51,359 nucleotides of DNA, taken from positions 1 through 51,359 of IMG/VR virus record IMGVR_UViG_3300033405_000987, one strand, 5' to 3'. This DNA comes from a virus. Its lineage: Duplodnaviria; Caudoviricetes. The notes under the pieces are model-generated. The model saw nothing but the letters and a program-made list of their open reading frames with translations. It did not search any database and was not told the origin of the DNA. This document shows, one piece after another, positions 1 to 51,359 of the stretch. The position numbers and the translations under genes are program-made. The number at the start of each line of letters is the position of its first letter. Position 1 is the first letter of the stretch.

Positions 1-231
1 ATGAACCATGTCGGGAACATGGAGATAACCGGGGTATGGATCGACGAGTTCCGGGGATTCATCCGCCAGCCTTCCAACAGGTTGTCCGCCAGGGGCAAGC
101 GTAGGTGGCGTTGGGCCGAACGGAACAGGATGGAGGACCTGCTACATGACTCCATGCGCACCGGAGAAGTCGGCCGCGTGTCTGGGGTCACGGTCTACAC
201 CACAGACTTGCCGGCGAAGAGGAAGAGGTAG
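1..231 (+). CDS. small hypothetical protein (76 aa) with terminase Walker-B-like and capsid-like motifs
   Basis: ORF starts at base 1, so upstream context is missing; MEITGVWIDEFR resembles this phage's TerL LELTGAWINEAR. Confidence 0.5.
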   Translation: MNHVGNMEITGVWIDEFRGFIRQPSNRLSARGKRRWRWAERNRMEDLLHDSMRTGEVGRVSGVTVYTTDLPAKRKR

Positions 232-239
232 GGAAATCC

Positions 240-755
240 TTACCTCTCCACGCAAATCTTCCTCAACTCCTCCCATCTGTCCGCGTAGACCTGGGCCACC
301 TCCTGCCCGTGCAAGATGATCAGGTTCTCAGCGTTCGCATTCTCCGCGCTGGCCGTCCAGTTGAAGCTCCCCGTGATCACCGTATCGCCATCCACGATCA
401 TGACCTTGTTGTGCGCGATCTTGTGCGTCTCGTCGTAGACCACCTCGATGCCGGCCGCCTGGAGATCTTGCGTCACGCTGTCCCTGCTCGTCTCGTCGGT
501 CCTGTCCGCGATCACCTGGACGTGGACGCCACGGCCTTTGGCCTCCATCAGGGCGTCACGGATTGTCCTGCTCGTGAAGCTGTAGGCCTGCACCAGGATC
601 GTGGTCTTGGCCTGGTCGATGGTGGACACAACCGCCTCCGTGCATCCGCCGTGGGGCGAGAAGAAAACCTGGACCGGACCACAGATTTGGACGTCGCGGG
701 CCAGGGCCGGGAGCGACAGGGACAGGAGGAGTAGGAAGAGGATGAGTTTGCGCAT
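240..755 (-). CDS. secreted phospholipase D-family nuclease (Nuc-like, single HKD)
   Basis: Signal peptide MRKLILFLLLLSLSLPALA; FSPHGGC, AYSFTS, HNKVMIVD...GSFNWT (HxK-x4-D-x6-GSxN). Confidence 0.9.
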   Translation of the reverse strand: MRKLILFLLLLSLSLPALARDVQICGPVQVFFSPHGGCTEAVVSTIDQAKTTILVQAYSFTSRTIRDALMEAKGRGVHVQVIADRTDETSRDSVTQDLQAAGIEVVYDETHKIAHNKVMIVDGDTVITGSFNWTASAENANAENLIILHGQEVAQVYADRWEELRKICVER

Positions 756-832
756 GGCCTTTCGCTTGCCCAGGGTTGGCGGTTATGGCAAGGAAGTTTA
801 TGCTGGTGACGGGATAACGCAAGGGAGACGGC

Positions 833-1453
833 ATGAGAGATCTTGAAAAAATAGCTGCACAAATGAATTCTGCCTTGAATCAAGACGGACTTCCCTCTGA
901 TTTAACAGAAACAAGAAAACAAGACGAAAACATACTACGCGCAGAGCGTGAGATTATCTCCAGAAAATCTATCCTTTCCACTCAACGTAGCAAGATAAAT
1001 AGCCATGACATGTCATTTTTCCCAAAAGCATTTGGCCTAAAACTCAAAAAAATGAATGACTCATGGGCGATGTTTCACAAAAAATTGAATGTCGGATGGT
1101 TTCAGATTTCTAGCGATGGACTTAGGGTTGTAAAAGAAATAAACACGGAAAAAAGTTTATACAGAATAAAAGTAGTTGCTACAATGCTTGATATACATGA
1201 GTACCAAGATTGGACAAAATCAGTTTTTATCACACACGACCTTGTAGACATTGATGGTCAGACAATTGAAGCCTCCCAGTTTGAAATATTCTATCTTGGC
1301 CCAGTAAAGGGCCACGAATTTATGACTGACATGGTTATTGATAGTATAGAAATACCACGGGTTGCAGGGAGAAAAATCCATATATCCTGCAAAACAAAGG
1401 AAGAAACATTGATAGCTAAAGAGGTATTTTCTTCTTATAAGGTCACCAGCTAA
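833..1453 (+). CDS. AT-rich accessory (moron) hypothetical protein
   Basis: 206-aa ORF, RBS GGGAG upstream, much AT-richer than flanks, opposite strand to late genes. Confidence 0.75.
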   Translation: MRDLEKIAAQMNSALNQDGLPSDLTETRKQDENILRAEREIISRKSILSTQRSKINSHDMSFFPKAFGLKLKKMNDSWAMFHKKLNVGWFQISSDGLRVVKEINTEKSLYRIKVVATMLDIHEYQDWTKSVFITHDLVDIDGQTIEASQFEIFYLGPVKGHEFMTDMVIDSIEIPRVAGRKIHISCKTKEETLIAKEVFSSYKVTS

Positions 1454-1470
1454 CCGGGGACCGGCCCATT

Positions 1471-1487
1471 AAAGGCTCCGGGCCTTT
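1471..1487. terminator. short hairpin between convergent genes
   Basis: AAAGGC-TCCGG-GCCTTT between stops at 1453 and 1495. Confidence 0.4.
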
Positions 1488-1494
1488 CCCTTAA

Positions 1495-4400
1495 TCACTG
1501 CACTCTCGCCTCAAATGCCCGGTTGGCCTGTTTTGCGATCCGGATTTCCCTGTCCCGGATGTCGTCCAATCGGGAACGCTTGTCATCGGCGTTCATGCTT
1601 GTGCTCTGCATGATCGCGGCCTGTTGCTGGTGGAGCTTCGTAAGCATCTGGCTGGCGGTCTGCATCATCTTCCAGCTCCCGGCCTCGGCTCGGTGGTCAT
1701 TCAACCAGTCTTGCGCACCCTGGCGATCACCCTGGCGATTCAGTGCCTGGAAGGTATTGTAGGCCTGCTCGGCCTGGCTGAAATTGTCGTGGAAGCGATC
1801 GGTGTCCACGCTGGACGCGCCGGAGGTGAACAGCGAACGCACGCCCATCATGTCCGCGAAATGTTCGGTGGGCGCGGCAGGCCCCCCGGCTAAGGCCCGG
1901 GTCGCGCCTCCCAAGGCGTCCATGATGATCCGGCCCGTGTTCGGTAGGCCTGTGTTCACGAAGTTCTGCATCATCTTGGGGCTGATTCCTACCACCGGAC
2001 CGAGCTTGTTCAGAGCCGGGTTGGTGTACTGGTTGCCCCGGTAGCCTGGCGCGAGCTTCTCGTCTCCGGCGTTCTCGATCGGCCTGCCGGTGAGAAAGGA
2101 CTTGTTGGCCCAGGCCTCCAGCGGAGCCTTGGCCGCCGTGGGCAGGATCGAGGTGCCAAAGGGGAAGCTCTTCTCGCCGATGGTCCAGAGGCTGGAGGTA
2201 AGCCCCTTCAGGTCGCCCGTGTTCATGTAGTCGACTGCCCGTGCCGGGACTGCTCCGGCCAGGATGCCCAACTGGAAGGGATAGGGCAACCGAAGCACCA
2301 CGGGATTTTTCGGATCATCGTTCAACACCACGTTCATGAACAGGTTCTTCTCCATGTCGGAAAGGCCCTGGTAGACCTGGGAATTCCGCTGGAGCGTGGC
2401 CAGAGCCACGGCCGGGAGGGTCAGGCTCAAAGCGGTCTTGAGCAGAGTCTCGCCCGGCCTGGTCCGCATGGTGCGGATCATCTTGTCCATGTCCTGCATG
2501 TTCGCGTTCCAAAACGCCGCCACCTTGTTGATCTCTCGGCCGTACAGGCCGGCGCGCGCGAAATTCAGGGCCGCGTCTTTGCCGGCATACGCCGCGGCTA
2601 CCGGGTCCTTCCCGTTCTGCCGGGCCTTCAGGTACTCGCCGAAGCGCGTGCCCTGGTCCATGTAGGTGGCCAGCTTTTCCATCATCTCGATGGGGGTCTT
2701 CACCCAGTCCATGACGCCTTTTTGATGGATGCCCAGGAACTTGTCGGCCTCGTTGGTCTTGCTATCCAGGTCCAGGGTATGGAAAAAACTTCCGCCGCCG
2801 CCGGCCGCCTTCCATTGATTGAAGTCCACGTCCTGGGGGTTCATCTTGAAGGCCGCACGAAGGAAGTCCAGACCCAGCACGTAGCCGTTTTCCGAATGGA
2901 TGTAGGCCAGCCATTGGGAGCGGATCAGGTGCCGGACCATGAATTCCGGAGAGAGCGTGGCCGCATAGCGGAAGGCCTTGGCGAACGGCCGCAGGAATTT
3001 GACCAGGAAGTTCGAGTCCGAGGGGGACAGGCCGTTGATGGCCTGCCTGTACCGCTCAGGCACGTCGAAGTATTTTTTCTTCCCGTCCACGAACTGGGTC
3101 AGGTAGTCGCTCGCCCGAGCCCGGGCCGGGTCGACCTGGACCTCCTTGAAGACGTTGTTCAGATCCGGGAGGTGTTCGCGCATGCCCACCAGGTCGGACA
3201 CAACACGATTCTGGTTTATGGCTTTGAGGGCTCGTTGCAGGTTGGCCATCGTGGCGGCCATGGGGTCGGCCTTCAGACGTTCGGACCCTTTCAGAGCCTT
3301 GATGATATCGCCGCCCGATCCCAGGGCCTGGGAGCGCTCCAAGTCGTCCATGACTCTCTGGAAAGGAAGGTATGAAGCGTGCTCAGGGGAGGCCATGATC
3401 TTGTCATAGCGGTCCTTGGAGATGATCCCGGCATCGGTCAAAGGCTTCAGGATAGCGTCATGGTTAAACTGGCGCAGGTTGTCCAGGAACTCATGGGCCG
3501 AGTCCGCTCCCGGGAGCTTGTTGAGGAAGTCCAGCCGCTGACGTGAATATTCAGGGTCGATGCCCGGAGGGTTGGCGCCCTTGAACAGATCCTTCTGGTC
3601 GCTAATCGCATCTTTGCAGGCCTTGATGGCTTCACGGTTCCCGGACGCCTGAGCGTCCGCCAGCATCCCCTGCAGGTCCGCCAAGCGTGCGGTGTGCTCC
3701 TCCGGAGTCATGTGCCGGTTGTTCCAGATGGAAAGATCGCGCTCGTGGCTGCCGATCTCCTTGGCCAAGGCATAGGTGCGCGGGTTTGAGCTGATGGGCT
3801 CAGAGGCTTCGCGCAAGGACTTGGTTCCCGGGATGGTCTGGGTAGAAGCCTCCCGATCCGGGTTACCCACGTCGGCCAGGCCCGTTCCGGTCGTCTGCCG
3901 GTCATACATGCCGTTGGTGCCGTCCAGACGGGAGAGGTGCTCGGTGACGTGATCAGCGAAGTCGGTCCCCGTTCCGTTGGCCTTGTCCACCGCCTTGGCC
4001 CGGTTGATGATCGGGGCGTACTTGTCCACCATGAGCTGATAAGCACGTTCCGCAGCGTCTTCACGCAGGCTCGCGTCGGTGAGGATACTGGGCTTTTTGA
4101 GGTCGTCTTTGGTGGCCCATCCGGCGCTCGTCTTGGGCCGGTTCACATCAATGATCCCTTCGTCTTCCAGGTCCTTCTGGGTGTAGCGTCGGTTGGTCGG
4201 CTCCTGTTGGATGGTGGGGCCTTCAACTTGAGCGGCTCGACGGTAAGCCGGGGCCTGCTCTACGCCAGGCACTCCAGATGCAACCCCCTGCTCTTCCGCG
4301 AACGCATCCCGCATGCCACCGATGAGCTCGCGCATCTCCGGCTCCGTGTACTTCATCGGACCCATGCCCAGCTTCTCGCGCACGCCGTTGACGATCCTGG

Positions 4401-7400
4401 CCACGAGCGCGGACACCTTGTCGTACCACCTGGGGGCGATGGTTTCGTTTTTGGTGGCTAACAGCTCGGAGACGATGCCGCGCCGACCCTGCGGGGTGCT
4501 TATATCGTAGTCCTGGGAGTAGCCATGGTTGTTGAGAAGCCTGTCAATCTCGGGCCGATAGTCTCGGAAGATGCGGTCCTTGATGTTGTTCAGGCTGATC
4601 TGGGCTTCACGCACGCCCATCTGCATGCCCAATCGACGGCCGTAGGCCTCTTCTCCTGGGTGGATGATCTCATGGGCGATGGACTGGGCGAAGTCGTCAG
4701 GACTTTTGGTGTTCTCCAGGTTAAAATAGAGCTTTCCATTCTGGTAGAAGGATGGAGCTTGCTCCCCGCCGGTGCCGCGCACCGCGCCCTGGACGTCCTG
4801 CGGCATCGTGTCCAGGCTCTCATGGACCTCGGCGATACGCGAAAGCCCGGAGTGATCGAGAGCCGCTTGAGCGTCAGAGAGGGACAAGCCAGGTGTGCTG
4901 GCAGTTTCTCCGGGACGCCGGTACATTATGACGCCCTTGTCCGTCTCCTTGGTCTTCACCGTGTCGAAAAACTTATCGAAGGCGGCATTGATGGCCTCGC
5001 GCTCAGGGCCTTCCGGGTACACCCCGGGGATATCCGAATGCGTGCTATGAACGAGGTACTGGCTTGTGCGGTCGAGGTCAGGGTTTTCAATCCGGTCCTG
5101 AATGTAGGATTCGAAGGCGCGAGCTGCTTTCTCGTGGGGGCGAGCCCAGTAGTCTCCAAGCTGCTGCGCGCTTCTGGAGAAGTCGGTGCGAGGCCCTCCC
5201 GAGGTCCGCTCCAGCGCAGATATCACGTCTCCCCAGGCTTGCACCATCTCGGGGCGCATTTTGGATGTCTGGACCCAGTCCTTCGTCTCGCGGCTCCAGT
5301 CGTTGAAAAATTGACCATGGGAGGCGTAGGGTCTCCCCTTATTGCGGTCCCCAGACAAACGCCCGAAATGGTCATCCATCGCATGGAACCATTCATGCGC
5401 GAGCGCGCCGGCACCACGGGTCTTGGTCAGGTTCATGGCCACTTTGACCGGCTCGTAATGTGCCGAGGCGTGGCCACCACCCCGCGCCCCAAAAGCGAAC
5501 CCCAGAGCTCCATCCAGGGAAAGGGCCTTTGGTGGAACGTTCAGAGCCTGGGAGAGGTCCATGAGCGCGTCGTACGCATGGTTGAGAGAGTCCTGACGAT
5601 CAGACTGATTCAGCCATTTGCCGAACTCTCCACCGCGAAATCCGAAGGTATCCTTAAACTCAAAGGGCGTGACATCGCGCCCTTCACGGTAATCCACCCC
5701 GGTACGCTGCACGTTGTCCAGCATTGGTCGCTTGTAACGCTCAACAGGAGAGCCTTCGGACTCTCCCCGCACCTGCTTTTGCGGCCACCCTGATATCTCC
5801 ACTTTACGCTGAGCGTGGACGAAGTCGTAATTGCTGACCTGAAGTTTCCGGACGAACTTATTTCCGCCCAGTTCCGTGACCATTTCCTTCCCTTCGGCGG
5901 ACCAGCGATCAAGGGACGGTCGACTCTTGTCATACTCGGCCTGGGTGAAAACTCTGTCGAACAGACTACGAATATCGTCAGCCGTTTTTACGCTGGACAG
6001 GATATCCCGGACGCGCTCTATGGACCGGATATAAATTTCCTGAGCTTCGCGGGCATCTTTGAGTCGCAGCCTCTGCGGAGCAGCAGGAATGGCGTCGCGG
6101 ATTCCCTTGACGAGGAGCGCCACGTGCGCTGGAACGCCATCCTCGACCATCTTGTCGTACTTGATGGGCGGCCAGATGTTGTTCTTGACGGTGTAAGCCT
6201 CACGCTCACGGTCGGTCATGTCCGCGAGGTCGGAGGTGGTCAGGCGGGATTGGGCGCGGTCGTAGCGAGAGCCTCCAATCTCCTCGCCGAACTTCATGCC
6301 TATTTCGGCTTTATCGGCGGGAGGAGAGGCAGGCGCGGAAGAATCTAGTAGTGTTTGTTCCGTAGCGGGTTCGGCGGAACGTCCTTGTCCCCGATCAGGA
6401 CCTTGGTCGCTATCCTCACCCCTTCGCGTTTGCGGGCGGTCAGACGCTTCAGTGCCTCGATCTGCTCTGGCGTTGCGGATGTCGTCTTCGGTGAGTCGGT
6501 CTTGGCGCTCATGCGTTATCCCTGGAGCCGATTCTTCTGGGCGTTCAACCTGTCCGCGTTCTTGAATACCGGGGCTATTCGGTATTCCCGAAGAAGGCCG
6601 TTCATCGCCCGCAGCTTCTCTCTCGGAGCCCCGCGCTCCCTTCCCTGACAGTACCGATCCCAGAACGTCAGGAGTTCTTTCGTCGAGTAGCCCCTGTAGG
6701 TTTCGGGCAAGTTCTGATTTGGCATCGGGTCCTCTTGTTTGGCGAAGCTGATCTAAGATAACATTGACTTCCCCCTTGGACAAGACCTTCGCCAGATCCT
6801 TGGCTCGGATTGGTATCTGCGCCAGCTTCAGAGCAGTCTGGAGCTTGGAGACAACCTGAGGTTCGGCATCCAGCCGGGCGTCTCCCATAAGACCCGCCAC
6901 GGTGTCCACGTGAATACCGGCCTCGTTGAGGGCGCGGACAAAGGCCTTTGCCGAGGCCCCCGTAGTAAACACATCCTCCGTGACAACCACATTCTTACCC
7001 TGGGAGTCCCTCTTCAGGGCTTGCACATCAGTTGGAGCATACTTTCGGATGGCAAAAGGACGGTCCTGAGGCGTAATCGTTTTAATTGGGGCCTCATGCT
7101 CTGGGTCAAAATGATCGCGTCCATCGCTAAATGTCCCACCAAGCTCTTGAGCCAGATGCTTCCCTAGGGCGTTTGGAAGTTCATTCTTGCCCGTCGTACT
7201 TGGTACCGACACGAACAAGGTTTCCTTGTTGGGGTCCAGCTTGTCCGTGAGGGCCTTCGTCTTGTCGTCTGTCCATGTCGAACGGATCACCCGGTCCGCG
7301 GCTTCCTGATCGCCCGCTTTCGCCGCCTCCCAGTCGGAGCTGTTTTGGAGCTGCCGATCAGTGAATCCTTTGGCCGTGACGCCTTTCTCATTTCCCAGAC

Positions 7401-9579
7401 CCACAACATTATCCGGGGTCTTCTCTTCCATCCCCGCCAGAACGTCGTAAACCGTGTCCACGTTGTGCTTGCCGGAGTCGATGAGCTGCTCGGCGCGTTC
7501 GCGCATCGCGTCGTAGCCCTGGGGCTGCACGCTGGCCAGCTCCTGCTCCACGGCCGCCCGCGCTTTTGGGCTACCGACATCCGGGGCTTCGTCTTTCACC
7601 TCGCGCCATCCCCACCGCTTCCCGGACTCGTCCAGCGGCACAGCCTCCACATTCTGGCCACGCTTGATCCGGCCGGCCACCTGAAGGTTGATGGAGTTCT
7701 TGGTGTACGGCGTTCCGTCCGCCCTCACGTTGACGCCATCGGGAATCTGGCTGACGTCTTTCGAGTTTTGGCTGACATCTCCCGCAGGGGCTACACTACC
7801 CGCGTCGGGTCCCCCTCCGAGTCCGTCCCCGAGTTCGGGAGCGTTTCCCCCGATCCCGTCAGGCTGGCCTGCTCCAGTGCCGACGTCCTGTCCAGATTCG
7901 GCGCGTCCACGTTCGGGATTGGCATCGAGGGCGCGGATAATGTCGTTGGCGACTCCTGGTCCGCCGGAGGCGAGACGGGACTCGACATCGTCGGCGATGG
8001 ATTGTTTGTCGGCGAACCTGGAGGAGGATTCGGGGGCAGTCCCGCCGACCCCGCTATTGATCCGATCATCCGGTTGCGTTTCAAGCCCGAGAGCTTGGCT
8101 ATATTCGGGTATCGCGTCTTGAACTGTTGGGGGGACATTCCCAGTCGGTGCGGCATTGATGTCTCCTGTGGTAAGTGCATCGCCTCCAACCGGAGCGGGC
8201 ATCGCGGGTGAATCCGCCAGGCGCACGGGAAGGCGGTCATTGCGCATGGTGTCCGGGACCAGGTCGAAGTCCTGGCCGGCCGGCAGCATGGGCACCCCAC
8301 GACCATCCGAGAGCATGATGGGGGTTGGAAGCAGGGAACGGTCACCCCCATCGGTCTGCGGCAGAGGCATCCTGTCGCCACCGTCTGTTGGAACGGGATC
8401 GCCCTGAGGGAGGGCCAGGGCCGGATGTGTTCCAGACAGGGCAAGAATCTTCTGGGTCATGGCGTCCGCTGCGCCCTGGATGTCTCCCTGCTGGGCCTTG
8501 TCTTCAAAGTCCTGGCCCATCCGGTCGACGAGGTCGTTGCGAAAGGCGTTCTTGTCCGCGATGTCGGCGTGAATGTCTCCGGCTGTCCAAGGGGACTTGA
8601 GTCCCTCCGCGATACCTCCGAAAGCTGCGCCCTGACCGAAAGCTGTTCCCGCGCCCTGTGTAATCGGGATGGAAGGATCGTAAGCCTGCCGGGCCGTGTT
8701 TTCGCCCATCGTCTGAGCGGCCATGGTGTTGCCGCCCTCGATGGCCCCGGCTGCCACCTTCCCCAGTACCTGCGGCAGAACCTTTTCGGGGAGAGCTCCC
8801 AAGATCGGGCCGAGAATTGTCTCGGTGAGGGGGCCGGCCGCCATCGCAGCGCCGCCCCCCAGGATAGCGGCCTTGTTGCTCACGCCTTCGGCAAAGTCCT
8901 GGCGAGCCTGCGCGCGTCGAGCCAAGTCGTCCATGTCGTCCGGGAGATTCCAATAAGCTTGCTGATAGCCTGGCGCGTTGACGATCTGGTCCTCGGGCAG
9001 CTTCATTACTTGTTGCTTGACCGTGTGGGCGCTCGCGGCTGCCATGGCGGCTCCCGTCACCCCAAGGGCTGCTCCCTCGCTGGCCCCTCCAGTGAACGGC
9101 GCCAGCGCCACGCCCGCAGCGTGTGGGAGAAGAAAAGGAGCGGCCCCGGCCGCCGCGTTCAGGGTATCGACCACGGGGTGATCCCAGAAGCTTGCGTCCG
9201 GACTTTCAACCTGAGCTTGGAAGTTCTGGGGAGCGTTGGCGCGAAGGCTGTCCGCCGACTGGCCCATGGAGTTGGCGAAGTCGCCGCCGAAGCCCAGGTT
9301 GTTTTGGGAGATGTCTCCGAGGCCGGCGAGGACGTCCGCCCCGCTGGCCAGGGCCGTCCGTCCGACACCGCTGGCAATATCGCCCACGGACAGCGGAGCG
9401 CTTGCGGCTTGTTGCTGGGCGACTTGGTCCTGCAACTGCTGAGTTTGTTGCGGGTCAGAGGGCAACGTGCTCTGGAATGCCGCGAGGTAATTCTCGAAAG
9501 ATCCGTACTTATCCTGGAGCGCAGGGAGCGCCTCGTACATGCTCTTGGGATCGAAATCCGGGAGATCGTTGAGGTCCAT
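1495..9579 (-). CDS. giant ejection/internal virion polyvalent protein (PRTase, LPD5/LPD1-like, HExxH, LPD38-like domains)
   Basis: 2694 aa, last late gene; VVVTEDVFTTGAS (PRPP-binding loop), FGFRGGEFGKW...AHEWFH...ARAFE...YPEGPERE (LPD1-like), AHEIIH, C-terminal LPYPFQLG. Confidence 0.85.
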   Translation of the reverse strand: MDLNDLPDFDPKSMYEALPALQDKYGSFENYLAAFQSTLPSDPQQTQQLQDQVAQQQAASAPLSVGDIASGVGRTALASGADVLAGLGDISQNNLGFGGDFANSMGQSADSLRANAPQNFQAQVESPDASFWDHPVVDTLNAAAGAAPFLLPHAAGVALAPFTGGASEGAALGVTGAAMAAASAHTVKQQVMKLPEDQIVNAPGYQQAYWNLPDDMDDLARRAQARQDFAEGVSNKAAILGGGAAMAAGPLTETILGPILGALPEKVLPQVLGKVAAGAIEGGNTMAAQTMGENTARQAYDPSIPITQGAGTAFGQGAAFGGIAEGLKSPWTAGDIHADIADKNAFRNDLVDRMGQDFEDKAQQGDIQGAADAMTQKILALSGTHPALALPQGDPVPTDGGDRMPLPQTDGGDRSLLPTPIMLSDGRGVPMLPAGQDFDLVPDTMRNDRLPVRLADSPAMPAPVGGDALTTGDINAAPTGNVPPTVQDAIPEYSQALGLETQPDDRINSGVGGTAPESSSRFADKQSIADDVESRLASGGPGVANDIIRALDANPERGRAESGQDVGTGAGQPDGIGGNAPELGDGLGGGPDAGSVAPAGDVSQNSKDVSQIPDGVNVRADGTPYTKNSINLQVAGRIKRGQNVEAVPLDESGKRWGWREVKDEAPDVGSPKARAAVEQELASVQPQGYDAMRERAEQLIDSGKHNVDTVYDVLAGMEEKTPDNVVGLGNEKGVTAKGFTDRQLQNSSDWEAAKAGDQEAADRVIRSTWTDDKTKALTDKLDPNKETLFVSVPSTTGKNELPNALGKHLAQELGGTFSDGRDHFDPEHEAPIKTITPQDRPFAIRKYAPTDVQALKRDSQGKNVVVTEDVFTTGASAKAFVRALNEAGIHVDTVAGLMGDARLDAEPQVVSKLQTALKLAQIPIRAKDLAKVLSKGEVNVILDQLRQTRGPDAKSELARNLQGLLDERTPDVLGSVLSGKGARGSEREAAGDERPSSGIPNSPGIQERGQVERPEESAPGITHERQDRLTEDDIRNARADRGTEASDRPQTRRGEDSDQGPDRGQGRSAEPATEQTLLDSSAPASPPADKAEIGMKFGEEIGGSRYDRAQSRLTTSDLADMTDREREAYTVKNNIWPPIKYDKMVEDGVPAHVALLVKGIRDAIPAAPQRLRLKDAREAQEIYIRSIERVRDILSSVKTADDIRSLFDRVFTQAEYDKSRPSLDRWSAEGKEMVTELGGNKFVRKLQVSNYDFVHAQRKVEISGWPQKQVRGESEGSPVERYKRPMLDNVQRTGVDYREGRDVTPFEFKDTFGFRGGEFGKWLNQSDRQDSLNHAYDALMDLSQALNVPPKALSLDGALGFAFGARGGGHASAHYEPVKVAMNLTKTRGAGALAHEWFHAMDDHFGRLSGDRNKGRPYASHGQFFNDWSRETKDWVQTSKMRPEMVQAWGDVISALERTSGGPRTDFSRSAQQLGDYWARPHEKAARAFESYIQDRIENPDLDRTSQYLVHSTHSDIPGVYPEGPEREAINAAFDKFFDTVKTKETDKGVIMYRRPGETASTPGLSLSDAQAALDHSGLSRIAEVHESLDTMPQDVQGAVRGTGGEQAPSFYQNGKLYFNLENTKSPDDFAQSIAHEIIHPGEEAYGRRLGMQMGVREAQISLNNIKDRIFRDYRPEIDRLLNNHGYSQDYDISTPQGRRGIVSELLATKNETIAPRWYDKVSALVARIVNGVREKLGMGPMKYTEPEMRELIGGMRDAFAEEQGVASGVPGVEQAPAYRRAAQVEGPTIQQEPTNRRYTQKDLEDEGIIDVNRPKTSAGWATKDDLKKPSILTDASLREDAAERAYQLMVDKYAPIINRAKAVDKANGTGTDFADHVTEHLSRLDGTNGMYDRQTTGTGLADVGNPDREASTQTIPGTKSLREASEPISSNPRTYALAKEIGSHERDLSIWNNRHMTPEEHTARLADLQGMLADAQASGNREAIKACKDAISDQKDLFKGANPPGIDPEYSRQRLDFLNKLPGADSAHEFLDNLRQFNHDAILKPLTDAGIISKDRYDKIMASPEHASYLPFQRVMDDLERSQALGSGGDIIKALKGSERLKADPMAATMANLQRALKAINQNRVVSDLVGMREHLPDLNNVFKEVQVDPARARASDYLTQFVDGKKKYFDVPERYRQAINGLSPSDSNFLVKFLRPFAKAFRYAATLSPEFMVRHLIRSQWLAYIHSENGYVLGLDFLRAAFKMNPQDVDFNQWKAAGGGGSFFHTLDLDSKTNEADKFLGIHQKGVMDWVKTPIEMMEKLATYMDQGTRFGEYLKARQNGKDPVAAAYAGKDAALNFARAGLYGREINKVAAFWNANMQDMDKMIRTMRTRPGETLLKTALSLTLPAVALATLQRNSQVYQGLSDMEKNLFMNVVLNDDPKNPVVLRLPYPFQLGILAGAVPARAVDYMNTGDLKGLTSSLWTIGEKSFPFGTSILPTAAKAPLEAWANKSFLTGRPIENAGDEKLAPGYRGNQYTNPALNKLGPVVGISPKMMQNFVNTGLPNTGRIIMDALGGATRALAGGPAAPTEHFADMMGVRSLFTSGASSVDTDRFHDNFSQAEQAYNTFQALNRQGDRQGAQDWLNDHRAEAGSWKMMQTASQMLTKLHQQQAAIMQSTSMNADDKRSRLDDIRDREIRIAKQANRAFEARVQ

Positions 9580-9588
9580 CGTCGCCCC

Positions 9589-12357
9589 TTAATGCTGGTT
9601 GCGGGACTGGTTGTAGGTGCTGATGACCTGGCTCAACGGGATGCCCCCGCTACGCCGGGCGAAGAGTGCGTCCATGGCGGCGCGGTCTTTCGGGCTCGCG
9701 CTGGAGTACCGGGTCATGAGTTCCTGCATGGCCTGGGCTTGTTGGGTCGCCTGGGTTGAGGTGGGGGTCGGCGCCTGCTGTCGCTGCTGCGCGGCCAGGG
9801 CCGCATTGCCGTAGGGTTCGGCCGTCATGGCGATGTCATTGGGGACGCTCACGTTGTTGCCTTTGAGTTGCGCCGGGGGCTGCGTATCTACGGTAGGGAC
9901 CTGAGCAGCCAACAGGCCGTGAATCCCTCTCGCGGCCGAATTTATGCCAGAGACCAACGCACGGCCGCCGGATGTCCCCTGATCGGGAGACATGGCCACC
10001 ACCCCGGGAGTGACGTTTTCCCCCGCAAGGTTGGCGTCGTTGGGGATTGTTGCGGGACCGCTCGCGGGCTTGGGCACAACGGGTTGTGGGTTATCAATGG
10101 GAGCGCCGAGGCCCTCGGCAGGATTGGTGGTCTGCGCATTCAGGTTCGGGACGCCGGATGTCACGGGGGCCCGCGGCGCGTCATTGGTCGCGTTCACACT
10201 GCCGGGTGTGCCCGCGCTCGCGGCCTTGAGTTGCTGGGCGGCCACGGCCGCCGGTCCGTAGCTGGCAACCTCCTGCGGAGTCATCGCGTTGATGGCCTGG
10301 GCCGATGTGCCGCCTTTGCCCAGGATGTACTGATAGATGGAGCCACCAAGGAGCTGGTCCTTGTTCTTCTGGTAGAACGCGCCCGGGTTCTGGATCGCGC
10401 CCGGGGCCTGCCCGATGACGTTACCCTTGGCGTCCTTCTGGGGGGCTTGGGGCTTGGGGAGCGTATCGAACTGCGCCCCTACCGTGGCTGCGACGTCGCC
10501 AGCGTCCCGGGCGTCCACGTAAATTCCGCGTTTGTTGAGCTGCTCCACCGTGTTCATCACGGCGCTGGCCGCCGCGATATTGTTCTTGGCCTCGGTCGAG
10601 GTTGAAGGGGCGTTGGGATCAGGTATGACAAAGCCGCTGGGCATGTCCGCCAGCTTTTCCTGCGGGTTGTATTTCAAGCCATACTGCGCAGCCACGGCGG
10701 CCGCCACGGGCTGCAACTGGCTCAAGGTGAACTTGTTCTGAGCCTCGGATATTTTCGCGTTGTCTTCGGCGGTTTTGGTATCCTGGCTTTGCTTGAGGAG
10801 GGCATTTTGGGCGTCCGCATCCTGTTGCGACATCTGCGGTGCGGGAACAGCGCCCAGGGTGTGCTTCTCGTATACGCGACCTTGAGCGTCCGTAACGTAC
10901 CCCAGGAGCGGAGACGTGGTGATGGCCTTCTGTGTCTCCAGGTTGGTCTGGATGTTCGCCCGGGTATCGGCCCGGTTATCCATCGTGGTTCGGTGCTGTT
11001 CGGTGTCCGCCTGCTTCGCCGCCTGCGCCCTCATCTGGGCCGCCCGGTAGGCGTCGGAGACCAAACTCCGAGCGTCCGCGTTCAGCTTTGCCAACGCGGC
11101 ATTCTTTTGCGCAGGAAGCCCCGGGGATGCTTGGATGCGTTGCTGCTCGCCCTGCTTCCACTGCTGGACCTGAGCCTCGTATCCTTGGAGATCCTTGACG
11201 TTCGGCACCATAAGGGCCTGTGCTGCTCCAGGCCCCTTTGCCTGTGCACCGCCTGTAGTGCCCCCGACCCCCGGCTGATCGGAGGCGATCCCCGTGCTGT
11301 TTTCCGCCAGGCCAGCACCGGAGCCGTCCGTGTCGCTGGAATTCGCCATCGCCAAGAGATCACCGCGCTCCTGCGAGAACCTGTTGCTCAAAGAGTCCGC
11401 GAGTTGTGGACTGCTTGGAAAATATTTGAGCGAACCATCCGCGTTCTTCGCGCCGCGTTCGTCCATCACCGCGTTGACGAAATCATTGGGGGAGAGGGGC
11501 GTGTCATCGTCCACGCTGGACAGGGCGTTGTCGATGACCTTCTGGGCGCCCGCAGGTCCGTTCTGATTCCCCAAGCTGAAGATGAGTGACCGCACGCCTT
11601 GGTTGGTGGTGTCCACCTGGGGATAGTTTTTCTCCACGTAGGCCATGACCGGCTGGACGTTGTTCTGGTTCGTCCAGTCGAGTTGGGCCTTTGTGTAGTT
11701 CGGGTCCTGGGCCACCTGGGCCAAGCTCGGATCATTCGGACTGCTGGGGACGTCCAGGTCGTAATTGTTCTTGGCGAACTTCTGGAAACTTCCCCAGTTG
11801 GTGGGCGTGATCTGGACTGGGCCAGTCGAGCCGTCCGGAGCGGTGGCCGAGGGGTTGCCGCCGGATTCGTATTTGAGAGCCACCTGAGCGTCTTTGGCGG
11901 TCTGATCGGAACTGTCGTCGCCGTTATCGGCGGTTTGTGTGGAGTCGTCACCGCTCCCGCCATCGGCGTAGTCATCCAGGGGCGTCGAGGGAGAGGCATC
12001 CGAGAAGCCGTCCAACGGATCCGCAGTGGGGTCGTCAGGATCGTAGGGAAGCCCACCACCAGCATCGGACGTGGAAGTGGACGCGGGGGACACTGTTGCC
12101 GGGCTGACTGCGGACGACCCTGGGTCGGTGGTGGACACCCCGGATCCTGCTCCAAAGACTGGAGGCGGCGAACTATACCCCCCGAGCCCCGTCCCCTGAA
12201 TCTGCATTTGCAGGTACTGGTTACGGGTGTTCATGAGGGAGGCCTGGGTGGCCATCATGGCGGTTTGTTTCTCTAACTCTTGCTGCTTCAGCGCCATCTG
12301 CTGACTCGCCAAAAGGCTGTCCGCTACGCCGCCTGCAAAGACTCCTCCGAAGTTCAT
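9589..12357 (-). CDS. ejection protein with lysozyme-like (VgrG3-C-like muramidase) domain
   Basis: 922 aa, A/Q/G-rich; KYESGG...NQNG...DERG...YFPSS...NRFSQE motif set at ~11345-11875. Confidence 0.75.
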   Translation of the reverse strand: MNFGGVFAGGVADSLLASQQMALKQQELEKQTAMMATQASLMNTRNQYLQMQIQGTGLGGYSSPPPVFGAGSGVSTTDPGSSAVSPATVSPASTSTSDAGGGLPYDPDDPTADPLDGFSDASPSTPLDDYADGGSGDDSTQTADNGDDSSDQTAKDAQVALKYESGGNPSATAPDGSTGPVQITPTNWGSFQKFAKNNYDLDVPSSPNDPSLAQVAQDPNYTKAQLDWTNQNNVQPVMAYVEKNYPQVDTTNQGVRSLIFSLGNQNGPAGAQKVIDNALSSVDDDTPLSPNDFVNAVMDERGAKNADGSLKYFPSSPQLADSLSNRFSQERGDLLAMANSSDTDGSGAGLAENSTGIASDQPGVGGTTGGAQAKGPGAAQALMVPNVKDLQGYEAQVQQWKQGEQQRIQASPGLPAQKNAALAKLNADARSLVSDAYRAAQMRAQAAKQADTEQHRTTMDNRADTRANIQTNLETQKAITTSPLLGYVTDAQGRVYEKHTLGAVPAPQMSQQDADAQNALLKQSQDTKTAEDNAKISEAQNKFTLSQLQPVAAAVAAQYGLKYNPQEKLADMPSGFVIPDPNAPSTSTEAKNNIAAASAVMNTVEQLNKRGIYVDARDAGDVAATVGAQFDTLPKPQAPQKDAKGNVIGQAPGAIQNPGAFYQKNKDQLLGGSIYQYILGKGGTSAQAINAMTPQEVASYGPAAVAAQQLKAASAGTPGSVNATNDAPRAPVTSGVPNLNAQTTNPAEGLGAPIDNPQPVVPKPASGPATIPNDANLAGENVTPGVVAMSPDQGTSGGRALVSGINSAARGIHGLLAAQVPTVDTQPPAQLKGNNVSVPNDIAMTAEPYGNAALAAQQRQQAPTPTSTQATQQAQAMQELMTRYSSASPKDRAAMDALFARRSGGIPLSQVISTYNQSRNQH

Positions 12358-12397
12358 ATTCTGCTCCTGCCGGGTTTAGTACAGGCCACCGAGGCCG

Positions 12398-13699
12398 CTA
12401 CAGATCGTAATCTTCATCGCCTGGCTCGGCGTCCCCGCCGCCGCTGGAACTTCCGCTGCTGCTGAAGATCTTCGACAAAGAGCCACCGTTGTTGCCATTG
12501 CCCATGAGCGATGTAAGGCCCAAACCGGTGAGCTTTCCCGATCCGGAGGCGTTCGCCTCATTAGCCTGCATGTCCTGGCCATTGAGCGTGTCGTACTGCG
12601 ACCCGTAATTGCCCAGAACGTTGAACAGAGGCTGCTCTTCGCTCTCTCCGAGGTTAGCTTCGGTTGAGTAGTTCGGCATCGTCGGGTTGGCGTTCCAACT
12701 CTCCAGGCTGCTGTCTCCGCTGGTGGAGGTGTCCTGCGGGAGCATCATCGAGGTGGCCTCTGTCGGGTTGAAGTTGGACAGGGAGCTGAAGATTCCCATG
12801 CCCGCATCTTCCGGTCCTTTGGAGAGCTGCGTGTTGATGTTGGACAGCGTGCTGTCCATCGTGTTCACGCCGGAGTTCAGTTCGTTTGTCCCGATCTGCT
12901 GGTCCGCAATATTCTGGTTGGTGGCCGTCTGGAGGCCCTGGGTCTCGGCTCCGGCCCTGGACAGCGCGGCGTTGGTGGCGAGATCGATATCCGCGTTCTG
13001 GGCCGCTCCGGAGTCCGGGCTGATACCCAAGCTCGCGTTCTGCATGTTCAGAGCCGTCTGCTGACCCTGGAATGAGTTGTCCACATCCGCGCCGGCACGA
13101 GCCGCGAACTGCTCCGGGTTGGAGTATGTATTCATCGCCGTCTCGCCAGCGACCTGGGAGGCGGTCAACGCGGTCTGCGCAGCGGGCTCCAGAACACTCC
13201 CCATCTCGCCGATCGTCTTAGCCTGCTCTGGCTGGTACAGACTCATGTCAGTGTTCAGCGCGTTGCTGGTGTCCTGGGTGGCCTGTTCCTTCTCGGACGC
13301 GGTGTTGTTGGCCAGGGCGATCTGGTTGTTCAGGTAGCCCAGGGCGTTCTGACCGGTGGCCGCTGCCTCGTCCGCGTAGGGCGTGTATGCTGCGGCTTCG
13401 CTGGAGATCTCGTTGTTTTGTCCGGTCGCGGCGTTCTCCAGGGAGTTGTCCACGTTACCCTGCTCCCCCGTGTACATCCCGAGCTGCTGGCCGTAGGTAC
13501 CCATGGCCTGATCGAGGAGGTCCTGGTACTGCGTCAGATCCTGCTCTCCGGACAGATAGGAGTCGATTCCCAGATTGGTGGCCGCGCTCGTGTTGGTGGA
13601 CGCTGTCGAGCCTGCAGAGTTGTCGCTACTGCTCCCGCTGTTTATGGCTCCCATCACGAGCGAACCCGCACCGACAGCCGCGCCTGCTATTGTGCCCAT
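12398..13699 (-). CDS. ejection/internal virion protein
   Basis: 433 aa, A/G/Q/N/S-rich with hydrophobic N-terminus MGTIAGAAVGAG; RBS GGAGG; position in podovirus core-protein cluster. Confidence 0.75.
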   Translation of the reverse strand: MGTIAGAAVGAGSLVMGAINSGSSSDNSAGSTASTNTSAATNLGIDSYLSGEQDLTQYQDLLDQAMGTYGQQLGMYTGEQGNVDNSLENAATGQNNEISSEAAAYTPYADEAAATGQNALGYLNNQIALANNTASEKEQATQDTSNALNTDMSLYQPEQAKTIGEMGSVLEPAAQTALTASQVAGETAMNTYSNPEQFAARAGADVDNSFQGQQTALNMQNASLGISPDSGAAQNADIDLATNAALSRAGAETQGLQTATNQNIADQQIGTNELNSGVNTMDSTLSNINTQLSKGPEDAGMGIFSSLSNFNPTEATSMMLPQDTSTSGDSSLESWNANPTMPNYSTEANLGESEEQPLFNVLGNYGSQYDTLNGQDMQANEANASGSGKLTGLGLTSLMGNGNNGGSLSKIFSSSGSSSGGGDAEPGDEDYDL

Positions 13700-14706
13700 G
13701 CCCTATCCTCCAAATTCTCATATCGAAAGGTGATGCACGTTCCTGGGAGTGCGGCAGCCAGGTCCCTTGTCTTGCGCTGATGATCCGGCGTTTCTCTTGG
13801 AGTCCCGGTCATGAAGAACGCCACAATATCCACGCCATGGCGCTCAAGGGCGCCCACGGTGCGCCAGAGCTCGGCGTCGGTAAGATTCTTTCGGAGGACC
13901 TGGTTGCGGTAGGTTTCGTCTCCTGCCTCCACGCCGAAAGCGCAGGAATTCATGCCCCGGTCGATGAGCCACTCCAGGGACTCCGCATCAATGTCGGCCC
14001 GAATGTAGGCGAAGAAGGGATGACGGAAGTCGCCCCAGGAGTCCTTCCAGGCGGTGTTTGCGTAGGGAAGCCCCGCATCACCGATGAAGAAAACGTCCGG
14101 CTTGTAGGTTGAGGCCAGCCACGCGAGGTCTTCACCCACCCTGGTACGGATGCGCACCCCGCGTGGCTGGTGGCGGATTTGGCAGAAGGTACAGGCTCCG
14201 TTGCAGCCCCGGCTCGACTGGTATGGGAGCACCTTCTTGCCGGCGAGGAAAGGTAAGCCACGGTCAAAAGGGATGTCTCGGAATAGCTCGTAGTCTGGCA
14301 ACGGCAGCGCGTGGATGTCCCGGCATACCTGGGGGCTGTCGAAGATTTGTGTCTCACCGTTTAGCAGAAAATCCGGTAATGTCTCACCGTCGCCCCGGCA
14401 GACGAAATCTACTGCAGGGTCTACCGGATGGCCCAAACCGGCCCAGACGCCGCCCAGGAGCACCGTGTACCCCAGGGCTTTGGCCGCGCGAATGAAGGGG
14501 ACGCACAGCTTGTAATCGTGAACGGTGACGCAGGAGAAGCCCACCACCTGCGGCCGTTCTCGCTGGAGCTGCGCCGCAAAGTTCCGAATGTCCCCCAGTA
14601 TGCACAAGTCCACCTCAATGCCTCGGGCCTTGCACAGCGCGGATAAGAGGGCCACGCCGTGGTTGTAGGAGACGTACAGGGGCCAGAAGGCGAAAATGAT
14701 CTTCAT
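13687..14706 (-). CDS. cobalamin-binding radical SAM protein (class B methyltransferase-like)
   Basis: N-terminal B12-binding fold motifs (VVGFS, LLGG, CRGDGE, LPLPD); SSRG-CNGACTFC (CxxxCxxC); GVEAG; FMTGTPRET. Confidence 0.9.
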   Translation of the reverse strand: MKIIFAFWPLYVSYNHGVALLSALCKARGIEVDLCILGDIRNFAAQLQRERPQVVGFSCVTVHDYKLCVPFIRAAKALGYTVLLGGVWAGLGHPVDPAVDFVCRGDGETLPDFLLNGETQIFDSPQVCRDIHALPLPDYELFRDIPFDRGLPFLAGKKVLPYQSSRGCNGACTFCQIRHQPRGVRIRTRVGEDLAWLASTYKPDVFFIGDAGLPYANTAWKDSWGDFRHPFFAYIRADIDAESLEWLIDRGMNSCAFGVEAGDETYRNQVLRKNLTDAELWRTVGALERHGVDIVAFFMTGTPRETPDHQRKTRDLAAALPGTCITFRYENLEDRAWAQ

Positions 14707-15164
14707 AGCACTTCCGTGAATGCGGCCTCGTAGGGCCTGAGTCCGCGGCGCTCCAAGGCTCGGCCCAGGGAGGCGTCTTTATGCTGGGTGCTCAGGAGTA
14801 TTACTTGGGCCCCCCGCTTCCGAGCCCAGGCCCGCATGTGGTCAAGGAGACGCAAAAACCAGCGGACCTTAGCCGGCCCATCCGGGAATGACGGGCGCAT
14901 GTGCCACATCAGCTCTATGGCCATCACGGTGTTCCGATTCAGGTGGTATCGGTGGAGTGCCATGACGCAGGCCCCCGCTATTTCCCCGTCGATTTCCACC
15001 ACGGACAGGAGCGCGTCCGGGTTCAACAACATCCGGACGAGCAGCTCCCGCACGGTGTCTTTGTCGATCCCCAGGCCATGCGCGCTCCAGGGCATAGAGG
15101 CGTCACATTCCAGACAGAAGGCCAGGAGGCCCGGAAGGTCATCACATGTGGCCGCGCGGATCAT
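14703..15164 (-). CDS. GNAT acetyl/acyltransferase
   Basis: Real start MIRAATCDDL at 15164 (TAATG overlap with upstream stop); ELMWHMRP, WARKRGA, LERRGL GNAT pattern. Confidence 0.85.
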   Translation of the reverse strand: MIRAATCDDLPGLLAFCLECDASMPWSAHGLGIDKDTVRELLVRMLLNPDALLSVVEIDGEIAGACVMALHRYHLNRNTVMAIELMWHMRPSFPDGPAKVRWFLRLLDHMRAWARKRGAQVILLSTQHKDASLGRALERRGLRPYEAAFTEVL

Positions 15165-17026
15165 TACTGCCCCACCACGGATGACAGCTCTTGGGTGGAA
15201 CCGGCTATGGCCATGCGCTTGACCGGCACATTTCCGGACACCCCCAGGGTGACCTCGCGGCCCACATAGCCGGAAGGCAGAGGAAATGGATCGCTGCTGG
15301 TGACGGCGCCGGAATACTGGACGGTGCCGTCCACGGTGAGCGTGAAGTTCAAGATGTTCAGATCGGACGCGCCGGCAGGGGCACGGACGAAGTTGTTGAG
15401 GCCGTAAGCCTTGGTTCCGAAGGCGTTCAAGCCCCACGCGCCCCCAGCCAGATTTGGAAGCATAGCCGTGTTGGCCGCAATCTGGGCAGCCTGTACGGCC
15501 AGGGCCGCCGTCAGTTCCGCTTGGGTCATGCCTCCAGAGGTATCGGCCAGGACCTGGCCGAAGGCAAAGTTCTGAGGCCAGACCTCGAATATTTTGCTGG
15601 TCCAGGTGTAAAGCAGCCTGGTGCTGGCCCCTTCCCATTCCTGGAGGACGTTGGTCCCGTTCAGATCGCACGCAAAGTAGAGCTGGTCCGCACTCGGCTG
15701 CACAAAGGCCGCCGTGGGGTACATGGAGAGTTCGGTGAGTTTGGCCTCGGGCTCCAGCAGGTCCAGGACGATTGCCCCCCCCTGGGTAATGCCGTTCACC
15801 ACCCCGGTCTTATAGAACCCGTAGTAGCGCCGGTCCATGATGACCGCGTGCATCTCCTGAGGGTTGTAGGCCACCCAGTCATCGCGAGTGAACACGTCGT
15901 GAGTGATGAGCGAGCCCGGCGTGATGAACTCATTCAAGGCGTTGGTGATCATGTACACGCCGTCCGGAGATGCGAAAGCGACACCCATCTCACAGGTGAT
16001 GATGCTGCGCTTGGACACGCACGGCTGGCGTTCCGGGAACTTGGTCTTCTGCAACACGGACGGGCTCGCACCCTCGAAAATGTAGGGGTATCCGTCCGTG
16101 AGCACCACCACCATGTCCCAGAATACGGCGAGGCCGACGATCTGCTGCGGAATGGTGTAGTTGTAGGCTTCAGGCCATGCGTGACACTGGTAGGGCACCG
16201 AGCACCAGATGCCGTTGCCGGAGAAGCCCACCAGGAAACCGCCAGGGTGCGAGACAAGGCCCTGGAGGTTGGACGGGGGCGGCAGCCACTCCTGGGAAGG
16301 CATGAAGACGTCGTTGTCCACCAGGGTCGTGTCTGGGACCAGGTCGGCGTAGGAGGTGGTCCCGATGGGGATGTCAGCCACCCACAGCCATGTATTGGTC
16401 GTGTTTCCCGCCTCCGAGCGGTAAATCCTGCAGGTGACTATGTTGGAGTAGCCGGTGGGCGCGGCGGACGGGAAGCCGGTCAGGTCCACTTCAGAGCCGG
16501 ACAAACTCTCCACCTGATTGGAGATGGTGGCCACCGGGGGGCCTTCCTCTCCCCAGACGGTCACGAACGTGTAGAGGTAGATCACATACCGGGCCATGCC
16601 CGAACCTCCCACGCCGGTAGCGCTAGCCTTGAGCGGGGTCGTCGGCCTGGGGACGCCCAGGATGTAGGAGCTGTTCGGGTAGATATTCGGGTCACCCGGC
16701 ACGGACACGAGGCTCAAGTTGGTTACCCGGGGCACATCCGTGGCGCTGGTGAAGTAGAGCCTTTGGAGGGGGTCGGTGGCCAAGGGGTTCAGAACCACGT
16801 CCACGGCCTGGTTCCAGGTCAGCCAGTACGTGTTGTTGTACAGATACAAGGTCTGAATATCGCCGGTTAGAGGAAAGGTCTGGAGGGTTTCCGGCTGGTA
16901 GAACGGCTTGATCTCCCCGGAGTACAGGTTGACGTTCTCGGCGACCGTGGCCTGATTCGGAGCCAACAGGTTCGGCGAGGTGCGGGGGGCAAGCCCCCCA
17001 AACCCTTTGACGTTGATAGCTGCCAT
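15164..17026 (-). CDS. tail nozzle / packaged-DNA stabilization protein
   Basis: 620 aa; FGGLAPR start, YTFVTVWGEEG, RIYRS, PHAWP-like, FASPDG beta-propeller motifs typical of podovirus tail tubular proteins. Confidence 0.8.
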   Translation of the reverse strand: MAAINVKGFGGLAPRTSPNLLAPNQATVAENVNLYSGEIKPFYQPETLQTFPLTGDIQTLYLYNNTYWLTWNQAVDVVLNPLATDPLQRLYFTSATDVPRVTNLSLVSVPGDPNIYPNSSYILGVPRPTTPLKASATGVGGSGMARYVIYLYTFVTVWGEEGPPVATISNQVESLSGSEVDLTGFPSAAPTGYSNIVTCRIYRSEAGNTTNTWLWVADIPIGTTSYADLVPDTTLVDNDVFMPSQEWLPPPSNLQGLVSHPGGFLVGFSGNGIWCSVPYQCHAWPEAYNYTIPQQIVGLAVFWDMVVVLTDGYPYIFEGASPSVLQKTKFPERQPCVSKRSIITCEMGVAFASPDGVYMITNALNEFITPGSLITHDVFTRDDWVAYNPQEMHAVIMDRRYYGFYKTGVVNGITQGGAIVLDLLEPEAKLTELSMYPTAAFVQPSADQLYFACDLNGTNVLQEWEGASTRLLYTWTSKIFEVWPQNFAFGQVLADTSGGMTQAELTAALAVQAAQIAANTAMLPNLAGGAWGLNAFGTKAYGLNNFVRAPAGASDLNILNFTLTVDGTVQYSGAVTSSDPFPLPSGYVGREVTLGVSGNVPVKRMAIAGSTQELSSVVGQ

Positions 17027-17032
17027 ACGGGG

Positions 17033-17635
17033 CTACGCCGCCGGAGCTGCGGAGGAACTGGGGCTGGGTGCCGCGTTCGAGACGACAGCGGGCGTCGAGG
17101 CAGGAGCAACCGGCCAGGGTTTCCCCAGATACCAGTTGCTCGTATAGTCACGCAGGGCCTGCCGATAGGTCCGCCACGCTTTCACCTGCGCGGGTGTCAA
17201 GGCCGTGTCCTGGAGCTGGGTGTAATCGCAGTCGGTCAGCAGGTTGTCCCGAACCGTGCGGACCTGGGACAGCATAGTGGCTGTGTCCACTGTCCAGGCA
17301 CCGTTGACCATCGTGTAGGCATTCCCGTCGCTGGGCGGCGCTATGGCCGTCAGGTTGCTCGCCAGGGGGCCCACCTGGGTCACCCGGGTCGCTCCTCCAT
17401 TGGTCTTGGAGTACACGAGGGTGTTCCGGTTATCCTCGACCACGCTCCACGACTGGGACGCGGTGGAGAACACGGCCACCTGATTCGGACCCACCGGAGG
17501 GGGTGCGATGGAGGTGGCGTTCGCCGGGATCAGGTACTGCGGCTTGGAAGGGTTCTTCGCCGTCTCCAGGGGGTCAGGCCGAGCCTGACTCCTGGAGAGG
17601 TATACCCCGGACTTGTCGTAATTGTAGATGTCCAT
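17033..17635 (-). CDS. tail fibre assembly chaperone (Tfa-like)
   Basis: DPLE...LIPANATSIAPP...W.VVEDNR; C-terminal RDNLL..CDYTQL.D...W..YRQALRD...WP. Confidence 0.85.
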   Translation of the reverse strand: MDIYNYDKSGVYLSRSQARPDPLETAKNPSKPQYLIPANATSIAPPPVGPNQVAVFSTASQSWSVVEDNRNTLVYSKTNGGATRVTQVGPLASNLTAIAPPSDGNAYTMVNGAWTVDTATMLSQVRTVRDNLLTDCDYTQLQDTALTPAQVKAWRTYRQALRDYTSNWYLGKPWPVAPASTPAVVSNAAPSPSSSAAPAA

Positions 17636-17662
17636 TTGCGCCTCACCCGGGGCTTAAAGGGT

Positions 17663-18310
17663 TTAGAAGGGCTGAGTCGGGAACGCGGTAGACAGGTCGG
17701 CATAGGTCACGGCCAGGCCGCCACCGGAATCCAGAGCGGTCGTGCCGGGGGTGAACACGGCGGCTGATCCGTTGATGACCTTCACGACAGCGACCGGGCA
17801 CAGCAACGACATGTTGTAGTCCGGGCAGAGCACTAGGGAGTTGCCGTTGACATCGAGCAGCCCGGAGTTTCCGGCCGAGACCGGGGTGGTCTGGGTCATG
17901 CGGACGTTGCCGTTCACGTCCAGGTAGAAGAAGAAACCGCAGCCCCAGTAGATGCCGTTGGCCAGAGCGGGAAGGGGCACAGCAGGTTTGGTCAGCCCGG
18001 CGGTCACATCCACGGTGATGGCGGGGGACTGGCACAGGACGCCATTGTTCATGACCATGCCGGGCACGGTGGACCAGAAGTTCATGGTGGCCAGGGACAG
18101 AGAGGCGATGGCGGCCTTGTTCTTCAACACCCCGTTTATGGAGTAGGTGTTGGCGGCCGTGGTCTTGGCGTTGGGGGAGCCCGCGCCGTAGATTGCGCAG
18201 GATCCCTGGGTCAGGTTGCAGTTTTCCATGCAGGTGAGCAGGTTGCCCATCGCCACGTCGTTGATGAAATCCAGGATGAACGGGTTCGGATTCGCCAAGG
18301 GAGTGGACAT
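17663..18310 (-). CDS. virion structural protein (decoration-like)
   Basis: 215 aa, beta-rich; YSING..K.A and FTPGTTALD motifs; RBS GAGG. Confidence 0.65.
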   Translation of the reverse strand: MSTPLANPNPFILDFINDVAMGNLLTCMENCNLTQGSCAIYGAGSPNAKTTAANTYSINGVLKNKAAIASLSLATMNFWSTVPGMVMNNGVLCQSPAITVDVTAGLTKPAVPLPALANGIYWGCGFFFYLDVNGNVRMTQTTPVSAGNSGLLDVNGNSLVLCPDYNMSLLCPVAVVKVINGSAAVFTPGTTALDSGGGLAVTYADLSTAFPTQPF

Positions 18311-18373
18311 ATTTTATCCTCTTCTCGAAGTTGCGTGTTGAAGTTCAGGGCCGCGAGCCAGTTCCCCCGAAAG

Positions 18374-19291
18374 CTATTGGAAGCGGATTGCCGCTACGAC
18401 GTTAATGTTGATGGGCCGTGTTTCCAGGCCCTGCGGAACGTTGGCATATGAGGCTGGATTGATGGTATCCTCCGCACCAAAGTCCAGGGTGTAGCAGTTG
18501 TACCCTGAAGTTGGCGAAGGCGTGTTGAATGCCTGGGGATCGATTACGCTCGCGCCACCCGTTGCTTTGCCGGTGTTGCCCCCGGTTGGGTGAACATGGC
18601 GCCCCAGAATCCATCCCTGGACCGTGCCCGGCGCATCACCTCCGGTTCCGTCTCCCCGGGCGGCGCGGACGGCAGCGTTCGGGTCGTTTCCGGCGCCATT
18701 GTCCTGGATGCGCAGAAAGTAGCCCCGATAATCCGGGGTGCCGAAGGTAGTCTCTCCATCACCGGCCCCGTAGGCGGTTCCCACCCGGTTGAAGAGGTTC
18801 GCGTAGGTAACCCGGCTAAGAAGAGAGCCCTCGCACAGGAGGAAGTTGGGCAGCACCACTGCCGAGTAGGCGTAGGGCAGAAAGATGATTTCGCCGATTG
18901 GGAATGCGTTCGCCATCGCGGCGACCTGGGCCTGCATGGCCGTGATGGCGTTGCCCATGTAGGTGTCCAGCTCGGCAAAGCGGTCCGCCAGCGTTCCGGC
19001 GGTGGGGGCGCAATAAACAGCGGCCCCTTCCGGGAAGGCTGCCGGGGAAGTCCCATCCATGCCGCGCTCGATGGTGAAGGTGTTGGAAGTCATACCGGTC
19101 ACCTTCACGACTTCGAGAGTCAGGCCGTCCACCGTCTGGAGCACGAGGTAGAAGTACTGGGAGCCGGATATGGATGGCGATCCTGTGGTAGTGGGCACAG
19201 ACAGGATCGTGTCGGTGGTGCCGATTCCCAGAGAGGCCGTGGTCACGTAGAAGTTAGACCAGACAACTTTGTTGGGTGCGAAGAGCGCCAT
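18374..19291 (-). CDS. tail fibre protein with tail-collar domain
   Basis: EVVKVT...RGMDGT N-terminus; PIGEI...FLLCEG..LSR.TY..LF..VGT.YG.GDG.TTF..PDYRG collar; ETRP.N C-terminus. Confidence 0.9.
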   Translation of the reverse strand: MALFAPNKVVWSNFYVTTASLGIGTTDTILSVPTTTGSPSISGSQYFYLVLQTVDGLTLEVVKVTGMTSNTFTIERGMDGTSPAAFPEGAAVYCAPTAGTLADRFAELDTYMGNAITAMQAQVAAMANAFPIGEIIFLPYAYSAVVLPNFLLCEGSLLSRVTYANLFNRVGTAYGAGDGETTFGTPDYRGYFLRIQDNGAGNDPNAAVRAARGDGTGGDAPGTVQGWILGRHVHPTGGNTGKATGGASVIDPQAFNTPSPTSGYNCYTLDFGAEDTINPASYANVPQGLETRPININVVAAIRFQ

Positions 19292-19948
19292 TTATCCCCC
19301 GAACCTTTGGCTATGGATGGTGAGCGTGGCTCCGGACTGCATGCCGATTGCCCTGGCCTTGGCCCTGGCCTTGCCGGTGCGAAACTTCGCCCCGTGCATC
19401 GTGGCCATTTGAGGGTTGGTCCAGTCTTTGTTGGGGATCATGAGTATCTGTTCGAGAGCACCCGAACCGATGACCGTGCGCCAGTCGTCGAAAAAGAACC
19501 CGGGCACGCTTGTGGCGGAGGCAGTCGGCTTGAGAGACACGCGCATGATCACCGAGGCCGGCACGCTCATCACCGGAGTTGGCCAGAAGGTCAGGAGCTG
19601 ATCGTCGTCGTCCAACTCGACCCAGTATGCCTGCACCTGGTTCTCACCCGTGATTTCGCCCCAGAGAGGGAAAGACCTGTCCATAAGCCGCGGTGTCATG
19701 GGGCGTAACAGCAAGCCGTTGTACCTGACGCTTTCGACACCCAGCACCCGGGTGAAGTTGTCCACCGGGATGCTGTACTGATTCATCCCGGCAAGGACGC
19801 CGAACGGATCAAGCTCTTCGGTCCATATGTTCGTGGCCGCACAAAACTCGTCCATGGCCGCCTGGATGTGGGCCTGGATGGTCAGAGTGCTGCATCCTGG
19901 GCAGGAGTGCGCCACGAACTGGACGAAGTCGTTCCAGGTGTTAGCCAC
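19292..19948 (-). CDS. head-tail adaptor / tail tubular protein
   Basis: 218 aa; PGC..EFC..T.IW, LKPT, P.KDWTNP motifs; GTG start overlapping upstream stop. Confidence 0.75.
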   Translation of the reverse strand: MANTWNDFVQFVAHSCPGCSTLTIQAHIQAAMDEFCAATNIWTEELDPFGVLAGMNQYSIPVDNFTRVLGVESVRYNGLLLRPMTPRLMDRSFPLWGEITGENQVQAYWVELDDDDQLLTFWPTPVMSVPASVIMRVSLKPTASATSVPGFFFDDWRTVIGSGALEQILMIPNKDWTNPQMATMHGAKFRTGKARAKARAIGMQSGATLTIHSQRFGG

Positions 19949-20669
19949 GGCGTGGTCCTCTCTGGAGCGTCGGCGCAGGCGACTCGGGTGTCTGTGGCTG
20001 GGCCGTGAGGTACGTCTCCTGGAGGGCAGGGTTCACCAGATCGTGAGCCGAGATGGACTGCCCCAGCTCCCCGTTGAAGAGCTGGTACTGGTGCAGGGCA
20101 GCCTGCGCACTGGATGGGTTGTCGAGCTGGAAGGACAGGCACAGGTAGAGCACGAACCGCAGAACCTGGATGATGTAGATGTCCACAAGCGAGAGGAGGT
20201 CATCCTCGGTCGCGAGGTCGAGGGGCCTCTGGGCCGAAACGTACTCAATCCACATAGGCGTTCCAGACGGTACCGGCGGATAGACGTAGAAGGCGTCCCG
20301 AACACGCTCGTCGAAGATGTAGTTCTGGATCTCACTGACACCCGCTTGCGGAGTACTCCACGTCGAGAGCTGAGAATCCATCGTCGGCCGGTCGGTCATG
20401 CTGATGGTCGGCCCGGGGGTCTGGCCATCCGAGCCCATGTTCCGGGTGATGGTTTCGAGCTGGATATCGTCCGGCTGCATCTTCTGGAGTGCGCCCGGCT
20501 GAAGCTGCATCTTCCGGTATACGGTATTAGCCTGGGGCTGCACCGTCACGGTCATGACCTGCGCCAGATTGATGTAATCGAGCAGGAGAGCGCGGCTCCA
20601 GCGAACGTTGCTCACGTCGTGGAGGATAGCCGCTACCCAGTTGATGACTTGTGTGCCGGTGTACGACAT
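19941..20669 (-). CDS. head-tail adaptor (DUF6682-like)
   Basis: L.D...VRWS...LL.Y.N, FYVYPP motifs. Confidence 0.8.
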   Translation of the reverse strand: MSYTGTQVINWVAAILHDVSNVRWSRALLLDYINLAQVMTVTVQPQANTVYRKMQLQPGALQKMQPDDIQLETITRNMGSDGQTPGPTISMTDRPTMDSQLSTWSTPQAGVSEIQNYIFDERVRDAFYVYPPVPSGTPMWIEYVSAQRPLDLATEDDLLSLVDIYIIQVLRFVLYLCLSFQLDNPSSAQAALHQYQLFNGELGQSISAHDLVNPALQETYLTAQPQTPESPAPTLQRGPRRG

Positions 20670-20672
20670 GGC

Positions 20673-21143
20673 CTACCTGGCTTCGTTGATCCGCTGGTAA
20701 GGGAAGCGCATTACCTGGCGTGTCTCCTTAGTTTCCGGGTCCAATACGTTCATGATGGCGTTGTCGATGGTGGGGAAAACCCACTCCGGCAGTTCGATCA
20801 CGACCTCGCGCGGAATCCGGAACGGATAGCCATTCACCTGTACGTCGATGATCCCCTTCCCCTGCTCCCCCTCGGTGTTGAAGAACTTGACCTTCACTCG
20901 CTTGGCGTTGGGGAAAGGATTCCGGATCTGCCTGAGATTCTCTCCCGAGCTCGTCATTCCGGAATCGTGGCGCTGTTCGTCGGGAGACGCCTCGACGTGC
21001 TGCGCCGGGGCAGCGGGTTTGGACGGGGTTCGGGAAGGTTTACGAGACGGCTTGCGACCCGACTTGGGCGGCGTCGGGAGCGCCGCGTTGCCTTCCACGA
21101 GGTTTTTGGTCTGCGGGGTCTCGGTGTCGATGACGGGTGCCAT
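20673..21143 (-). CDS. hypothetical virion-associated protein
   Basis: Start MAPVID at 21143 after AAAGGAGG; VQVNG..F.IPR...E.P...RFPY motif of post-capsid genes. Confidence 0.75.
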   Translation of the reverse strand: MAPVIDTETPQTKNLVEGNAALPTPPKSGRKPSRKPSRTPSKPAAPAQHVEASPDEQRHDSGMTSSGENLRQIRNPFPNAKRVKVKFFNTEGEQGKGIIDVQVNGYPFRIPREVVIELPEWVFPTIDNAIMNVLDPETKETRQVMRFPYQRINEAR

Positions 21144-21156
21144 TTGGTATCCTCCT

Positions 21157-21381
21157 TTAGGACGGGAAAGTTGCGGGAGGCGTCCCTGTGGCAAGTGCCA
21201 CCGGGGAAGGACCGGCCGCAGGCGGGGACGTTGCCGTCCCCGCCGAGGCCAGCGTGTGGTAATGGTTGTTGAACTGCGCCGCGTTCTCCTGGAAGACCGC
21301 GTAAAGGGCGGTTCTGATCTTGGAGTCCCCAATGGCGTTTATGGCGTCAGCCAGGGAGGTAGGGACGTTTGCGACAGGCAC
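21157..21381 (-). CDS. small virion protein
   Basis: GTG start after GAGGA; 74 aa with FNNHYH motif; fills gap after MCP. Confidence 0.65.
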   Translation of the reverse strand: MPVANVPTSLADAINAIGDSKIRTALYAVFQENAAQFNNHYHTLASAGTATSPPAAGPSPVALATGTPPATFPS

Positions 21382-21396
21382 AGTTCAGTTCCTCGT

Positions 21397-22404
21397 TTAG
21401 GCGGTGCAGCTAACTTCGACGCGACACATCCAGAGGTCGTTCAAGATCACACAGGCCTGCATGCTCTTCCACGCGACGTGGGTGCGCTGGGCCATGGGGT
21501 CGGAGTCGCTGGGCTTCTTGTTCACGACGGTCGGGGTGATGGCGTACATGCCCTTCAGCGCGGTGCAGGCGAAGGCCTGCTCTCCGAACACGTGAATGGG
21601 GTAGATGTCCGCGTAAGTGCCGGAGGTGGACAGGTTGGCCCCGGCCGCGCCACCGGCATCCGGGAAGGGGGCGCAGAGGGTCGAGGTGATGTACCGGACC
21701 TCTTCACACTTCCCGAGCTCGGAGGGGAAGGGGGAGATCTGGGGGTAGGACTCCACGGCCACGAAGCCGGGCAGGTTGCGGATGTCCATTTCCAGGTCAG
21801 GGTGAACGATGGCCACATAGGCGGCGTTCACAGGCGCGGTGGCGATGTTCGGGCCAGCGGCCAAGATCTTGGTGATCTTCTTGGCGTTCTGTCGCTTCAG
21901 GGCGCGAACCACCCGGCGCATGATGATGTTGGTCGGGTTGGTGGTGCTGGTCTCGATGGGTGTGGTCACGGCGCTGCGGGCTGTCCCGTTACCGTAATAG
22001 ACGTTGGTGCCCGCGCACAGGACGCCGTAGCGCATGATCTCCATCATCTGTCCGGCCTGCTCGCCGAGTACCTCGGTGGACTGAGCCAGGACGGGGTCCT
22101 CGTGGGTATCCTCGATCACGTCGGTGATGATGATCCGGTCGCCGTACTGTTGGAGGGTCACGGTCACGTCGGTGATGGTCAGGACGGACGCCGGGGGCGT
22201 GATACCTTCGATGAGGACCTTCACGCTGTTGTCCAGGGCGTTGTAGCGTCGGAACTTCATCACCTTGGTTTTGTTGCTCGGCAAGCTGGTGGCCTGCGCG
22301 AACTTCTCCAGGATGGTGACGGGTTCGGCGCGGGAAAGCATTTCCTTGACGGCGAAAGCGGCGGTACGCGGGGTAATATCCCCGTAGTTAGTTACCATGG
22401 GCAT
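21397..22404 (-). CDS. major capsid protein (N4-gp56 family)
   Basis: YGDITPRTA, KFRRY, EGITP, LQQYG, ELGKCEEVRY, DPMAQR..V.WK, ILND.WM.R.E. Confidence 0.95.
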   Translation of the reverse strand: MPMVTNYGDITPRTAAFAVKEMLSRAEPVTILEKFAQATSLPSNKTKVMKFRRYNALDNSVKVLIEGITPPASVLTITDVTVTLQQYGDRIIITDVIEDTHEDPVLAQSTEVLGEQAGQMMEIMRYGVLCAGTNVYYGNGTARSAVTTPIETSTTNPTNIIMRRVVRALKRQNAKKITKILAAGPNIATAPVNAAYVAIVHPDLEMDIRNLPGFVAVESYPQISPFPSELGKCEEVRYITSTLCAPFPDAGGAAGANLSTSGTYADIYPIHVFGEQAFACTALKGMYAITPTVVNKKPSDSDPMAQRTHVAWKSMQACVILNDLWMCRVEVSCTA

Positions 22405-22419
22405 GGCTTATTTCTCCGT

Positions 22420-23445
22420 TTAGCGGCGTTGCGCCGTCGCCTCGCGCCAGGCTCCTGCGAAATCGTTTTTGTCCGGCCCCGGTTTCGGGGGAGGGGCACC
22501 ACGGGAGGGTACCGCCAGGGCGGCATTAACTTTCGCGGCGGGGACGGCAGCGCGTGGAACGGCGGATGGTATTTGGGGCGTGGCGACCGGAGCGGCCGGA
22601 GCGGCACTCTTTTGCGCCATCGGCCCCAGTTTTTTGTATGCGGTCAGAACGTGGTTGACTTCTTCGGCGGTCCCACTCGTGATAATGCGGCGCACGTCCT
22701 GCGCCACGTCGTAGGGGAGCTTGCGAACCCATCCCACGAAATCCGGATGGAATCGCTGCGCACCGGTGTGCTCGGGACGCACATTCGGGTTGCCGAGAAC
22801 CTGTTTCCAGTCGGGGTGCTCTTTTTCGATGGCCTTCAAATGCACATCGGCCTTGAAGACTTCCAACTCGTGACGGACTTCCGCACGGGCCTTCTCGGTA
22901 TTGTCCTGGACCAGCTCGAACTGAGCGATAAGCGCGTCGGCGCCATGCTCCACCAGTAGCTTTTGCCAGAGCTTCCCTTTGGGGCCTTCGATGGTGGACT
23001 TGGCGATCTCCGGGTTCAGCTTTCTGAACGCTTCGATCTCTTCCGTCTCAATGTCGTCGGGAGAAAACTTGATGTTGGCCTCGGCCTGCTTGGCGCGAAG
23101 CGCCTTCAGTTCGGCCTCGACCTCTTCGCGCCGACGTTTCTCTGCTGCGTAGCGTCCGGCGTTGGCCTTGAGGTTGTAGAGCTCCTGCTGCCTCTCCCGC
23201 TCCTCGTTCTCAGCCTGGGCAGAGTGCACTGGCTGCTCCGCCGAAGGGGTCGGTTCGGGATCAGCATTGAGGGGTTCTGGGGTGGCGTCGGAGGGCGCGA
23301 CGTCAGGGGCAACGGCATTGGTGGCCGGATCATCCCCGGCGACTTGCCCGCTGTCCTCGTTGAACGCCGTCTCGAACTCGTTGATCTCTTCCTGCTCGGT
23401 GCTCACCAGCATATCCTCCGGGGCGTTTTGCGCCTTTGGTTCCAT
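22420..23445 (-). CDS. capsid scaffolding protein
   Basis: Acidic N-terminus, coiled coil, HPDW, C-terminal DFAGAW; immediately upstream of MCP. Confidence 0.8.
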   Translation of the reverse strand: MEPKAQNAPEDMLVSTEQEEINEFETAFNEDSGQVAGDDPATNAVAPDVAPSDATPEPLNADPEPTPSAEQPVHSAQAENEERERQQELYNLKANAGRYAAEKRRREEVEAELKALRAKQAEANIKFSPDDIETEEIEAFRKLNPEIAKSTIEGPKGKLWQKLLVEHGADALIAQFELVQDNTEKARAEVRHELEVFKADVHLKAIEKEHPDWKQVLGNPNVRPEHTGAQRFHPDFVGWVRKLPYDVAQDVRRIITSGTAEEVNHVLTAYKKLGPMAQKSAAPAAPVATPQIPSAVPRAAVPAAKVNAALAVPSRGAPPPKPGPDKNDFAGAWREATAQRR

Positions 23446-23490
23446 CGTTCGGCGCGCATTGCGGGCCGAACGCGGGGTGTTTGGAGGACA

Positions 23491-23521
23491 CGTAGGTCAA
23501 CGAAAAACGAAACACACTTAG
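23491..23521 (-). promoter_or_regulatory. late regulatory repeat copy 1 (probable late promoter)
   Basis: 29/31 identical to 36333-36363; minus strand CTAAGTGTGTTTCGTTTTTCGTTGACCTACG, upstream of scaffold/MCP. Confidence 0.7.
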
Positions 23522-23712
23522 CGGTAGAGGAAGAAGTGAAGGATTTTTTCGATTTTAGCGGAGAGGAAACGTGCGTGCCGCCTGGGCATGAAAGCGCACA
23601 GGCGGCAATACACGTGGAGCGCGTTGAAGTGGTGTTGCCGCGCTAGAGGAGGCACGGCGGTAAAGGATCCATCTGGATGAAATTGGCCAGGGCCTTGAGT
23701 CGGTTTATCCAT
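23518..23712 (-). CDS. small hypothetical protein (start uncertain)
   Basis: QHHFNALHVYCRL motif, fills lysin-scaffold gap; 5' part overlaps lysin in another frame. Confidence 0.4.
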   Translation of the reverse strand: MDKPTQGPGQFHPDGSFTAVPPLARQHHFNALHVYCRLCAFMPRRHARFLSAKIEKILHFFLYR

Positions 23713-24287
23713 CCTGGAAGGTCAGCCGCGTCCGTGGGGCTGACGGCTACCAGGGACTTGTAAAATCCCAGACGCAAGGTGAAGAGGTCATCCAGGAAGT
23801 TCTCCGAGTCGTGGATGTACATCTGGCCGGCCGCGGCGATGTCCCCAGCGCACAGATGTCCGTTTATCGAGGTTTTCACGGCCTGCTGGAGCAGCTTGAT
23901 GGCGCGGCCGGGGCCGGAGTTCACGGACATGTCGTAGATGATCATGTCCACCTCGTCGGGCAGCGCATCTCCCTCGATGGGGGTCCAGTAGTTGTCGAAG
24001 AAGTACTGCTCGGCTTCCTGTTGCAATGTGGTCTCGGAATTCATCTTGTCCAGGACGAGCTGCCAGGTCTGATCGACAGCCCTGCCGCCATTGGTCGGAA
24101 TGGGCTTCCCTCCGGTGTACTGATCGACGGTGGCCCAGCCTTCCCATTCTGGATTGGCGACTCGGGAGATACCGAAGATGGTCTCGCCGCCTCTATCCGC
24201 GGCTGGATTGTAGGAATAGCCACCCTCGGCCTGCTTGCGAAAGTCGTCTGCAGCCTCGAATTTCGGAGTAGGATTGGTCATGATCAT
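23643..24287 (-). CDS. endolysin, glycoside hydrolase family 108
   Basis: EGGY..NP..D.GGET.FGIS, D..VN.G...A.K.LQ, GW.NR. Confidence 0.92.
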   Translation of the reverse strand: MIMTNPTPKFEAADDFRKQAEGGYSYNPAADRGGETIFGISRVANPEWEGWATVDQYTGGKPIPTNGGRAVDQTWQLVLDKMNSETTLQQEAEQYFFDNYWTPIEGDALPDEVDMIIYDMSVNSGPGRAIKLLQQAVKTSINGHLCAGDIAAAGQMYIHDSENFLDDLFTLRLGFYKSLVAVSPTDAADLPGWINRLKALANFIQMDPLPPCLL

Positions 24288-24532
24288 TTTCCTGCCTTCA
24301 GCTTAAAGTATTCCCATACGGCAGACCCCAGCCAGATAGCAGTACCTCCAGCCAGAAGCTTTACAACTGCGCCTACCGCTTGAGTGCGGACGGAAAAGGC
24401 CCCCCGAAGAGCGGCGTGGTGGTCCCGGTGTTCGTTGGGCGTTAGCTCACAGGTATTGCAGCATTGACCGCACGAGCCACCATGCTCTTTTAACACTTCG
24501 TGAAACACTTCCTTGATCTCTTCGCGCGTCAT
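24284..24532 (-). CDS. small membrane protein (holin/antiholin-like)
   Basis: Start MTREEIK at 24532 after AAGGA; one C-terminal TM segment; ATGA overlap with lysin. Confidence 0.6.
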   Translation of the reverse strand: MTREEIKEVFHEVLKEHGGSCGQCCNTCELTPNEHRDHHAALRGAFSVRTQAVGAVVKLLAGGTAIWLGSAVWEYFKLKAGK

Positions 24533-24552
24533 ACTGCGTTCCTTTTTACAGC

Positions 24553-25104
24553 TTACTTGAAGGGTCCAACAAGTTCGATCATGCTGCCCGGCCACCAGAC
24601 CGGCACATCACCAGGGCGCGGGGCTAGAGTGCTCTGGTTCTGCGGCAAACGCAGGATGCCCGCATGCTCGGCAGCGAGACCCCACGCCTCGGAGCAGAAC
24701 TCCTGGCCTATGGATTCCTGAACATGCCCGGCGGCATTCTCAAGGAGTTGGTTGTAGGCGTAGGGCGTCCCAAGGAGCATCCGGTTGACCAACCAGGACA
24801 CGAAGGCCTGCTGCTTGGCCGGCGTCAGGTCGTCTGGAGTGAAGAGGAAGAAGCGCCCGGGGCCTTGGCAGTCGGTCGCCACAAGCCTGGGGGTGAGGCC
24901 ACCAGCCAGGGCTTCGATAGTGGTGGGCTCGGTGCTCCCGATGCGGATGTCTGGCCCCACGATGCAGGCACAGTGGGACAGTCCGCCCCAGTTCTCGATG
25001 GCCTCCTCCAGCAGTGAGACGCCCTGGAAGAGCAACGCGCAGCCGGGCAGGCAGCGTTCACGGCCGCCTTGGAGATACGGAATCTTGGCAGGGGTGATGG
25101 CCAT
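24553..25104 (-). CDS. permuted papain-like NlpC/P60 enzyme (YiiX-like)
   Basis: SHCACI...IEAL...PY.Y...FCSE (His before Cys). Confidence 0.8.
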   Translation of the reverse strand: MAITPAKIPYLQGGRERCLPGCALLFQGVSLLEEAIENWGGLSHCACIVGPDIRIGSTEPTTIEALAGGLTPRLVATDCQGPGRFFLFTPDDLTPAKQQAFVSWLVNRMLLGTPYAYNQLLENAAGHVQESIGQEFCSEAWGLAAEHAGILRLPQNQSTLAPRPGDVPVWWPGSMIELVGPFK

Positions 25105-25112
25105 GGGAACTC

Positions 25113-25814
25113 CTACGGCTGCGTCGGCCAGCCGGCCGTGAGGTTGGTGGCCAGGACGACGTTCGGGTCCGTCTCTGCCAGGACAGCTTGGGACATCGCC
25201 GTGGCCGCGCCGAATACGGCGTCGGTCCAGTTGAAGATGGCCGTGGTGAGGGCCTTGAAAGCGTTTGACGCCATGGGAATCGGGACCCCGCTGGCGTTGG
25301 TCAAAGAGAAAGTCGCGGGGAGGGGCATGCCCGTGCCCAGCTTGGACTCTATGCCGGTCATAAGAACGCGGTGCGCTTGGTCCACCGGCCAGATGTTCCC
25401 GGCTGCGTCCGTGTAGGTGCCGTAGACCAGAGTGTTGGCCTGGGCTTGGATGGCGGCAACTACCTGGGCCTGGGCCTGGCCCAGAGGGAGCGTCGGGGCC
25501 ACGAGCGCGGGACCGTATACCGGGCTCACGGTGACGCCGCCTGCGGCCACGGTCGTGGTGTGGCTCATGACCACCTGCCCTGCCGGAGGGCTATCCGGCA
25601 CAACAGTGACCGGCAGGATCGCGTAGCCATCCGCCAGGACGATCTGGTTGCCGGGTTCCAGGACCGGAAGGGGCTGGAGCCCGCTGCCATCCGGGGCGTA
25701 GAGCACGCCCGGGGCCTCAGAAAATCCCGCTATGTAGAGCGCCTGCCGGATGGACGAGTCGCCCCAGGAGATGGGACCAAGGATGATGGCGTTGTTCAGA
25801 ATGAGGCAGATCAT
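25113..25814 (-). CDS. tail fibre-associated protein (DUF4376-like chaperone)
   Basis: Follows fibre gene; C-terminal helical domain ending GWP. Confidence 0.6.
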   Translation of the reverse strand: MICLILNNAIILGPISWGDSSIRQALYIAGFSEAPGVLYAPDGSGLQPLPVLEPGNQIVLADGYAILPVTVVPDSPPAGQVVMSHTTTVAAGGVTVSPVYGPALVAPTLPLGQAQAQVVAAIQAQANTLVYGTYTDAAGNIWPVDQAHRVLMTGIESKLGTGMPLPATFSLTNASGVPIPMASNAFKALTTAIFNWTDAVFGAATAMSQAVLAETDPNVVLATNLTAGWPTQP

Positions 25815-25817
25815 AAC

Positions 25818-26582
25818 TTATACTCCCATCTGAAGTTCAACGACGCCCCACGGAGTATACGTACCTCCAGCTGGCAGCGGGTTTGCATTTGCCAACAGCC
25901 GCCAATACACATGGGATGCGGCGGGGGCACCGCAATATGCAAAGTGCGGGACTTCTGAACGGAGATTGTTAACTGTGGCCTGGGTTGTCCATGAAGAGCC
26001 GTTGTCGGAGTATTGCCAAAGAACAGAGGATATGTATGCAGGCCCCCACATGCTGCTAGTGCCTACGCCGTACTGTCCATTTGGCTGGACCAGTCTGAAC
26101 CAAGCCGGGGAAACTCCGCTGGAGAACTGGTACCCGACGTAAGAGTTTCCGCTTATCGCTGTGTCGTTTTGAGTCGAGAACCAAAGACAGTAGGTCCCTT
26201 GCGCGGCTAGAACACCATCGAATACGGCTGCAAGGCTACCTCCTCCCTGTCCACTGGAGATCGGTGTACCTCCAGAGCATATTGTTGCCGGGTTATAACT
26301 CAGGGGTGCGCGTCCAACTGCACTCATTCCAGAGAAGCACACGCTGTTTGAAAGCAGGACTATTGAGTTACCCCCGGTGTAGACAACACCGAGAGAAGAG
26401 GCCCACCCTCCTCCGGGAACATAGACCACTGTTCCATAAATATAGTCGTTCGTGGCGTTTCGTCCTGCCACCTGAAGAGTGTTTGGCGAGACGAATGAGA
26501 CGGCGTTCGCCTCCCAACTCAGCCCAGGTGCAGCCTGGCCTCCACCGCTCACTAGCCCGAGTGTTCTGCGTCCTACGTTCAT
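25818..26582 (-). CDS. putative receptor-binding protein with discoidin/F5-8-like C-terminal domain
   Basis: A.FDG...W...GY.F...QYSDNGSSWT...YWRL...ELQ; lower GC than flanks. Confidence 0.7.
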   Translation of the reverse strand: MNVGRRTLGLVSGGGQAAPGLSWEANAVSFVSPNTLQVAGRNATNDYIYGTVVYVPGGGWASSLGVVYTGGNSIVLLSNSVCFSGMSAVGRAPLSYNPATICSGGTPISSGQGGGSLAAVFDGVLAAQGTYCLWFSTQNDTAISGNSYVGYQFSSGVSPAWFRLVQPNGQYGVGTSSMWGPAYISSVLWQYSDNGSSWTTQATVNNLRSEVPHFAYCGAPAASHVYWRLLANANPLPAGGTYTPWGVVELQMGV

Positions 26583-26583
26583 A

Positions 26584-27309
26584 TCAGCTTAACCTGTTGA
26601 TCCAGCCGCGTGCGTTGAGGACGTTGGCGGTCGCCGCAAAGGCCGATACGGCCAGCCCGTTGTTCAGGGACTCGCCGTTCAGGCCCACGGTCCAGCCGGT
26701 CTGGGGCGGGATGTTAACCATCATCTGGCAGGCGCTGGATGTGCCCCCGATGCACAGGGTGGCGAGGACGGTCGCCAGGCTGGTGTTCGTGAGGTTAACG
26801 TAGACCTCGTCTATCTGGGCGGTTCCGCTCACGGCGTTATGCAGGAGGGTGGCCGCTCCCGCGCTGGTACCGATGATCTTGATGTTCTGGTTGTAGGCGT
26901 TGGCGGCAGAGAGCTTCTGCTTCCGAGGGTCCACTATCCGGTTCACGAAGCCCCGGATGTTCAGATAGTTCTGATCGCCCAAAGTGGGGACGCCGAAGGC
27001 CAATCCGGTTCCGGTCAGCATGATGTCGCCGCCGAGAATCTTCATCCAGCCCTGTTGAGGTGCGATTGTCTGGTAGAAAAGATCGTTGGGGGCAACGATG
27101 CTTCCCTGGTGGAAACTGCCCACGAGCTGGTGGCTATTCGCCGGGTCAATATTACACACCTCAACGAACACCTCGTCAGTCCCGCCTCCGGTATGGAAGT
27201 CCTGCATGTTCGCACCAATGACGAACGCGGTGTTCCCCCCGGTATTGTACGCGGGGGTCATCCCGGCGTTGCCCTGGGGGCACGCGCTGAGTGGCTCTCT
27301 GGTGGGCAT
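26584..27309 (-). CDS. virion structural protein with tandem duplicated beta domain
   Basis: Two copies of DEV.V...N.......I.PQ.GW...N.RG..NR. Confidence 0.7.
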   Translation of the reverse strand: MPTREPLSACPQGNAGMTPAYNTGGNTAFVIGANMQDFHTGGGTDEVFVEVCNIDPANSHQLVGSFHQGSIVAPNDLFYQTIAPQQGWMKILGGDIMLTGTGLAFGVPTLGDQNYLNIRGFVNRIVDPRKQKLSAANAYNQNIKIIGTSAGAATLLHNAVSGTAQIDEVYVNLTNTSLATVLATLCIGGTSSACQMMVNIPPQTGWTVGLNGESLNNGLAVSAFAATANVLNARGWINRLS

Positions 27310-27312
27310 GGG

Positions 27313-27933
27313 CTAGCTCCAGACCTGGGCGTTGATGGCTGAGTCCTGGTAGGCGGCGGCACCAGCCAACACGTCATTTTGCTGCCCCGAGAGCGGGCTG
27401 GGTGTGCTGCCACCGACGCCAGCCGAGCCAGCGGTCGCGCCGGACATGGGGACGGTCATGGTGGGGAGTTGGCTGGACGGGACTGTGCCGTTGACCAGGG
27501 TAGGCACGCTGGCACCAAGGGCGGACACGGGGACGGCCCCCACGTCGGAGGCCTCGAGGACAGGATTACTGAGTACCTCGTAGCCGTTGACCGTGGCGTT
27601 GTTCGGAAGAGCGCCCACATCGGAGGGCACCAGGGAAATGTTGCCGGTCAACTCATGACCGTTGATGATCAGCGTCGCGGGAACCACGCCGGCCACGTCG
27701 GAGGCCTGGATGGCCAGAAGGGCTTTGATCTGGGCGGCCGTAAGCCCGGTGGGCTCGGCGGTGCTTCCGGTGTTGTTGCCCAGAATTGTCATGGGCGAGA
27801 TGGAGGTCGGCAGCGTCGGTGGCGAGGAGAGCACCACCTCAACCCACGCCCCGTTCTCACCCTGGTAGGTGATCCCGGTGGTCGGGTCCACATAGACGGC
27901 CCCGTTGATGACTGGCGTGTTGGCTACGGACAT
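27313..27933 (-). CDS. tail fibre shaft-like protein
   Basis: Repeated (I/V)NG...L..SDVGA units and NG.VPSSQLP. Confidence 0.7.
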   Translation of the reverse strand: MSVANTPVINGAVYVDPTTGITYQGENGAWVEVVLSSPPTLPTSISPMTILGNNTGSTAEPTGLTAAQIKALLAIQASDVAGVVPATLIINGHELTGNISLVPSDVGALPNNATVNGYEVLSNPVLEASDVGAVPVSALGASVPTLVNGTVPSSQLPTMTVPMSGATAGSAGVGGSTPSPLSGQQNDVLAGAAAYQDSAINAQVWS

Positions 27934-27945
27934 GTGTGCTCCCGG

Positions 27946-27975
27946 AAAAGCCCCGGGCCTTTTACGGCCCGGGGC
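27946..27975 (-). terminator. intrinsic terminator
   Basis: GCCCCGGGCC-6nt-GGCCCGGGGC, followed by TTTT on minus strand. Confidence 0.75.
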
Positions 27976-27997
27976 GTGTTCATCGTTTCAGCGCGGC

Positions 27998-28621
27998 TTA
28001 GACCGGGGTTTCTTCCCAGAACATGGTCGCGGTCAGCGCGGCGGCAGCGGAGGCCGCGCCCAGGGCACACAGGGCGATCGCCGTCGCCGGGGGCACGATG
28101 ATCGATCCCTCGAAGTCCATCACGCACTGATCGACACCCACAGTCTGGATGGAGGCCGTGTTGTGCAGGAGCTGGGCAAACACGGTCTGGGCGAAGGTGG
28201 TAGCCACGGTGAACGGCTGCACCAGGCCGGCGGCCGCACCCAGGAAGTTGTTGCCACTGGAAGTCGGTCCGGTCGTGGTGGTCGGCACTGTGGTCTGACT
28301 GCCCGCGACGGTGGAGCACAGACCGATTCCAGTCAGGGACGCCGACGCCACGGAGATCATAGCCATGACCTTCTGCAAGGTCAGGTTGATGCCGCTGTTC
28401 GCCGGGTTGAACAGGATCAGGCCGGTCATGGCGGTCCCGGCCAGGGACAGAGTCTGGCCCTGGGCGAAGGCACGCATGAGGTTCTTGCGGTAGGTCTGCT
28501 CGTAATACCTGCCGTGCAGTTCCTGCACGATCAGTTCGCCGAGCGGGCCCGAGCGAAGAGTCGGAGTGGTACCGGTTCCGTTGGGAGCGGCCGGAGGCCC
28601 TTGTGCGGTCTGGACAAGCAT
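27998..28621 (-). CDS. virion structural protein
   Basis: 207 aa; HGRYYE, L.NP.NSG.N, G.IIVPP, WEE.P motifs; RBS AGGAG. Confidence 0.75.
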   Translation of the reverse strand: MLVQTAQGPPAAPNGTGTTPTLRSGPLGELIVQELHGRYYEQTYRKNLMRAFAQGQTLSLAGTAMTGLILFNPANSGINLTLQKVMAMISVASASLTGIGLCSTVAGSQTTVPTTTTGPTSSGNNFLGAAAGLVQPFTVATTFAQTVFAQLLHNTASIQTVGVDQCVMDFEGSIIVPPATAIALCALGAASAAAALTATMFWEETPV

Positions 28622-28635
28622 GGGGATTCTCCTTG

Positions 28636-29403
28636 CTAGGACTGAATGTTGAAGGTGGTGGGGTCTTCCTGGAAAGCGACAAGGTCATCCAGCAGGGAAG
28701 AACCCGAACTGAACGCACCGGGGAGCTGGGAGAGGAGGAAGTTGGTCTTCTTCATTTCCAGAAGTATTTTGAGCAGCAGTTCGTTGGCGCTCTCGATGGC
28801 GCCGTTGGTCTCGGCCGGGCGCGTGCGGAGCTGGCCCTGGGCGTCGGCGGCCACGGCGGCCAATCCGGCCGGGCCTGCGGCGAAGAGACTGGCGCGGAGC
28901 ATTCCCGTTATTTCGGTGGCCAGCATGTGAACGAGGCCATCCACACCCAGGCCCGCCATTTCCACCGGGTTGCCCACAGGAGGAGATCCCGCAGGGGCCG
29001 TACCGCCGACCTGCTGCTGGCCGGAGATAACCAAGGCCCCGGTGCCGTCCGTGCGCACGGGATGCGCCACGCCGGTCTGGTCCACGCCAGCCACCGACAA
29101 CGGGCCGTCCGTCTGCACGTAAAGGATTTCCGGAAGGTCGAGGTATACCTGGAGCCTGTCCGTGGCACTCAATGCGGCGCAAGCATAGGCCAGGGTGATA
29201 GTGATGGACCCATTGGCGTTCTGCGTCAGCGTGGCCGTCTTGGTAGGGTCCCAGGGGTTGAACAGGTTCACGTTGCTGGTCACATCGGTGATGGCCATCA
29301 ACTGCTCCAGAACGAAGCCCTCGCGAACCCCGGTGATGATCACCTGGTTGGTGCCGGGCGCAAACGAATATGCGCCTACGTCGGTGCCTACGAGTCTTTT
29401 CAC
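28636..29403 (-). CDS. virion structural/tail fibre-associated protein
   Basis: Real start GTG at 29403 (GTGA overlap, RBS GGAGG); MKRLVG...Y.F.P...IT.VT.N motif. Confidence 0.7.
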   Translation of the reverse strand: MKRLVGTDVGAYSFAPGTNQVIITGVREGFVLEQLMAITDVTSNVNLFNPWDPTKTATLTQNANGSITITLAYACAALSATDRLQVYLDLPEILYVQTDGPLSVAGVDQTGVAHPVRTDGTGALVISGQQQVGGTAPAGSPPVGNPVEMAGLGVDGLVHMLATEITGMLRASLFAAGPAGLAAVAADAQGQLRTRPAETNGAIESANELLLKILLEMKKTNFLLSQLPGAFSSGSSLLDDLVAFQEDPTTFNIQS

Positions 29404-30236
29404 AGCATCCCTCCCATCACCAGGGCCATTCCGGCCATCATCGCCAGCGAGCCCTGCACACCTTGGACGCCTTGGGGCCCCAGCACTCCGGACAAGCCGA
29501 TGTTCCAGTTCGCGAATGTCCCCGATCCGCCCACGGCTTCGACGTTGACCACGAGGGACGAGACATCGTCGTAGGATGTCACCGGACCGGCCATCCAATC
29601 GGCGGGGTTGGCCGCGTTCACGACGATCACCCACTGGCCGGCCATGAACTGCTTGTTGGCCTGCACGGCTAGAATGAGCGAACCGGTGCTGATGGTCGCG
29701 GACGTCGTTGAGGTCGCCCCCAGGCTCGTCCCGTAGCTGGCCGCGAGTGCCGCCGCATTCTGGGCGTTCTGTTCTGAGGTTGCGGCGTTATATGCGAGTT
29801 GGGCCGCGCTGAGAGCGCTCATGGCGGCTGAGGCTTGGTTCAGAGCGGCCTGCTGGGCGCTTGCAGCGGAGGCCTGCTGGCTCTCAAGCGCGGCCGACTG
29901 CGCCTGGATGGCCAGGGAGATGGACGGCGATGCGTCCAGGTTGAGAATATTCCAGAGATCACACGGACCGTTCGGCACCACGGCCATGGCCCTGATGGGC
30001 TTCTCCGGAGTTACGATGGTCACCTTGTACTGAGTGCCCATCGAACCCAGAGCGTTCGGGAAGACATTGAGAATCACGGTCCCGGTGGCGTCGGTCTCAT
30101 CCTGCACTGTGGACTGGACCACGAACCCCTCGTACACATCGGGACTGTTCAGGACCATGGTGACCGTGGCACCCTCAATGGGATTGGCGTACTGGTCAGC
30201 GACGACGCAGGTTACCGGGACTGTGGGAAGCGACAT
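29400..30236 (-). CDS. tail fibre N-terminal/attachment protein
   Basis: N-terminal Ig-like anchor, Ala/Ser coiled coil, W.I.L.G..G.QG.QG collagen-like tail. Confidence 0.75.
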   Translation of the reverse strand: MSLPTVPVTCVVADQYANPIEGATVTMVLNSPDVYEGFVVQSTVQDETDATGTVILNVFPNALGSMGTQYKVTIVTPEKPIRAMAVVPNGPCDLWNILNLDASPSISLAIQAQSAALESQQASAASAQQAALNQASAAMSALSAAQLAYNAATSEQNAQNAAALAASYGTSLGATSTTSATISTGSLILAVQANKQFMAGQWVIVVNAANPADWMAGPVTSYDDVSSLVVNVEAVGGSGTFANWNIGLSGVLGPQGVQGVQGSLAMMAGMALVMGGML

Positions 30237-30533
30237 TTAGTAGCCCCCTCGATCAGTCGGACGATACGGCTTCCGGTCTACCTGCTCAGGATTCTTCTGC
30301 ACCGGGGCCACCGTGATGACCTTGTAGATGCCACGAAGACCTACGAGCTTGCCCTGAAGTCCGCGCACATCGTCAGGGCTGCAACGCTCCAGTAGGTCAC
30401 GACAGTTGTGGATCTCGTCATCGAGGAGCGCCAGCAGGTTCTCCATCGTGGCGTCATTCCTGGAGAGGTGCAGGCGCTCAATCAGCGCCTGCCTCTCGTC
30501 AGGACTGAGGCGGTCCCGGGTTGTTGTACGCAT
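30237..30533 (-). CDS. small portal-associated protein (Bbp19-like)
   Basis: Start MRTTTRD at 30533; L...V..LQG...GLR pattern typical of the gene following podovirus portals. Confidence 0.6.
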   Translation of the reverse strand: MRTTTRDRLSPDERQALIERLHLSRNDATMENLLALLDDEIHNCRDLLERCSPDDVRGLQGKLVGLRGIYKVITVAPVQKNPEQVDRKPYRPTDRGGY

Positions 30534-30945
30534 CGGCGAAGTCCTGGTCAGGATCGCCGGAGCCCGGCTGAACCTGAAGGTCGGATATTTGAACCTGAAT
30601 GCCGCCATTGGGAGCATTGCCCATGACGGTACCGGTGGCCGAGATCTGGAGGGGGCTTCCCTGCTGGAGGTCGCCGGGCTGGATGCCGCTCTGTTGCAAG
30701 GTCTGTGGGCTCAAGGTGATGGGCGGCATACCGCCGCCGCCGGGCTGTCCACCCTGGCCACCGGACTGGGTGGGATCAGACAGGCCACCACCCTGGGGCT
30801 GCGGAGGCATTCCGCCGCTCTGGCTGGGATCAGCCGGGCCACCGGACGGACCGCCTGGCGCGGGCTGATCGCCGCCCTGCGTTTGCTCAGCCTGCTTCTG
30901 GGCGAGCATGGCCGCGAGGCCGGGAGGCATTTTAGAGGGGGGCAT
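30499..30945 (-). CDS. low-complexity P/G/Q-rich hypothetical protein
   Basis: RBS AAGGA, 148 aa; short beta-rich C-terminal part. Confidence 0.6.
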   Translation of the reverse strand: MPPSKMPPGLAAMLAQKQAEQTQGGDQPAPGGPSGGPADPSQSGGMPPQPQGGGLSDPTQSGGQGGQPGGGGMPPITLSPQTLQQSGIQPGDLQQGSPLQISATGTVMGNAPNGGIQVQISDLQVQPGSGDPDQDFADAYNNPGPPQS

Positions 30946-30969
30946 GTACGTATCCTTGGGTGAAAGGGT

Positions 30970-31611
30970 TTAGTGGACCAGGGCCGCGATGGCGTAGGGA
31001 CCCACGACCTCAACGGCGGTGCTCAGAATGGACTCGGCGGTAGCCCAGGCCGAACTCGTGCCACTGGTGCTGGCCGTAGCCATGTTGGCCTCATAAGTTG
31101 TGATCGCACCCTGAAGTTGGGTCAGCACAGGCGTGACCTCGGCATCGATCTTGGCAGCATCCGCCGGCTTCTGAGCCTTGGCCGTGGTCGCTGCGGCTTG
31201 GAAGTTGGTCAGCGAGCTTTGCAGGTAGGTGAGGGCGGCTTGCTGCTGCTCCAGGCTGACGGCGGGGGAAGCGGGCACGGCCGGTGTGGTGGATGTGCCC
31301 GCGCAGGCGGACATGCCCATGGACACGAGCACCGACAATCCCAGGGCCAGAATCAGCGCGGAAGCAGCGCGCCCGCAGGAACCCGGCTGGACACCGGGCT
31401 GGACGGGATTGGGTCCGTTCTTCGTGGGCATGGACAGCGTGATCCCCTGCGAGTCGCAGAAGTGGATGATCGCATTCGCCACGGCCAGGATGGTGAGCTG
31501 GGCCTGTGGGTTGAACCAGGGGGCGCTCTGGTAAATCTGCACCAGGGCTATGGCCAGGGCGGCAACGTTCATCCAGAGGGCCGGTTTGGTGATGGCGGAC
31601 TTGATGTTCAT
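30970..31611 (-). CDS. membrane protein: holin-like N-terminus plus internal lipobox (spanin candidate)
   Basis: Start MNIKSA at 31611 (AAGGAG, ATGA overlap); two hydrophobic segments, then LILALGLSVLVSMGMSA-C, helical domain, hydrophobic C-terminus. Confidence 0.65.
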   Translation of the reverse strand: MNIKSAITKPALWMNVAALAIALVQIYQSAPWFNPQAQLTILAVANAIIHFCDSQGITLSMPTKNGPNPVQPGVQPGSCGRAASALILALGLSVLVSMGMSACAGTSTTPAVPASPAVSLEQQQAALTYLQSSLTNFQAAATTAKAQKPADAAKIDAEVTPVLTQLQGAITTYEANMATASTSGTSSAWATAESILSTAVEVVGPYAIAALVH

Positions 31612-31790
31612 TTCTTCATCTCCTTGAAGGTTGCAGCGAGATTCGCTTCCTTCTCGATTTTGGAGTTCTTGGACTTCTTGCCAGCGGCCACGGCCTTGTC
31701 GGTGGCACCGGAGAAGCCCTGTCTCTTTGCCCACGCAGTGAACGCGCCCTTGTGCAGGTCCGCGTTTTCAATCCAATCTTTGCTCATCAC
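31608..31790 (-). CDS. small basic phage protein
   Basis: WI.....KGAFT..AK......A.LA.T...M.K motif; coupled to portal stop. Confidence 0.7.
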   Translation of the reverse strand: MMSKDWIENADLHKGAFTAWAKRQGFSGATDKAVAAGKKSKNSKIEKEANLAATFKEMKK

Positions 31791-34030
31791 ATGCTCCCGG
31801 GCATCGCCGACATGCCGCCATCGCCCTGTCCGGCGAGGTCCGGCGACATCGCGCCGGCATCCTGCCTGTCGCCTTGGAGTTTACCCACGGCCAGGGCCTG
31901 CTTGATGCCCAACTCTCCCGCGATCTTCTTGTTCTGGAGAGCAAGCTGGCCGCTGATCTGCTTGTCCTTCAGCGCCAGTTCGCCCTGTGAGGCATCCTGG
32001 TCAGGCTGTTGCGATGCCGCGCCCTTGAGCTGCTGAACCTGCTTCTGGAGCTGCTGGATGGCGTCCGCCATCTTCTGCATGACCGGGGAAATCTGCTGGA
32101 GGACGGCCGAGCCCGAGGTCTGGTTCTGCTGCTTCTGAATCTGAGCGTAGACATCCTTCTCGTAGACGATGCCTTCGGACACCTCGTTATTGATGGCGAT
32201 CTGCCGGAGCAGTTCGTTGACATCGACCATTGACCGAAGCTGCGGGTCTGGCGCGACGGCCTGCCAGAACTGCATGAGCTGCTGCGCACGGACTTCGCGT
32301 GCCTGGACGCCGGCCACGCCCCGCGCTTTGATGCTGAAGCTGCCCTTGATGCTCGGGTCGGGATTGAACTCCATGTTCCAGCACACCAACTCGGTGATCA
32401 GCGGGCGTTGCACTTCGTCATCGAAGCGCAGGAGCTGCTCACGGTTCATGCTGTTCGAGCGGCTCATGAGCATGGACAAGCCGGTCGCGGTCTGGGCAGC
32501 CTGGCCGACACGTTCGTCGCCGGTGTCCACCCGGGGAATGCCGGAGATGTCGTCCATGAGCTGGTCGCCCAGTTCGCGGATCAGATTCACTTCTTGGATA
32601 TGCGAGTCGAACGTCATGGGCTTCACGGCCGCCGCCATGGCGTCCTGGCCCATGCCCACGCGCAACCACGCCTTGAACGGGGTCACCGCGAGCGCGTCCT
32701 CGTTGTTGGGCATCTCCAACAGGTCCAGGTTGAGCTCGACTTGCGGGCCGGCGCAGATCGCCGCGTTGTCCAGCATGATCCGCGTGGCGCTGTTCAAAAT
32801 GTCCTGAGGATCCTTGGAGAGCTGCGCGATGCCTTCGCCCCAGAACGAGGATTCGTCCTTGTCGAAGTAGTAGAAATAGTAGGGATGCTTGCGGACGTTC
32901 AGGTGCGACAATACGGCCTTGATGACCACGGGCCCCATCAACCAAACCTGAGCCCACATGTCGCCCGTGGCATCCTCCGAGATGCCCGGAGCTCCGGCGT
33001 TCCGCAGTTCCTCGGCGGTCACGAGGCCCCAGAATTCCAGCACCTCGTAACGCTTCTCGCGCTGCACGCGCATGTAGGTGTTCTCGTCCTCTCCGATGGC
33101 GCGCAACTCTGTTTCGTAGGTCTTCCAGGCCTGCGCGGTGCCGTTGGGATAGGCCTCGAGCACTCCCATGATCGCCTCGCTGTCGAAGTCCTCGCGGGCG
33201 TGCAGGTCGAGCATTTCCATGCGGGTCTTGATGTGCCGCTCGTACATGCCCTGCAGTTCATCCGCGTTGTTGGCAGACGGGTCCGGGTAGAATCCCCAGT
33301 GCGAGGATCGGGTGATGTAGGGCGCGTACTCGGTGGTCTTGTCCGCTTCCCAGGTCTGCACCTGCACAGGGATCTGGATCACCTGACCCGGGTTGTGCGG
33401 GTCAGGGTGTTCCTGCATCTCGGTCTTGATGACCGGACGGTACTTCGTGCCCACCTTCTCGGTGACGAGCGGTCCCTTGACGATCCCGGTGCCGTACAGG
33501 TTGCCCGCGTGGATGGCCTGGCGCAGGATGCCCGTCCACATCTTGCGCGAGTCACCGTCGAGCTGCGACAGGATGGTGCGCTCCATGTTCCGGGCGCGGA
33601 TGTTCGCGAGCTCTTTGACCGCCGCGTCGATGTCGGCTTGCTGCGGAGACTGCCCGTTTAGCTTCTCGGTGAGGCTGTCGATGATCTGCTGGAGGTCCGG
33701 GGCGGGAAGCTCGGGGTTCTGGTCCGGCTCCAACGTCCACGTCTGGTCGTTGTTCCCCAGCATGACCTGGAGCATAAGACGCGTGAAAATTTCCACCTTG
33801 AGCCGTGTCTGGCGCAGGAACACGGACGACCGCTTGGGGTCCATCCGCCTGACCTGCTCGTCGGTGTACCGACCTCGATAGCGGTAGAGGTCGTCGATCC
33901 ACCGCTCCTCCGTCATCCGACGTGCCTTTTCGTAGGTGTCGAATTGATCGAACAATTCCTGGCCCAGGTTGGAAACCCAGGCGCTGGCCGCCGAGTAATC
34001 GGCTGCGGGCGGTGTCGGCTGATCAGCCAT
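31787..34030 (-). CDS. portal protein
   Basis: 747 aa after terL; E.RW..D...YRG.Y, YGTGI.KGP, FYPDPSA, YEVLE.WG, TA.G.SMLM. Confidence 0.9.
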   Translation of the reverse strand: MADQPTPPAADYSAASAWVSNLGQELFDQFDTYEKARRMTEERWIDDLYRYRGRYTDEQVRRMDPKRSSVFLRQTRLKVEIFTRLMLQVMLGNNDQTWTLEPDQNPELPAPDLQQIIDSLTEKLNGQSPQQADIDAAVKELANIRARNMERTILSQLDGDSRKMWTGILRQAIHAGNLYGTGIVKGPLVTEKVGTKYRPVIKTEMQEHPDPHNPGQVIQIPVQVQTWEADKTTEYAPYITRSSHWGFYPDPSANNADELQGMYERHIKTRMEMLDLHAREDFDSEAIMGVLEAYPNGTAQAWKTYETELRAIGEDENTYMRVQREKRYEVLEFWGLVTAEELRNAGAPGISEDATGDMWAQVWLMGPVVIKAVLSHLNVRKHPYYFYYFDKDESSFWGEGIAQLSKDPQDILNSATRIMLDNAAICAGPQVELNLDLLEMPNNEDALAVTPFKAWLRVGMGQDAMAAAVKPMTFDSHIQEVNLIRELGDQLMDDISGIPRVDTGDERVGQAAQTATGLSMLMSRSNSMNREQLLRFDDEVQRPLITELVCWNMEFNPDPSIKGSFSIKARGVAGVQAREVRAQQLMQFWQAVAPDPQLRSMVDVNELLRQIAINNEVSEGIVYEKDVYAQIQKQQNQTSGSAVLQQISPVMQKMADAIQQLQKQVQQLKGAASQQPDQDASQGELALKDKQISGQLALQNKKIAGELGIKQALAVGKLQGDRQDAGAMSPDLAGQGDGGMSAMPGSM

Positions 34031-35460
34031 CAGTAGCCTCCCGCCGTGGCCGCGCGGTATGTGCGACCCGCGTAGTGTTCATGGGCGCGTGTGCGGCGCT
34101 CGTCGCGGATGCGATCAGCGTGCAGCTCGAGACAGCCGTATTGGAGGGCATCATGCGGGTGCGAGTAGGAATTCTTCGCGGGTTCGTCCTTGAAGCGCTC
34201 ATCCCCCACCACTTGGACACGCTGGAAGAAGTAGCGACCAAGGAAACCCTTGCGGAGCCGCGTGCATGACGGGTCCAGCTGGAAGCGAGCACGGCCGTCG
34301 ATCAGGCCGGTGAGCACGCTGGCCACGGACTCGCGCCTGGCGGTGAATGCGTTCGTGCGCGCAGGCTTGGTTGGGATTTTCAGTTCGCGCAGGATGTCCA
34401 TGCACGCACGCGCGTCGGTCTGTGCGCGCTGCGTCCCGGCCGGGTCACCAACCGAGACGATGTCCCAGTCGTCGTATTGCGCCAGGTCAGGCAGCACGAC
34501 ATCCGCTGCAAACGCGGTGATGCCGCTGTCTTCGGAACACCATTCGCGCAGAACGTGCACGTAGCCGCGGCTGGTCTTCTGGATCAGGATCGCGGCCGGC
34601 GTCAGGCCGAAGTCCCAGCATAGGATAAGCGGCTGGCCAGCGATGGGCTTAAGCGCGACAGGCGAGACGTGGAGCTGATCGTTGTATTCGGGGTAAACGG
34701 GCTTTCCGGTGCCGATGACGCCGTACTCGCCTCCCAGATACGCCGCGATGTACTCCTCGGACTTCCCTTCCTTCTGGCGCAGGTAATACTCATAGCCCCC
34801 GTCCAGGTGCTCGATGTTCTCGGCAAGCGGGTTCGGCACCCATTCGCCGTTCTTGTTCTTGAGCAGGCCGCCGGGCTGACGGAAGAAGCGCCAGCCTATG
34901 GGCGTCTCTTCCTCGGCCAGCCTGAACCACCAGTGATCATCGTCGCTGGGGTTGGTGTCCATGAACACGCCACGCCAGGTCGGTCCACCATCGGACTTGG
35001 CCGGGAAGCGCCCTACTCGTCCCGTGAGACCGTCCAGGATCGCTTTCGGTACTTCCCTGGCCTCGTTGATCCAGGCGCCGGTCAGCTCGAGCGAGAGCAG
35101 CTTCTTGATGTGTTCAGGGCGATCCAGAGCGCGGAAGAGGATCTCGGCTTCGACATCATCCACGCGCAGGGTGAAAACGAACTTGGTCTTGTCCAGGCTG
35201 CCGAAGACGCCATCGGGGAACCACTGGAGCCACGTCTTAAGCGTGGTGTCCAAGAGCTCGCCGTAGGTGTTGCGCACGATGGCCCAGCGCGTGCGCCGCT
35301 TGCCGTCCTTGCCTGGAGCCTGTGCGCAGGCGCGCATGAAGATTTCCCAGCACATGCCCACGGACTTGCCGCTGCCCACCGGACCCATGACGCCGCGCAC
35401 GAACGCCTCGCAGTCATGGAAACGGTCCAGCGTGGGGGAAGCAACGTACTCCAGCCTCAT
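34030..35460 (-). CDS. terL: terminase large subunit
   Basis: Walker A GPVGSGKS, Walker B WINE, DTNP, nuclease DFGLTP, GDPAG, SHPHDALQY. Confidence 0.95.
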   Translation of the reverse strand: MRLEYVASPTLDRFHDCEAFVRGVMGPVGSGKSVGMCWEIFMRACAQAPGKDGKRRTRWAIVRNTYGELLDTTLKTWLQWFPDGVFGSLDKTKFVFTLRVDDVEAEILFRALDRPEHIKKLLSLELTGAWINEAREVPKAILDGLTGRVGRFPAKSDGGPTWRGVFMDTNPSDDDHWWFRLAEEETPIGWRFFRQPGGLLKNKNGEWVPNPLAENIEHLDGGYEYYLRQKEGKSEEYIAAYLGGEYGVIGTGKPVYPEYNDQLHVSPVALKPIAGQPLILCWDFGLTPAAILIQKTSRGYVHVLREWCSEDSGITAFAADVVLPDLAQYDDWDIVSVGDPAGTQRAQTDARACMDILRELKIPTKPARTNAFTARRESVASVLTGLIDGRARFQLDPSCTRLRKGFLGRYFFQRVQVVGDERFKDEPAKNSYSHPHDALQYGCLELHADRIRDERRTRAHEHYAGRTYRAATAGGY

Positions 35461-35987
35461 TTGCCCGCTCCACGCTGAATGATGATCTCGAAGCGACCCT
35501 CGGCCTTCACATTGAGCGTGTCCGGATTGATGCCCAGGTGCTTGGCGAGTTGGGTGAGCGCGTCCATCTTGCTGTGGAACTTGAGCTTTGTTCTGCGCCC
35601 CTGGATGAAGCCTTTCTTCCCGTCCGGTTCCTGGTAAAAATCCTGGGTGATCTCGGAAACTGCGGCGAACTGTTCCCGCGTGATGCGCTCCAGATCCACG
35701 CGCGGGACGCCGTCTTCGATGATCACGTAGTCGGCCAGGTTGGCGAACGCGACGACACCCAACTCCTGCAGGACTCGGTCGGACGTAATCTCGGTACGTT
35801 TTGAGCGCTTATCCCGAGCGGCCTGGATCGCCTTGGCCACATGGGGCTTGTCCATGAGCTGGGACCCGATCTTCACGGCATTGCGTTCGCTGTAGCCTGC
35901 CCGAATGGCGGCCTGCGTCTGGTTTTCGTCGATGAGAATCTCCTCGACGTATCGCGCCTGCTTCGGGGTTAGCTGCTTCTCGGCCAT
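35457..35987 (-). CDS. terS: terminase small subunit
   Basis: LTPKQ.RYVEE...D.N.TQAAIRAGYS, K..AL..L.KHLG. Confidence 0.93.
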   Translation of the reverse strand: MAEKQLTPKQARYVEEILIDENQTQAAIRAGYSERNAVKIGSQLMDKPHVAKAIQAARDKRSKRTEITSDRVLQELGVVAFANLADYVIIEDGVPRVDLERITREQFAAVSEITQDFYQEPDGKKGFIQGRRTKLKFHSKMDALTQLAKHLGINPDTLNVKAEGRFEIIIQRGAGK

Positions 35988-35999
35988 GGACGTGCTTCT

Positions 36000-36299
36000 C
36001 TAGGTGTTGGGCTGGCCCGCGCTATTGGCAGCGTCATGGGCGTCAGGAGCTACGAACGGAGCCGGTTCGGCGCCCTCGGCATCGGTCACGGAGTCGCTGG
36101 CCGGCGCTTCGGGCGTTTTGGGGACTGAGAGCTGAGCAGACAGTGCGTGCAGTTCGTCGGGAGAGATCAGGTGGGAGAATTTGAGCTGATCCTGCGTAGA
36201 CAGCCCCTGAAGAGCACCCCACAGGTTCCAGGCTTCCTGCTCGCTGAGGGTGAGGACGAGCGTGGGCGGGTTGGCCGTGGTATCGACTTTGGATTCCAT
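36000..36299 (-). CDS. hypothetical protein
   Basis: RBS AGGAG; first gene after the late repeat. Confidence 0.65.
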   Translation of the reverse strand: MESKVDTTANPPTLVLTLSEQEAWNLWGALQGLSTQDQLKFSHLISPDELHALSAQLSVPKTPEAPASDSVTDAEGAEPAPFVAPDAHDAANSAGQPNT

Positions 36300-36332
36300 G
36301 GAGTTCTCCTGAGCAAGAAGTTCAGGGGAACC

Positions 36333-36363
36333 CGTAGGTCAGCGAAAAACGAAACGCACTTAG
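36333..36363 (-). promoter_or_regulatory. late regulatory repeat copy 2 (probable late promoter)
   Basis: Minus strand CTAAGTGCGTTTCGTTTTTCGCTGACCTACG, upstream of the terminase operon. Confidence 0.7.
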
Positions 36364-36722
36364 GCCTTAGATCGAAATCTTCGCGGATCGCGTAAAAATA
36401 GCCGGAAGCATTTCGCGCAGTACTTGCGCTCCCTACTGCTTCGGACGCGTTTGCCGCACGTCTGGCATGCGTAGGTTCGCACTGGACGTCGCTTCGCCCT
36501 CACGAGAGCCTTCTGGCGATCCCTTATCCGCGCGCAGGCATCGGAGCATGTGTAGCGGCGACGCAAAGTCTTGATCCAGTTCCCGCATACCTCGCACTTC
36601 CGGGCCGGGACTTTGGCCGCCACACGCTTTGCCGCTTTGTGCTGCTCCCAGGATCGGAGCTTGACGCATGTCTCGTCACACGCGGCGCGCAGGGAGCCGC
36701 AGGTGATGCAGGGGCTGGTCAT
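36360..36722 (-). CDS. basic multi-CxxC zinc-finger protein
   Basis: CITC, CDETC, CEVC, CSDAC, CQTC, CAKC. Confidence 0.65.
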   Translation of the reverse strand: MTSPCITCGSLRAACDETCVKLRSWEQHKAAKRVAAKVPARKCEVCGNWIKTLRRRYTCSDACARIRDRQKALVRAKRRPVRTYACQTCGKRVRSSRERKYCAKCFRLFLRDPRRFRSKA

Positions 36723-37087
36723 TACTTATCTCCCGGAAGGTTGATGATTATGCTTGTCATGCACGGCTCACCTTTGGGCTTGGCCTGCATCTCTATGATC
36801 CTGGATTGCTCCCTCATCTTCCGCAGCACCCAATTCACCAGCCCGGGATGAATGTCCCCATATTCGCTCTTGTCCCGCTCTGGGGCCGGGGTCAGCGGCA
36901 GAGGCTCACCCTCCTGTGCGGCCAGGGAGCGGAGCTGCTTGGGTTTGAGCGCAGTTTTGACGAAGTATATCTCGTCCGGATGTGTGTACTCGCCGGGGCT
37001 GTCCATTGCCTGTATGGCCTCGCGGGCCGTGGCGTAGATGCGGACATCTGCGCCCTCAATCCCGTGCTCGACGGTCAGGATGGGCAT
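36722..37087 (-). CDS. hypothetical protein
   Basis: Coupled to both neighbours (1-nt overlaps), RBS GAGGGG. Confidence 0.65.
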   Translation of the reverse strand: MPILTVEHGIEGADVRIYATAREAIQAMDSPGEYTHPDEIYFVKTALKPKQLRSLAAQEGEPLPLTPAPERDKSEYGDIHPGLVNWVLRKMREQSRIIEMQAKPKGEPCMTSIIINLPGDK

Positions 37088-37287
37088 CAGTCGTCCCCCT
37101 CGACTTGCTTATGGTTCACCCGCGCCCAGCCGGTTGGTGTTTCCACCACCACTTCGACCTCGTGCACTACGGCGTGACGCTCGGCCCACTCCCGCAATTC
37201 CCGGAGCGCTTGGGACACCGCGGCCTCCGTCACAAAGTCTGCCGGTAGTCTTGCCAGCGCGATGTCGTAATATTCGTTGGGTCTCAC
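37087..37287 (-). CDS. hypothetical protein
   Basis: GTG start at 37287 with GGAGG RBS, GTGA overlap. Confidence 0.55.
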   Translation of the reverse strand: MRPNEYYDIALARLPADFVTEAAVSQALRELREWAERHAVVHEVEVVVETPTGWARVNHKQVEGDD

Positions 37288-37715
37288 TCTATCCTCCCAT
37301 CTCGCCGCCCGTACTCCTCGATCCCGTAGCCCCCGCCGTCCTTCTTCCGGCGCTTCACGGCCGCGAAGAACAGGAAGAACCAGCACTGGTCCGCCACGGT
37401 CTTCCACTTCACCCTGGCGTCTTCCTCCCACCTGCCCTTGACCTCGTGCACCTCGAACCCCTCGGGAGTAGTGACGAAGAAATCCGGCGTGTAGTACGTG
37501 TTGTCTGCCAGGCGGAACTTGATGCCCTCGAACAGTATGTCCAGGACCTCGCCTGCAGCGCGCCTGGGTTCCAAGACGGTGCGCAGGTACTCGGCCTCGG
37601 TGTCGTTCATCTGGCCGATCTTGTGCGGCTTGTAGCGAGCCGGCCCCGGCCGCTTGCCCTTCCCGGCTGCCAATTCCGCCCGGAGCTGCGCCGCTGTCAT
37701 GTGCTCTTGGTGCAT
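37284..37715 (-). CDS. PD-(D/E)XK endonuclease (DUF1064-like, putative resolvase)
   Basis: E..Y...YTPDF.V....HEVKG. Confidence 0.8.
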   Translation of the reverse strand: MHQEHMTAAQLRAELAAGKGKRPGPARYKPHKIGQMNDTEAEYLRTVLEPRRAAGEVLDILFEGIKFRLADNTYYTPDFFVTTPEGFEVHEVKGRWEEDARVKWKTVADQCWFFLFFAAVKRRKKDGGGYGIEEYGRRDGRIE

Positions 37716-37948
37716 CTAGTTTCCTCTAGCGTGTCAGGTATGTACTGGGTGACCACCAACGCGTTCATTCTCTTGTCAAACTCCTCTGTGAATCTATACC
37801 TGCTATCCAAGGATGGACGTTCTGTTTCATCGCTGAACAAGGGATCCAACTTGAATCCGTATTTTCGTACGAACAGCCAAAGCAACGCATTCTGGTTGAC
37901 AGCTCTCTCAAGTTGCATCAGTGATAACGCGGCTTTTATGACTCTCAT
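37697..37948 (-). CDS. hypothetical protein
   Basis: 83 aa, ATGA-coupled, AT-richer. Confidence 0.5.
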   Translation of the reverse strand: MRVIKAALSLMQLERAVNQNALLWLFVRKYGFKLDPLFSDETERPSLDSRYRFTEEFDKRMNALVVTQYIPDTLEETRCTKST

Positions 37949-38313
37949 TGCATGAACCCCGGCTTGGTGCCTGTCTTCAGAGCCTCCAGGACTTCCCGGG
38001 CCCGGTCCGTGGGAATCGTGTCATCATCCTGGCCACGGCTTTCCTGCGCTGCTTGCTCCTGACGCTGTTCGGCCTTGATCTCTTCCCAGGCCTCCAGGAT
38101 GTGCGCGCTGGTGGGGAAGTATTTGCTTTTGCTCCTGGCCCTGGAGGCCGCGGCCTCGAACTCATGCTGGCGCATATTTCGGCAGTCTGCGGCGTAATCG
38201 TCAGCCAGGAGGTCGAGCACCGCGACTTGCTTGGATCTCGGGTAATGCAGTGCCAATCGCTGGAGTACTTCCATGGCACTCGCCGGGGTGACTTTCAGAA
38301 AGTTCATGCTCAT
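37945..38313 (-). CDS. putative helicase loader/inhibitor
   Basis: Follows initiator; L...YP...SKYFPT.A.I motif; RBS AAAGGAG. Confidence 0.65.
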   Translation of the reverse strand: MSMNFLKVTPASAMEVLQRLALHYPRSKQVAVLDLLADDYAADCRNMRQHEFEAAASRARSKSKYFPTSAHILEAWEEIKAEQRQEQAAQESRGQDDDTIPTDRAREVLEALKTGTKPGFMQ

Positions 38314-39196
38314 TTTGCCGCTCCTTTCGACGTAATTTCTCAGCGATGTCGTCTATGGCCTTGGACTCGGGTGTTGCGTAGGCCGGCGGTGGTGCGGCCC
38401 TGGCCTCCGGGATCGGGTCTCTCCATCGCTGTTCGCGCAAATACTTCGACAGGCATGGAGCGAACCCGGTGCGCCATTGCTCGGTTCCGCAGCGTTGAGC
38501 GACGTCAGAAAGTACAGCCTGGATGCTGAACGACGGGGAGAATTGAAGGGATTTGAAGGCCTTGAAAGCGGGGATGAGATCGACACGACCGGCTGGGTAG
38601 CCGCTGACGAGATCCTGGAATTCGATCGGCATTGAATCCAGCTCAGGATAAATCTCTATCTCCCCCTCTTCTGGGCCTGGAGGTGGTGCGACCTCGCTTG
38701 GGGTATTACGACCAGAAGAAGGGAGATAGTCTTTATTCTTCGGAGAAGGAGTAGGAGTAGGAGAGGGAGAAGGGCATTGCTCCGAGCATGATTGAGCATT
38801 GCTTGTAGCATGCTCGGAGCATGATTGAGCATGCGTGCTTGTCTTTTTATACCGTGCATTCGCAGCCTTAGACGCTTTCTCGCTTCTCTCCTGGGCATGG
38901 GCGGCGTAGCCGTTGTGATCTTGCCAGTCGTGGACAGAGTAGGATCCGGGGGAACCGTCTAGGATTCGAAGGTCCATCAGAGCGGCAACAAACAGGCCCG
39001 GCTCACCAGACCAGCCTGCGGCAATCTCCACGTCCTCCCCATCCATGGACACCAGGTTGCCGTCAGGCTTGTTCGCAGCGACGAACCCCCAGAGACGCAG
39101 AAGACACCAGCAGCTCTTGTCCCCGCACCTACGCATAAGCTTGTGCGTCTTGGGATGGTCCGCGAAGGTAATTGCCACCCGGAAGTCCTTGTTCAT
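38201..39196 (-). CDS. replication initiation protein
   Basis: F..HPK, L..LW, HDW..HN, PSPSP linker with iterons, C-terminal YP...AF...YL...RW.D domain. Confidence 0.8.
   Translation of the reverse strand: MNKDFRVAITFADHPKTHKLMRRCGDKSCWCLLRLWGFVAANKPDGNLVSMDGEDVEIAAGWSGEPGLFVAALMDLRILDGSPGSYSVHDWQDHNGYAAHAQERSEKASKAANARYKKTSTHAQSCSEHATSNAQSCSEQCPSPSPTPTPSPKNKDYLPSSGRNTPSEVAPPPGPEEGEIEIYPELDSMPIEFQDLVSGYPAGRVDLIPAFKAFKSLQFSPSFSIQAVLSDVAQRCGTEQWRTGFAPCLSKYLREQRWRDPIPEARAAPPPAYATPESKAIDDIAEKLRRKERQNEHELSESHPGECHGSTPAIGTALPEIQASRGARPPG
38774..38840. repeat. replication origin iterons
   Basis: GAGCATGATTGAGCAT at 38784-38799 and 38817-38832, AGCAT with ~11-bp period, inside initiator gene next to purine run and AT patch. 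Confidence 0.7.
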
Positions 39197-39312
39197 TCCA
39201 TTTGCCTCTACGATTTACTTGGGGTCAGCGAAGCTCGATCTTACTAATGCCAACCATCGTGAATGCTCGCCCATATCCACATATTTACCATGCATGTCAC
39301 TAAAATAATTAA

Positions 39313-40164
39313 CTATACGCCATGCCGTACATATTTCTTCCCGTCAGCTACCGGCCGATCCAGGTGTGCGATGCAGCCCCAGGAGGTGATGCTGAGATGG
39401 TAAACGCCGGGATCTGGCGCGAGATCTCCCAGGATGGCCTTGCAGGCCACTCCCATGATGGAGCTTTTGCCTCCTGCAGTGAGCGAATAGGACTGCACTT
39501 CGTCAGACTCTGTCAGGCGGAAGGCCACGCATGTCCTGTCAGCCGAAACACGGACCTGAATCCGGGACTGTTTTTCCCAGCCGAGGATACGCTGCGCGGC
39601 CGCGTTGAAATTTATACGGTCCCTGGCCTTGTTGATTGAGATGCGCGGGTTTGAGCTGATGGGCCGCCGTGTGACGGGCTCGAAGTCATCCCAGGATGGT
39701 TCGGCCAGGGCCGGGAGGACAGAGGTGTCCGCGATTAGGGCTACTTCATTCGAAACGGGAACGACCTCGGCAGGTGGCGTTGCCACTTGCTTGGCCTTCT
39801 TCCATGGCTCCTGCTTCCAGCACCTGTAACACCACCACCCTTTCACCTCGGATCCGTATAGGGTGACGCCATGCTGTCCGCATGTGCAGTTCCCGGTCTT
39901 CATGGCCATGGGTCCCTCCTTGGGGAGAATATTGGGGATGCCGCAGTCCCGGCAGGCGCGGTCCCAGATCTCGCGCTTGTTGGCGCGACACTCAGTGTTG
40001 GTGACCTGGGTGCGAAGCTTTGAGCACCACCAGGGCTCGTTGCGTTTCTGGCGATGTGCGGTCTGGATGGCCAGGCCCTCCATGTGTCCATGTGGGGAAA
40101 TACGGCCTGAAATGACGGCCTCGGGGACGTTGTCCATGCTCATCCGCGCCTCCAGCGTCTCCAC
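39313..40164 (-). CDS. hypothetical protein (Cys-rich N-terminus, beta C-terminal domain)
   Basis: 283 aa in cro operon; exact start uncertain. Confidence 0.6.
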   Translation of the reverse strand: METLEARMSMDNVPEAVISGRISPHGHMEGLAIQTAHRQKRNEPWWCSKLRTQVTNTECRANKREIWDRACRDCGIPNILPKEGPMAMKTGNCTCGQHGVTLYGSEVKGWWCYRCWKQEPWKKAKQVATPPAEVVPVSNEVALIADTSVLPALAEPSWDDFEPVTRRPISSNPRISINKARDRINFNAAAQRILGWEKQSRIQVRVSADRTCVAFRLTESDEVQSYSLTAGGKSSIMGVACKAILGDLAPDPGVYHLSITSWGCIAHLDRPVADGKKYVRHGV

Positions 40165-40631
40165 CAGCTATGCTTGGCTGGAGCCGCAACCTTGCTCAGG
40201 GCCGGCCCTCTTCTCCGGTACATCACCACCTCGGAACGGCGTTGCATCCAGAGCGTCTCCAGGGCCTCGACCGCGGCTTCGCGCACGGGAGACAGGGCCT
40301 GGTAATCGTCTCCCCGGGCATGAGCCTCCAGGAAATCTGTGACCGCCCGGAGGGCCTGCATGTGATGGATGTCGCGAGAGATGGGCTCAGGCCTGGATAG
40401 CGTGTAGCCAAGGAGCGCGGCCAAGGCCTGAAGAGGACGGTGGTCCTTAGTCAGGACCATGATGCGCACGGCGTCCGCGAATCCGAGTTTGGCCTTGGAC
40501 TCACGCGAGAGGGAAAGTTCGTCGTACAGCGTGCTTGGGGCCTTATCGAGTTGCGGAGCCAGGTCCTTAACTGGGTAAGCCAATGCCGCTGCCTGAATCG
40601 CTTCTAGGGCTGTTCGTAAACCGTCCATCAC
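40140..40631 (-). CDS. CII-like phage regulatory protein
   Basis: K.LA..L.K..STLY.EL......AKLG..DA..IM..T.D..PL..LA..LGY. Confidence 0.75.
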   Translation of the reverse strand: MMDGLRTALEAIQAAALAYPVKDLAPQLDKAPSTLYDELSLSRESKAKLGFADAVRIMVLTKDHRPLQALAALLGYTLSRPEPISRDIHHMQALRAVTDFLEAHARGDDYQALSPVREAAVEALETLWMQRRSEVVMYRRRGPALSKVAAPAKHSWWRRWRRG

Positions 40632-40672
40632 TTTACGGTTTCCTTTTGCTTATGGGCCAGTATTTTGCGGTC

Positions 40673-40873
40673 ATGGATATCAGCGTGAGCTTCGGTGTCG
40701 GCCCGAGCGGCAATGTGGCCCTGGTCCGATTTAAGGGAGTTGGCCAGCGCCCGGAATTCCGCTCGCTGCCTTTGGCCGGACCACCCGAAGAGTCTGTAAA
40801 CGAGATAGAGGCATTCATTCTGGCGCACCTGGAGGGTCCTGCTCAGTGGCAGGGTTGGTTATGGGAGGCGTAG
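40673..40873 (+). CDS. small antisense hypothetical protein
   Basis: MDISVSFG... 66 aa, protein-like composition, weak RBS. Confidence 0.35.
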
Positions 40874-41018
40874 GGAGTGCGCCGGCTGCGTGCGTCGCCA
40901 TGGACTCGACGTCGCGGAACCATGAGCACCTTGTGCGCCGAGCATTGAGCCCCAAGCGGCAGACGTCGTCAGGTGTGAGCGCACCCGGACGAGAGTTGGA
41001 ACAGCGAGCGCAATTCAT
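40815..41018 (-). CDS. small Cys-rich hypothetical protein
   Basis: MNCARC..C.L....C start directly after upstream stop, RBS GGTGAG. Confidence 0.5.
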
Positions 41019-41019
41019 G

Positions 41020-41592
41020 TCACTCACCACGGGTGAGCAGACGGAACAGGATTTCGGACTGGGCTTTTCTTTCAGCGTCCCTGGCAACGTCCCAGGCAAC
41101 GTCCCAGGCAGCGTCCCTGGCAGCGGCCCTGGAAGCGGCCCTGGCAACGTCCCTGGCAGCGGCCCTGGCAACGTCCCAGGCAACGTCCCTGGCAACGTCC
41201 CAGGCAACGTCCCAGGCAGCGGCCCAGGCAGCGGCCCAGGCAGCGGACCTCTCTTCTTCTGTCGCTTGCCCGCGGGCAAAACGACGGGATACCTCAATGG
41301 CTTGGCGAGGGCGCGAGTCATTGGGAAATTTTCGCTCAAAAATCGGCAAAACCCGCTCTGCGCACTCGCAGGCGAACAAACGAGCGAGCTTATCCCGCTC
41401 TACCTCACAATCTGGATGGACATACGATATTGCCCACAGGACATGCTCCATCGGGTTAGAGCAAAGGCCATGGGCCAGTGGGATGGGCTCATCCATTCCG
41501 TGTCGCGGGGGCAGCCCCGCACGGAGGAGCTTGTAGCCATCAGTGCAGGCTCCGGCATCTTTCAGGATGCGCAGGGTGGTGTAGATTGTCAT
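41020..41592 (-). CDS. Imm5-like phage protein with AAW/AAR repeats
   Basis: [19 protein letters not shown]...P.D.RPR.AI..R.FA.G, then (A/D)(A/V)A(W/R) repeats. Confidence 0.8.
41072..41251. repeat. 12-bp coding tandem repeat, ~14-15 units
   Basis: GCA(A/G)CG(T/G)CCC(A/T)G units. Confidence 0.9.
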
Positions 41593-41595
41593 TCC

Positions 41596-41712
41596 CTACT
41601 CCTCGCCCTCTCGGGCCGTTACAGGTTGCACCAACCACCGCACGCCCTCCCAGAGCGCGAATCCAACGCAGCCCACGGCGTAGGCGGTGAGCAGGGGGCG
41701 GATGAGGGTCAT
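41596..41712 (-). CDS. small membrane peptide (38 aa)
   Basis: MTLIRPLLTAYAVGCVGFALWEGVRWLVQ...; ATGA overlap upstream, ends at next gene's RBS. Confidence 0.5.
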   Translation of the reverse strand: MTLIRPLLTAYAVGCVGFALWEGVRWLVQPVTAREGEE

Positions 41713-41912
41713 GAGGGAGCCGACGCCATCAGAAGCGACGCGAGGTGCGCGGCCTGTTCATCCGTCAGGAAGAACACGTGATGACTCCCCTCCTGAAATG
41801 TGGAAAGGCAAATCGAGCCGTCATTCGTGCGGCAAATGCCTATCCGGCGCTCCGTGTACTCGGGGAAATTGATCCCGTGTTCATGAATCCATGCGCCCTG
41901 GGAGTGGGTCAT
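41709..41912 (-). CDS. hypothetical protein
   Basis: Start MTHSQG at 41912 with GGAG RBS. Confidence 0.5.
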   Translation of the reverse strand: MTHSQGAWIHEHGINFPEYTERRIGICRTNDGSICLSTFQEGSHHVFFLTDEQAAHLASLLMASAPS

Positions 41913-42198
41913 GATTTCTGTCTCCAATATACTGGGTCTTGGGAAAGCATATGGGTGGGTGAAGTCTTGGCCTATCTTCTCAATTCCAGGCCGGGTTTGC
42001 TCCCTGGAGAAACGCATCCAAGAGATGGAAGAGAGGTTGAACGTCCCTCGCTCACAAAATGCGTGTCCAGCGTGCGGGGAAAGCACGTTCTTTGTGGTGA
42101 ACTCGCATTATACAGGCGCACAGGGCAGCGGCATGAAGCGCCGGACCTACAAGTGCAAATCCTGCGGTTTTGTGGAGTCGAGAGATGAGAAACCATGA
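41911..42198 (+). CDS. zinc-ribbon protein, antisense to cro operon
   Basis: CPACG...YKCKSCGF, RBS GGGAG. Confidence 0.65.
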   Translation: MISVSNILGLGKAYGWVKSWPIFSIPGRVCSLEKRIQEMEERLNVPRSQNACPACGESTFFVVNSHYTGAQGSGMKRRTYKCKSCGFVESRDEKP

Positions 42199-42210
42199 CC
42201 GTTCGCGCGC

Positions 42211-42489
42211 TCATATGCCGCTCCTGGACAAGGCCGCGGGTGGCGCGGTATCTGTTTCGCAAACGCTACATCGTGCGCCGTTCGGATCTTCGATGTCAGC
42301 CGCGATGATGTCCCAAAGATCGCTGCTCACCTGGCTGCATTTGAGTATGCGGTAAACGGCGGTATGGCTCTTGCCTATTCGCTTGGCATAAGGGTGCACG
42401 CCAAGTCCAAGGGCCTTCAGATGGGATTCGAGAGCTTGTTTCCTTTTGACCCTCTGTGCCCGTAAGATTTCCGCTTGGTTGGTTTTCAT
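42211..42489 (-). CDS. cro: Cro-like HTH regulator
   Basis: Divergent from cI; HTH YAKRIGKSHTAVYRIL; ATG 42489 just downstream of PR -10 (probably leaderless). Confidence 0.65.
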   Translation of the reverse strand: MKTNQAEILRAQRVKRKQALESHLKALGLGVHPYAKRIGKSHTAVYRILKCSQVSSDLWDIIAADIEDPNGARCSVCETDTAPPAALSRSGI

Positions 42490-42495
42490 GGGCAT

Positions 42496-42546
42496 TTGAT
42501 AGCGCAATCGCTACAGGAGCACAAGTGAAAAAGACCAGATCGCTAC
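42496..42546 (-). promoter_or_regulatory. PR promoter with operators OR1 (42499-42514) and OR2 (42531-42546)
   Basis: Minus TTGTGC-17-TATCAA; ATAGCG-N4-CGCTAC palindrome in spacer; second half-site CGCTAC 32 bp away. Confidence 0.7.
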
Positions 42547-42581
42547 ATGACGGAGGGGGCGAATTGGGCCAAACGGCAAAT

Positions 42582-43340
42582 ATGCCAAGCTGGAACGATA
42601 CCGCCAGGAAACTGCGAGACCGGATTGATGGAAAGCTTTTTCCGAACCCTAGCGCCTTCGCCACGCAGACCGGCATGACCAAGTCCGACAGGGCGACCCT
42701 CTACAAGTTCATAAACGGCACATCAAAAAGCCCCTACGCACATAATTTCGTAGACTGGCTTGATAAGGTCGGAGGGCGCATCGTCTTTCCAGATGAGGAG
42801 GACTTGGTTCCGAGCAAAGAAATTCAGTTCACGGCTCCGAAGATCGTCCAGGCGGGGGAAGGGAAGCCACCGGAGAGTTCAGATTATTTGGCTGTGCCCT
42901 TGGCCGCTGGGGCAGTCGCGGCCGGACGAGGCCTAGTCCCTGAGGATGCGATAAGAGGCTGGATTCTCGTCTACCGCCATCAGGATTCGATACGGTTCCG
43001 TTCGAACTTGATTGCCGTGGAGGTGGGTAAGGGCCAGGATTCCATGACGCCGACGATATTCCCTGGCGATATCCTGCTCGTGGATCGTAGCGATTTCGAT
43101 CAGGGGTTTAAGCACCCCGGGAATATATTCCTTTGCCGGGAACCACGGGACAATGAAGTCATGGTCAAGCGCGTCGTGCTACAAAAGGCAAACGGAGGGA
43201 CAAACGTCATGTTTTATAGTGACAATTCAATTGAGTATCCTCCTCAAGTATTCAACCTGGAGGAGCATTACGAAAGTGACATTGGGAGGGCCATTATAGG
43301 ACGAGTGGTTTGGTCATGGTCGGACATGTCACGGCGTTAG
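42582..43340 (+). CDS. cI: CI-like repressor (HTH + S24 autopeptidase)
   Basis: N-terminal HTH; VAAG cleavage site, DSM.P.I.PGD.LLVD, VKR, SDN, IIGRVVW. Confidence 0.9.
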   Translation: MPSWNDTARKLRDRIDGKLFPNPSAFATQTGMTKSDRATLYKFINGTSKSPYAHNFVDWLDKVGGRIVFPDEEDLVPSKEIQFTAPKIVQAGEGKPPESSDYLAVPLAAGAVAAGRGLVPEDAIRGWILVYRHQDSIRFRSNLIAVEVGKGQDSMTPTIFPGDILLVDRSDFDQGFKHPGNIFLCREPRDNEVMVKRVVLQKANGGTNVMFYSDNSIEYPPQVFNLEEHYESDIGRAIIGRVVWSWSDMSRR

Positions 43341-44234
43341 GTCACGCTGCCCAATACCAGACACGAGCCAATCCAGAGACACGCCGCGCCGTAAATGTGC
43401 CTCAATCAGCCACGATACAGGGGGGAGTTCGTCTTTTTTTCGAGCTCGGCTGATACTCGACTGAGATGTATTTAGTGCCATTGCAAGTTTTTTGTCAGAA
43501 CTGCACCCTAACCCATCACAAAGGCGATCAATAACAACATCGCCAACGATAGTGGCTACCCTGGTAACAAGATAATATCTTTCTACTACAAATGGTTGGA
43601 AGTACAATTCAATCATACATCGCTTTATACCATTTACCCGTTTTACGCTGAATGTACCGTAGTGCACCTCCCCAAGATGTAGTTTTGCCGACTGAATCAA
43701 GTCAAAAAAAGTCCCCTGCGAATCATTGGGAAAAATGCTTATTATATCTGTACCTGCTGACATAGTATTCCCAAGGCTATTCCTATCTACCTTACACCAA
43801 ATCAATTTAAGTTCACCATCAAGAGCCCAGAGATTGTCAGCAATCCCTTTGCGTCTTTGCGACATTATACGCTCCTCCCATCCCCTGCGTGCGGTCGCAT
43901 CAAACACGATGTCGAAGCTGACAGACTCCTCCTCTGGGCACTCCACAGGTATAGAGTGACAGAGCAGGACTAGGGACTGGCTACCCACGCGGACAAGCCG
44001 TTCCACATTGCCAGATTCTCCTGAGGCTGCGGCCGTTTGCGTCACTTGTCTGATATCCACATCATTGATTATACCCCATAAGTCCCCCCCCTCCAAAATT
44101 TCGTGTTTTCCTACCAGCCGGGAAAAATTCAAATTGGCAAATAATATCCGACCGTTGCGGTGTATCACAATGGGCATTCCGAATGATTTAGCGAGGTTAA
44201 TTAATCCTACTGAAGTGGTTGGGGTTGCGCGCAT
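43329..44234 (-). CDS. PAS-PAS-HTH transcriptional regulator (C-terminal phage CI-type HTH)
   Basis: PIVIHRNGRILFAN..F..L.G ... DATARR..EE (PAS + linker), second PAS-like unit, IDRL....G..SD..LA..L...QSSIS.A...P..W.......GVSLDWL..G.G. Confidence 0.8.
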   Translation of the reverse strand: MRATPTTSVGLINLAKSFGMPIVIHRNGRILFANLNFSRLVGKHEILEGGDLWGIINDVDIRQVTQTAAASGESGNVERLVRVGSQSLVLLCHSIPVECPEEESVSFDIVFDATARRGWEERIMSQRRKGIADNLWALDGELKLIWCKVDRNSLGNTMSAGTDIISIFPNDSQGTFFDLIQSAKLHLGEVHYGTFSVKRVNGIKRCMIELYFQPFVVERYYLVTRVATIVGDVVIDRLCDGLGCSSDKKLAMALNTSQSSISRARKKDELPPVSWLIEAHLRRGVSLDWLVSGIGQRDLTP

Positions 44235-44331
44235 GGCAATTTAATTATCCAAAGCGCAACTTTTTGCCAGGGTATTCCCAAATCATTTTCCCTCTGCCAG
44301 AATGTAACATCTTCGTTCGGGAGGGACTCGC

Positions 44332-44613
44332 ATGGTAGGATGTGTAAATATTGGCGAGGCTTGCGCCAGGATCGTCGCAACTGAAGTGGAAGCGATCACC
44401 AGTGCTGTTGAGCAAGCGAAAGAACACGCCAGCCGGCTGGCTCGCGCGATCGAGCTGCTGGCGCAAGCGTCTGCACGTGGAGACCTAGCTGCTGCGCTGG
44501 TTATCCCTGGGGTAAAAGAAACTCTCTTGGACACCAAAAACAAGCTTATCCTCTCTGGGATTGGCCTTGGCTTCGCTACTCCTCTCGACAAGCTCGCGAA
44601 CCGTCTCGCTTAA
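44332..44613 (+). CDS. small helical protein divergent from PAS-HTH regulator
   Basis: RBS GGGAGGG, 93 aa, followed by own terminator. Confidence 0.65.
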   Translation: MVGCVNIGEACARIVATEVEAITSAVEQAKEHASRLARAIELLAQASARGDLAAALVIPGVKETLLDTKNKLILSGIGLGFATPLDKLANRLA

Positions 44614-44629
44614 TTCCTGCCGCCTGCTC

Positions 44630-44667
44630 AACAAATAGGCCCGGAAAACACTCCGGGCCTATTTGTT
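44630..44667. terminator. bidirectional intrinsic terminator
   Basis: Perfect 16-bp inverted repeat AACAAATAGGCCCGGA-6nt-TCCGGGCCTATTTGTT. Confidence 0.85.
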
Positions 44668-44715
44668 ACTCAATCGCTATTTTCCCCTTGATCTTAGTAG
44701 CGAATGCGCTACTAT
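44665..44715 (+). promoter_or_regulatory. PL promoter with operators OL1 (44697-44712) and OL2 (44665-44680)
   Basis: TTGATC-16-TACTAT; perfect TAGTAGCG-AATG-CGCTACTA palindrome in spacer; second site CAATCGCTAT 32 bp upstream. Confidence 0.75.
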
Positions 44716-44841
44716 CCATCTCAACGACACGCCAAACGCGGTGAGGCCATGCGAACGACCCAAACCCTTCGGGGGCCAGCGCCAAACAAGCGGCGGTGGT
44801 GGGAAGGGGAAGGCCACAAGCTAGCGGGCGCAGGACGAGGC

Positions 44842-44965
44842 GATCATTGACAGCTTGAGGTTCGAAAGGATGGCGGCTGAACCGAGGGAAACCATTAGGG
44901 GAGGCTGCGGCGGAGGACACCAACCAGGCTATCCACGCCGCCCGCCATCCTCCCGAGCCTCAAGC
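44842..44965 (+). ncRNA. structured PL leader RNA with boxA-like element
   Basis: GATCATTGACA then long stem 44853-44876 pairing with 44942-44965. Confidence 0.45.
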
Positions 44966-44976
44966 GGGTGGGCGAA

Positions 44977-45189
44977 TCAGATCACACGCTGGAATTGGAA
45001 GCCGTCCCGGATGTTCTCGGCGAAGTAGCTCCCCTTGGAGCTGGCGGCCATAAGGCCATCGAACATGTAACGCGGGACCTGGAAGTAACGGTAGACGGTG
45101 CCGGAATGGAACTCGACCTCAAGGGTGCCAGACAGGGTGTCGAAGCCGACGGAAGCCAGGTTCGAAGATGAGACGGGGGTCCTGTTCAT
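44977..45189 (-). CDS. KTSC domain protein
   Basis: V.SSN..SVG.D....LEVEF.SG.VY.Y..VP......L..A.SKGSYF...IR; RBS AGGAGG. Confidence 0.9.
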   Translation of the reverse strand: MNRTPVSSSNLASVGFDTLSGTLEVEFHSGTVYRYFQVPRYMFDGLMAASSKGSYFAENIRDGFQFQRVI

Positions 45190-45352
45190 GGGTGATTTCC
45201 CTCCTGAGAAGGATCGCGTTGAGCGGCTGAGTGAGGCCGAAATCATGGCCCTGTTCGAAAGCTACGGGTTCCGTGACCCGGAGGGCCACACGCTGACCAA
45301 GTGCCTTGATTTTCAGATTTTGGTCAAGCGTGCCGTGGGTCACGGCGAGTAA
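45188..45352 (+). CDS. small hypothetical protein
   Basis: Y.FRD..GH.L..C.DF..LV motif; RBS GGGGG. Confidence 0.6.
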   Translation: MGDFPPEKDRVERLSEAEIMALFESYGFRDPEGHTLTKCLDFQILVKRAVGHGE

Positions 45353-45560
45353 CGAATTTCCCCGGCACATCGCGGTGGTGGGACCGGGACAACCCTCTAA
45401 CCCCAAAATGGCAGGTGGTGTCATGGAGGGCCGGCCCTTCCCCGCCGGGCTTGTAGGCGGGGAGCACCTCCCTCAGAGGCGCATGGCTGGAGAGATTGAG
45501 TGTAGGGGCCCGAGGGTGGAATGCACCTCGACCCTCGGGCCAACAAAAGGGAGGCGGACC

Positions 45561-45680
45561 ATGTGCTACGTCGACAAGAACCACGAGTGGACCGATGTGC
45601 CCGCTGCACTGATCCATGTACTGGCCCTGGCCGTCGTTTTCATACTCTGTTTGGCCTGCGCCATCGTCCTGGGAGGGTGA
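45561..45680 (+). CDS. small single-TM protein
   Basis: RBS AGGGAGG; hydrophobic C-terminus. Confidence 0.6.
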   Translation: MCYVDKNHEWTDVPAALIHVLALAVVFILCLACAIVLGG

Positions 45681-45683
45681 ACA

Positions 45684-45944
45684 ATGGAACACATCTGCGG
45701 AAACTGCTCAAACTGGGATACCCATGACGGTCTGTATGGAACATGCGACGAAATCAGGGATGCCATGGGCCTGACCCCACTTCGGACAACGGGACTCATC
45801 TCATGCGTTACCAAGTCCCAGGGCAGTTGCACCCACTTCGACACCAGTGCGGCAGCGATTCAGGAAGAGCAGGCCGAGGCCGCATACCTCGCGGACCTGA
45901 ACCGTGGGGCCGGAATAGACTATCCGGCGAGCCTGGGGGTGTAG
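45684..45944 (+). CDS. Cys-rich hypothetical protein
   Basis: CGNC..W....G.C...C..F; RBS GGAGG. Confidence 0.65.
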   Translation: MEHICGNCSNWDTHDGLYGTCDEIRDAMGLTPLRTTGLISCVTKSQGSCTHFDTSAAAIQEEQAEAAYLADLNRGAGIDYPASLGV

Positions 45945-45946
45945 CC

Positions 45947-46168
45947 ATGATCCTGAACGGTTGTCTGGTCACCGGGCGTGAGGACGTCCCGCGTGCGGTG
46001 AGCGCCATCATGGGTGTCGGGGCTCTGGTCGGGATGGACCGGGCCGATGCGGCGCTGGCCCGGTATGAGCGCAGGCGTCTCTCCTACCATATGGCACAGG
46101 CCGAGCACATGAGTGCCCGGCCCGGCCAAGCCTCGATGCCGCAGGCGCATCAGGTGGAGGGTCGGTAG
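45947..46168 (+). CDS. hypothetical protein
   Basis: ATG 45947 right after upstream stop. Confidence 0.55.
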   Translation: MILNGCLVTGREDVPRAVSAIMGVGALVGMDRADAALARYERRRLSYHMAQAEHMSARPGQASMPQAHQVEGR

Positions 46169-46169
46169 C

Positions 46170-46997
46170 ATGCTCCTCGATACCCTGTCACCCACCGCGC
46201 TTGTCATGCGCGGCCTCATCGAGGGCGTTCCGAGCGAGGAATACCATGCGGCCCCAGGCACCAGCAAAACTGGCCTGGATCAGCTGGATCGCTCCCCGGC
46301 CCACTTCCTGGAATATATCACCAGCGGGAACAAGGAGACGCCGGCCAGGAGATTCGGGCAGCTGTTCCACCGCTACATCCTGGAGCCGGACCTGTGCCGA
46401 CTGGCGGTGTGGGATGGACCAGCCCGGAACACCAAGGCGGGAAAGGAGGCGTGGAGCGAGTTCCTGGAGAAGCATCAGGGTCACGAGATTGTTACTGCCG
46501 AAGAGGCCGCCACTCTGGAAGGGATGCGCAAGAGCGTCTACGCCCACCCGGCGGCCAGGGACCTCATGGACATCCCTGGCCGGTGCGAGCTTTCGCGCTG
46601 GAACATCGAGCCCAACACCGACGAGCTCTGCAAGGTCAGGCCGGACAAGCTCCTGTCCCTCGGCTTCGCCTGCGACCTCAAGACCTGCGAAGACGCGAGC
46701 CCGGAAGGATTCGCCAAGTCCGCCGCGCGCTACCGCTACCACGTCCAGGCCGCCTTCTATCAGGACATCGGCCAGATGGAACGGGACTTCCCCTTCATCG
46801 CCGTCGAGAAGACCGCACCCTTCGCGGTGGGTGTCTACCGGCTCTCCCGGGAAGACATCAGCGCCGGCCGCTACTTCTACCTCAAGGGCCTCGAGCGCTT
46901 GGCCCAGTGCAAGATTTCCAACTCATGGCCTGCCTACTCGGAAAAAATCGAAACCCTCACGCTACCGGCGTGGGCGAAGAAGGAGCTTCCGGAATGA
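46170..46997 (+). CDS. recE: RecE/exonuclease VIII-like PD-(D/E)XK nuclease (DUF3799-like)
   Basis: YHA...S.T.L...SPAH, G..FH..ILEP, CK.RPD, DLKT, Y.YHVQAAFY. Confidence 0.9.
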   Translation: MLLDTLSPTALVMRGLIEGVPSEEYHAAPGTSKTGLDQLDRSPAHFLEYITSGNKETPARRFGQLFHRYILEPDLCRLAVWDGPARNTKAGKEAWSEFLEKHQGHEIVTAEEAATLEGMRKSVYAHPAARDLMDIPGRCELSRWNIEPNTDELCKVRPDKLLSLGFACDLKTCEDASPEGFAKSAARYRYHVQAAFYQDIGQMERDFPFIAVEKTAPFAVGVYRLSREDISAGRYFYLKGLERLAQCKISNSWPAYSEKIETLTLPAWAKKELPE

Positions 46998-47929
46998 ATA
47001 ACGCACTCGCCGTGCAGAGCAAGACCATCGCCTCGGTGCTGGCCAAGTCGAAAAATGCCCTGGGCCTAGCCCTGCCGAAACACATGGACGCCGACCGGAT
47101 GGCCAGGCTGGCCCTGACCACCATCCGCCGCAACAAGGACCTTCTCCTGTGCTCGCCGGAAAGCTTGGGTGGCGCAGTCCTTGAAGCCGCGAGCTTGGGC
47201 CTGGAGATCGACAGCCGCGGACTCGCCTATCTGGTCCCCTACAAAGGGGAGGCCACCTTGATCCCCGGGTACAAGGGCTTGATGCAGCTGGCCTACCGCT
47301 CCGGGAAGGTCGCCAACATCTACGCCGACGTGGTGTTCCAGAAGGAAGTCGAAGCCGGGAAAGTGCAGATCACCCTCGGGGACGAGCGGTCCATCCGCCA
47401 CGACTTCGACATCCTCAAGTCGGCCGACCTGCGCCTTGAGTCCAGGGACAACCCGCCTGTCCTGGCCTACGCAGTGGCCGTGTTCCACGATGAGCACCGG
47501 CATTTCGAGTTCGTGACCGCCCCCGAGGTTGCCAAGCGCAAGGCGGTAAGCAAGGCGGCTGAGAAGGGATTTCTCTGGAACAAGTGGGTCGAGGAAGCCT
47601 GGAAGAAGACCGCCATCCGCAAGCTCTGCAAGTACATGGACCTGTCCCCGGAGATGCAGCGGGCCGTGGTCCTGGACGAGCAGGCGGACGCTGAATCCCG
47701 GCAGACCTTCGACATGGCAGACTCCATGGACGTGGACTTCACCGTCCAGGCCCAGGAGGAAGATCCCGACGCCTCGATCAAGGCGGCGGCAGAGGCGGCC
47801 AGGGCGAAAGGTTCCGAGGATGCTCCTCCCAGCGAGCCCACCGTCACCTGTCCCGAGACCGGCCACATCATCGCCTCCAGCGAGTGCGAGGGATGCTATA
47901 TGGCCGAAAACTGCACATCGAAAGCGTAG
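46994..47929 (+). CDS. recT: RecT single-strand annealing protein
   Basis: ALPKH...RM.R.ALT, C...S..GA....A.LGLE, AYLVPY, GYKGL.QLA.RSG, KT.IR.L.KY...S.E. Confidence 0.93.
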   Translation: MNNALAVQSKTIASVLAKSKNALGLALPKHMDADRMARLALTTIRRNKDLLLCSPESLGGAVLEAASLGLEIDSRGLAYLVPYKGEATLIPGYKGLMQLAYRSGKVANIYADVVFQKEVEAGKVQITLGDERSIRHDFDILKSADLRLESRDNPPVLAYAVAVFHDEHRHFEFVTAPEVAKRKAVSKAAEKGFLWNKWVEEAWKKTAIRKLCKYMDLSPEMQRAVVLDEQADAESRQTFDMADSMDVDFTVQAQEEDPDASIKAAAEAARAKGSEDAPPSEPTVTCPETGHIIASSECEGCYMAENCTSKA

Positions 47930-47937
47930 GAGCTCCC

Positions 47938-48096
47938 GTGTCCACTCAGAACAAACCCGTTTGCTCCCAGTGTCAGAGGCCCCAGGACATGCTCTATTCC
48001 ACCATGAACCCCAACCCGGCTGCTCCGGTGAGGAGCATCGCAGTGTGCGCGGAATGCTTCCCGTTGGTGGCCAAAGAGCCGCTCCGGACGAAATAA
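47938..48096 (+). CDS. small zinc-finger protein
   Basis: GTG start after AGGAG; CSQC...CAEC. Confidence 0.55.
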   Translation: MSTQNKPVCSQCQRPQDMLYSTMNPNPAAPVRSIAVCAECFPLVAKEPLRTK

Positions 48097-48161
48097 ATCT
48101 CGCTGCCCCTTGAGAAGCCACGCCGGGCCAGGGATAGCCCGGCAACCAAAAAGGAGACCAC

Positions 48162-49265
48162 ATGAACGCCATCCCCGCCGAAGTCCGCGACGACGGACAG
48201 CAGACACAACAGCCCGGCCTCGCCGTCGTGGGCGGCCGGGGCAGGCCCAGCAAGGAAACAATCGAAGCGTTGCGCCATGAGACCGTCACCAAGCTCACCG
48301 CCCTGGGCGTCCTCGACCAGGTGGTCGAACACGCCGGCCAAAAGGGCTGGGGGAAGCCCGACAGGTGGACCACCAAGCACTGCGGGCAGGCCCTGGAATA
48401 CGCTCGGAAGCTGGCCGGCGTGACCCTGTGCAAGTGCGGTCAGCCAGCGCAGCACTACTTGGAAGAGGAGGGTGAGGACACCGTAGCCCTGTGCGCCCGC
48501 TGCTACGAGCTCCACCTGGATTTCTGCGCTCATCTACTGCCAGGCGTTCCCGTGTGTGACTGCTGCGGCGTGGCGGCGGCTACCCGGTTCGGGCTGGGCT
48601 ACCAGCGTTGCCAGGACTGCCTGATGGGCATCGACGCACAGGTGACCGAGGGAGAGCACGGCGAGGGGCCGTGGGTAGACGAGCGCACCCTGTTCGACAT
48701 TCTGCACCCCCTGGCGAACGCATGGTGTGATCCCGTGTGGATACCCCTCGAACTGGCCCGCGCCTGGGACGGCTTCCGGGGAATTACGCAAGAACTGGAG
48801 TTCCTGCGCGCTGCCCTGACCGACGCCAGGAAGGAGAATCGGGAACTCCATTCCGAACTCGCCGGCGCCTTCTCCGACCTCCAGCGCTTCAACGACATCC
48901 GCCGCATGTCCGAGGCCGCCGGCTACGAAGCCACTCTGGACCAGCTCTACATCGTGATGAGCATCGACAACGGCAAGGCCGTCCGGGACATCGCCCACGG
49001 CGTCCAGGGCATCATCTTCGACGCCAAGCGCCGGAACGTCGTCAACTACAAGGGCGAGGTCGGGGCCAAGCTGGCCATCACCTTCGACAAGGATTCCCGG
49101 CCCTCTGAGTGCGACGTGGCCATCGTCACCTGCGAGGTGTCGCAGAAGGTCCCGGCCGCCGTGTGCGGGAGCCGGATCGGCCTGGACACCTCGGGCAAGG
49201 TGGTCGCGCCCCGGGAGTTCTTCCAGAACCTGCCCCTGGGCCAGGCCGGCCAGGCTGGGGCGTAG
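48162..49265 (+). CDS. hypothetical protein with CxxC clusters
   Basis: RBS AAGGAG, 367 aa, phage-typical codon usage. Confidence 0.75.
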   Translation: MNAIPAEVRDDGQQTQQPGLAVVGGRGRPSKETIEALRHETVTKLTALGVLDQVVEHAGQKGWGKPDRWTTKHCGQALEYARKLAGVTLCKCGQPAQHYLEEEGEDTVALCARCYELHLDFCAHLLPGVPVCDCCGVAAATRFGLGYQRCQDCLMGIDAQVTEGEHGEGPWVDERTLFDILHPLANAWCDPVWIPLELARAWDGFRGITQELEFLRAALTDARKENRELHSELAGAFSDLQRFNDIRRMSEAAGYEATLDQLYIVMSIDNGKAVRDIAHGVQGIIFDAKRRNVVNYKGEVGAKLAITFDKDSRPSECDVAIVTCEVSQKVPAAVCGSRIGLDTSGKVVAPREFFQNLPLGQAGQAGA

Positions 49266-49293
49266 GCCTCAACCATCAACCACAGGAGAGAAT

Positions 49294-49617
49294 ATGCCCC
49301 AGTATCGCAAGAAGCCTGTCGTGATCGAAGCAATCCAGTTCGACTTTGCGCCGGCCACCGCCGACCGAATCGTTGAGATGAAGGGAGATATCGAGGGACT
49401 TCTGTTCGATGAGCGCGGCCTGACCATCACCACCCTGGAAGGTGACATGCTGGCCCAGGACGGCGACTACGTGATCAAGGGCGTGAAGGGCGAGCTCTAC
49501 CCATGCAAGCCGGACATTTTCTACGCCACCTACGAATCTGCCGAGGTGCCCGGCGACTGCAGAGCGGGCGATGACTTTGAGCCCATCGCACACATGGCGA
49601 TGAAGAAGGACTACTAG
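49294..49617 (+). CDS. conserved phage protein (YRKKPVVIEA family)
   Basis: YRKKPVVIEA.Q ... I.TLEG.M.A..GDY.IKGV.GE.YPCKPDIF..TYE. Confidence 0.9.
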   Translation: MPQYRKKPVVIEAIQFDFAPATADRIVEMKGDIEGLLFDERGLTITTLEGDMLAQDGDYVIKGVKGELYPCKPDIFYATYESAEVPGDCRAGDDFEPIAHMAMKKDY

Positions 49618-49684
49618 CCCTTCCGTCCCCCTGCCGGCGTCGTTCTGACGTCGGCGCGGATGATCGAAGGACAAGGAGATGAGC

Positions 49685-49732
49685 ATGGCCGACAAGACGC
49701 GAATCGAATGGGCGGATGCCAGGAAGGTCTGA
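49685..49732 (+). pseudogene. orphaned original 5' end of the DUF5131 gene (MADKTRIEWADA-RKV*)
   Basis: AAGGAG RBS; first 12 codons duplicate the N-terminus of 50215-51255. Confidence 0.7.
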
Positions 49733-49733
49733 C

Positions 49734-50225
49734 GTGGCATTGACCAAGGAAGGATCGCTTAAAATAGCCGCCAAGAAATGCGGCCTTGCGCTTGATGAAT
49801 ACATGGCCCGTATAGAATCTGGAGAGAAGAGATGCACCAAGTGCAAACAGTGGAAGTCAACGGGAGAATTCAACGCAGACTCGACTCGGCACGACAACCT
49901 CTGTCCTTCATGCAGAGATTGCCAAAACAAACGCGGGAGAGATTCATATACGCCAAAGCCGAACATTTCAAGGATGGGGAAGCGGGTTAACCCAAGAGAC
50001 GGAGACAAGGTGCAGGCCAGGGCATGGGCTAATCTTCTGGTGAAGAACGGTAAATTGCCTCACCCGAATGAAGTACCATGCACAGATTGCGGGCACATTT
50101 ACGATAGAACGCGGCGGCATGAATATGACCACCATAGGGGATACGCAGTGGAACACCATGGGGACGTAGAGGCTGTTTGCACCAAATGCCATCACCAGAG
50201 GGAGCGTGAACGCAATGGCGGATAA
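49734..50225 (+). CDS. HNH-like homing endonuclease
   Basis: K.C.KC...K...EF.......C..C zinc finger; C..CG....HE..H...Y......V...C..CH; AT-richer. Confidence 0.8.
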   Translation: MALTKEGSLKIAAKKCGLALDEYMARIESGEKRCTKCKQWKSTGEFNADSTRHDNLCPSCRDCQNKRGRDSYTPKPNISRMGKRVNPRDGDKVQARAWANLLVKNGKLPHPNEVPCTDCGHIYDRTRRHEYDHHRGYAVEHHGDVEAVCTKCHHQRERERNGG

Positions 50226-51255
50226 AACAAAAATTCTTTGGGCGGACGCCACCCTGAACCCCGCCTACGGGTGCTCGAAGGTGAGCCCGGCGTGCGACAA
50301 CTGCTACGCTGCCCGGATGGCCGACCGCATGGCCCACAACGTCCAGGTCTGCCAATATTTCGAGGGGCTGACCGACAAGAACCACGAGTGGACCGGCCGT
50401 GTGAACCTGTTCCCGGAACGGATGGAGCAGGCCCTGAAGTGGATGCGTCCCCGGCGCATCTTCGTGGGGTCCATGACGGACCTGTTCCACGAGGACGTGC
50501 CTGTTGACTTCTTGGACCAGGTTTTCGCGGTGATGGCCATGGCCTGCCAGCACACGTTCATGATCCTCACCAAGCGGCCGGATAGGATGCGACAGTACAT
50601 CAAGGGCGTTCAAGGGGTGCCCATTGATTCCCCGCGAGATTTCGTCCTGTTCGATAGCTGGCGAGCTGTCCATGGCGAACATTACGGTCAGCGCCTTTGG
50701 CCCCTCCCCAACGTCTGGCTTGGCGTCACCGTCGAGAACCAGGCCATGGATGATGCCCGTATTCCCATCCTGCTCGACACCCCGGCGGCCAAGCGGTTCG
50801 TCTCCATCGAACCTATGCTGGGTACGGTTGACCTGGGGCATCATCTGACCTCCTGCTTCGGCTGCGGGAATCAGGGAAGCACCGAGATGTGCTTGAATCG
50901 CCCCGGATCTGGACATGATCTGTGCCGAGCTTGCGGGAAAGGTGACAATCCCAATGGCCTCGATTGGGTCATCTGCGGCGGCGAAACCGGCCCGGGCGCC
51001 AGACCCCTACGTCCGGACTGGGCGCGCGGCCTGCGGGATCAGTGCGCGGCCGCAGACGTCCCCTTCATGTTCAAGCAGTGGGGCGACTTCGGCCCGTGTC
51101 CCGGAACAGACTGTGGTTTCTACGACCGGTCCTGTGCCACCCGCGAACGCGTGTTCGAGGTTGGCGAAGGACACATGTGCCGCGTTGGGAAGAGGGTCGC
51201 CGGCAGGATGCTTGATGGTGTGGAGCACAACGGGATTCCGGAGATCAAGGCCTAG
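50215..51255 (+). CDS. Gp37/Gp68 family (DUF5131) radical-SAM-like protein
   Basis: NP..GC.KVSP.C.NCYA, FV.SM.DLFH, LTKRP, NVWLG.TVENQ, S.EP.LG, DWVI.GGE.G..ARP, F.FKQWG. Confidence 0.93.
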   Translation: MADKTKILWADATLNPAYGCSKVSPACDNCYAARMADRMAHNVQVCQYFEGLTDKNHEWTGRVNLFPERMEQALKWMRPRRIFVGSMTDLFHEDVPVDFLDQVFAVMAMACQHTFMILTKRPDRMRQYIKGVQGVPIDSPRDFVLFDSWRAVHGEHYGQRLWPLPNVWLGVTVENQAMDDARIPILLDTPAAKRFVSIEPMLGTVDLGHHLTSCFGCGNQGSTEMCLNRPGSGHDLCRACGKGDNPNGLDWVICGGETGPGARPLRPDWARGLRDQCAAADVPFMFKQWGDFGPCPGTDCGFYDRSCATRERVFEVGEGHMCRVGKRVAGRMLDGVEHNGIPEIKA

Positions 51256-51257
51256 CC

Positions 51258-51359
51258 ATGACCTCCTTCTCCTACCGTGACTTCCTTTCCTCCAAGGTCA
51301 CCGCGCCGTCTCTGCTGGACTTCTGCCAGGCCGACGCGCCGGCGAGGAAGGCGGGATAG
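51258..51359 (+). CDS. 33-aa ORF, possible deletion remnant
   Basis: MTSFSYRDFLSSKVTAPSLLDFCQADAPARKAG*, ends at the last base. Confidence 0.45.
   Translation: MTSFSYRDFLSSKVTAPSLLDFCQADAPARKAG

Follow-up and report, generated by a model that had tools for sequence, protein, structure and literature searches.

What an acyltransferase and a B12-binding radical SAM enzyme do among the virion-protein genes of a phage is the question raised by the Caudoviricetes record IMGVR_UViG_3300033405_000987 (IMG/VR; the whole stretch analysed, 51,359 nucleotides, is called the window). The GNAT-family acyltransferase gene and the radical SAM (rSAM) gene are likely a late-expressed tailoring module; they immediately precede the gene for what is likely the first ejection protein.

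Gene order and coding properties

All genes of the module and its neighbours are on the minus strand (Table 1). The coupled gene chain of the preliminary description was read from the sequence as given there: the 620-aa gene is joined to the GNAT gene by a TAATG junction, the GNAT gene to the rSAM gene by an ATGA overlap, and the rSAM gene overlaps the 433-aa gene by 13 nt, with GGAGGA 6 nt ahead of the ATG of the latter. Codon usage is phage-like, again in agreement: GC3 of the two module genes is 0.78 and 0.74 (0.73–0.88 in the 12 other window genes), and their CAI values of 0.63 and 0.62 are the lowest among 14 window genes, yet close to the others (0.64–0.80). The product of the 620-aa gene is named 'internal virion protein' by PHROG 511 (profile match); 'nozzle' is a label from position.

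Table 1. Features of the module and adjacent genes (positions in the window).
Feature	Positions	Strand	Basis
620-aa virion/tail protein, probable nozzle	15164..17026	-	phrog_511 E 7e-125
153-aa GNAT-family acyltransferase, phrog_1249 type	14703..15164	-	phrog_1249 E 1e-12
339-aa compact B12-binding radical SAM enzyme	13687..14706	-	PF02310 + PF04055 + structure model
CxxxCxxC cluster motif, C168-C175 of rSAM	14182..14205	-	invariant in 115/115 aligned homologues
GGAGGA ribosome-binding site for 433-aa gene, within rSAM 3' end	13706..13711	-	sequence
Codons 2-20 of 433-aa protein, predicted substrate peptide, uncharged, Gly/Ala/Val/Ile/Thr-rich	13640..13696	-	sequence; 48/50 family clusters alike
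433-aa likely first ejection protein (P22 gp7 / T7 gp14 position)	12398..13699	-	position; phrog_8003 E 8e-5
922-aa second ejection protein, VgrG3-like C-terminal domain match	9589..12357	-	PF21277 E 3e-8
2694-aa third ejection protein, LPD1 + LPD38 domains	1495..9579	-	domain matches

The 433-aa gene likely encodes the first ejection protein because of its position, first and smallest in a three-gene block (433, 922 and 2694 aa in order), and a weak match to phrog_8003. The 433-aa protein did not match the P22 gp7-like phrog_598 ('DNA ejection'), a profile matched by 7 of 13 sampled positional equivalents. The layout of the block agrees with Table 1 of PMC8954989.

The radical SAM enzyme

The enzyme consists of an N-terminal Rossmann domain followed by a partial TIM barrel, with no C-terminal domain (structure model pLDDT 96.6). 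The B12-binding region and CxxxCxxC motif reported in the preliminary description are present: PF02310 is matched with 39.4 bits (cut-off 32.1) and PF04055 with 40.8 bits (cut-off 29.5), and C168, C172 and C175 are invariant. A B12-binding Rossmann domain together with CX3CX2C in a partial TIM barrel places the enzyme, by sequence and fold, in class B of radical SAM enzymes. Residues 1–120 resemble corrinoid proteins in the fold search (Z 11–14), and cobalamin binding is predicted.

Fold comparisons were made by VIA-align and BFVD. Best matches of the whole model were AprD4 (Z 28.1), OxsB (25.9), MgmA/QCMT (25.6) and TsrM (23.9), a mixture of methylases and non-methylases. With a dehydratase (AprD4) at the top and a non-methylase (OxsB) also among the best, fold alone does not tell which reaction is catalysed.

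Judged by profile scores, the enzyme is a member of a discrete phage family (about 340 aa) unnamed by any curated model. Full-length members score 281–519 bits and other B12-rSAMs at most 165 bits; catalytic motifs are invariant among members at 44–74% identity. When named B12-rSAM families were compared (TIGR03975 RiPP methylase, TIGR04014 MgmA, ApyD, HpnJ, BchE, AprD4), the window enzyme was below the NCBIfam cut-off of every one (best 41 bits, cut-offs 251–750), as were five other family members.

Synteny of the family and the GNAT partner

Relatives were surveyed in 50 dereplicated clusters from 72 loci, the GNAT being evaluable in 45. A GNAT is adjacent or fused to the rSAM in 44 of these 45 (it lies upstream in 38 and downstream in 5 and is fused in 1; the remaining cluster has none), a count made with GNAT HMMs partly built from the surveyed loci and checked independently by PHROG matches of 18 sampled neighbour GNATs (all 18 to PHROG 1249, 4470 or 651). 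In 48/50 clusters the rSAM is followed by an ORF whose N-terminus is uncharged and of the Gly/Ala/Val/Ile/Thr kind. The same context recurs with each of three GNAT families, in either gene order, with several ejection-protein clusters and in eight fusions of rSAM and GNAT. Tail architectures that are unrelated, that of the window and that of the P22-like locus L002, both have the rSAM next to the ejection gene. Of 51 distant viral B12-rSAM loci taken as negative control, 50, with long enzymes, gave neither a GNAT nor an ejection match. The one exception is a compact 356-aa enzyme. The rSAM of locus L119, 74% identical to that of the window, has neither a GNAT nor an ejection-type ORF after it. 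By these counts the gene arrangement far exceeds chance, and the recurrence of a GNAT-rSAM-ejection triad, raised in the preliminary description, is strongly borne out.

The window GNAT matches the phrog_1249 acetyltransferase profile; no Pfam match was obtained at E 0.01, and PF00583 is matched by relatives in its own PHROG. The GNAT most often paired with the rSAM is similar to spermidine and RimJ/RimL acetyltransferases. Among the fusions, P0127 bears DUF2824/phrog_651 (E 4-5e-5). The extension of the seven others was unmatched by two GNAT profiles (hhalign), by Pfam and by PHROG, and no stand-alone homologue was obtained; a lead in Atlas was weak (0.78). The fold of its single modelled member, GNAT-like in the fold search, suggests that all seven extensions are GNATs. 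The GNAT is predicted to N-acylate the ejection protein. In marine phages a GNAT of the same type is found among small MG-starting proteins, upstream of the portal.

The ejection-protein N-terminus and its controls

On the basis of their bodies, the 44 neighbouring ejection proteins fall into eight BLAST clusters (30, 6, 2, 2 and four singletons), so that the N-terminus is the constant feature. Val, Ile or Thr occurs within residues 3–8 in 44/44 rSAM-linked peptides, and no target residue is conserved by position across them. Phe/Trp/Leu/Pro residues are fewer in rSAM-linked peptides, 0.77 per 20 aa against 2.45 in GNAT-only peptides (p 8e-4, ignoring shared ancestry). Residue 2 is G/A/S in 47/48 rSAM loci (exception L082, Pro) and in 9/11 GNAT-only controls (p 0.04, with the same neglect of ancestry); it appears to be mostly a GNAT signature. 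Its earlier candidacy as an rSAM signature (41/41 vs 16/32; 44/44 vs 8/18) was weakened once phrog_21390, at best a putative GNAT, had been taken out of the GNAT-only group and L082 with its Pro2 had been recovered.

For controls, 240 loci were fetched, 118 passed filters and 96 remained after dereplication, all of one ejection family (PGYQFR motif). The family rSAM is present in 0/96. A hydrophobic N-terminus is present in 77/96 and was rejected as a mark of rSAM phages. The N-terminus of the 433-aa protein is hydrophobic and Gly-initiated as first described, but is not special in this respect.

In rSAM-free relatives the slot before the ejection gene is occupied by hydroxylase, cupin or SET-domain enzymes, and most slot enzymes coincide with an N-terminal motif of their own: Val2 in 7/8 controls with an Asp/Asn-hydroxylase+GNAT cassette (8/96), Pro2 in 8/8 with phrog_21390, Ser2 in 5/6 with SET+cupin, and an aromatic motif in 21/24 of the cupin class (also in 12/20 loci without a detected enzyme). 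A second compact B12-rSAM family also fills the slot (Ser2 in 16/16, mostly MS[VI][VI]SG); in 9/25 of its loci the cassette is joined by a Tes/GDGT-MAS-like rSAM, a pairing that points to lipid-chain chemistry. Each B12-rSAM family forms one clade and a joint clade was not rejected (p-AU 0.50); the two may share one origin or may have arisen independently. Related phages that have other modifying enzymes in this slot strengthen the case for the ejection-protein N-terminus as the target.

Proposed activity of the module and alternatives

In the reading favoured here, with confidence evenly balanced, the ejection protein loses its Met and is then N-acylated by the GNAT, while the rSAM adds C-methyl groups to residues in its N-terminal peptide. 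Such tailoring, first put forward in the preliminary description, is partly supported, by synteny, fusions, negative controls and slot enzymes; the N-terminus is less distinctive than first implied, and the lack of the family in the controls narrows the claimed tie to cobalamin and anoxia. The enzymes would be co-translated with the substrate gene, to which they are visibly coupled. Host methionine aminopeptidase removes Met1 when Gly, Ala or Ser follows; cleavage here would expose this residue, which the GNAT would then N-acylate. As in the class to which its fold and motifs assign the rSAM, a [4Fe-4S] cluster would split SAM, a 5'-deoxyadenosyl radical would take H and methylcobalamin would give CH3. 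Targets would be unactivated carbons in the first ~20 uncharged residues: either C-beta of Val/Ile/Thr, as with MpcBC and the polytheonamide enzymes, or C-alpha of Ala/Gly in a QCMT-like reaction yielding alpha-methyl-Ala or D-Ala. The capped, methylated tip would gain hydrophobicity, rigidity and protease resistance on entering the host outer membrane. The module would operate solely in low-oxygen hosts holding cobalamin; CobS is present in 3/5 host genomes (all five incomplete), which was counted against this reading. Since the rSAM is rare (0/96 controls), it is an accessory refinement, missing from most podoviruses, and not a general maturation step. The dependence of virion maturation on cobalamin and anoxia, as initially claimed, could hold at most for carrier phages.

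More tentatively, podoviruses may mature a membrane-piercing ejection tip with interchangeable natural-product-type enzymes; in phages of anaerobes a B12 enzyme would then turn part of a virion protein into a peptaibol- or polytheonamide-like segment bearing an N-acyl group and several C-methyl groups, so that infectivity of progeny would depend on host cobalamin. The enzyme set seen in the slot comprises acyltransferase, hydroxylase, cupin, SET methylase, two B12-radical SAM families and a Tes-like coupler.

It is unlikely that the rSAM works instead on the GNAT-installed acyl cap, making a lipophilic anchor by iterative methylation or branching of an N-acetyl or fatty acyl group. The GNAT link is the tightest feature of the loci (44/45 plus the eight fusions), target residues are not positionally conserved, the Tes/GDGT-MAS-like partner of the second family fits, and the iterative methylase CysS is among the profile matches; however, the peptides of rSAM and GNAT-only loci differ in composition, a difference that an enzyme acting on the cap alone would not have to produce, and the family pairs with three or four GNAT types.

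Quite unlikely is a chemistry other than methylation on the same N-terminal peptide, such as epimerisation, cross-linking or an oxygen-free counterpart of hydroxylation by 2-oxoglutarate enzymes. Enzymes of this two-domain build (B12-binding plus rSAM) that have been characterised are mostly methylases, and the hydroxylase loci carry another motif (Val2), whereas AprD4 and OxsB rank at or above methylases in the fold search and Asp/Asn-hydroxylase+GNAT cassettes occupy the same slot. QCMT is able to epimerise (PMC13469106).

Another substrate (a different virion protein, a host envelope lipid or LPS, or a DNA base), the gene merely riding the late operon, is improbable: whichever way the genes are ordered, and even where tail architectures are unrelated, the rSAM is a neighbour of the ejection gene, and no nucleotide-modification genes were seen among its immediate neighbours, although L119 is without GNAT and ejection-type neighbours and the position of the marine-phage GNATs suggests that GNATs may serve several virion proteins. 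That the rSAM is a non-functional or incidental insert, for which its low CAI and absence from most related phages could speak, is scarcely credible given invariant catalytic motifs over 44–74% identity, conserved position and fusions.

Distribution and significance

Carriers are many uncultured short-tailed phages; the family is present in 0/50,697 records of isolated phages, in 1/401 genomes from a single host phylum (the seed being that one) and in 6 loci of a genome collection (pattern-limited search). A host housekeeping role was rejected on the latter two counts. A GNAT + B12-rSAM + ejection-protein system was not found in the open-access main texts searched, and a word search of two 2026 ejection preprints gave no acyl or acetyl terms. 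T7 gp14 is resolved from residue 25 onward only, after ejection (PMC11784390); on the favoured reading, the N-termini of ejection proteins, often unmodelled in cryo-EM, may carry hidden modifications. If the favoured reading is true, radical C-C chemistry of antibiotics and methanogen enzymes enters virion assembly, the long-unexplained GNAT gene ahead of podovirus ejection genes acquires a testable substrate, and enzymology and peptide engineering gain B12-rSAM peptide methylases that are very small and leader-free, together with naturally occurring fusions and matched substrate peptides. Such genes would otherwise be tallied as auxiliary metabolic genes.

Comparison with known systems

PoyB and PoyC are peptide C-methyltransferases of polytheonamide. 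A precedent for B12-rSAM peptide C-methylation is also MpcBC of clavusporin (bioRxiv 10.1101/2024.01.23.576971). These systems resemble the module in B12-binding and rSAM domains, a Val/Ile/Thr-rich hydrophobic peptide encoded alongside, and methylation that adds hydrophobicity. The window enzyme differs from RiPP methylases in its length of about 340 aa without C-terminal or RRE-like domain (TIGR03975: 33 bits, cut-off 282), and it would act on the N-terminus of a structural protein of 170–440 aa. RiPP-like tailoring, as initially proposed, does not apply in the strict sense: the next gene encodes a 433-aa protein and no short leader precursor, no adjacent protease or transporter and no RRE in or beside the rSAM were seen at the locus, two domains filling the 339-aa model and the neighbours being GNAT and virion proteins.

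MgmA/QCMT (PDB 9ccb), third-best fold match (Z 25.6, rmsd 2.9, 303 aligned, 21% identity), likewise has a protein substrate; it differs in being archaeal, 450 aa long and directed at an internal Gln (window rSAM vs TIGR04014: 29 bits, cut-off 360). QCMT is the methyl-coenzyme M reductase glutamine C-alpha methyltransferase, can methylate Ala and convert Gly to D-Ala in peptides, and has homologues that vary in cobalamin binding (PMC13469106). AprD4 diol dehydratase (6fd2) and OxsB (5ul2), the best fold matches, differ in small-molecule substrates, no methyl transfer, longer chains and 15–16% identity.

The podovirus GNAT before the first ejection gene (P22 gp14/DUF2824; T7 gp13 is the equivalent) has the same position and PHROGs (1249, 4470, 651). 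No substrate for it was found in the open-access main texts searched. The GNAT loci of P22 and of isolates Pam1 and ICBM2, where it is also present, differ in being without rSAM. Mycobacteriophages glycosylate their own virion proteins with phage-encoded enzymes. The module would resemble them in that phage enzymes act on the phage's own virion proteins; there, sugars are added to surface proteins, whereas here radical C-C chemistry is predicted on an internal ejection protein.

Gene cassette of the window

The 51,359-base record is probably that of a temperate podovirus. Its identified genes include those for terminase, an SU10-like portal, capsid and two adaptors, together with a cI-like repressor. 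The genes of the 620-aa protein, the GNAT (predicted acyltransferase), the B12-binding radical SAM enzyme (rSAM) and the 433-aa protein are coupled as the preliminary description had them, correctly in junctions, Pfam domains and codon usage, the last consistent with phage, toward the low end. "Nozzle" and "ejection protein" are labels by position for the window's own genes. The VgrG3-like domain of the 922-aa protein is probably wall-degrading. The His and Cys motifs of the 183-aa ORF may be those of a permuted papain-like amidase.

Coordinates of the cassette, further window features and the additional rSAM of the second family
Feature	Position	Strand	Remarks
620-aa virion protein	15164-17026	-	TAATG junction to GNAT gene
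153-aa GNAT	14703-15164	-	phrog_1249, E 1e-12; ATGA junction to rSAM gene
339-aa rSAM	13687-14706	-	B12-binding and Radical_SAM Pfam cut-offs passed; 13-nt overlap with 433-aa gene
433-aa protein	12398-13699	-	precedes 922-aa and 2694-aa genes
922-aa protein	9589-12357	-	PF21277 T6SS VgrG3-like C-terminal domain match, residues 201-331
2694-aa protein	1495-9579	-	LPD1, LPD38; weak phosphoribosyltransferase-like stretch (phrog_32468, E 0.005)
Glycoside hydrolase 108 endolysin	23643-24287		
183-aa ORF	24553-25104	-	no family match; adjoins the endolysin
cI-like repressor domain	43329-44234	-	PF07022; consistent with temperate phage
Tes/TrsS-like rSAM	L459:4087-5040, L462:5119-6096		also L465, L468, L471-L473, L475

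The compact B12-rSAM family

These enzymes form a real and conserved phage family, apparently not described before, within a probable module for tailoring a virion protein. The 137 homologues are nearly always 330-350 aa long, those aligned being 44-74% identical. When 1.84 billion representatives are searched by profile, full-length members score 281-519 bits, against at most 165 for other B12-rSAMs. Scored against the NCBIfam models, the family comes nowhere near a cut-off. Invariant motif residues across 115 sequences are C168, C172, C175, G85-G86, E260 and R267. The AlphaFold model (pLDDT 96.6) comprises a Rossmann domain and a partial TIM barrel, with no further C-terminal part; best fold matches are AprD4 (Z 28.1), OxsB (25.9), MgmA/QCMT (25.6) and TsrM (23.9). 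Domain layout and modelled fold appear to settle the enzyme class and leave the reaction unfixed.

The window's rSAM protein occurs a second time, on a contig of 257,917 bases. No family match was found among 50,697 phage records; in a single host phylum, 401 genomes yielded one carrier, the seed itself. Named host records are MAGs of Nitrospirota (2), Desulfuromonadales (2) and Proteobacteria (2). CobS is present in 3 of 5 tested host genomes. For the window's own host, anoxia would follow from the names of these MAGs, hosts of family members, and from the chemistry.

Conserved neighbourhood

The 72 loci at ≥36% identity form 50 clusters at 90%, 45 of them evaluable for GNAT. In 38 of these 45 the GNAT gene is upstream of the rSAM gene and in 5 it is downstream; one cluster has the two fused and one has no GNAT. 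In 48/50 clusters the ORF after the rSAM, or after its GNAT, opens with an uncharged stretch rich in G/A/V/I/T/S. The triad for which the preliminary description proposed a survey is recurrent. Exceptions are L119 and L110 (rearranged). The L119 rSAM (L119:1115-2122; 74% identical to the window's), with neither GNAT nor ejection-type gene after it, may lie where a prophage remnant ends. L110:41-1542 runs from an rSAM end through a hydrophobic ejection-type start fused to GNAT into a second rSAM start, likely a misassembly or tandem rearrangement.

All 18 sampled neighbour GNATs match PHROG 1249, 4470 or 651 (the last P22 gp14-like, DUF2824). Thirteen sampled downstream proteins match phrog_598 "DNA ejection" (7), phrog_611 (1) or nothing (5); the bodies of 44 such downstream proteins split into 8 BLAST clusters, and tail genes vary from the window's type to P22-like. 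Protein P0127 is an rSAM fused to DUF2824. Seven other members bear a 110-aa extension; the one that was folded (L112, pLDDT 83) resembles phage proteins, the named ones N-acetyltransferases (TM 0.5-0.65), and profile comparison gave no GNAT signal for the extension. Distant viral B12-rSAM loci, with enzymes nearly all 440-770 aa long, served as negative control: 50 of the 51 lack a GNAT or ejection match in the fetched flanks.

A second compact B12-rSAM family (~355 aa; seen in L047, L339 and L452-L476) occupies the same slot before the ejection gene, with GNATs of phrog_1249. Among 25 loci, 24 have a GNAT and 23 an ejection ORF; the remaining loci are truncated. Its ejection ORFs have Ser2 in 16/16 distinct cases, mostly MS[VI][VI]SG. 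Nine loci add a further rSAM (315-335 aa; CPxC...CPxHG ribbon at the N-terminus), most similar to the tetraether lipid synthase Tes/TrsS, at 62-82 bits and well under cut-off (PDB 7tol, E 5e-16).

The slot in rSAM-free relatives

Control viral loci were fetched by ejection-protein motif (240 fetched, 118 past filters, 96 dereplicated). The window's rSAM family is absent from all 96. The hydrophobic N-terminus is a general feature, and no mark particular to rSAM phages, since 77/96 controls carry it. The slot is interchangeable among enzymes: none detected 36, cupin 24, GNAT alone 11, Asp/Asn-beta-hydroxylase with GNAT 8, phrog_21390 8, SET-cupin fusion 6, and one each of cupin with GNAT, second B12-rSAM with GNAT, and a small unassigned ORF.

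N-terminal motifs track several slot types. Val2 occurs in 7/8 hydroxylase loci (PF05118 and GNAT, then MVAAA-starting ejection proteins: L213, L233, L234, L254, L260, L285, L354, L368). Pro2, mostly MPxP, occurs in 8/8 phrog_21390 loci (L218, L349, L356, L372, L379, L380, L385, L405), for whose slot protein no PDB relative was found. Ser2 occurs in 5/6 SET loci (L215, L220, L241, L246, L361, L366). The cupin aromatic motif is non-specific (21/24 cupin loci, e.g. L223, L280, vs 12/20 enzyme-free loci). The cupin and cupin-SET proteins fall in PHROG 12032 and 24280, labelled "short tail fiber" or "adhesin"; these labels look like misannotation, because Cupin_2 matches are weak and SET matches clear.

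In AT-rich loci (L135-L206) the stretch from terminase to portal holds a phrog_4470-type GNAT together with proteins of 70-165 aa that start Met-Gly, which suggests that small virion proteins are acylated on an N-terminal Gly. In rSAM-free 4470-type loci (L134, L153, L159-L165, L177, L198, L200, L203) ejection proteins begin MGK, or with a short leader then a Gly-rich motif, without hydrophobic segment.

Predicted substrate and reaction

In 47/48 family clusters the second residue is Gly, Ala or Ser. This fits Met removal and N-acylation and is mostly a GNAT signature, because 9/11 GNAT-only controls share it (rSAM-linked vs GNAT-only, p 0.04, 44-peptide set, Pro case outside; this and the following statistics ignore shared ancestry). 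Per 20 residues, rSAM-linked peptides contain less Phe/Trp/Leu/Pro than GNAT-only ones (0.77 vs 2.45, p 8e-4). Ala is more frequent in them (6.4 vs 5.0, p 0.015), and the content of Val/Ile/Thr shows no significant difference (p 0.10). Not one position is fixed in the rSAM-linked peptides.

The target is quite probably the ejection-protein N-terminus or its cap, all such readings pooled. In the preferred reading, held at roughly even chances, the GNAT would N-acylate the N-terminus, and the rSAM, using cobalamin, would then C-methylate residues of the N-terminal peptide. There are precedents among B12-rSAMs: MpcBC methylates the beta-carbons of four kinds of residue in hydrophobic peptides rich in Val/Ile/Thr/Pro (bioRxiv 10.1101/2024.01.23.576971), and QCMT forms C-alpha-methyl-Ala, and D-Ala from Gly (PMC13469106). 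It is unlikely that the rSAM modifies the acyl cap instead, slightly less likely that it performs non-methylating chemistry on the same peptide, and a shade less likely again that it has a different substrate; an rSAM without function is highly improbable. N-acylation and C-methylation could plausibly bring a benefit by making the tip more hydrophobic, more rigid and resistant to proteases, because the channel through the outer membrane is built by the first ejection protein (PMC8954989; bioRxiv 10.64898/2026.09.03.749273).

Comparison with known systems

In the open literature searched, neither a B12-rSAM within an operon of phage structural genes nor a modified ejection protein was described. 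Papers covered include PMC9728967, PMC13331322 and PMC11784390; a word search of bioRxiv 10.64898/2026.05.18.726046 gave no match. The window's rSAM falls below every named B12-rSAM family cut-off. Unlike RiPP systems in the strict sense, the module has no leader, RRE, protease or export. What likeness there is to the "RiPP-like tailoring" first proposed lies in the working mode, the rSAM being predicted to act in the manner of a RiPP C-methyltransferase.

Follow-up and report, generated by a model that had tools for sequence, protein, structure and literature searches.

The window, meaning the whole 51,359-nucleotide stretch that was analysed, carries a cI repressor gene, a PAS-PAS-HTH regulator gene that runs tail-to-tail against it, and a small ORF divergent from the regulator; the last two are called the cassette here (Table 1). 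Genes for head, terminase and tail fibre are present, and the early region is lambdoid, with cI, a CII-like gene, a replication initiator, exonuclease VIII and RecT. No integrase was found in this 51-kb provirus record, which is itself ~80% complete. Matches to the window cI occur in 97 of 301 genomes of the family that holds a Halodesulfovibrio MAG, in most of them at ~40-55% identity, and because of this resemblance we infer a host within the Desulfovibrionales. The window cI keeps A114-G115, S154 and K196, which are invariant or nearly so in the cI alignment and which we take to be the Ala-Gly site and the serine and lysine of S24 repressors; the protein is likely to be RecA-cleavable. The palindrome TAGCG-N4-CGCTA occurs without mismatch just twice in the window, and the pair brackets the block of cI and cassette, a position that makes them likely CI operators. 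The gap between regulator and small ORF holds no match to this palindrome, either perfect or with one mismatch.

Table 1. Features of the cI immunity region and the cassette, in window coordinates.
Feature	Position	Strand	Evidence or remark
Perfect palindrome TAGCG-N4-CGCTA upstream of cI, candidate CI operator (OR side)	42500..42513		position
cI repressor, 252 aa, HTH + S24 peptidase	42582..43340	+	Pfam Peptidase_S24 3.6e-7; phrog_4 5e-18
Tail-to-tail overlap of cI and regulator, 12 nt	43329..43340		
PAS-PAS-HTH regulator, 301 aa	43329..44234	-	
186-CI-type HTH, aa 234-295	43350..43535	-	PF07022 (Phage_CI_repr) E 1.5e-12; 2fjr profile E 3.9e-11
PAS-B domain, aa 130-228	43551..43847	-	Z 13.2 to ARNT PAS-B; Z 11.9 to RpfR PAS
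PAS-A domain, aa 4-130	43845..44225	-	Z 13.3 to 7dwm; profile E 1.5e-7 to DosP PAS
Candidate tandem operator TTGCG-N5-GGCAA + TTATC-N5-CGCAA	44225..44259		best tandem 5-5-5 repeat, 16/20
Candidate weak promoter of small ORF: TTCCCA, 17 nt, CAGAAT + upstream TG	44275..44303	+	read by eye
Ribosome-binding site GGAGGG	44320..44325	+	6 nt before ATG of 93-aa ORF
Small ORF, 93 aa, candidate antirepressor	44332..44613	+	self match only; no detectable homolog
Perfect 16-bp hairpin, candidate terminator separating small ORF from PL	44630..44667		z -7.2
Perfect palindrome TAGCG-N4-CGCTA before recombination operon, candidate CI operator (OL side)	44698..44711		position

A scan of 1.84 billion representatives with the regulator gave 114 matches at E 0.001. 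Alignment A1 was built from the regulator and 25 of these matches (~270-315 aa, 16-27% identity) that extend beyond the HTH, and the AlphaFold2 model made from the 26 sequences has a pLDDT of 92.4. PAS-A of the model aligns with phage VqmA-DPO (7dwm) over 127 residues at rmsd 4.7, and PAS-B, taken as aa 132-230, with ARNT PAS-B over 99 residues at rmsd 2.0; such structure matches span aa 4-228, without the HTH, and those within 1 Z of each other are ties that indicate the fold alone. The PAS matches of Pfam on the single regulator sequence are weak (E 0.05-0.09), and the PAS assignment is thus firm from family and predicted structure and weak from the single sequence. The predicted recognition helix is TSQSSISRAR. 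Two PAS domains with a C-terminal HTH of phage-CI type, as named in the initial annotation, are thereby confirmed, as are its 12-nt convergence on cI and its AT-richer composition: GC is 0.49 in the cassette and 0.61 in the window, where 1.2% of stretches of equal length are as low, and GC3 is 0.45 in the regulator and 0.81-0.88 in three core genes. The same annotation had offered a redox cue. LOV PAS domains need a conserved Cys ligand and heme PAS domains a conserved His. In the 26 sequences no PAS-region column reaches 45% conservation of Cys or His, which speaks against chemistry of the LOV or heme type and leaves redox sensing without sequence support; non-covalent FAD binding is still compatible. 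The PAS domains are just ~20-25% identical between lineages and share no conserved ligand residue, so ligand control through the PAS pair is held with only weak to moderate confidence. A single-protein homolog search with the window proteins returned the self match alone, single-protein searches of IMG/VR and of annotated phages gave no close relatives, and a GTDB pattern search yielded nothing beyond one 25-aa match.

The 93-aa ORF matches no Pfam, PHROG or PADLOC family and no named family in the Atlas search. The divergent ORF and its ribosome-binding site were described correctly at first reading. Its own terminator corresponds to the hairpin behind it, which none of 200 shuffles equals in stability and which is called a candidate here because the terminator scan did not list it. 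The candidate promoter scores 8/12, below the threshold of the promoter scan. In the candidate tandem operator the first repeat, TTGCG-N5-GGCAA, spans the start codon of the regulator, and TTATC-N5-CGCAA lies 15 nt before the weak -35; the tandem score is matched by 20 of 300 shuffles and is not significant alone, so the operator in the window is only suggestive.

The A1 search over 401 genomes of the order, with five candidates scored per genome, found matches in 47 genomes at E 1e-20. Nine of these matches, in seven genomes, reach E 1e-56 or better and are ~300-aa proteins. One of the nine (L003) is cut by a contig end and was left out of the count; all eight prophage-borne Desulfovibrionales loci with upstream sequence (L037-L044) have a divergent ORF of 57-101 aa, which begins 53-186 nt from the called regulator start. 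The eight are surrounded by phage genes, including S24 or HTH repressors, integrases, ERF, SSB, Bro-N/ANT and virion proteins. IMG/VR added six records from two lineages, with the cassette intact in four (L055, L056, L062, L063), the small ORF broken in one (L064) and the locus cut in another (L054), and one further metagenome contig has a relative that is cut upstream. For another 52 IMG/VR loci the match lay mainly in the HTH, and all of them failed the filter for PAS plus HTH. In a second set of 401 genomes four more ~300-aa relatives (L117-L120) were found, in contexts that do not look like phage and with no helical small ORF; two face an 85-aa ORF that is HTH-like by eye without a Pfam match, one is cut and one is truncated. 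When genes were called with a crude caller at 10 loci, a divergent small ORF with a ribosome-binding site stood at 7/7 regulator genes and at 7/92 other genes of at least 200 aa (three of these seven being cI facing cro), which indicates that the pairing of regulator and small ORF is not due to chance. The placement varies. The cassette converges directly on cI only in the window and in L041, where a 6-nt gap remains. It is flipped in L044, with the small ORF facing cI, and its orientation is also flipped in L038 and L055. In L037, L038, L040, L055, L062 and L063 it lies at the end of the tail genes, 0.7-1.8 kb away from cI. It adjoins an integrase in L039 and L043, the latter a satellite-like element, and in L042 it stands at the distal end of the virion genes. 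The regulator was present at none (0/30) of the loci with the closest cI homologs (1.5-kb flanks, many of them chromosomal), which marks the cassette as an accessory unit. The cassette is a recurring mobile unit in prophages of sulfate-reducing bacteria.

Among the small ORFs we distinguish family A (L037, L040, L041, L062/63), family B (L038, L055, L044) and a group from L039 and L160, with singletons in the window, L042 and L043. Homology is not detectable between families A and B, nor between either family and the window ORF. Six pairs were tested for selection; four gave dN/dS of 0.09-0.38 and two were saturated, and these values indicate that the small ORFs of the relatives are genes under purifying selection. 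The cIs beside family A are 41-56% identical over the aligned parts and those beside family B 45-76%, against 25-40% between A and B, and the window cI matches neither cluster. By these comparisons the small-ORF family tracks the family of the resident repressor, a co-variation across about five independent lineages that may come from shared phage ancestry. L042 has a regulator 31-40% identical to those of family A and the same promoter spacing, but its small ORF is unrelated, and no cI of the A or B type was found in ~39 kb of its upstream prophage; no S24 repressor lies nearby in L042 or L043. L039 carries two paralogous small ORFs, one behind the regulator and the other ahead of ERF-SSB-DnaB early genes. 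The two surround a 107-aa gene without S24 domain or Pfam match that is repressor-like by position, and in the sister prophage L160 a single copy of the small ORF adjoins a repressor-like gene that lacks S24, and there is no regulator. Against the co-variation, L062 and L063 have the same cassette although their cIs differ in the first HTH, with 56% identity elsewhere. A model of the family A small protein (pLDDT 84) shows two helices in a hairpin, for which the fold search gave nothing specific (best Z 7.9).

Most of the remaining matches in the first search of 401 genomes are multi-PAS proteins of 470-650 aa that end in PAS-PAS-HTH. Within the short flanks available this host regulator faces a FadL/OmpP1 channel gene in 21/23 loci, and PF03349 was confirmed on six of the facing fadL genes. 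Its last two PAS domains and HTH align across the whole profile (E 1e-29 to 1e-39) and are 15-24% identical to the phage forms. A quick-method tree, with long branches for the window and L039 and an open base, places the host-type regulators in one clade (100), and the direction of transfer between host and phage cannot be oriented from it. With one protein query the host-type regulator was not found in any of five cassette-bearing genomes, an absence that may reflect the distribution of genera. All 21 host gaps contain TTCAY-N5-RTGAA (0.01 expected by shuffling), usually twice and upstream of a TTGACG promoter. The phage gaps show the same 5-5-5 repeats as tandem pairs that end 13-36 nt before TTGAC; the pairs beat shuffles in 7/11 gaps (0-2 of 300) and are not significant in the other four (the window, at 20/300, L041, L043 and L055). 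Operators of family A differ from the host motif at 0-2 positions, and the window gap has no match to it within two mismatches. The third base of the half-site follows one residue of the helix, with Asn going with C (host, family A), Arg with G (L042, L038, L044, L117, L118, window) and Ala with A (L039, L119), the sites having been chosen partly after viewing the sequences; L043 and L055 have no clear site. TTGCC-N5-AGCAA occurs in the gaps of L117 and L118, whose helix TSPAMLSRAR resembles that of the window. The pattern TTGCS-N5-SGCAA is perfect once, at the site from which it was derived, and its one-mismatch matches are at chance (8 vs 8.2). Two other candidates were rejected. The HcpR/CRP-box (GTGA-N6-TCAC) in the family A gap is formed between two TTCAC-N5-GTGAA-like sites in tandem and is not shared by other lineages, and ATGCC-N5-GGCAG in L117/L118 lies inside the regulator coding sequence. 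The 5-5-5 repeats with a third base matched to the helix suggest that the regulator controls the small gene directly, probably by activating it. Direct control by the regulator is very probable, binding to the gap repeats themselves is a strong inference, and activation rather than repression is held with moderate confidence. The first repeat lies near or over the regulator start, which suggests autorepression.

The cassette is read here, at a probability of about 0.5, as a second, signal-driven induction switch that acts through antirepression. The regulator would bind the tandem inverted repeats in the gap, limit its own expression and activate the small gene, and the small protein would inactivate the phage's own repressor without cleavage, starting lysis beside the RecA route. 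The phage repressor is a reasonably probable target of the small protein, given the pairing of small-ORF and repressor families. The switch module proposed in the initial annotation is partly supported: the conserved layout, the inverted repeats matched to the HTH and the small ORFs that track the repressor are as expected of a TF-smORF induction module, in which the small protein would bind CI and trigger induction.

Four other readings were weighed. The cassette is possibly, with clearly lower probability, a sensor-controlled moron whose small helical protein would leave CI alone and instead target the host or a foreign phage, by growth arrest, exclusion or inhibition of a host regulator. 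In its favour are low GC, variable position, the siting of several cassettes where morons typically lie, at the end of the tail genes, the cassettes in elements without a nearby S24 repressor (L042, L043) and the generic nature of the two-helix hairpin modelled for family A. A host target would, however, be expected to keep one small-ORF family, whereas the families change with the type of repressor, and the paralog in L039 precedes early lytic genes. Two regulators and eight small ORFs gave no PADLOC 2.0 match at E 0.01, which counts weakly against a moron as the library consists of described systems. Rather improbable is a pro-lysogeny module, in which the small protein would stabilise CI or CII as cIII does, or block Cro, and the signal would hold dormancy. 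Co-variation with the repressor fits any partner in the switch, and the cassette often adjoins cI. In lambda, cIII lies in the early leftward operon, and the L039 paralog is placed in the same way. Against this, all characterised TF-smORF modules promote lysis, according to the accessible text of two reports (PMC10432266, PMC12802170). That the regulator mainly retunes the host fadL, an uptake channel and possible phage receptor, with the small ORF secondary, is improbable to a greater degree. FadL is a receptor of phage T2 in E. coli. The phage regulator is homologous to the fadL-facing one, family A operators come near the host motif, and VqmA-phage is reported to activate host vqmR as well (PMC10426928), but the window helix and candidate site are unlike the host type and the host-type regulator was missing from the five cassette-bearing genomes searched with one query. 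An effect on lysogeny through convergent transcription into cI, with the small ORF incidental, would fit the 12-nt overlap in the window and the 6-nt gap in L041 but is very improbable. The overlap is not conserved: the cassette is flipped in L044, L038 and L055, and in L042 and L043 no cI lies near it, yet every one retains the small ORF. The dampening of cI offered earlier is at most incidental.

As an induction switch the cassette resembles VqmA-phage and Qtip of VP882, which, as described in accessible text (PMC10426928, PMC12802170), also pair a PAS one-component regulator with a divergent small ORF. Both have a chromosomal host homolog of the phage regulator, a small ORF that varies with cI and an autocleavable cI, and divergent Qtips are reported to go with divergent cIs (PMC12802170). 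PAS-A superposes on VqmA-phage as well as on other PAS domains, with tied scores. The VqmA-phage family binds the autoinducer DPO, and the likeness of the window regulator to it is one of fold. VqmA-phage has a single PAS domain and a LuxR-type HTH, whereas the window regulator has two PAS domains and a PF07022 HTH; it gave no LuxR/GerE match, and VqmA is not among its 18 PDB profile matches. The VP882 type is found in linear plasmid phages and the cassette type, within Desulfovibrionales, in integrated prophages and one satellite-like element, and the host homolog of the window regulator faces fadL rather than a small RNA. The text on VP882 lysogens reports none with both vqmA copies (PMC10426928), which the absence of the host-type regulator from five cassette-bearing genomes echoes.

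The TF-smORF modules of phages 72, 63, Apop and ARM81ld likewise have a counter-oriented transcription factor and small ORF, with small ORFs that lack homologs and a variable genome position (10.1101/2022.09.16.508337; PMC10432266), and the characterised phages share with the window an autocleavable cI (10.1101/2022.09.16.508337). Their transcription factors are controller-protein-like HTHs or XRE + LuxR, and the accessible text names no PAS domain among them (10.1101/2022.09.16.508337; PMC10432266). TF63 and TF72 were considered as PAS-domain regulators and rejected, PAS not being named as a domain in the accessible text (PMC10432266). The small proteins of the described modules are reported to inactivate cI by experiment, whereas the present cassette is known from sequence. 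Those modules were, by the accessible account, sought only in linear plasmid-like phages (repA-telN or par locus), whereas the window is a provirus and the relatives of the cassette lie in integrated elements with integrases; the linear-plasmid location was a search criterion of Silpe et al. 2023 and not a mechanistic need. The N-terminal HTH of coliphage 186 CI (PF07022, 2fjr) is of the same family as that of the window regulator, but 186 CI is an immunity repressor, whereas the window regulator carries its HTH behind two PAS domains and is not one. The fadL-facing host regulator shares the 5-5-5 operator shape and divergent layout, and differs in its extra N-terminal PAS domains and in its target, an outer-membrane channel of 400-430 aa. 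No earlier description of the cassette was found in the open-access literature, nor any earlier paper there on the fadL-facing multi-PAS-HTH regulator of Desulfovibrionales. Related modules, from linear plasmid-like phages, may be listed in the locus tables that supplement Silpe et al. The host homolog and the match of operator to helix go beyond the first observation of the cassette.

The link to fadL suggests a hydrophobic cue. FadL is reported to take up long-chain AHLs in Sinorhizobium (PMC9938287), DVU1260 is referred to as a long-chain fatty acid transport gene (PMC12777485), and the PDB title of the RpfR PAS structure names bound BDSF. By this analogy a hydrophobic cargo of the FadL type might be the ligand, which we consider doubtful; the reading does not transfer to the phage regulator because identity is ~20%. 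More speculative still is the full proposal that prophages of sulfate reducers repeatedly let a hydrophobic molecule (a fatty acid, a long-chain AHL or a hydrocarbon) set the time of lysis, through a stripped-down homolog of the fadL regulator, a re-coded operator and, where fadL would stand, an antirepressor matched to the repressor. If it held, the logic of VqmA-Qtip would have been invented independently around a cue of lipid type, and a host sensing system so far undescribed would come to light. In D. piger, mitomycin C was reported mostly to have failed to raise phage production, and other stimuli were pointed to (PMC12724379). For prophages of sulfate reducers the cassette offers a defined candidate pathway that leads from regulator through predicted operator and promoter to small protein and repressor, for which at least three further sequence families serve as replicates. 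If the switch reading is true, TF-smORF switches would be known from integrated prophages as well as linear plasmid phages, and with a sensor of new architecture. The host homolog also predicts an uncharacterised regulator of fadL, with its operator in 21/21 loci.

Two sister prophages with a common insertion site, L160 and L039, form a natural pair without and with the PAS regulator. In L160 (7671-8173) the small ORF adjoins a repressor-like gene devoid of the S24 peptidase domain and the PAS regulator is absent, whereas in L039 (10096-11383) the regulator is present and the small ORF occurs in duplicate. The same cassette is found next to differing cI genes in three viral records (L062, L063 and L064), the identifiers of which have one source number in common; in L064 breaks occur in the small ORF and in the end of the regulator gene. 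Two of the PAS-PAS-HTH relatives in non-phage-looking contexts face an 85-aa ORF (L117:2085-2342 and L118:9131-9388), which was judged by eye to be similar to the HTH of its own adjacent relative and might act as its dominant-negative partner. Further ORFs of 73-76 aa, helical-hairpin-like and not accompanied by a PAS regulator, are situated close to phage switches (L124, L127, L037:7572-7793 and L043:11685-11915), in L124 and L127 at ~1.2 kb after cI. Two of these were compared with the cassette small ORFs and exhibited no significant similarity.

The chromosomal homolog of the phage regulator, composed of multiple PAS domains and a 186-CI-type HTH, faces the outer-membrane channel gene fadL/ompP1 (loci L014-L036 and L045-L050). 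The operator TTCAY-N5-RTGAA is present in 21/21 gaps between the two genes. No published description of this regulator was found in the open-access literature searched. Many Desulfovibrionaceae also carry a CI-like S24 repressor at apparently fixed chromosomal sites (L125, L126, L130, L133, L135-L140, L143, L146), with ~45-48% identity to the cI of the window and accompanied by divergent DUF5675 and HTH_17-like genes. These sites are possibly a domesticated phage switch.

Other genes of the window are listed in the table. The AT-rich ORF that follows the largest virion gene had no match in PHROG or PADLOC and is likely a moron.

Additional genes next to the largest virion gene and in the early region
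Feature	Coordinates	Strand	Remarks
206-aa ORF	833-1453	+	very AT-rich (GC ~0.39); after largest virion gene
ORF with long tandem LPG(T/P) repeat	40815-41339	-	within PR operon
Imm5-like protein	41020-41592	-	tail is an Ala-Trp-Asp repeat; early region
Zinc-ribbon ORF, 95 aa	41911-42198	+	strand opposite PR operon; directly downstream of cro-like gene
KTSC-domain gene	44977-45189	-	Pfam 1e-23; antisense insertion near PL operon start
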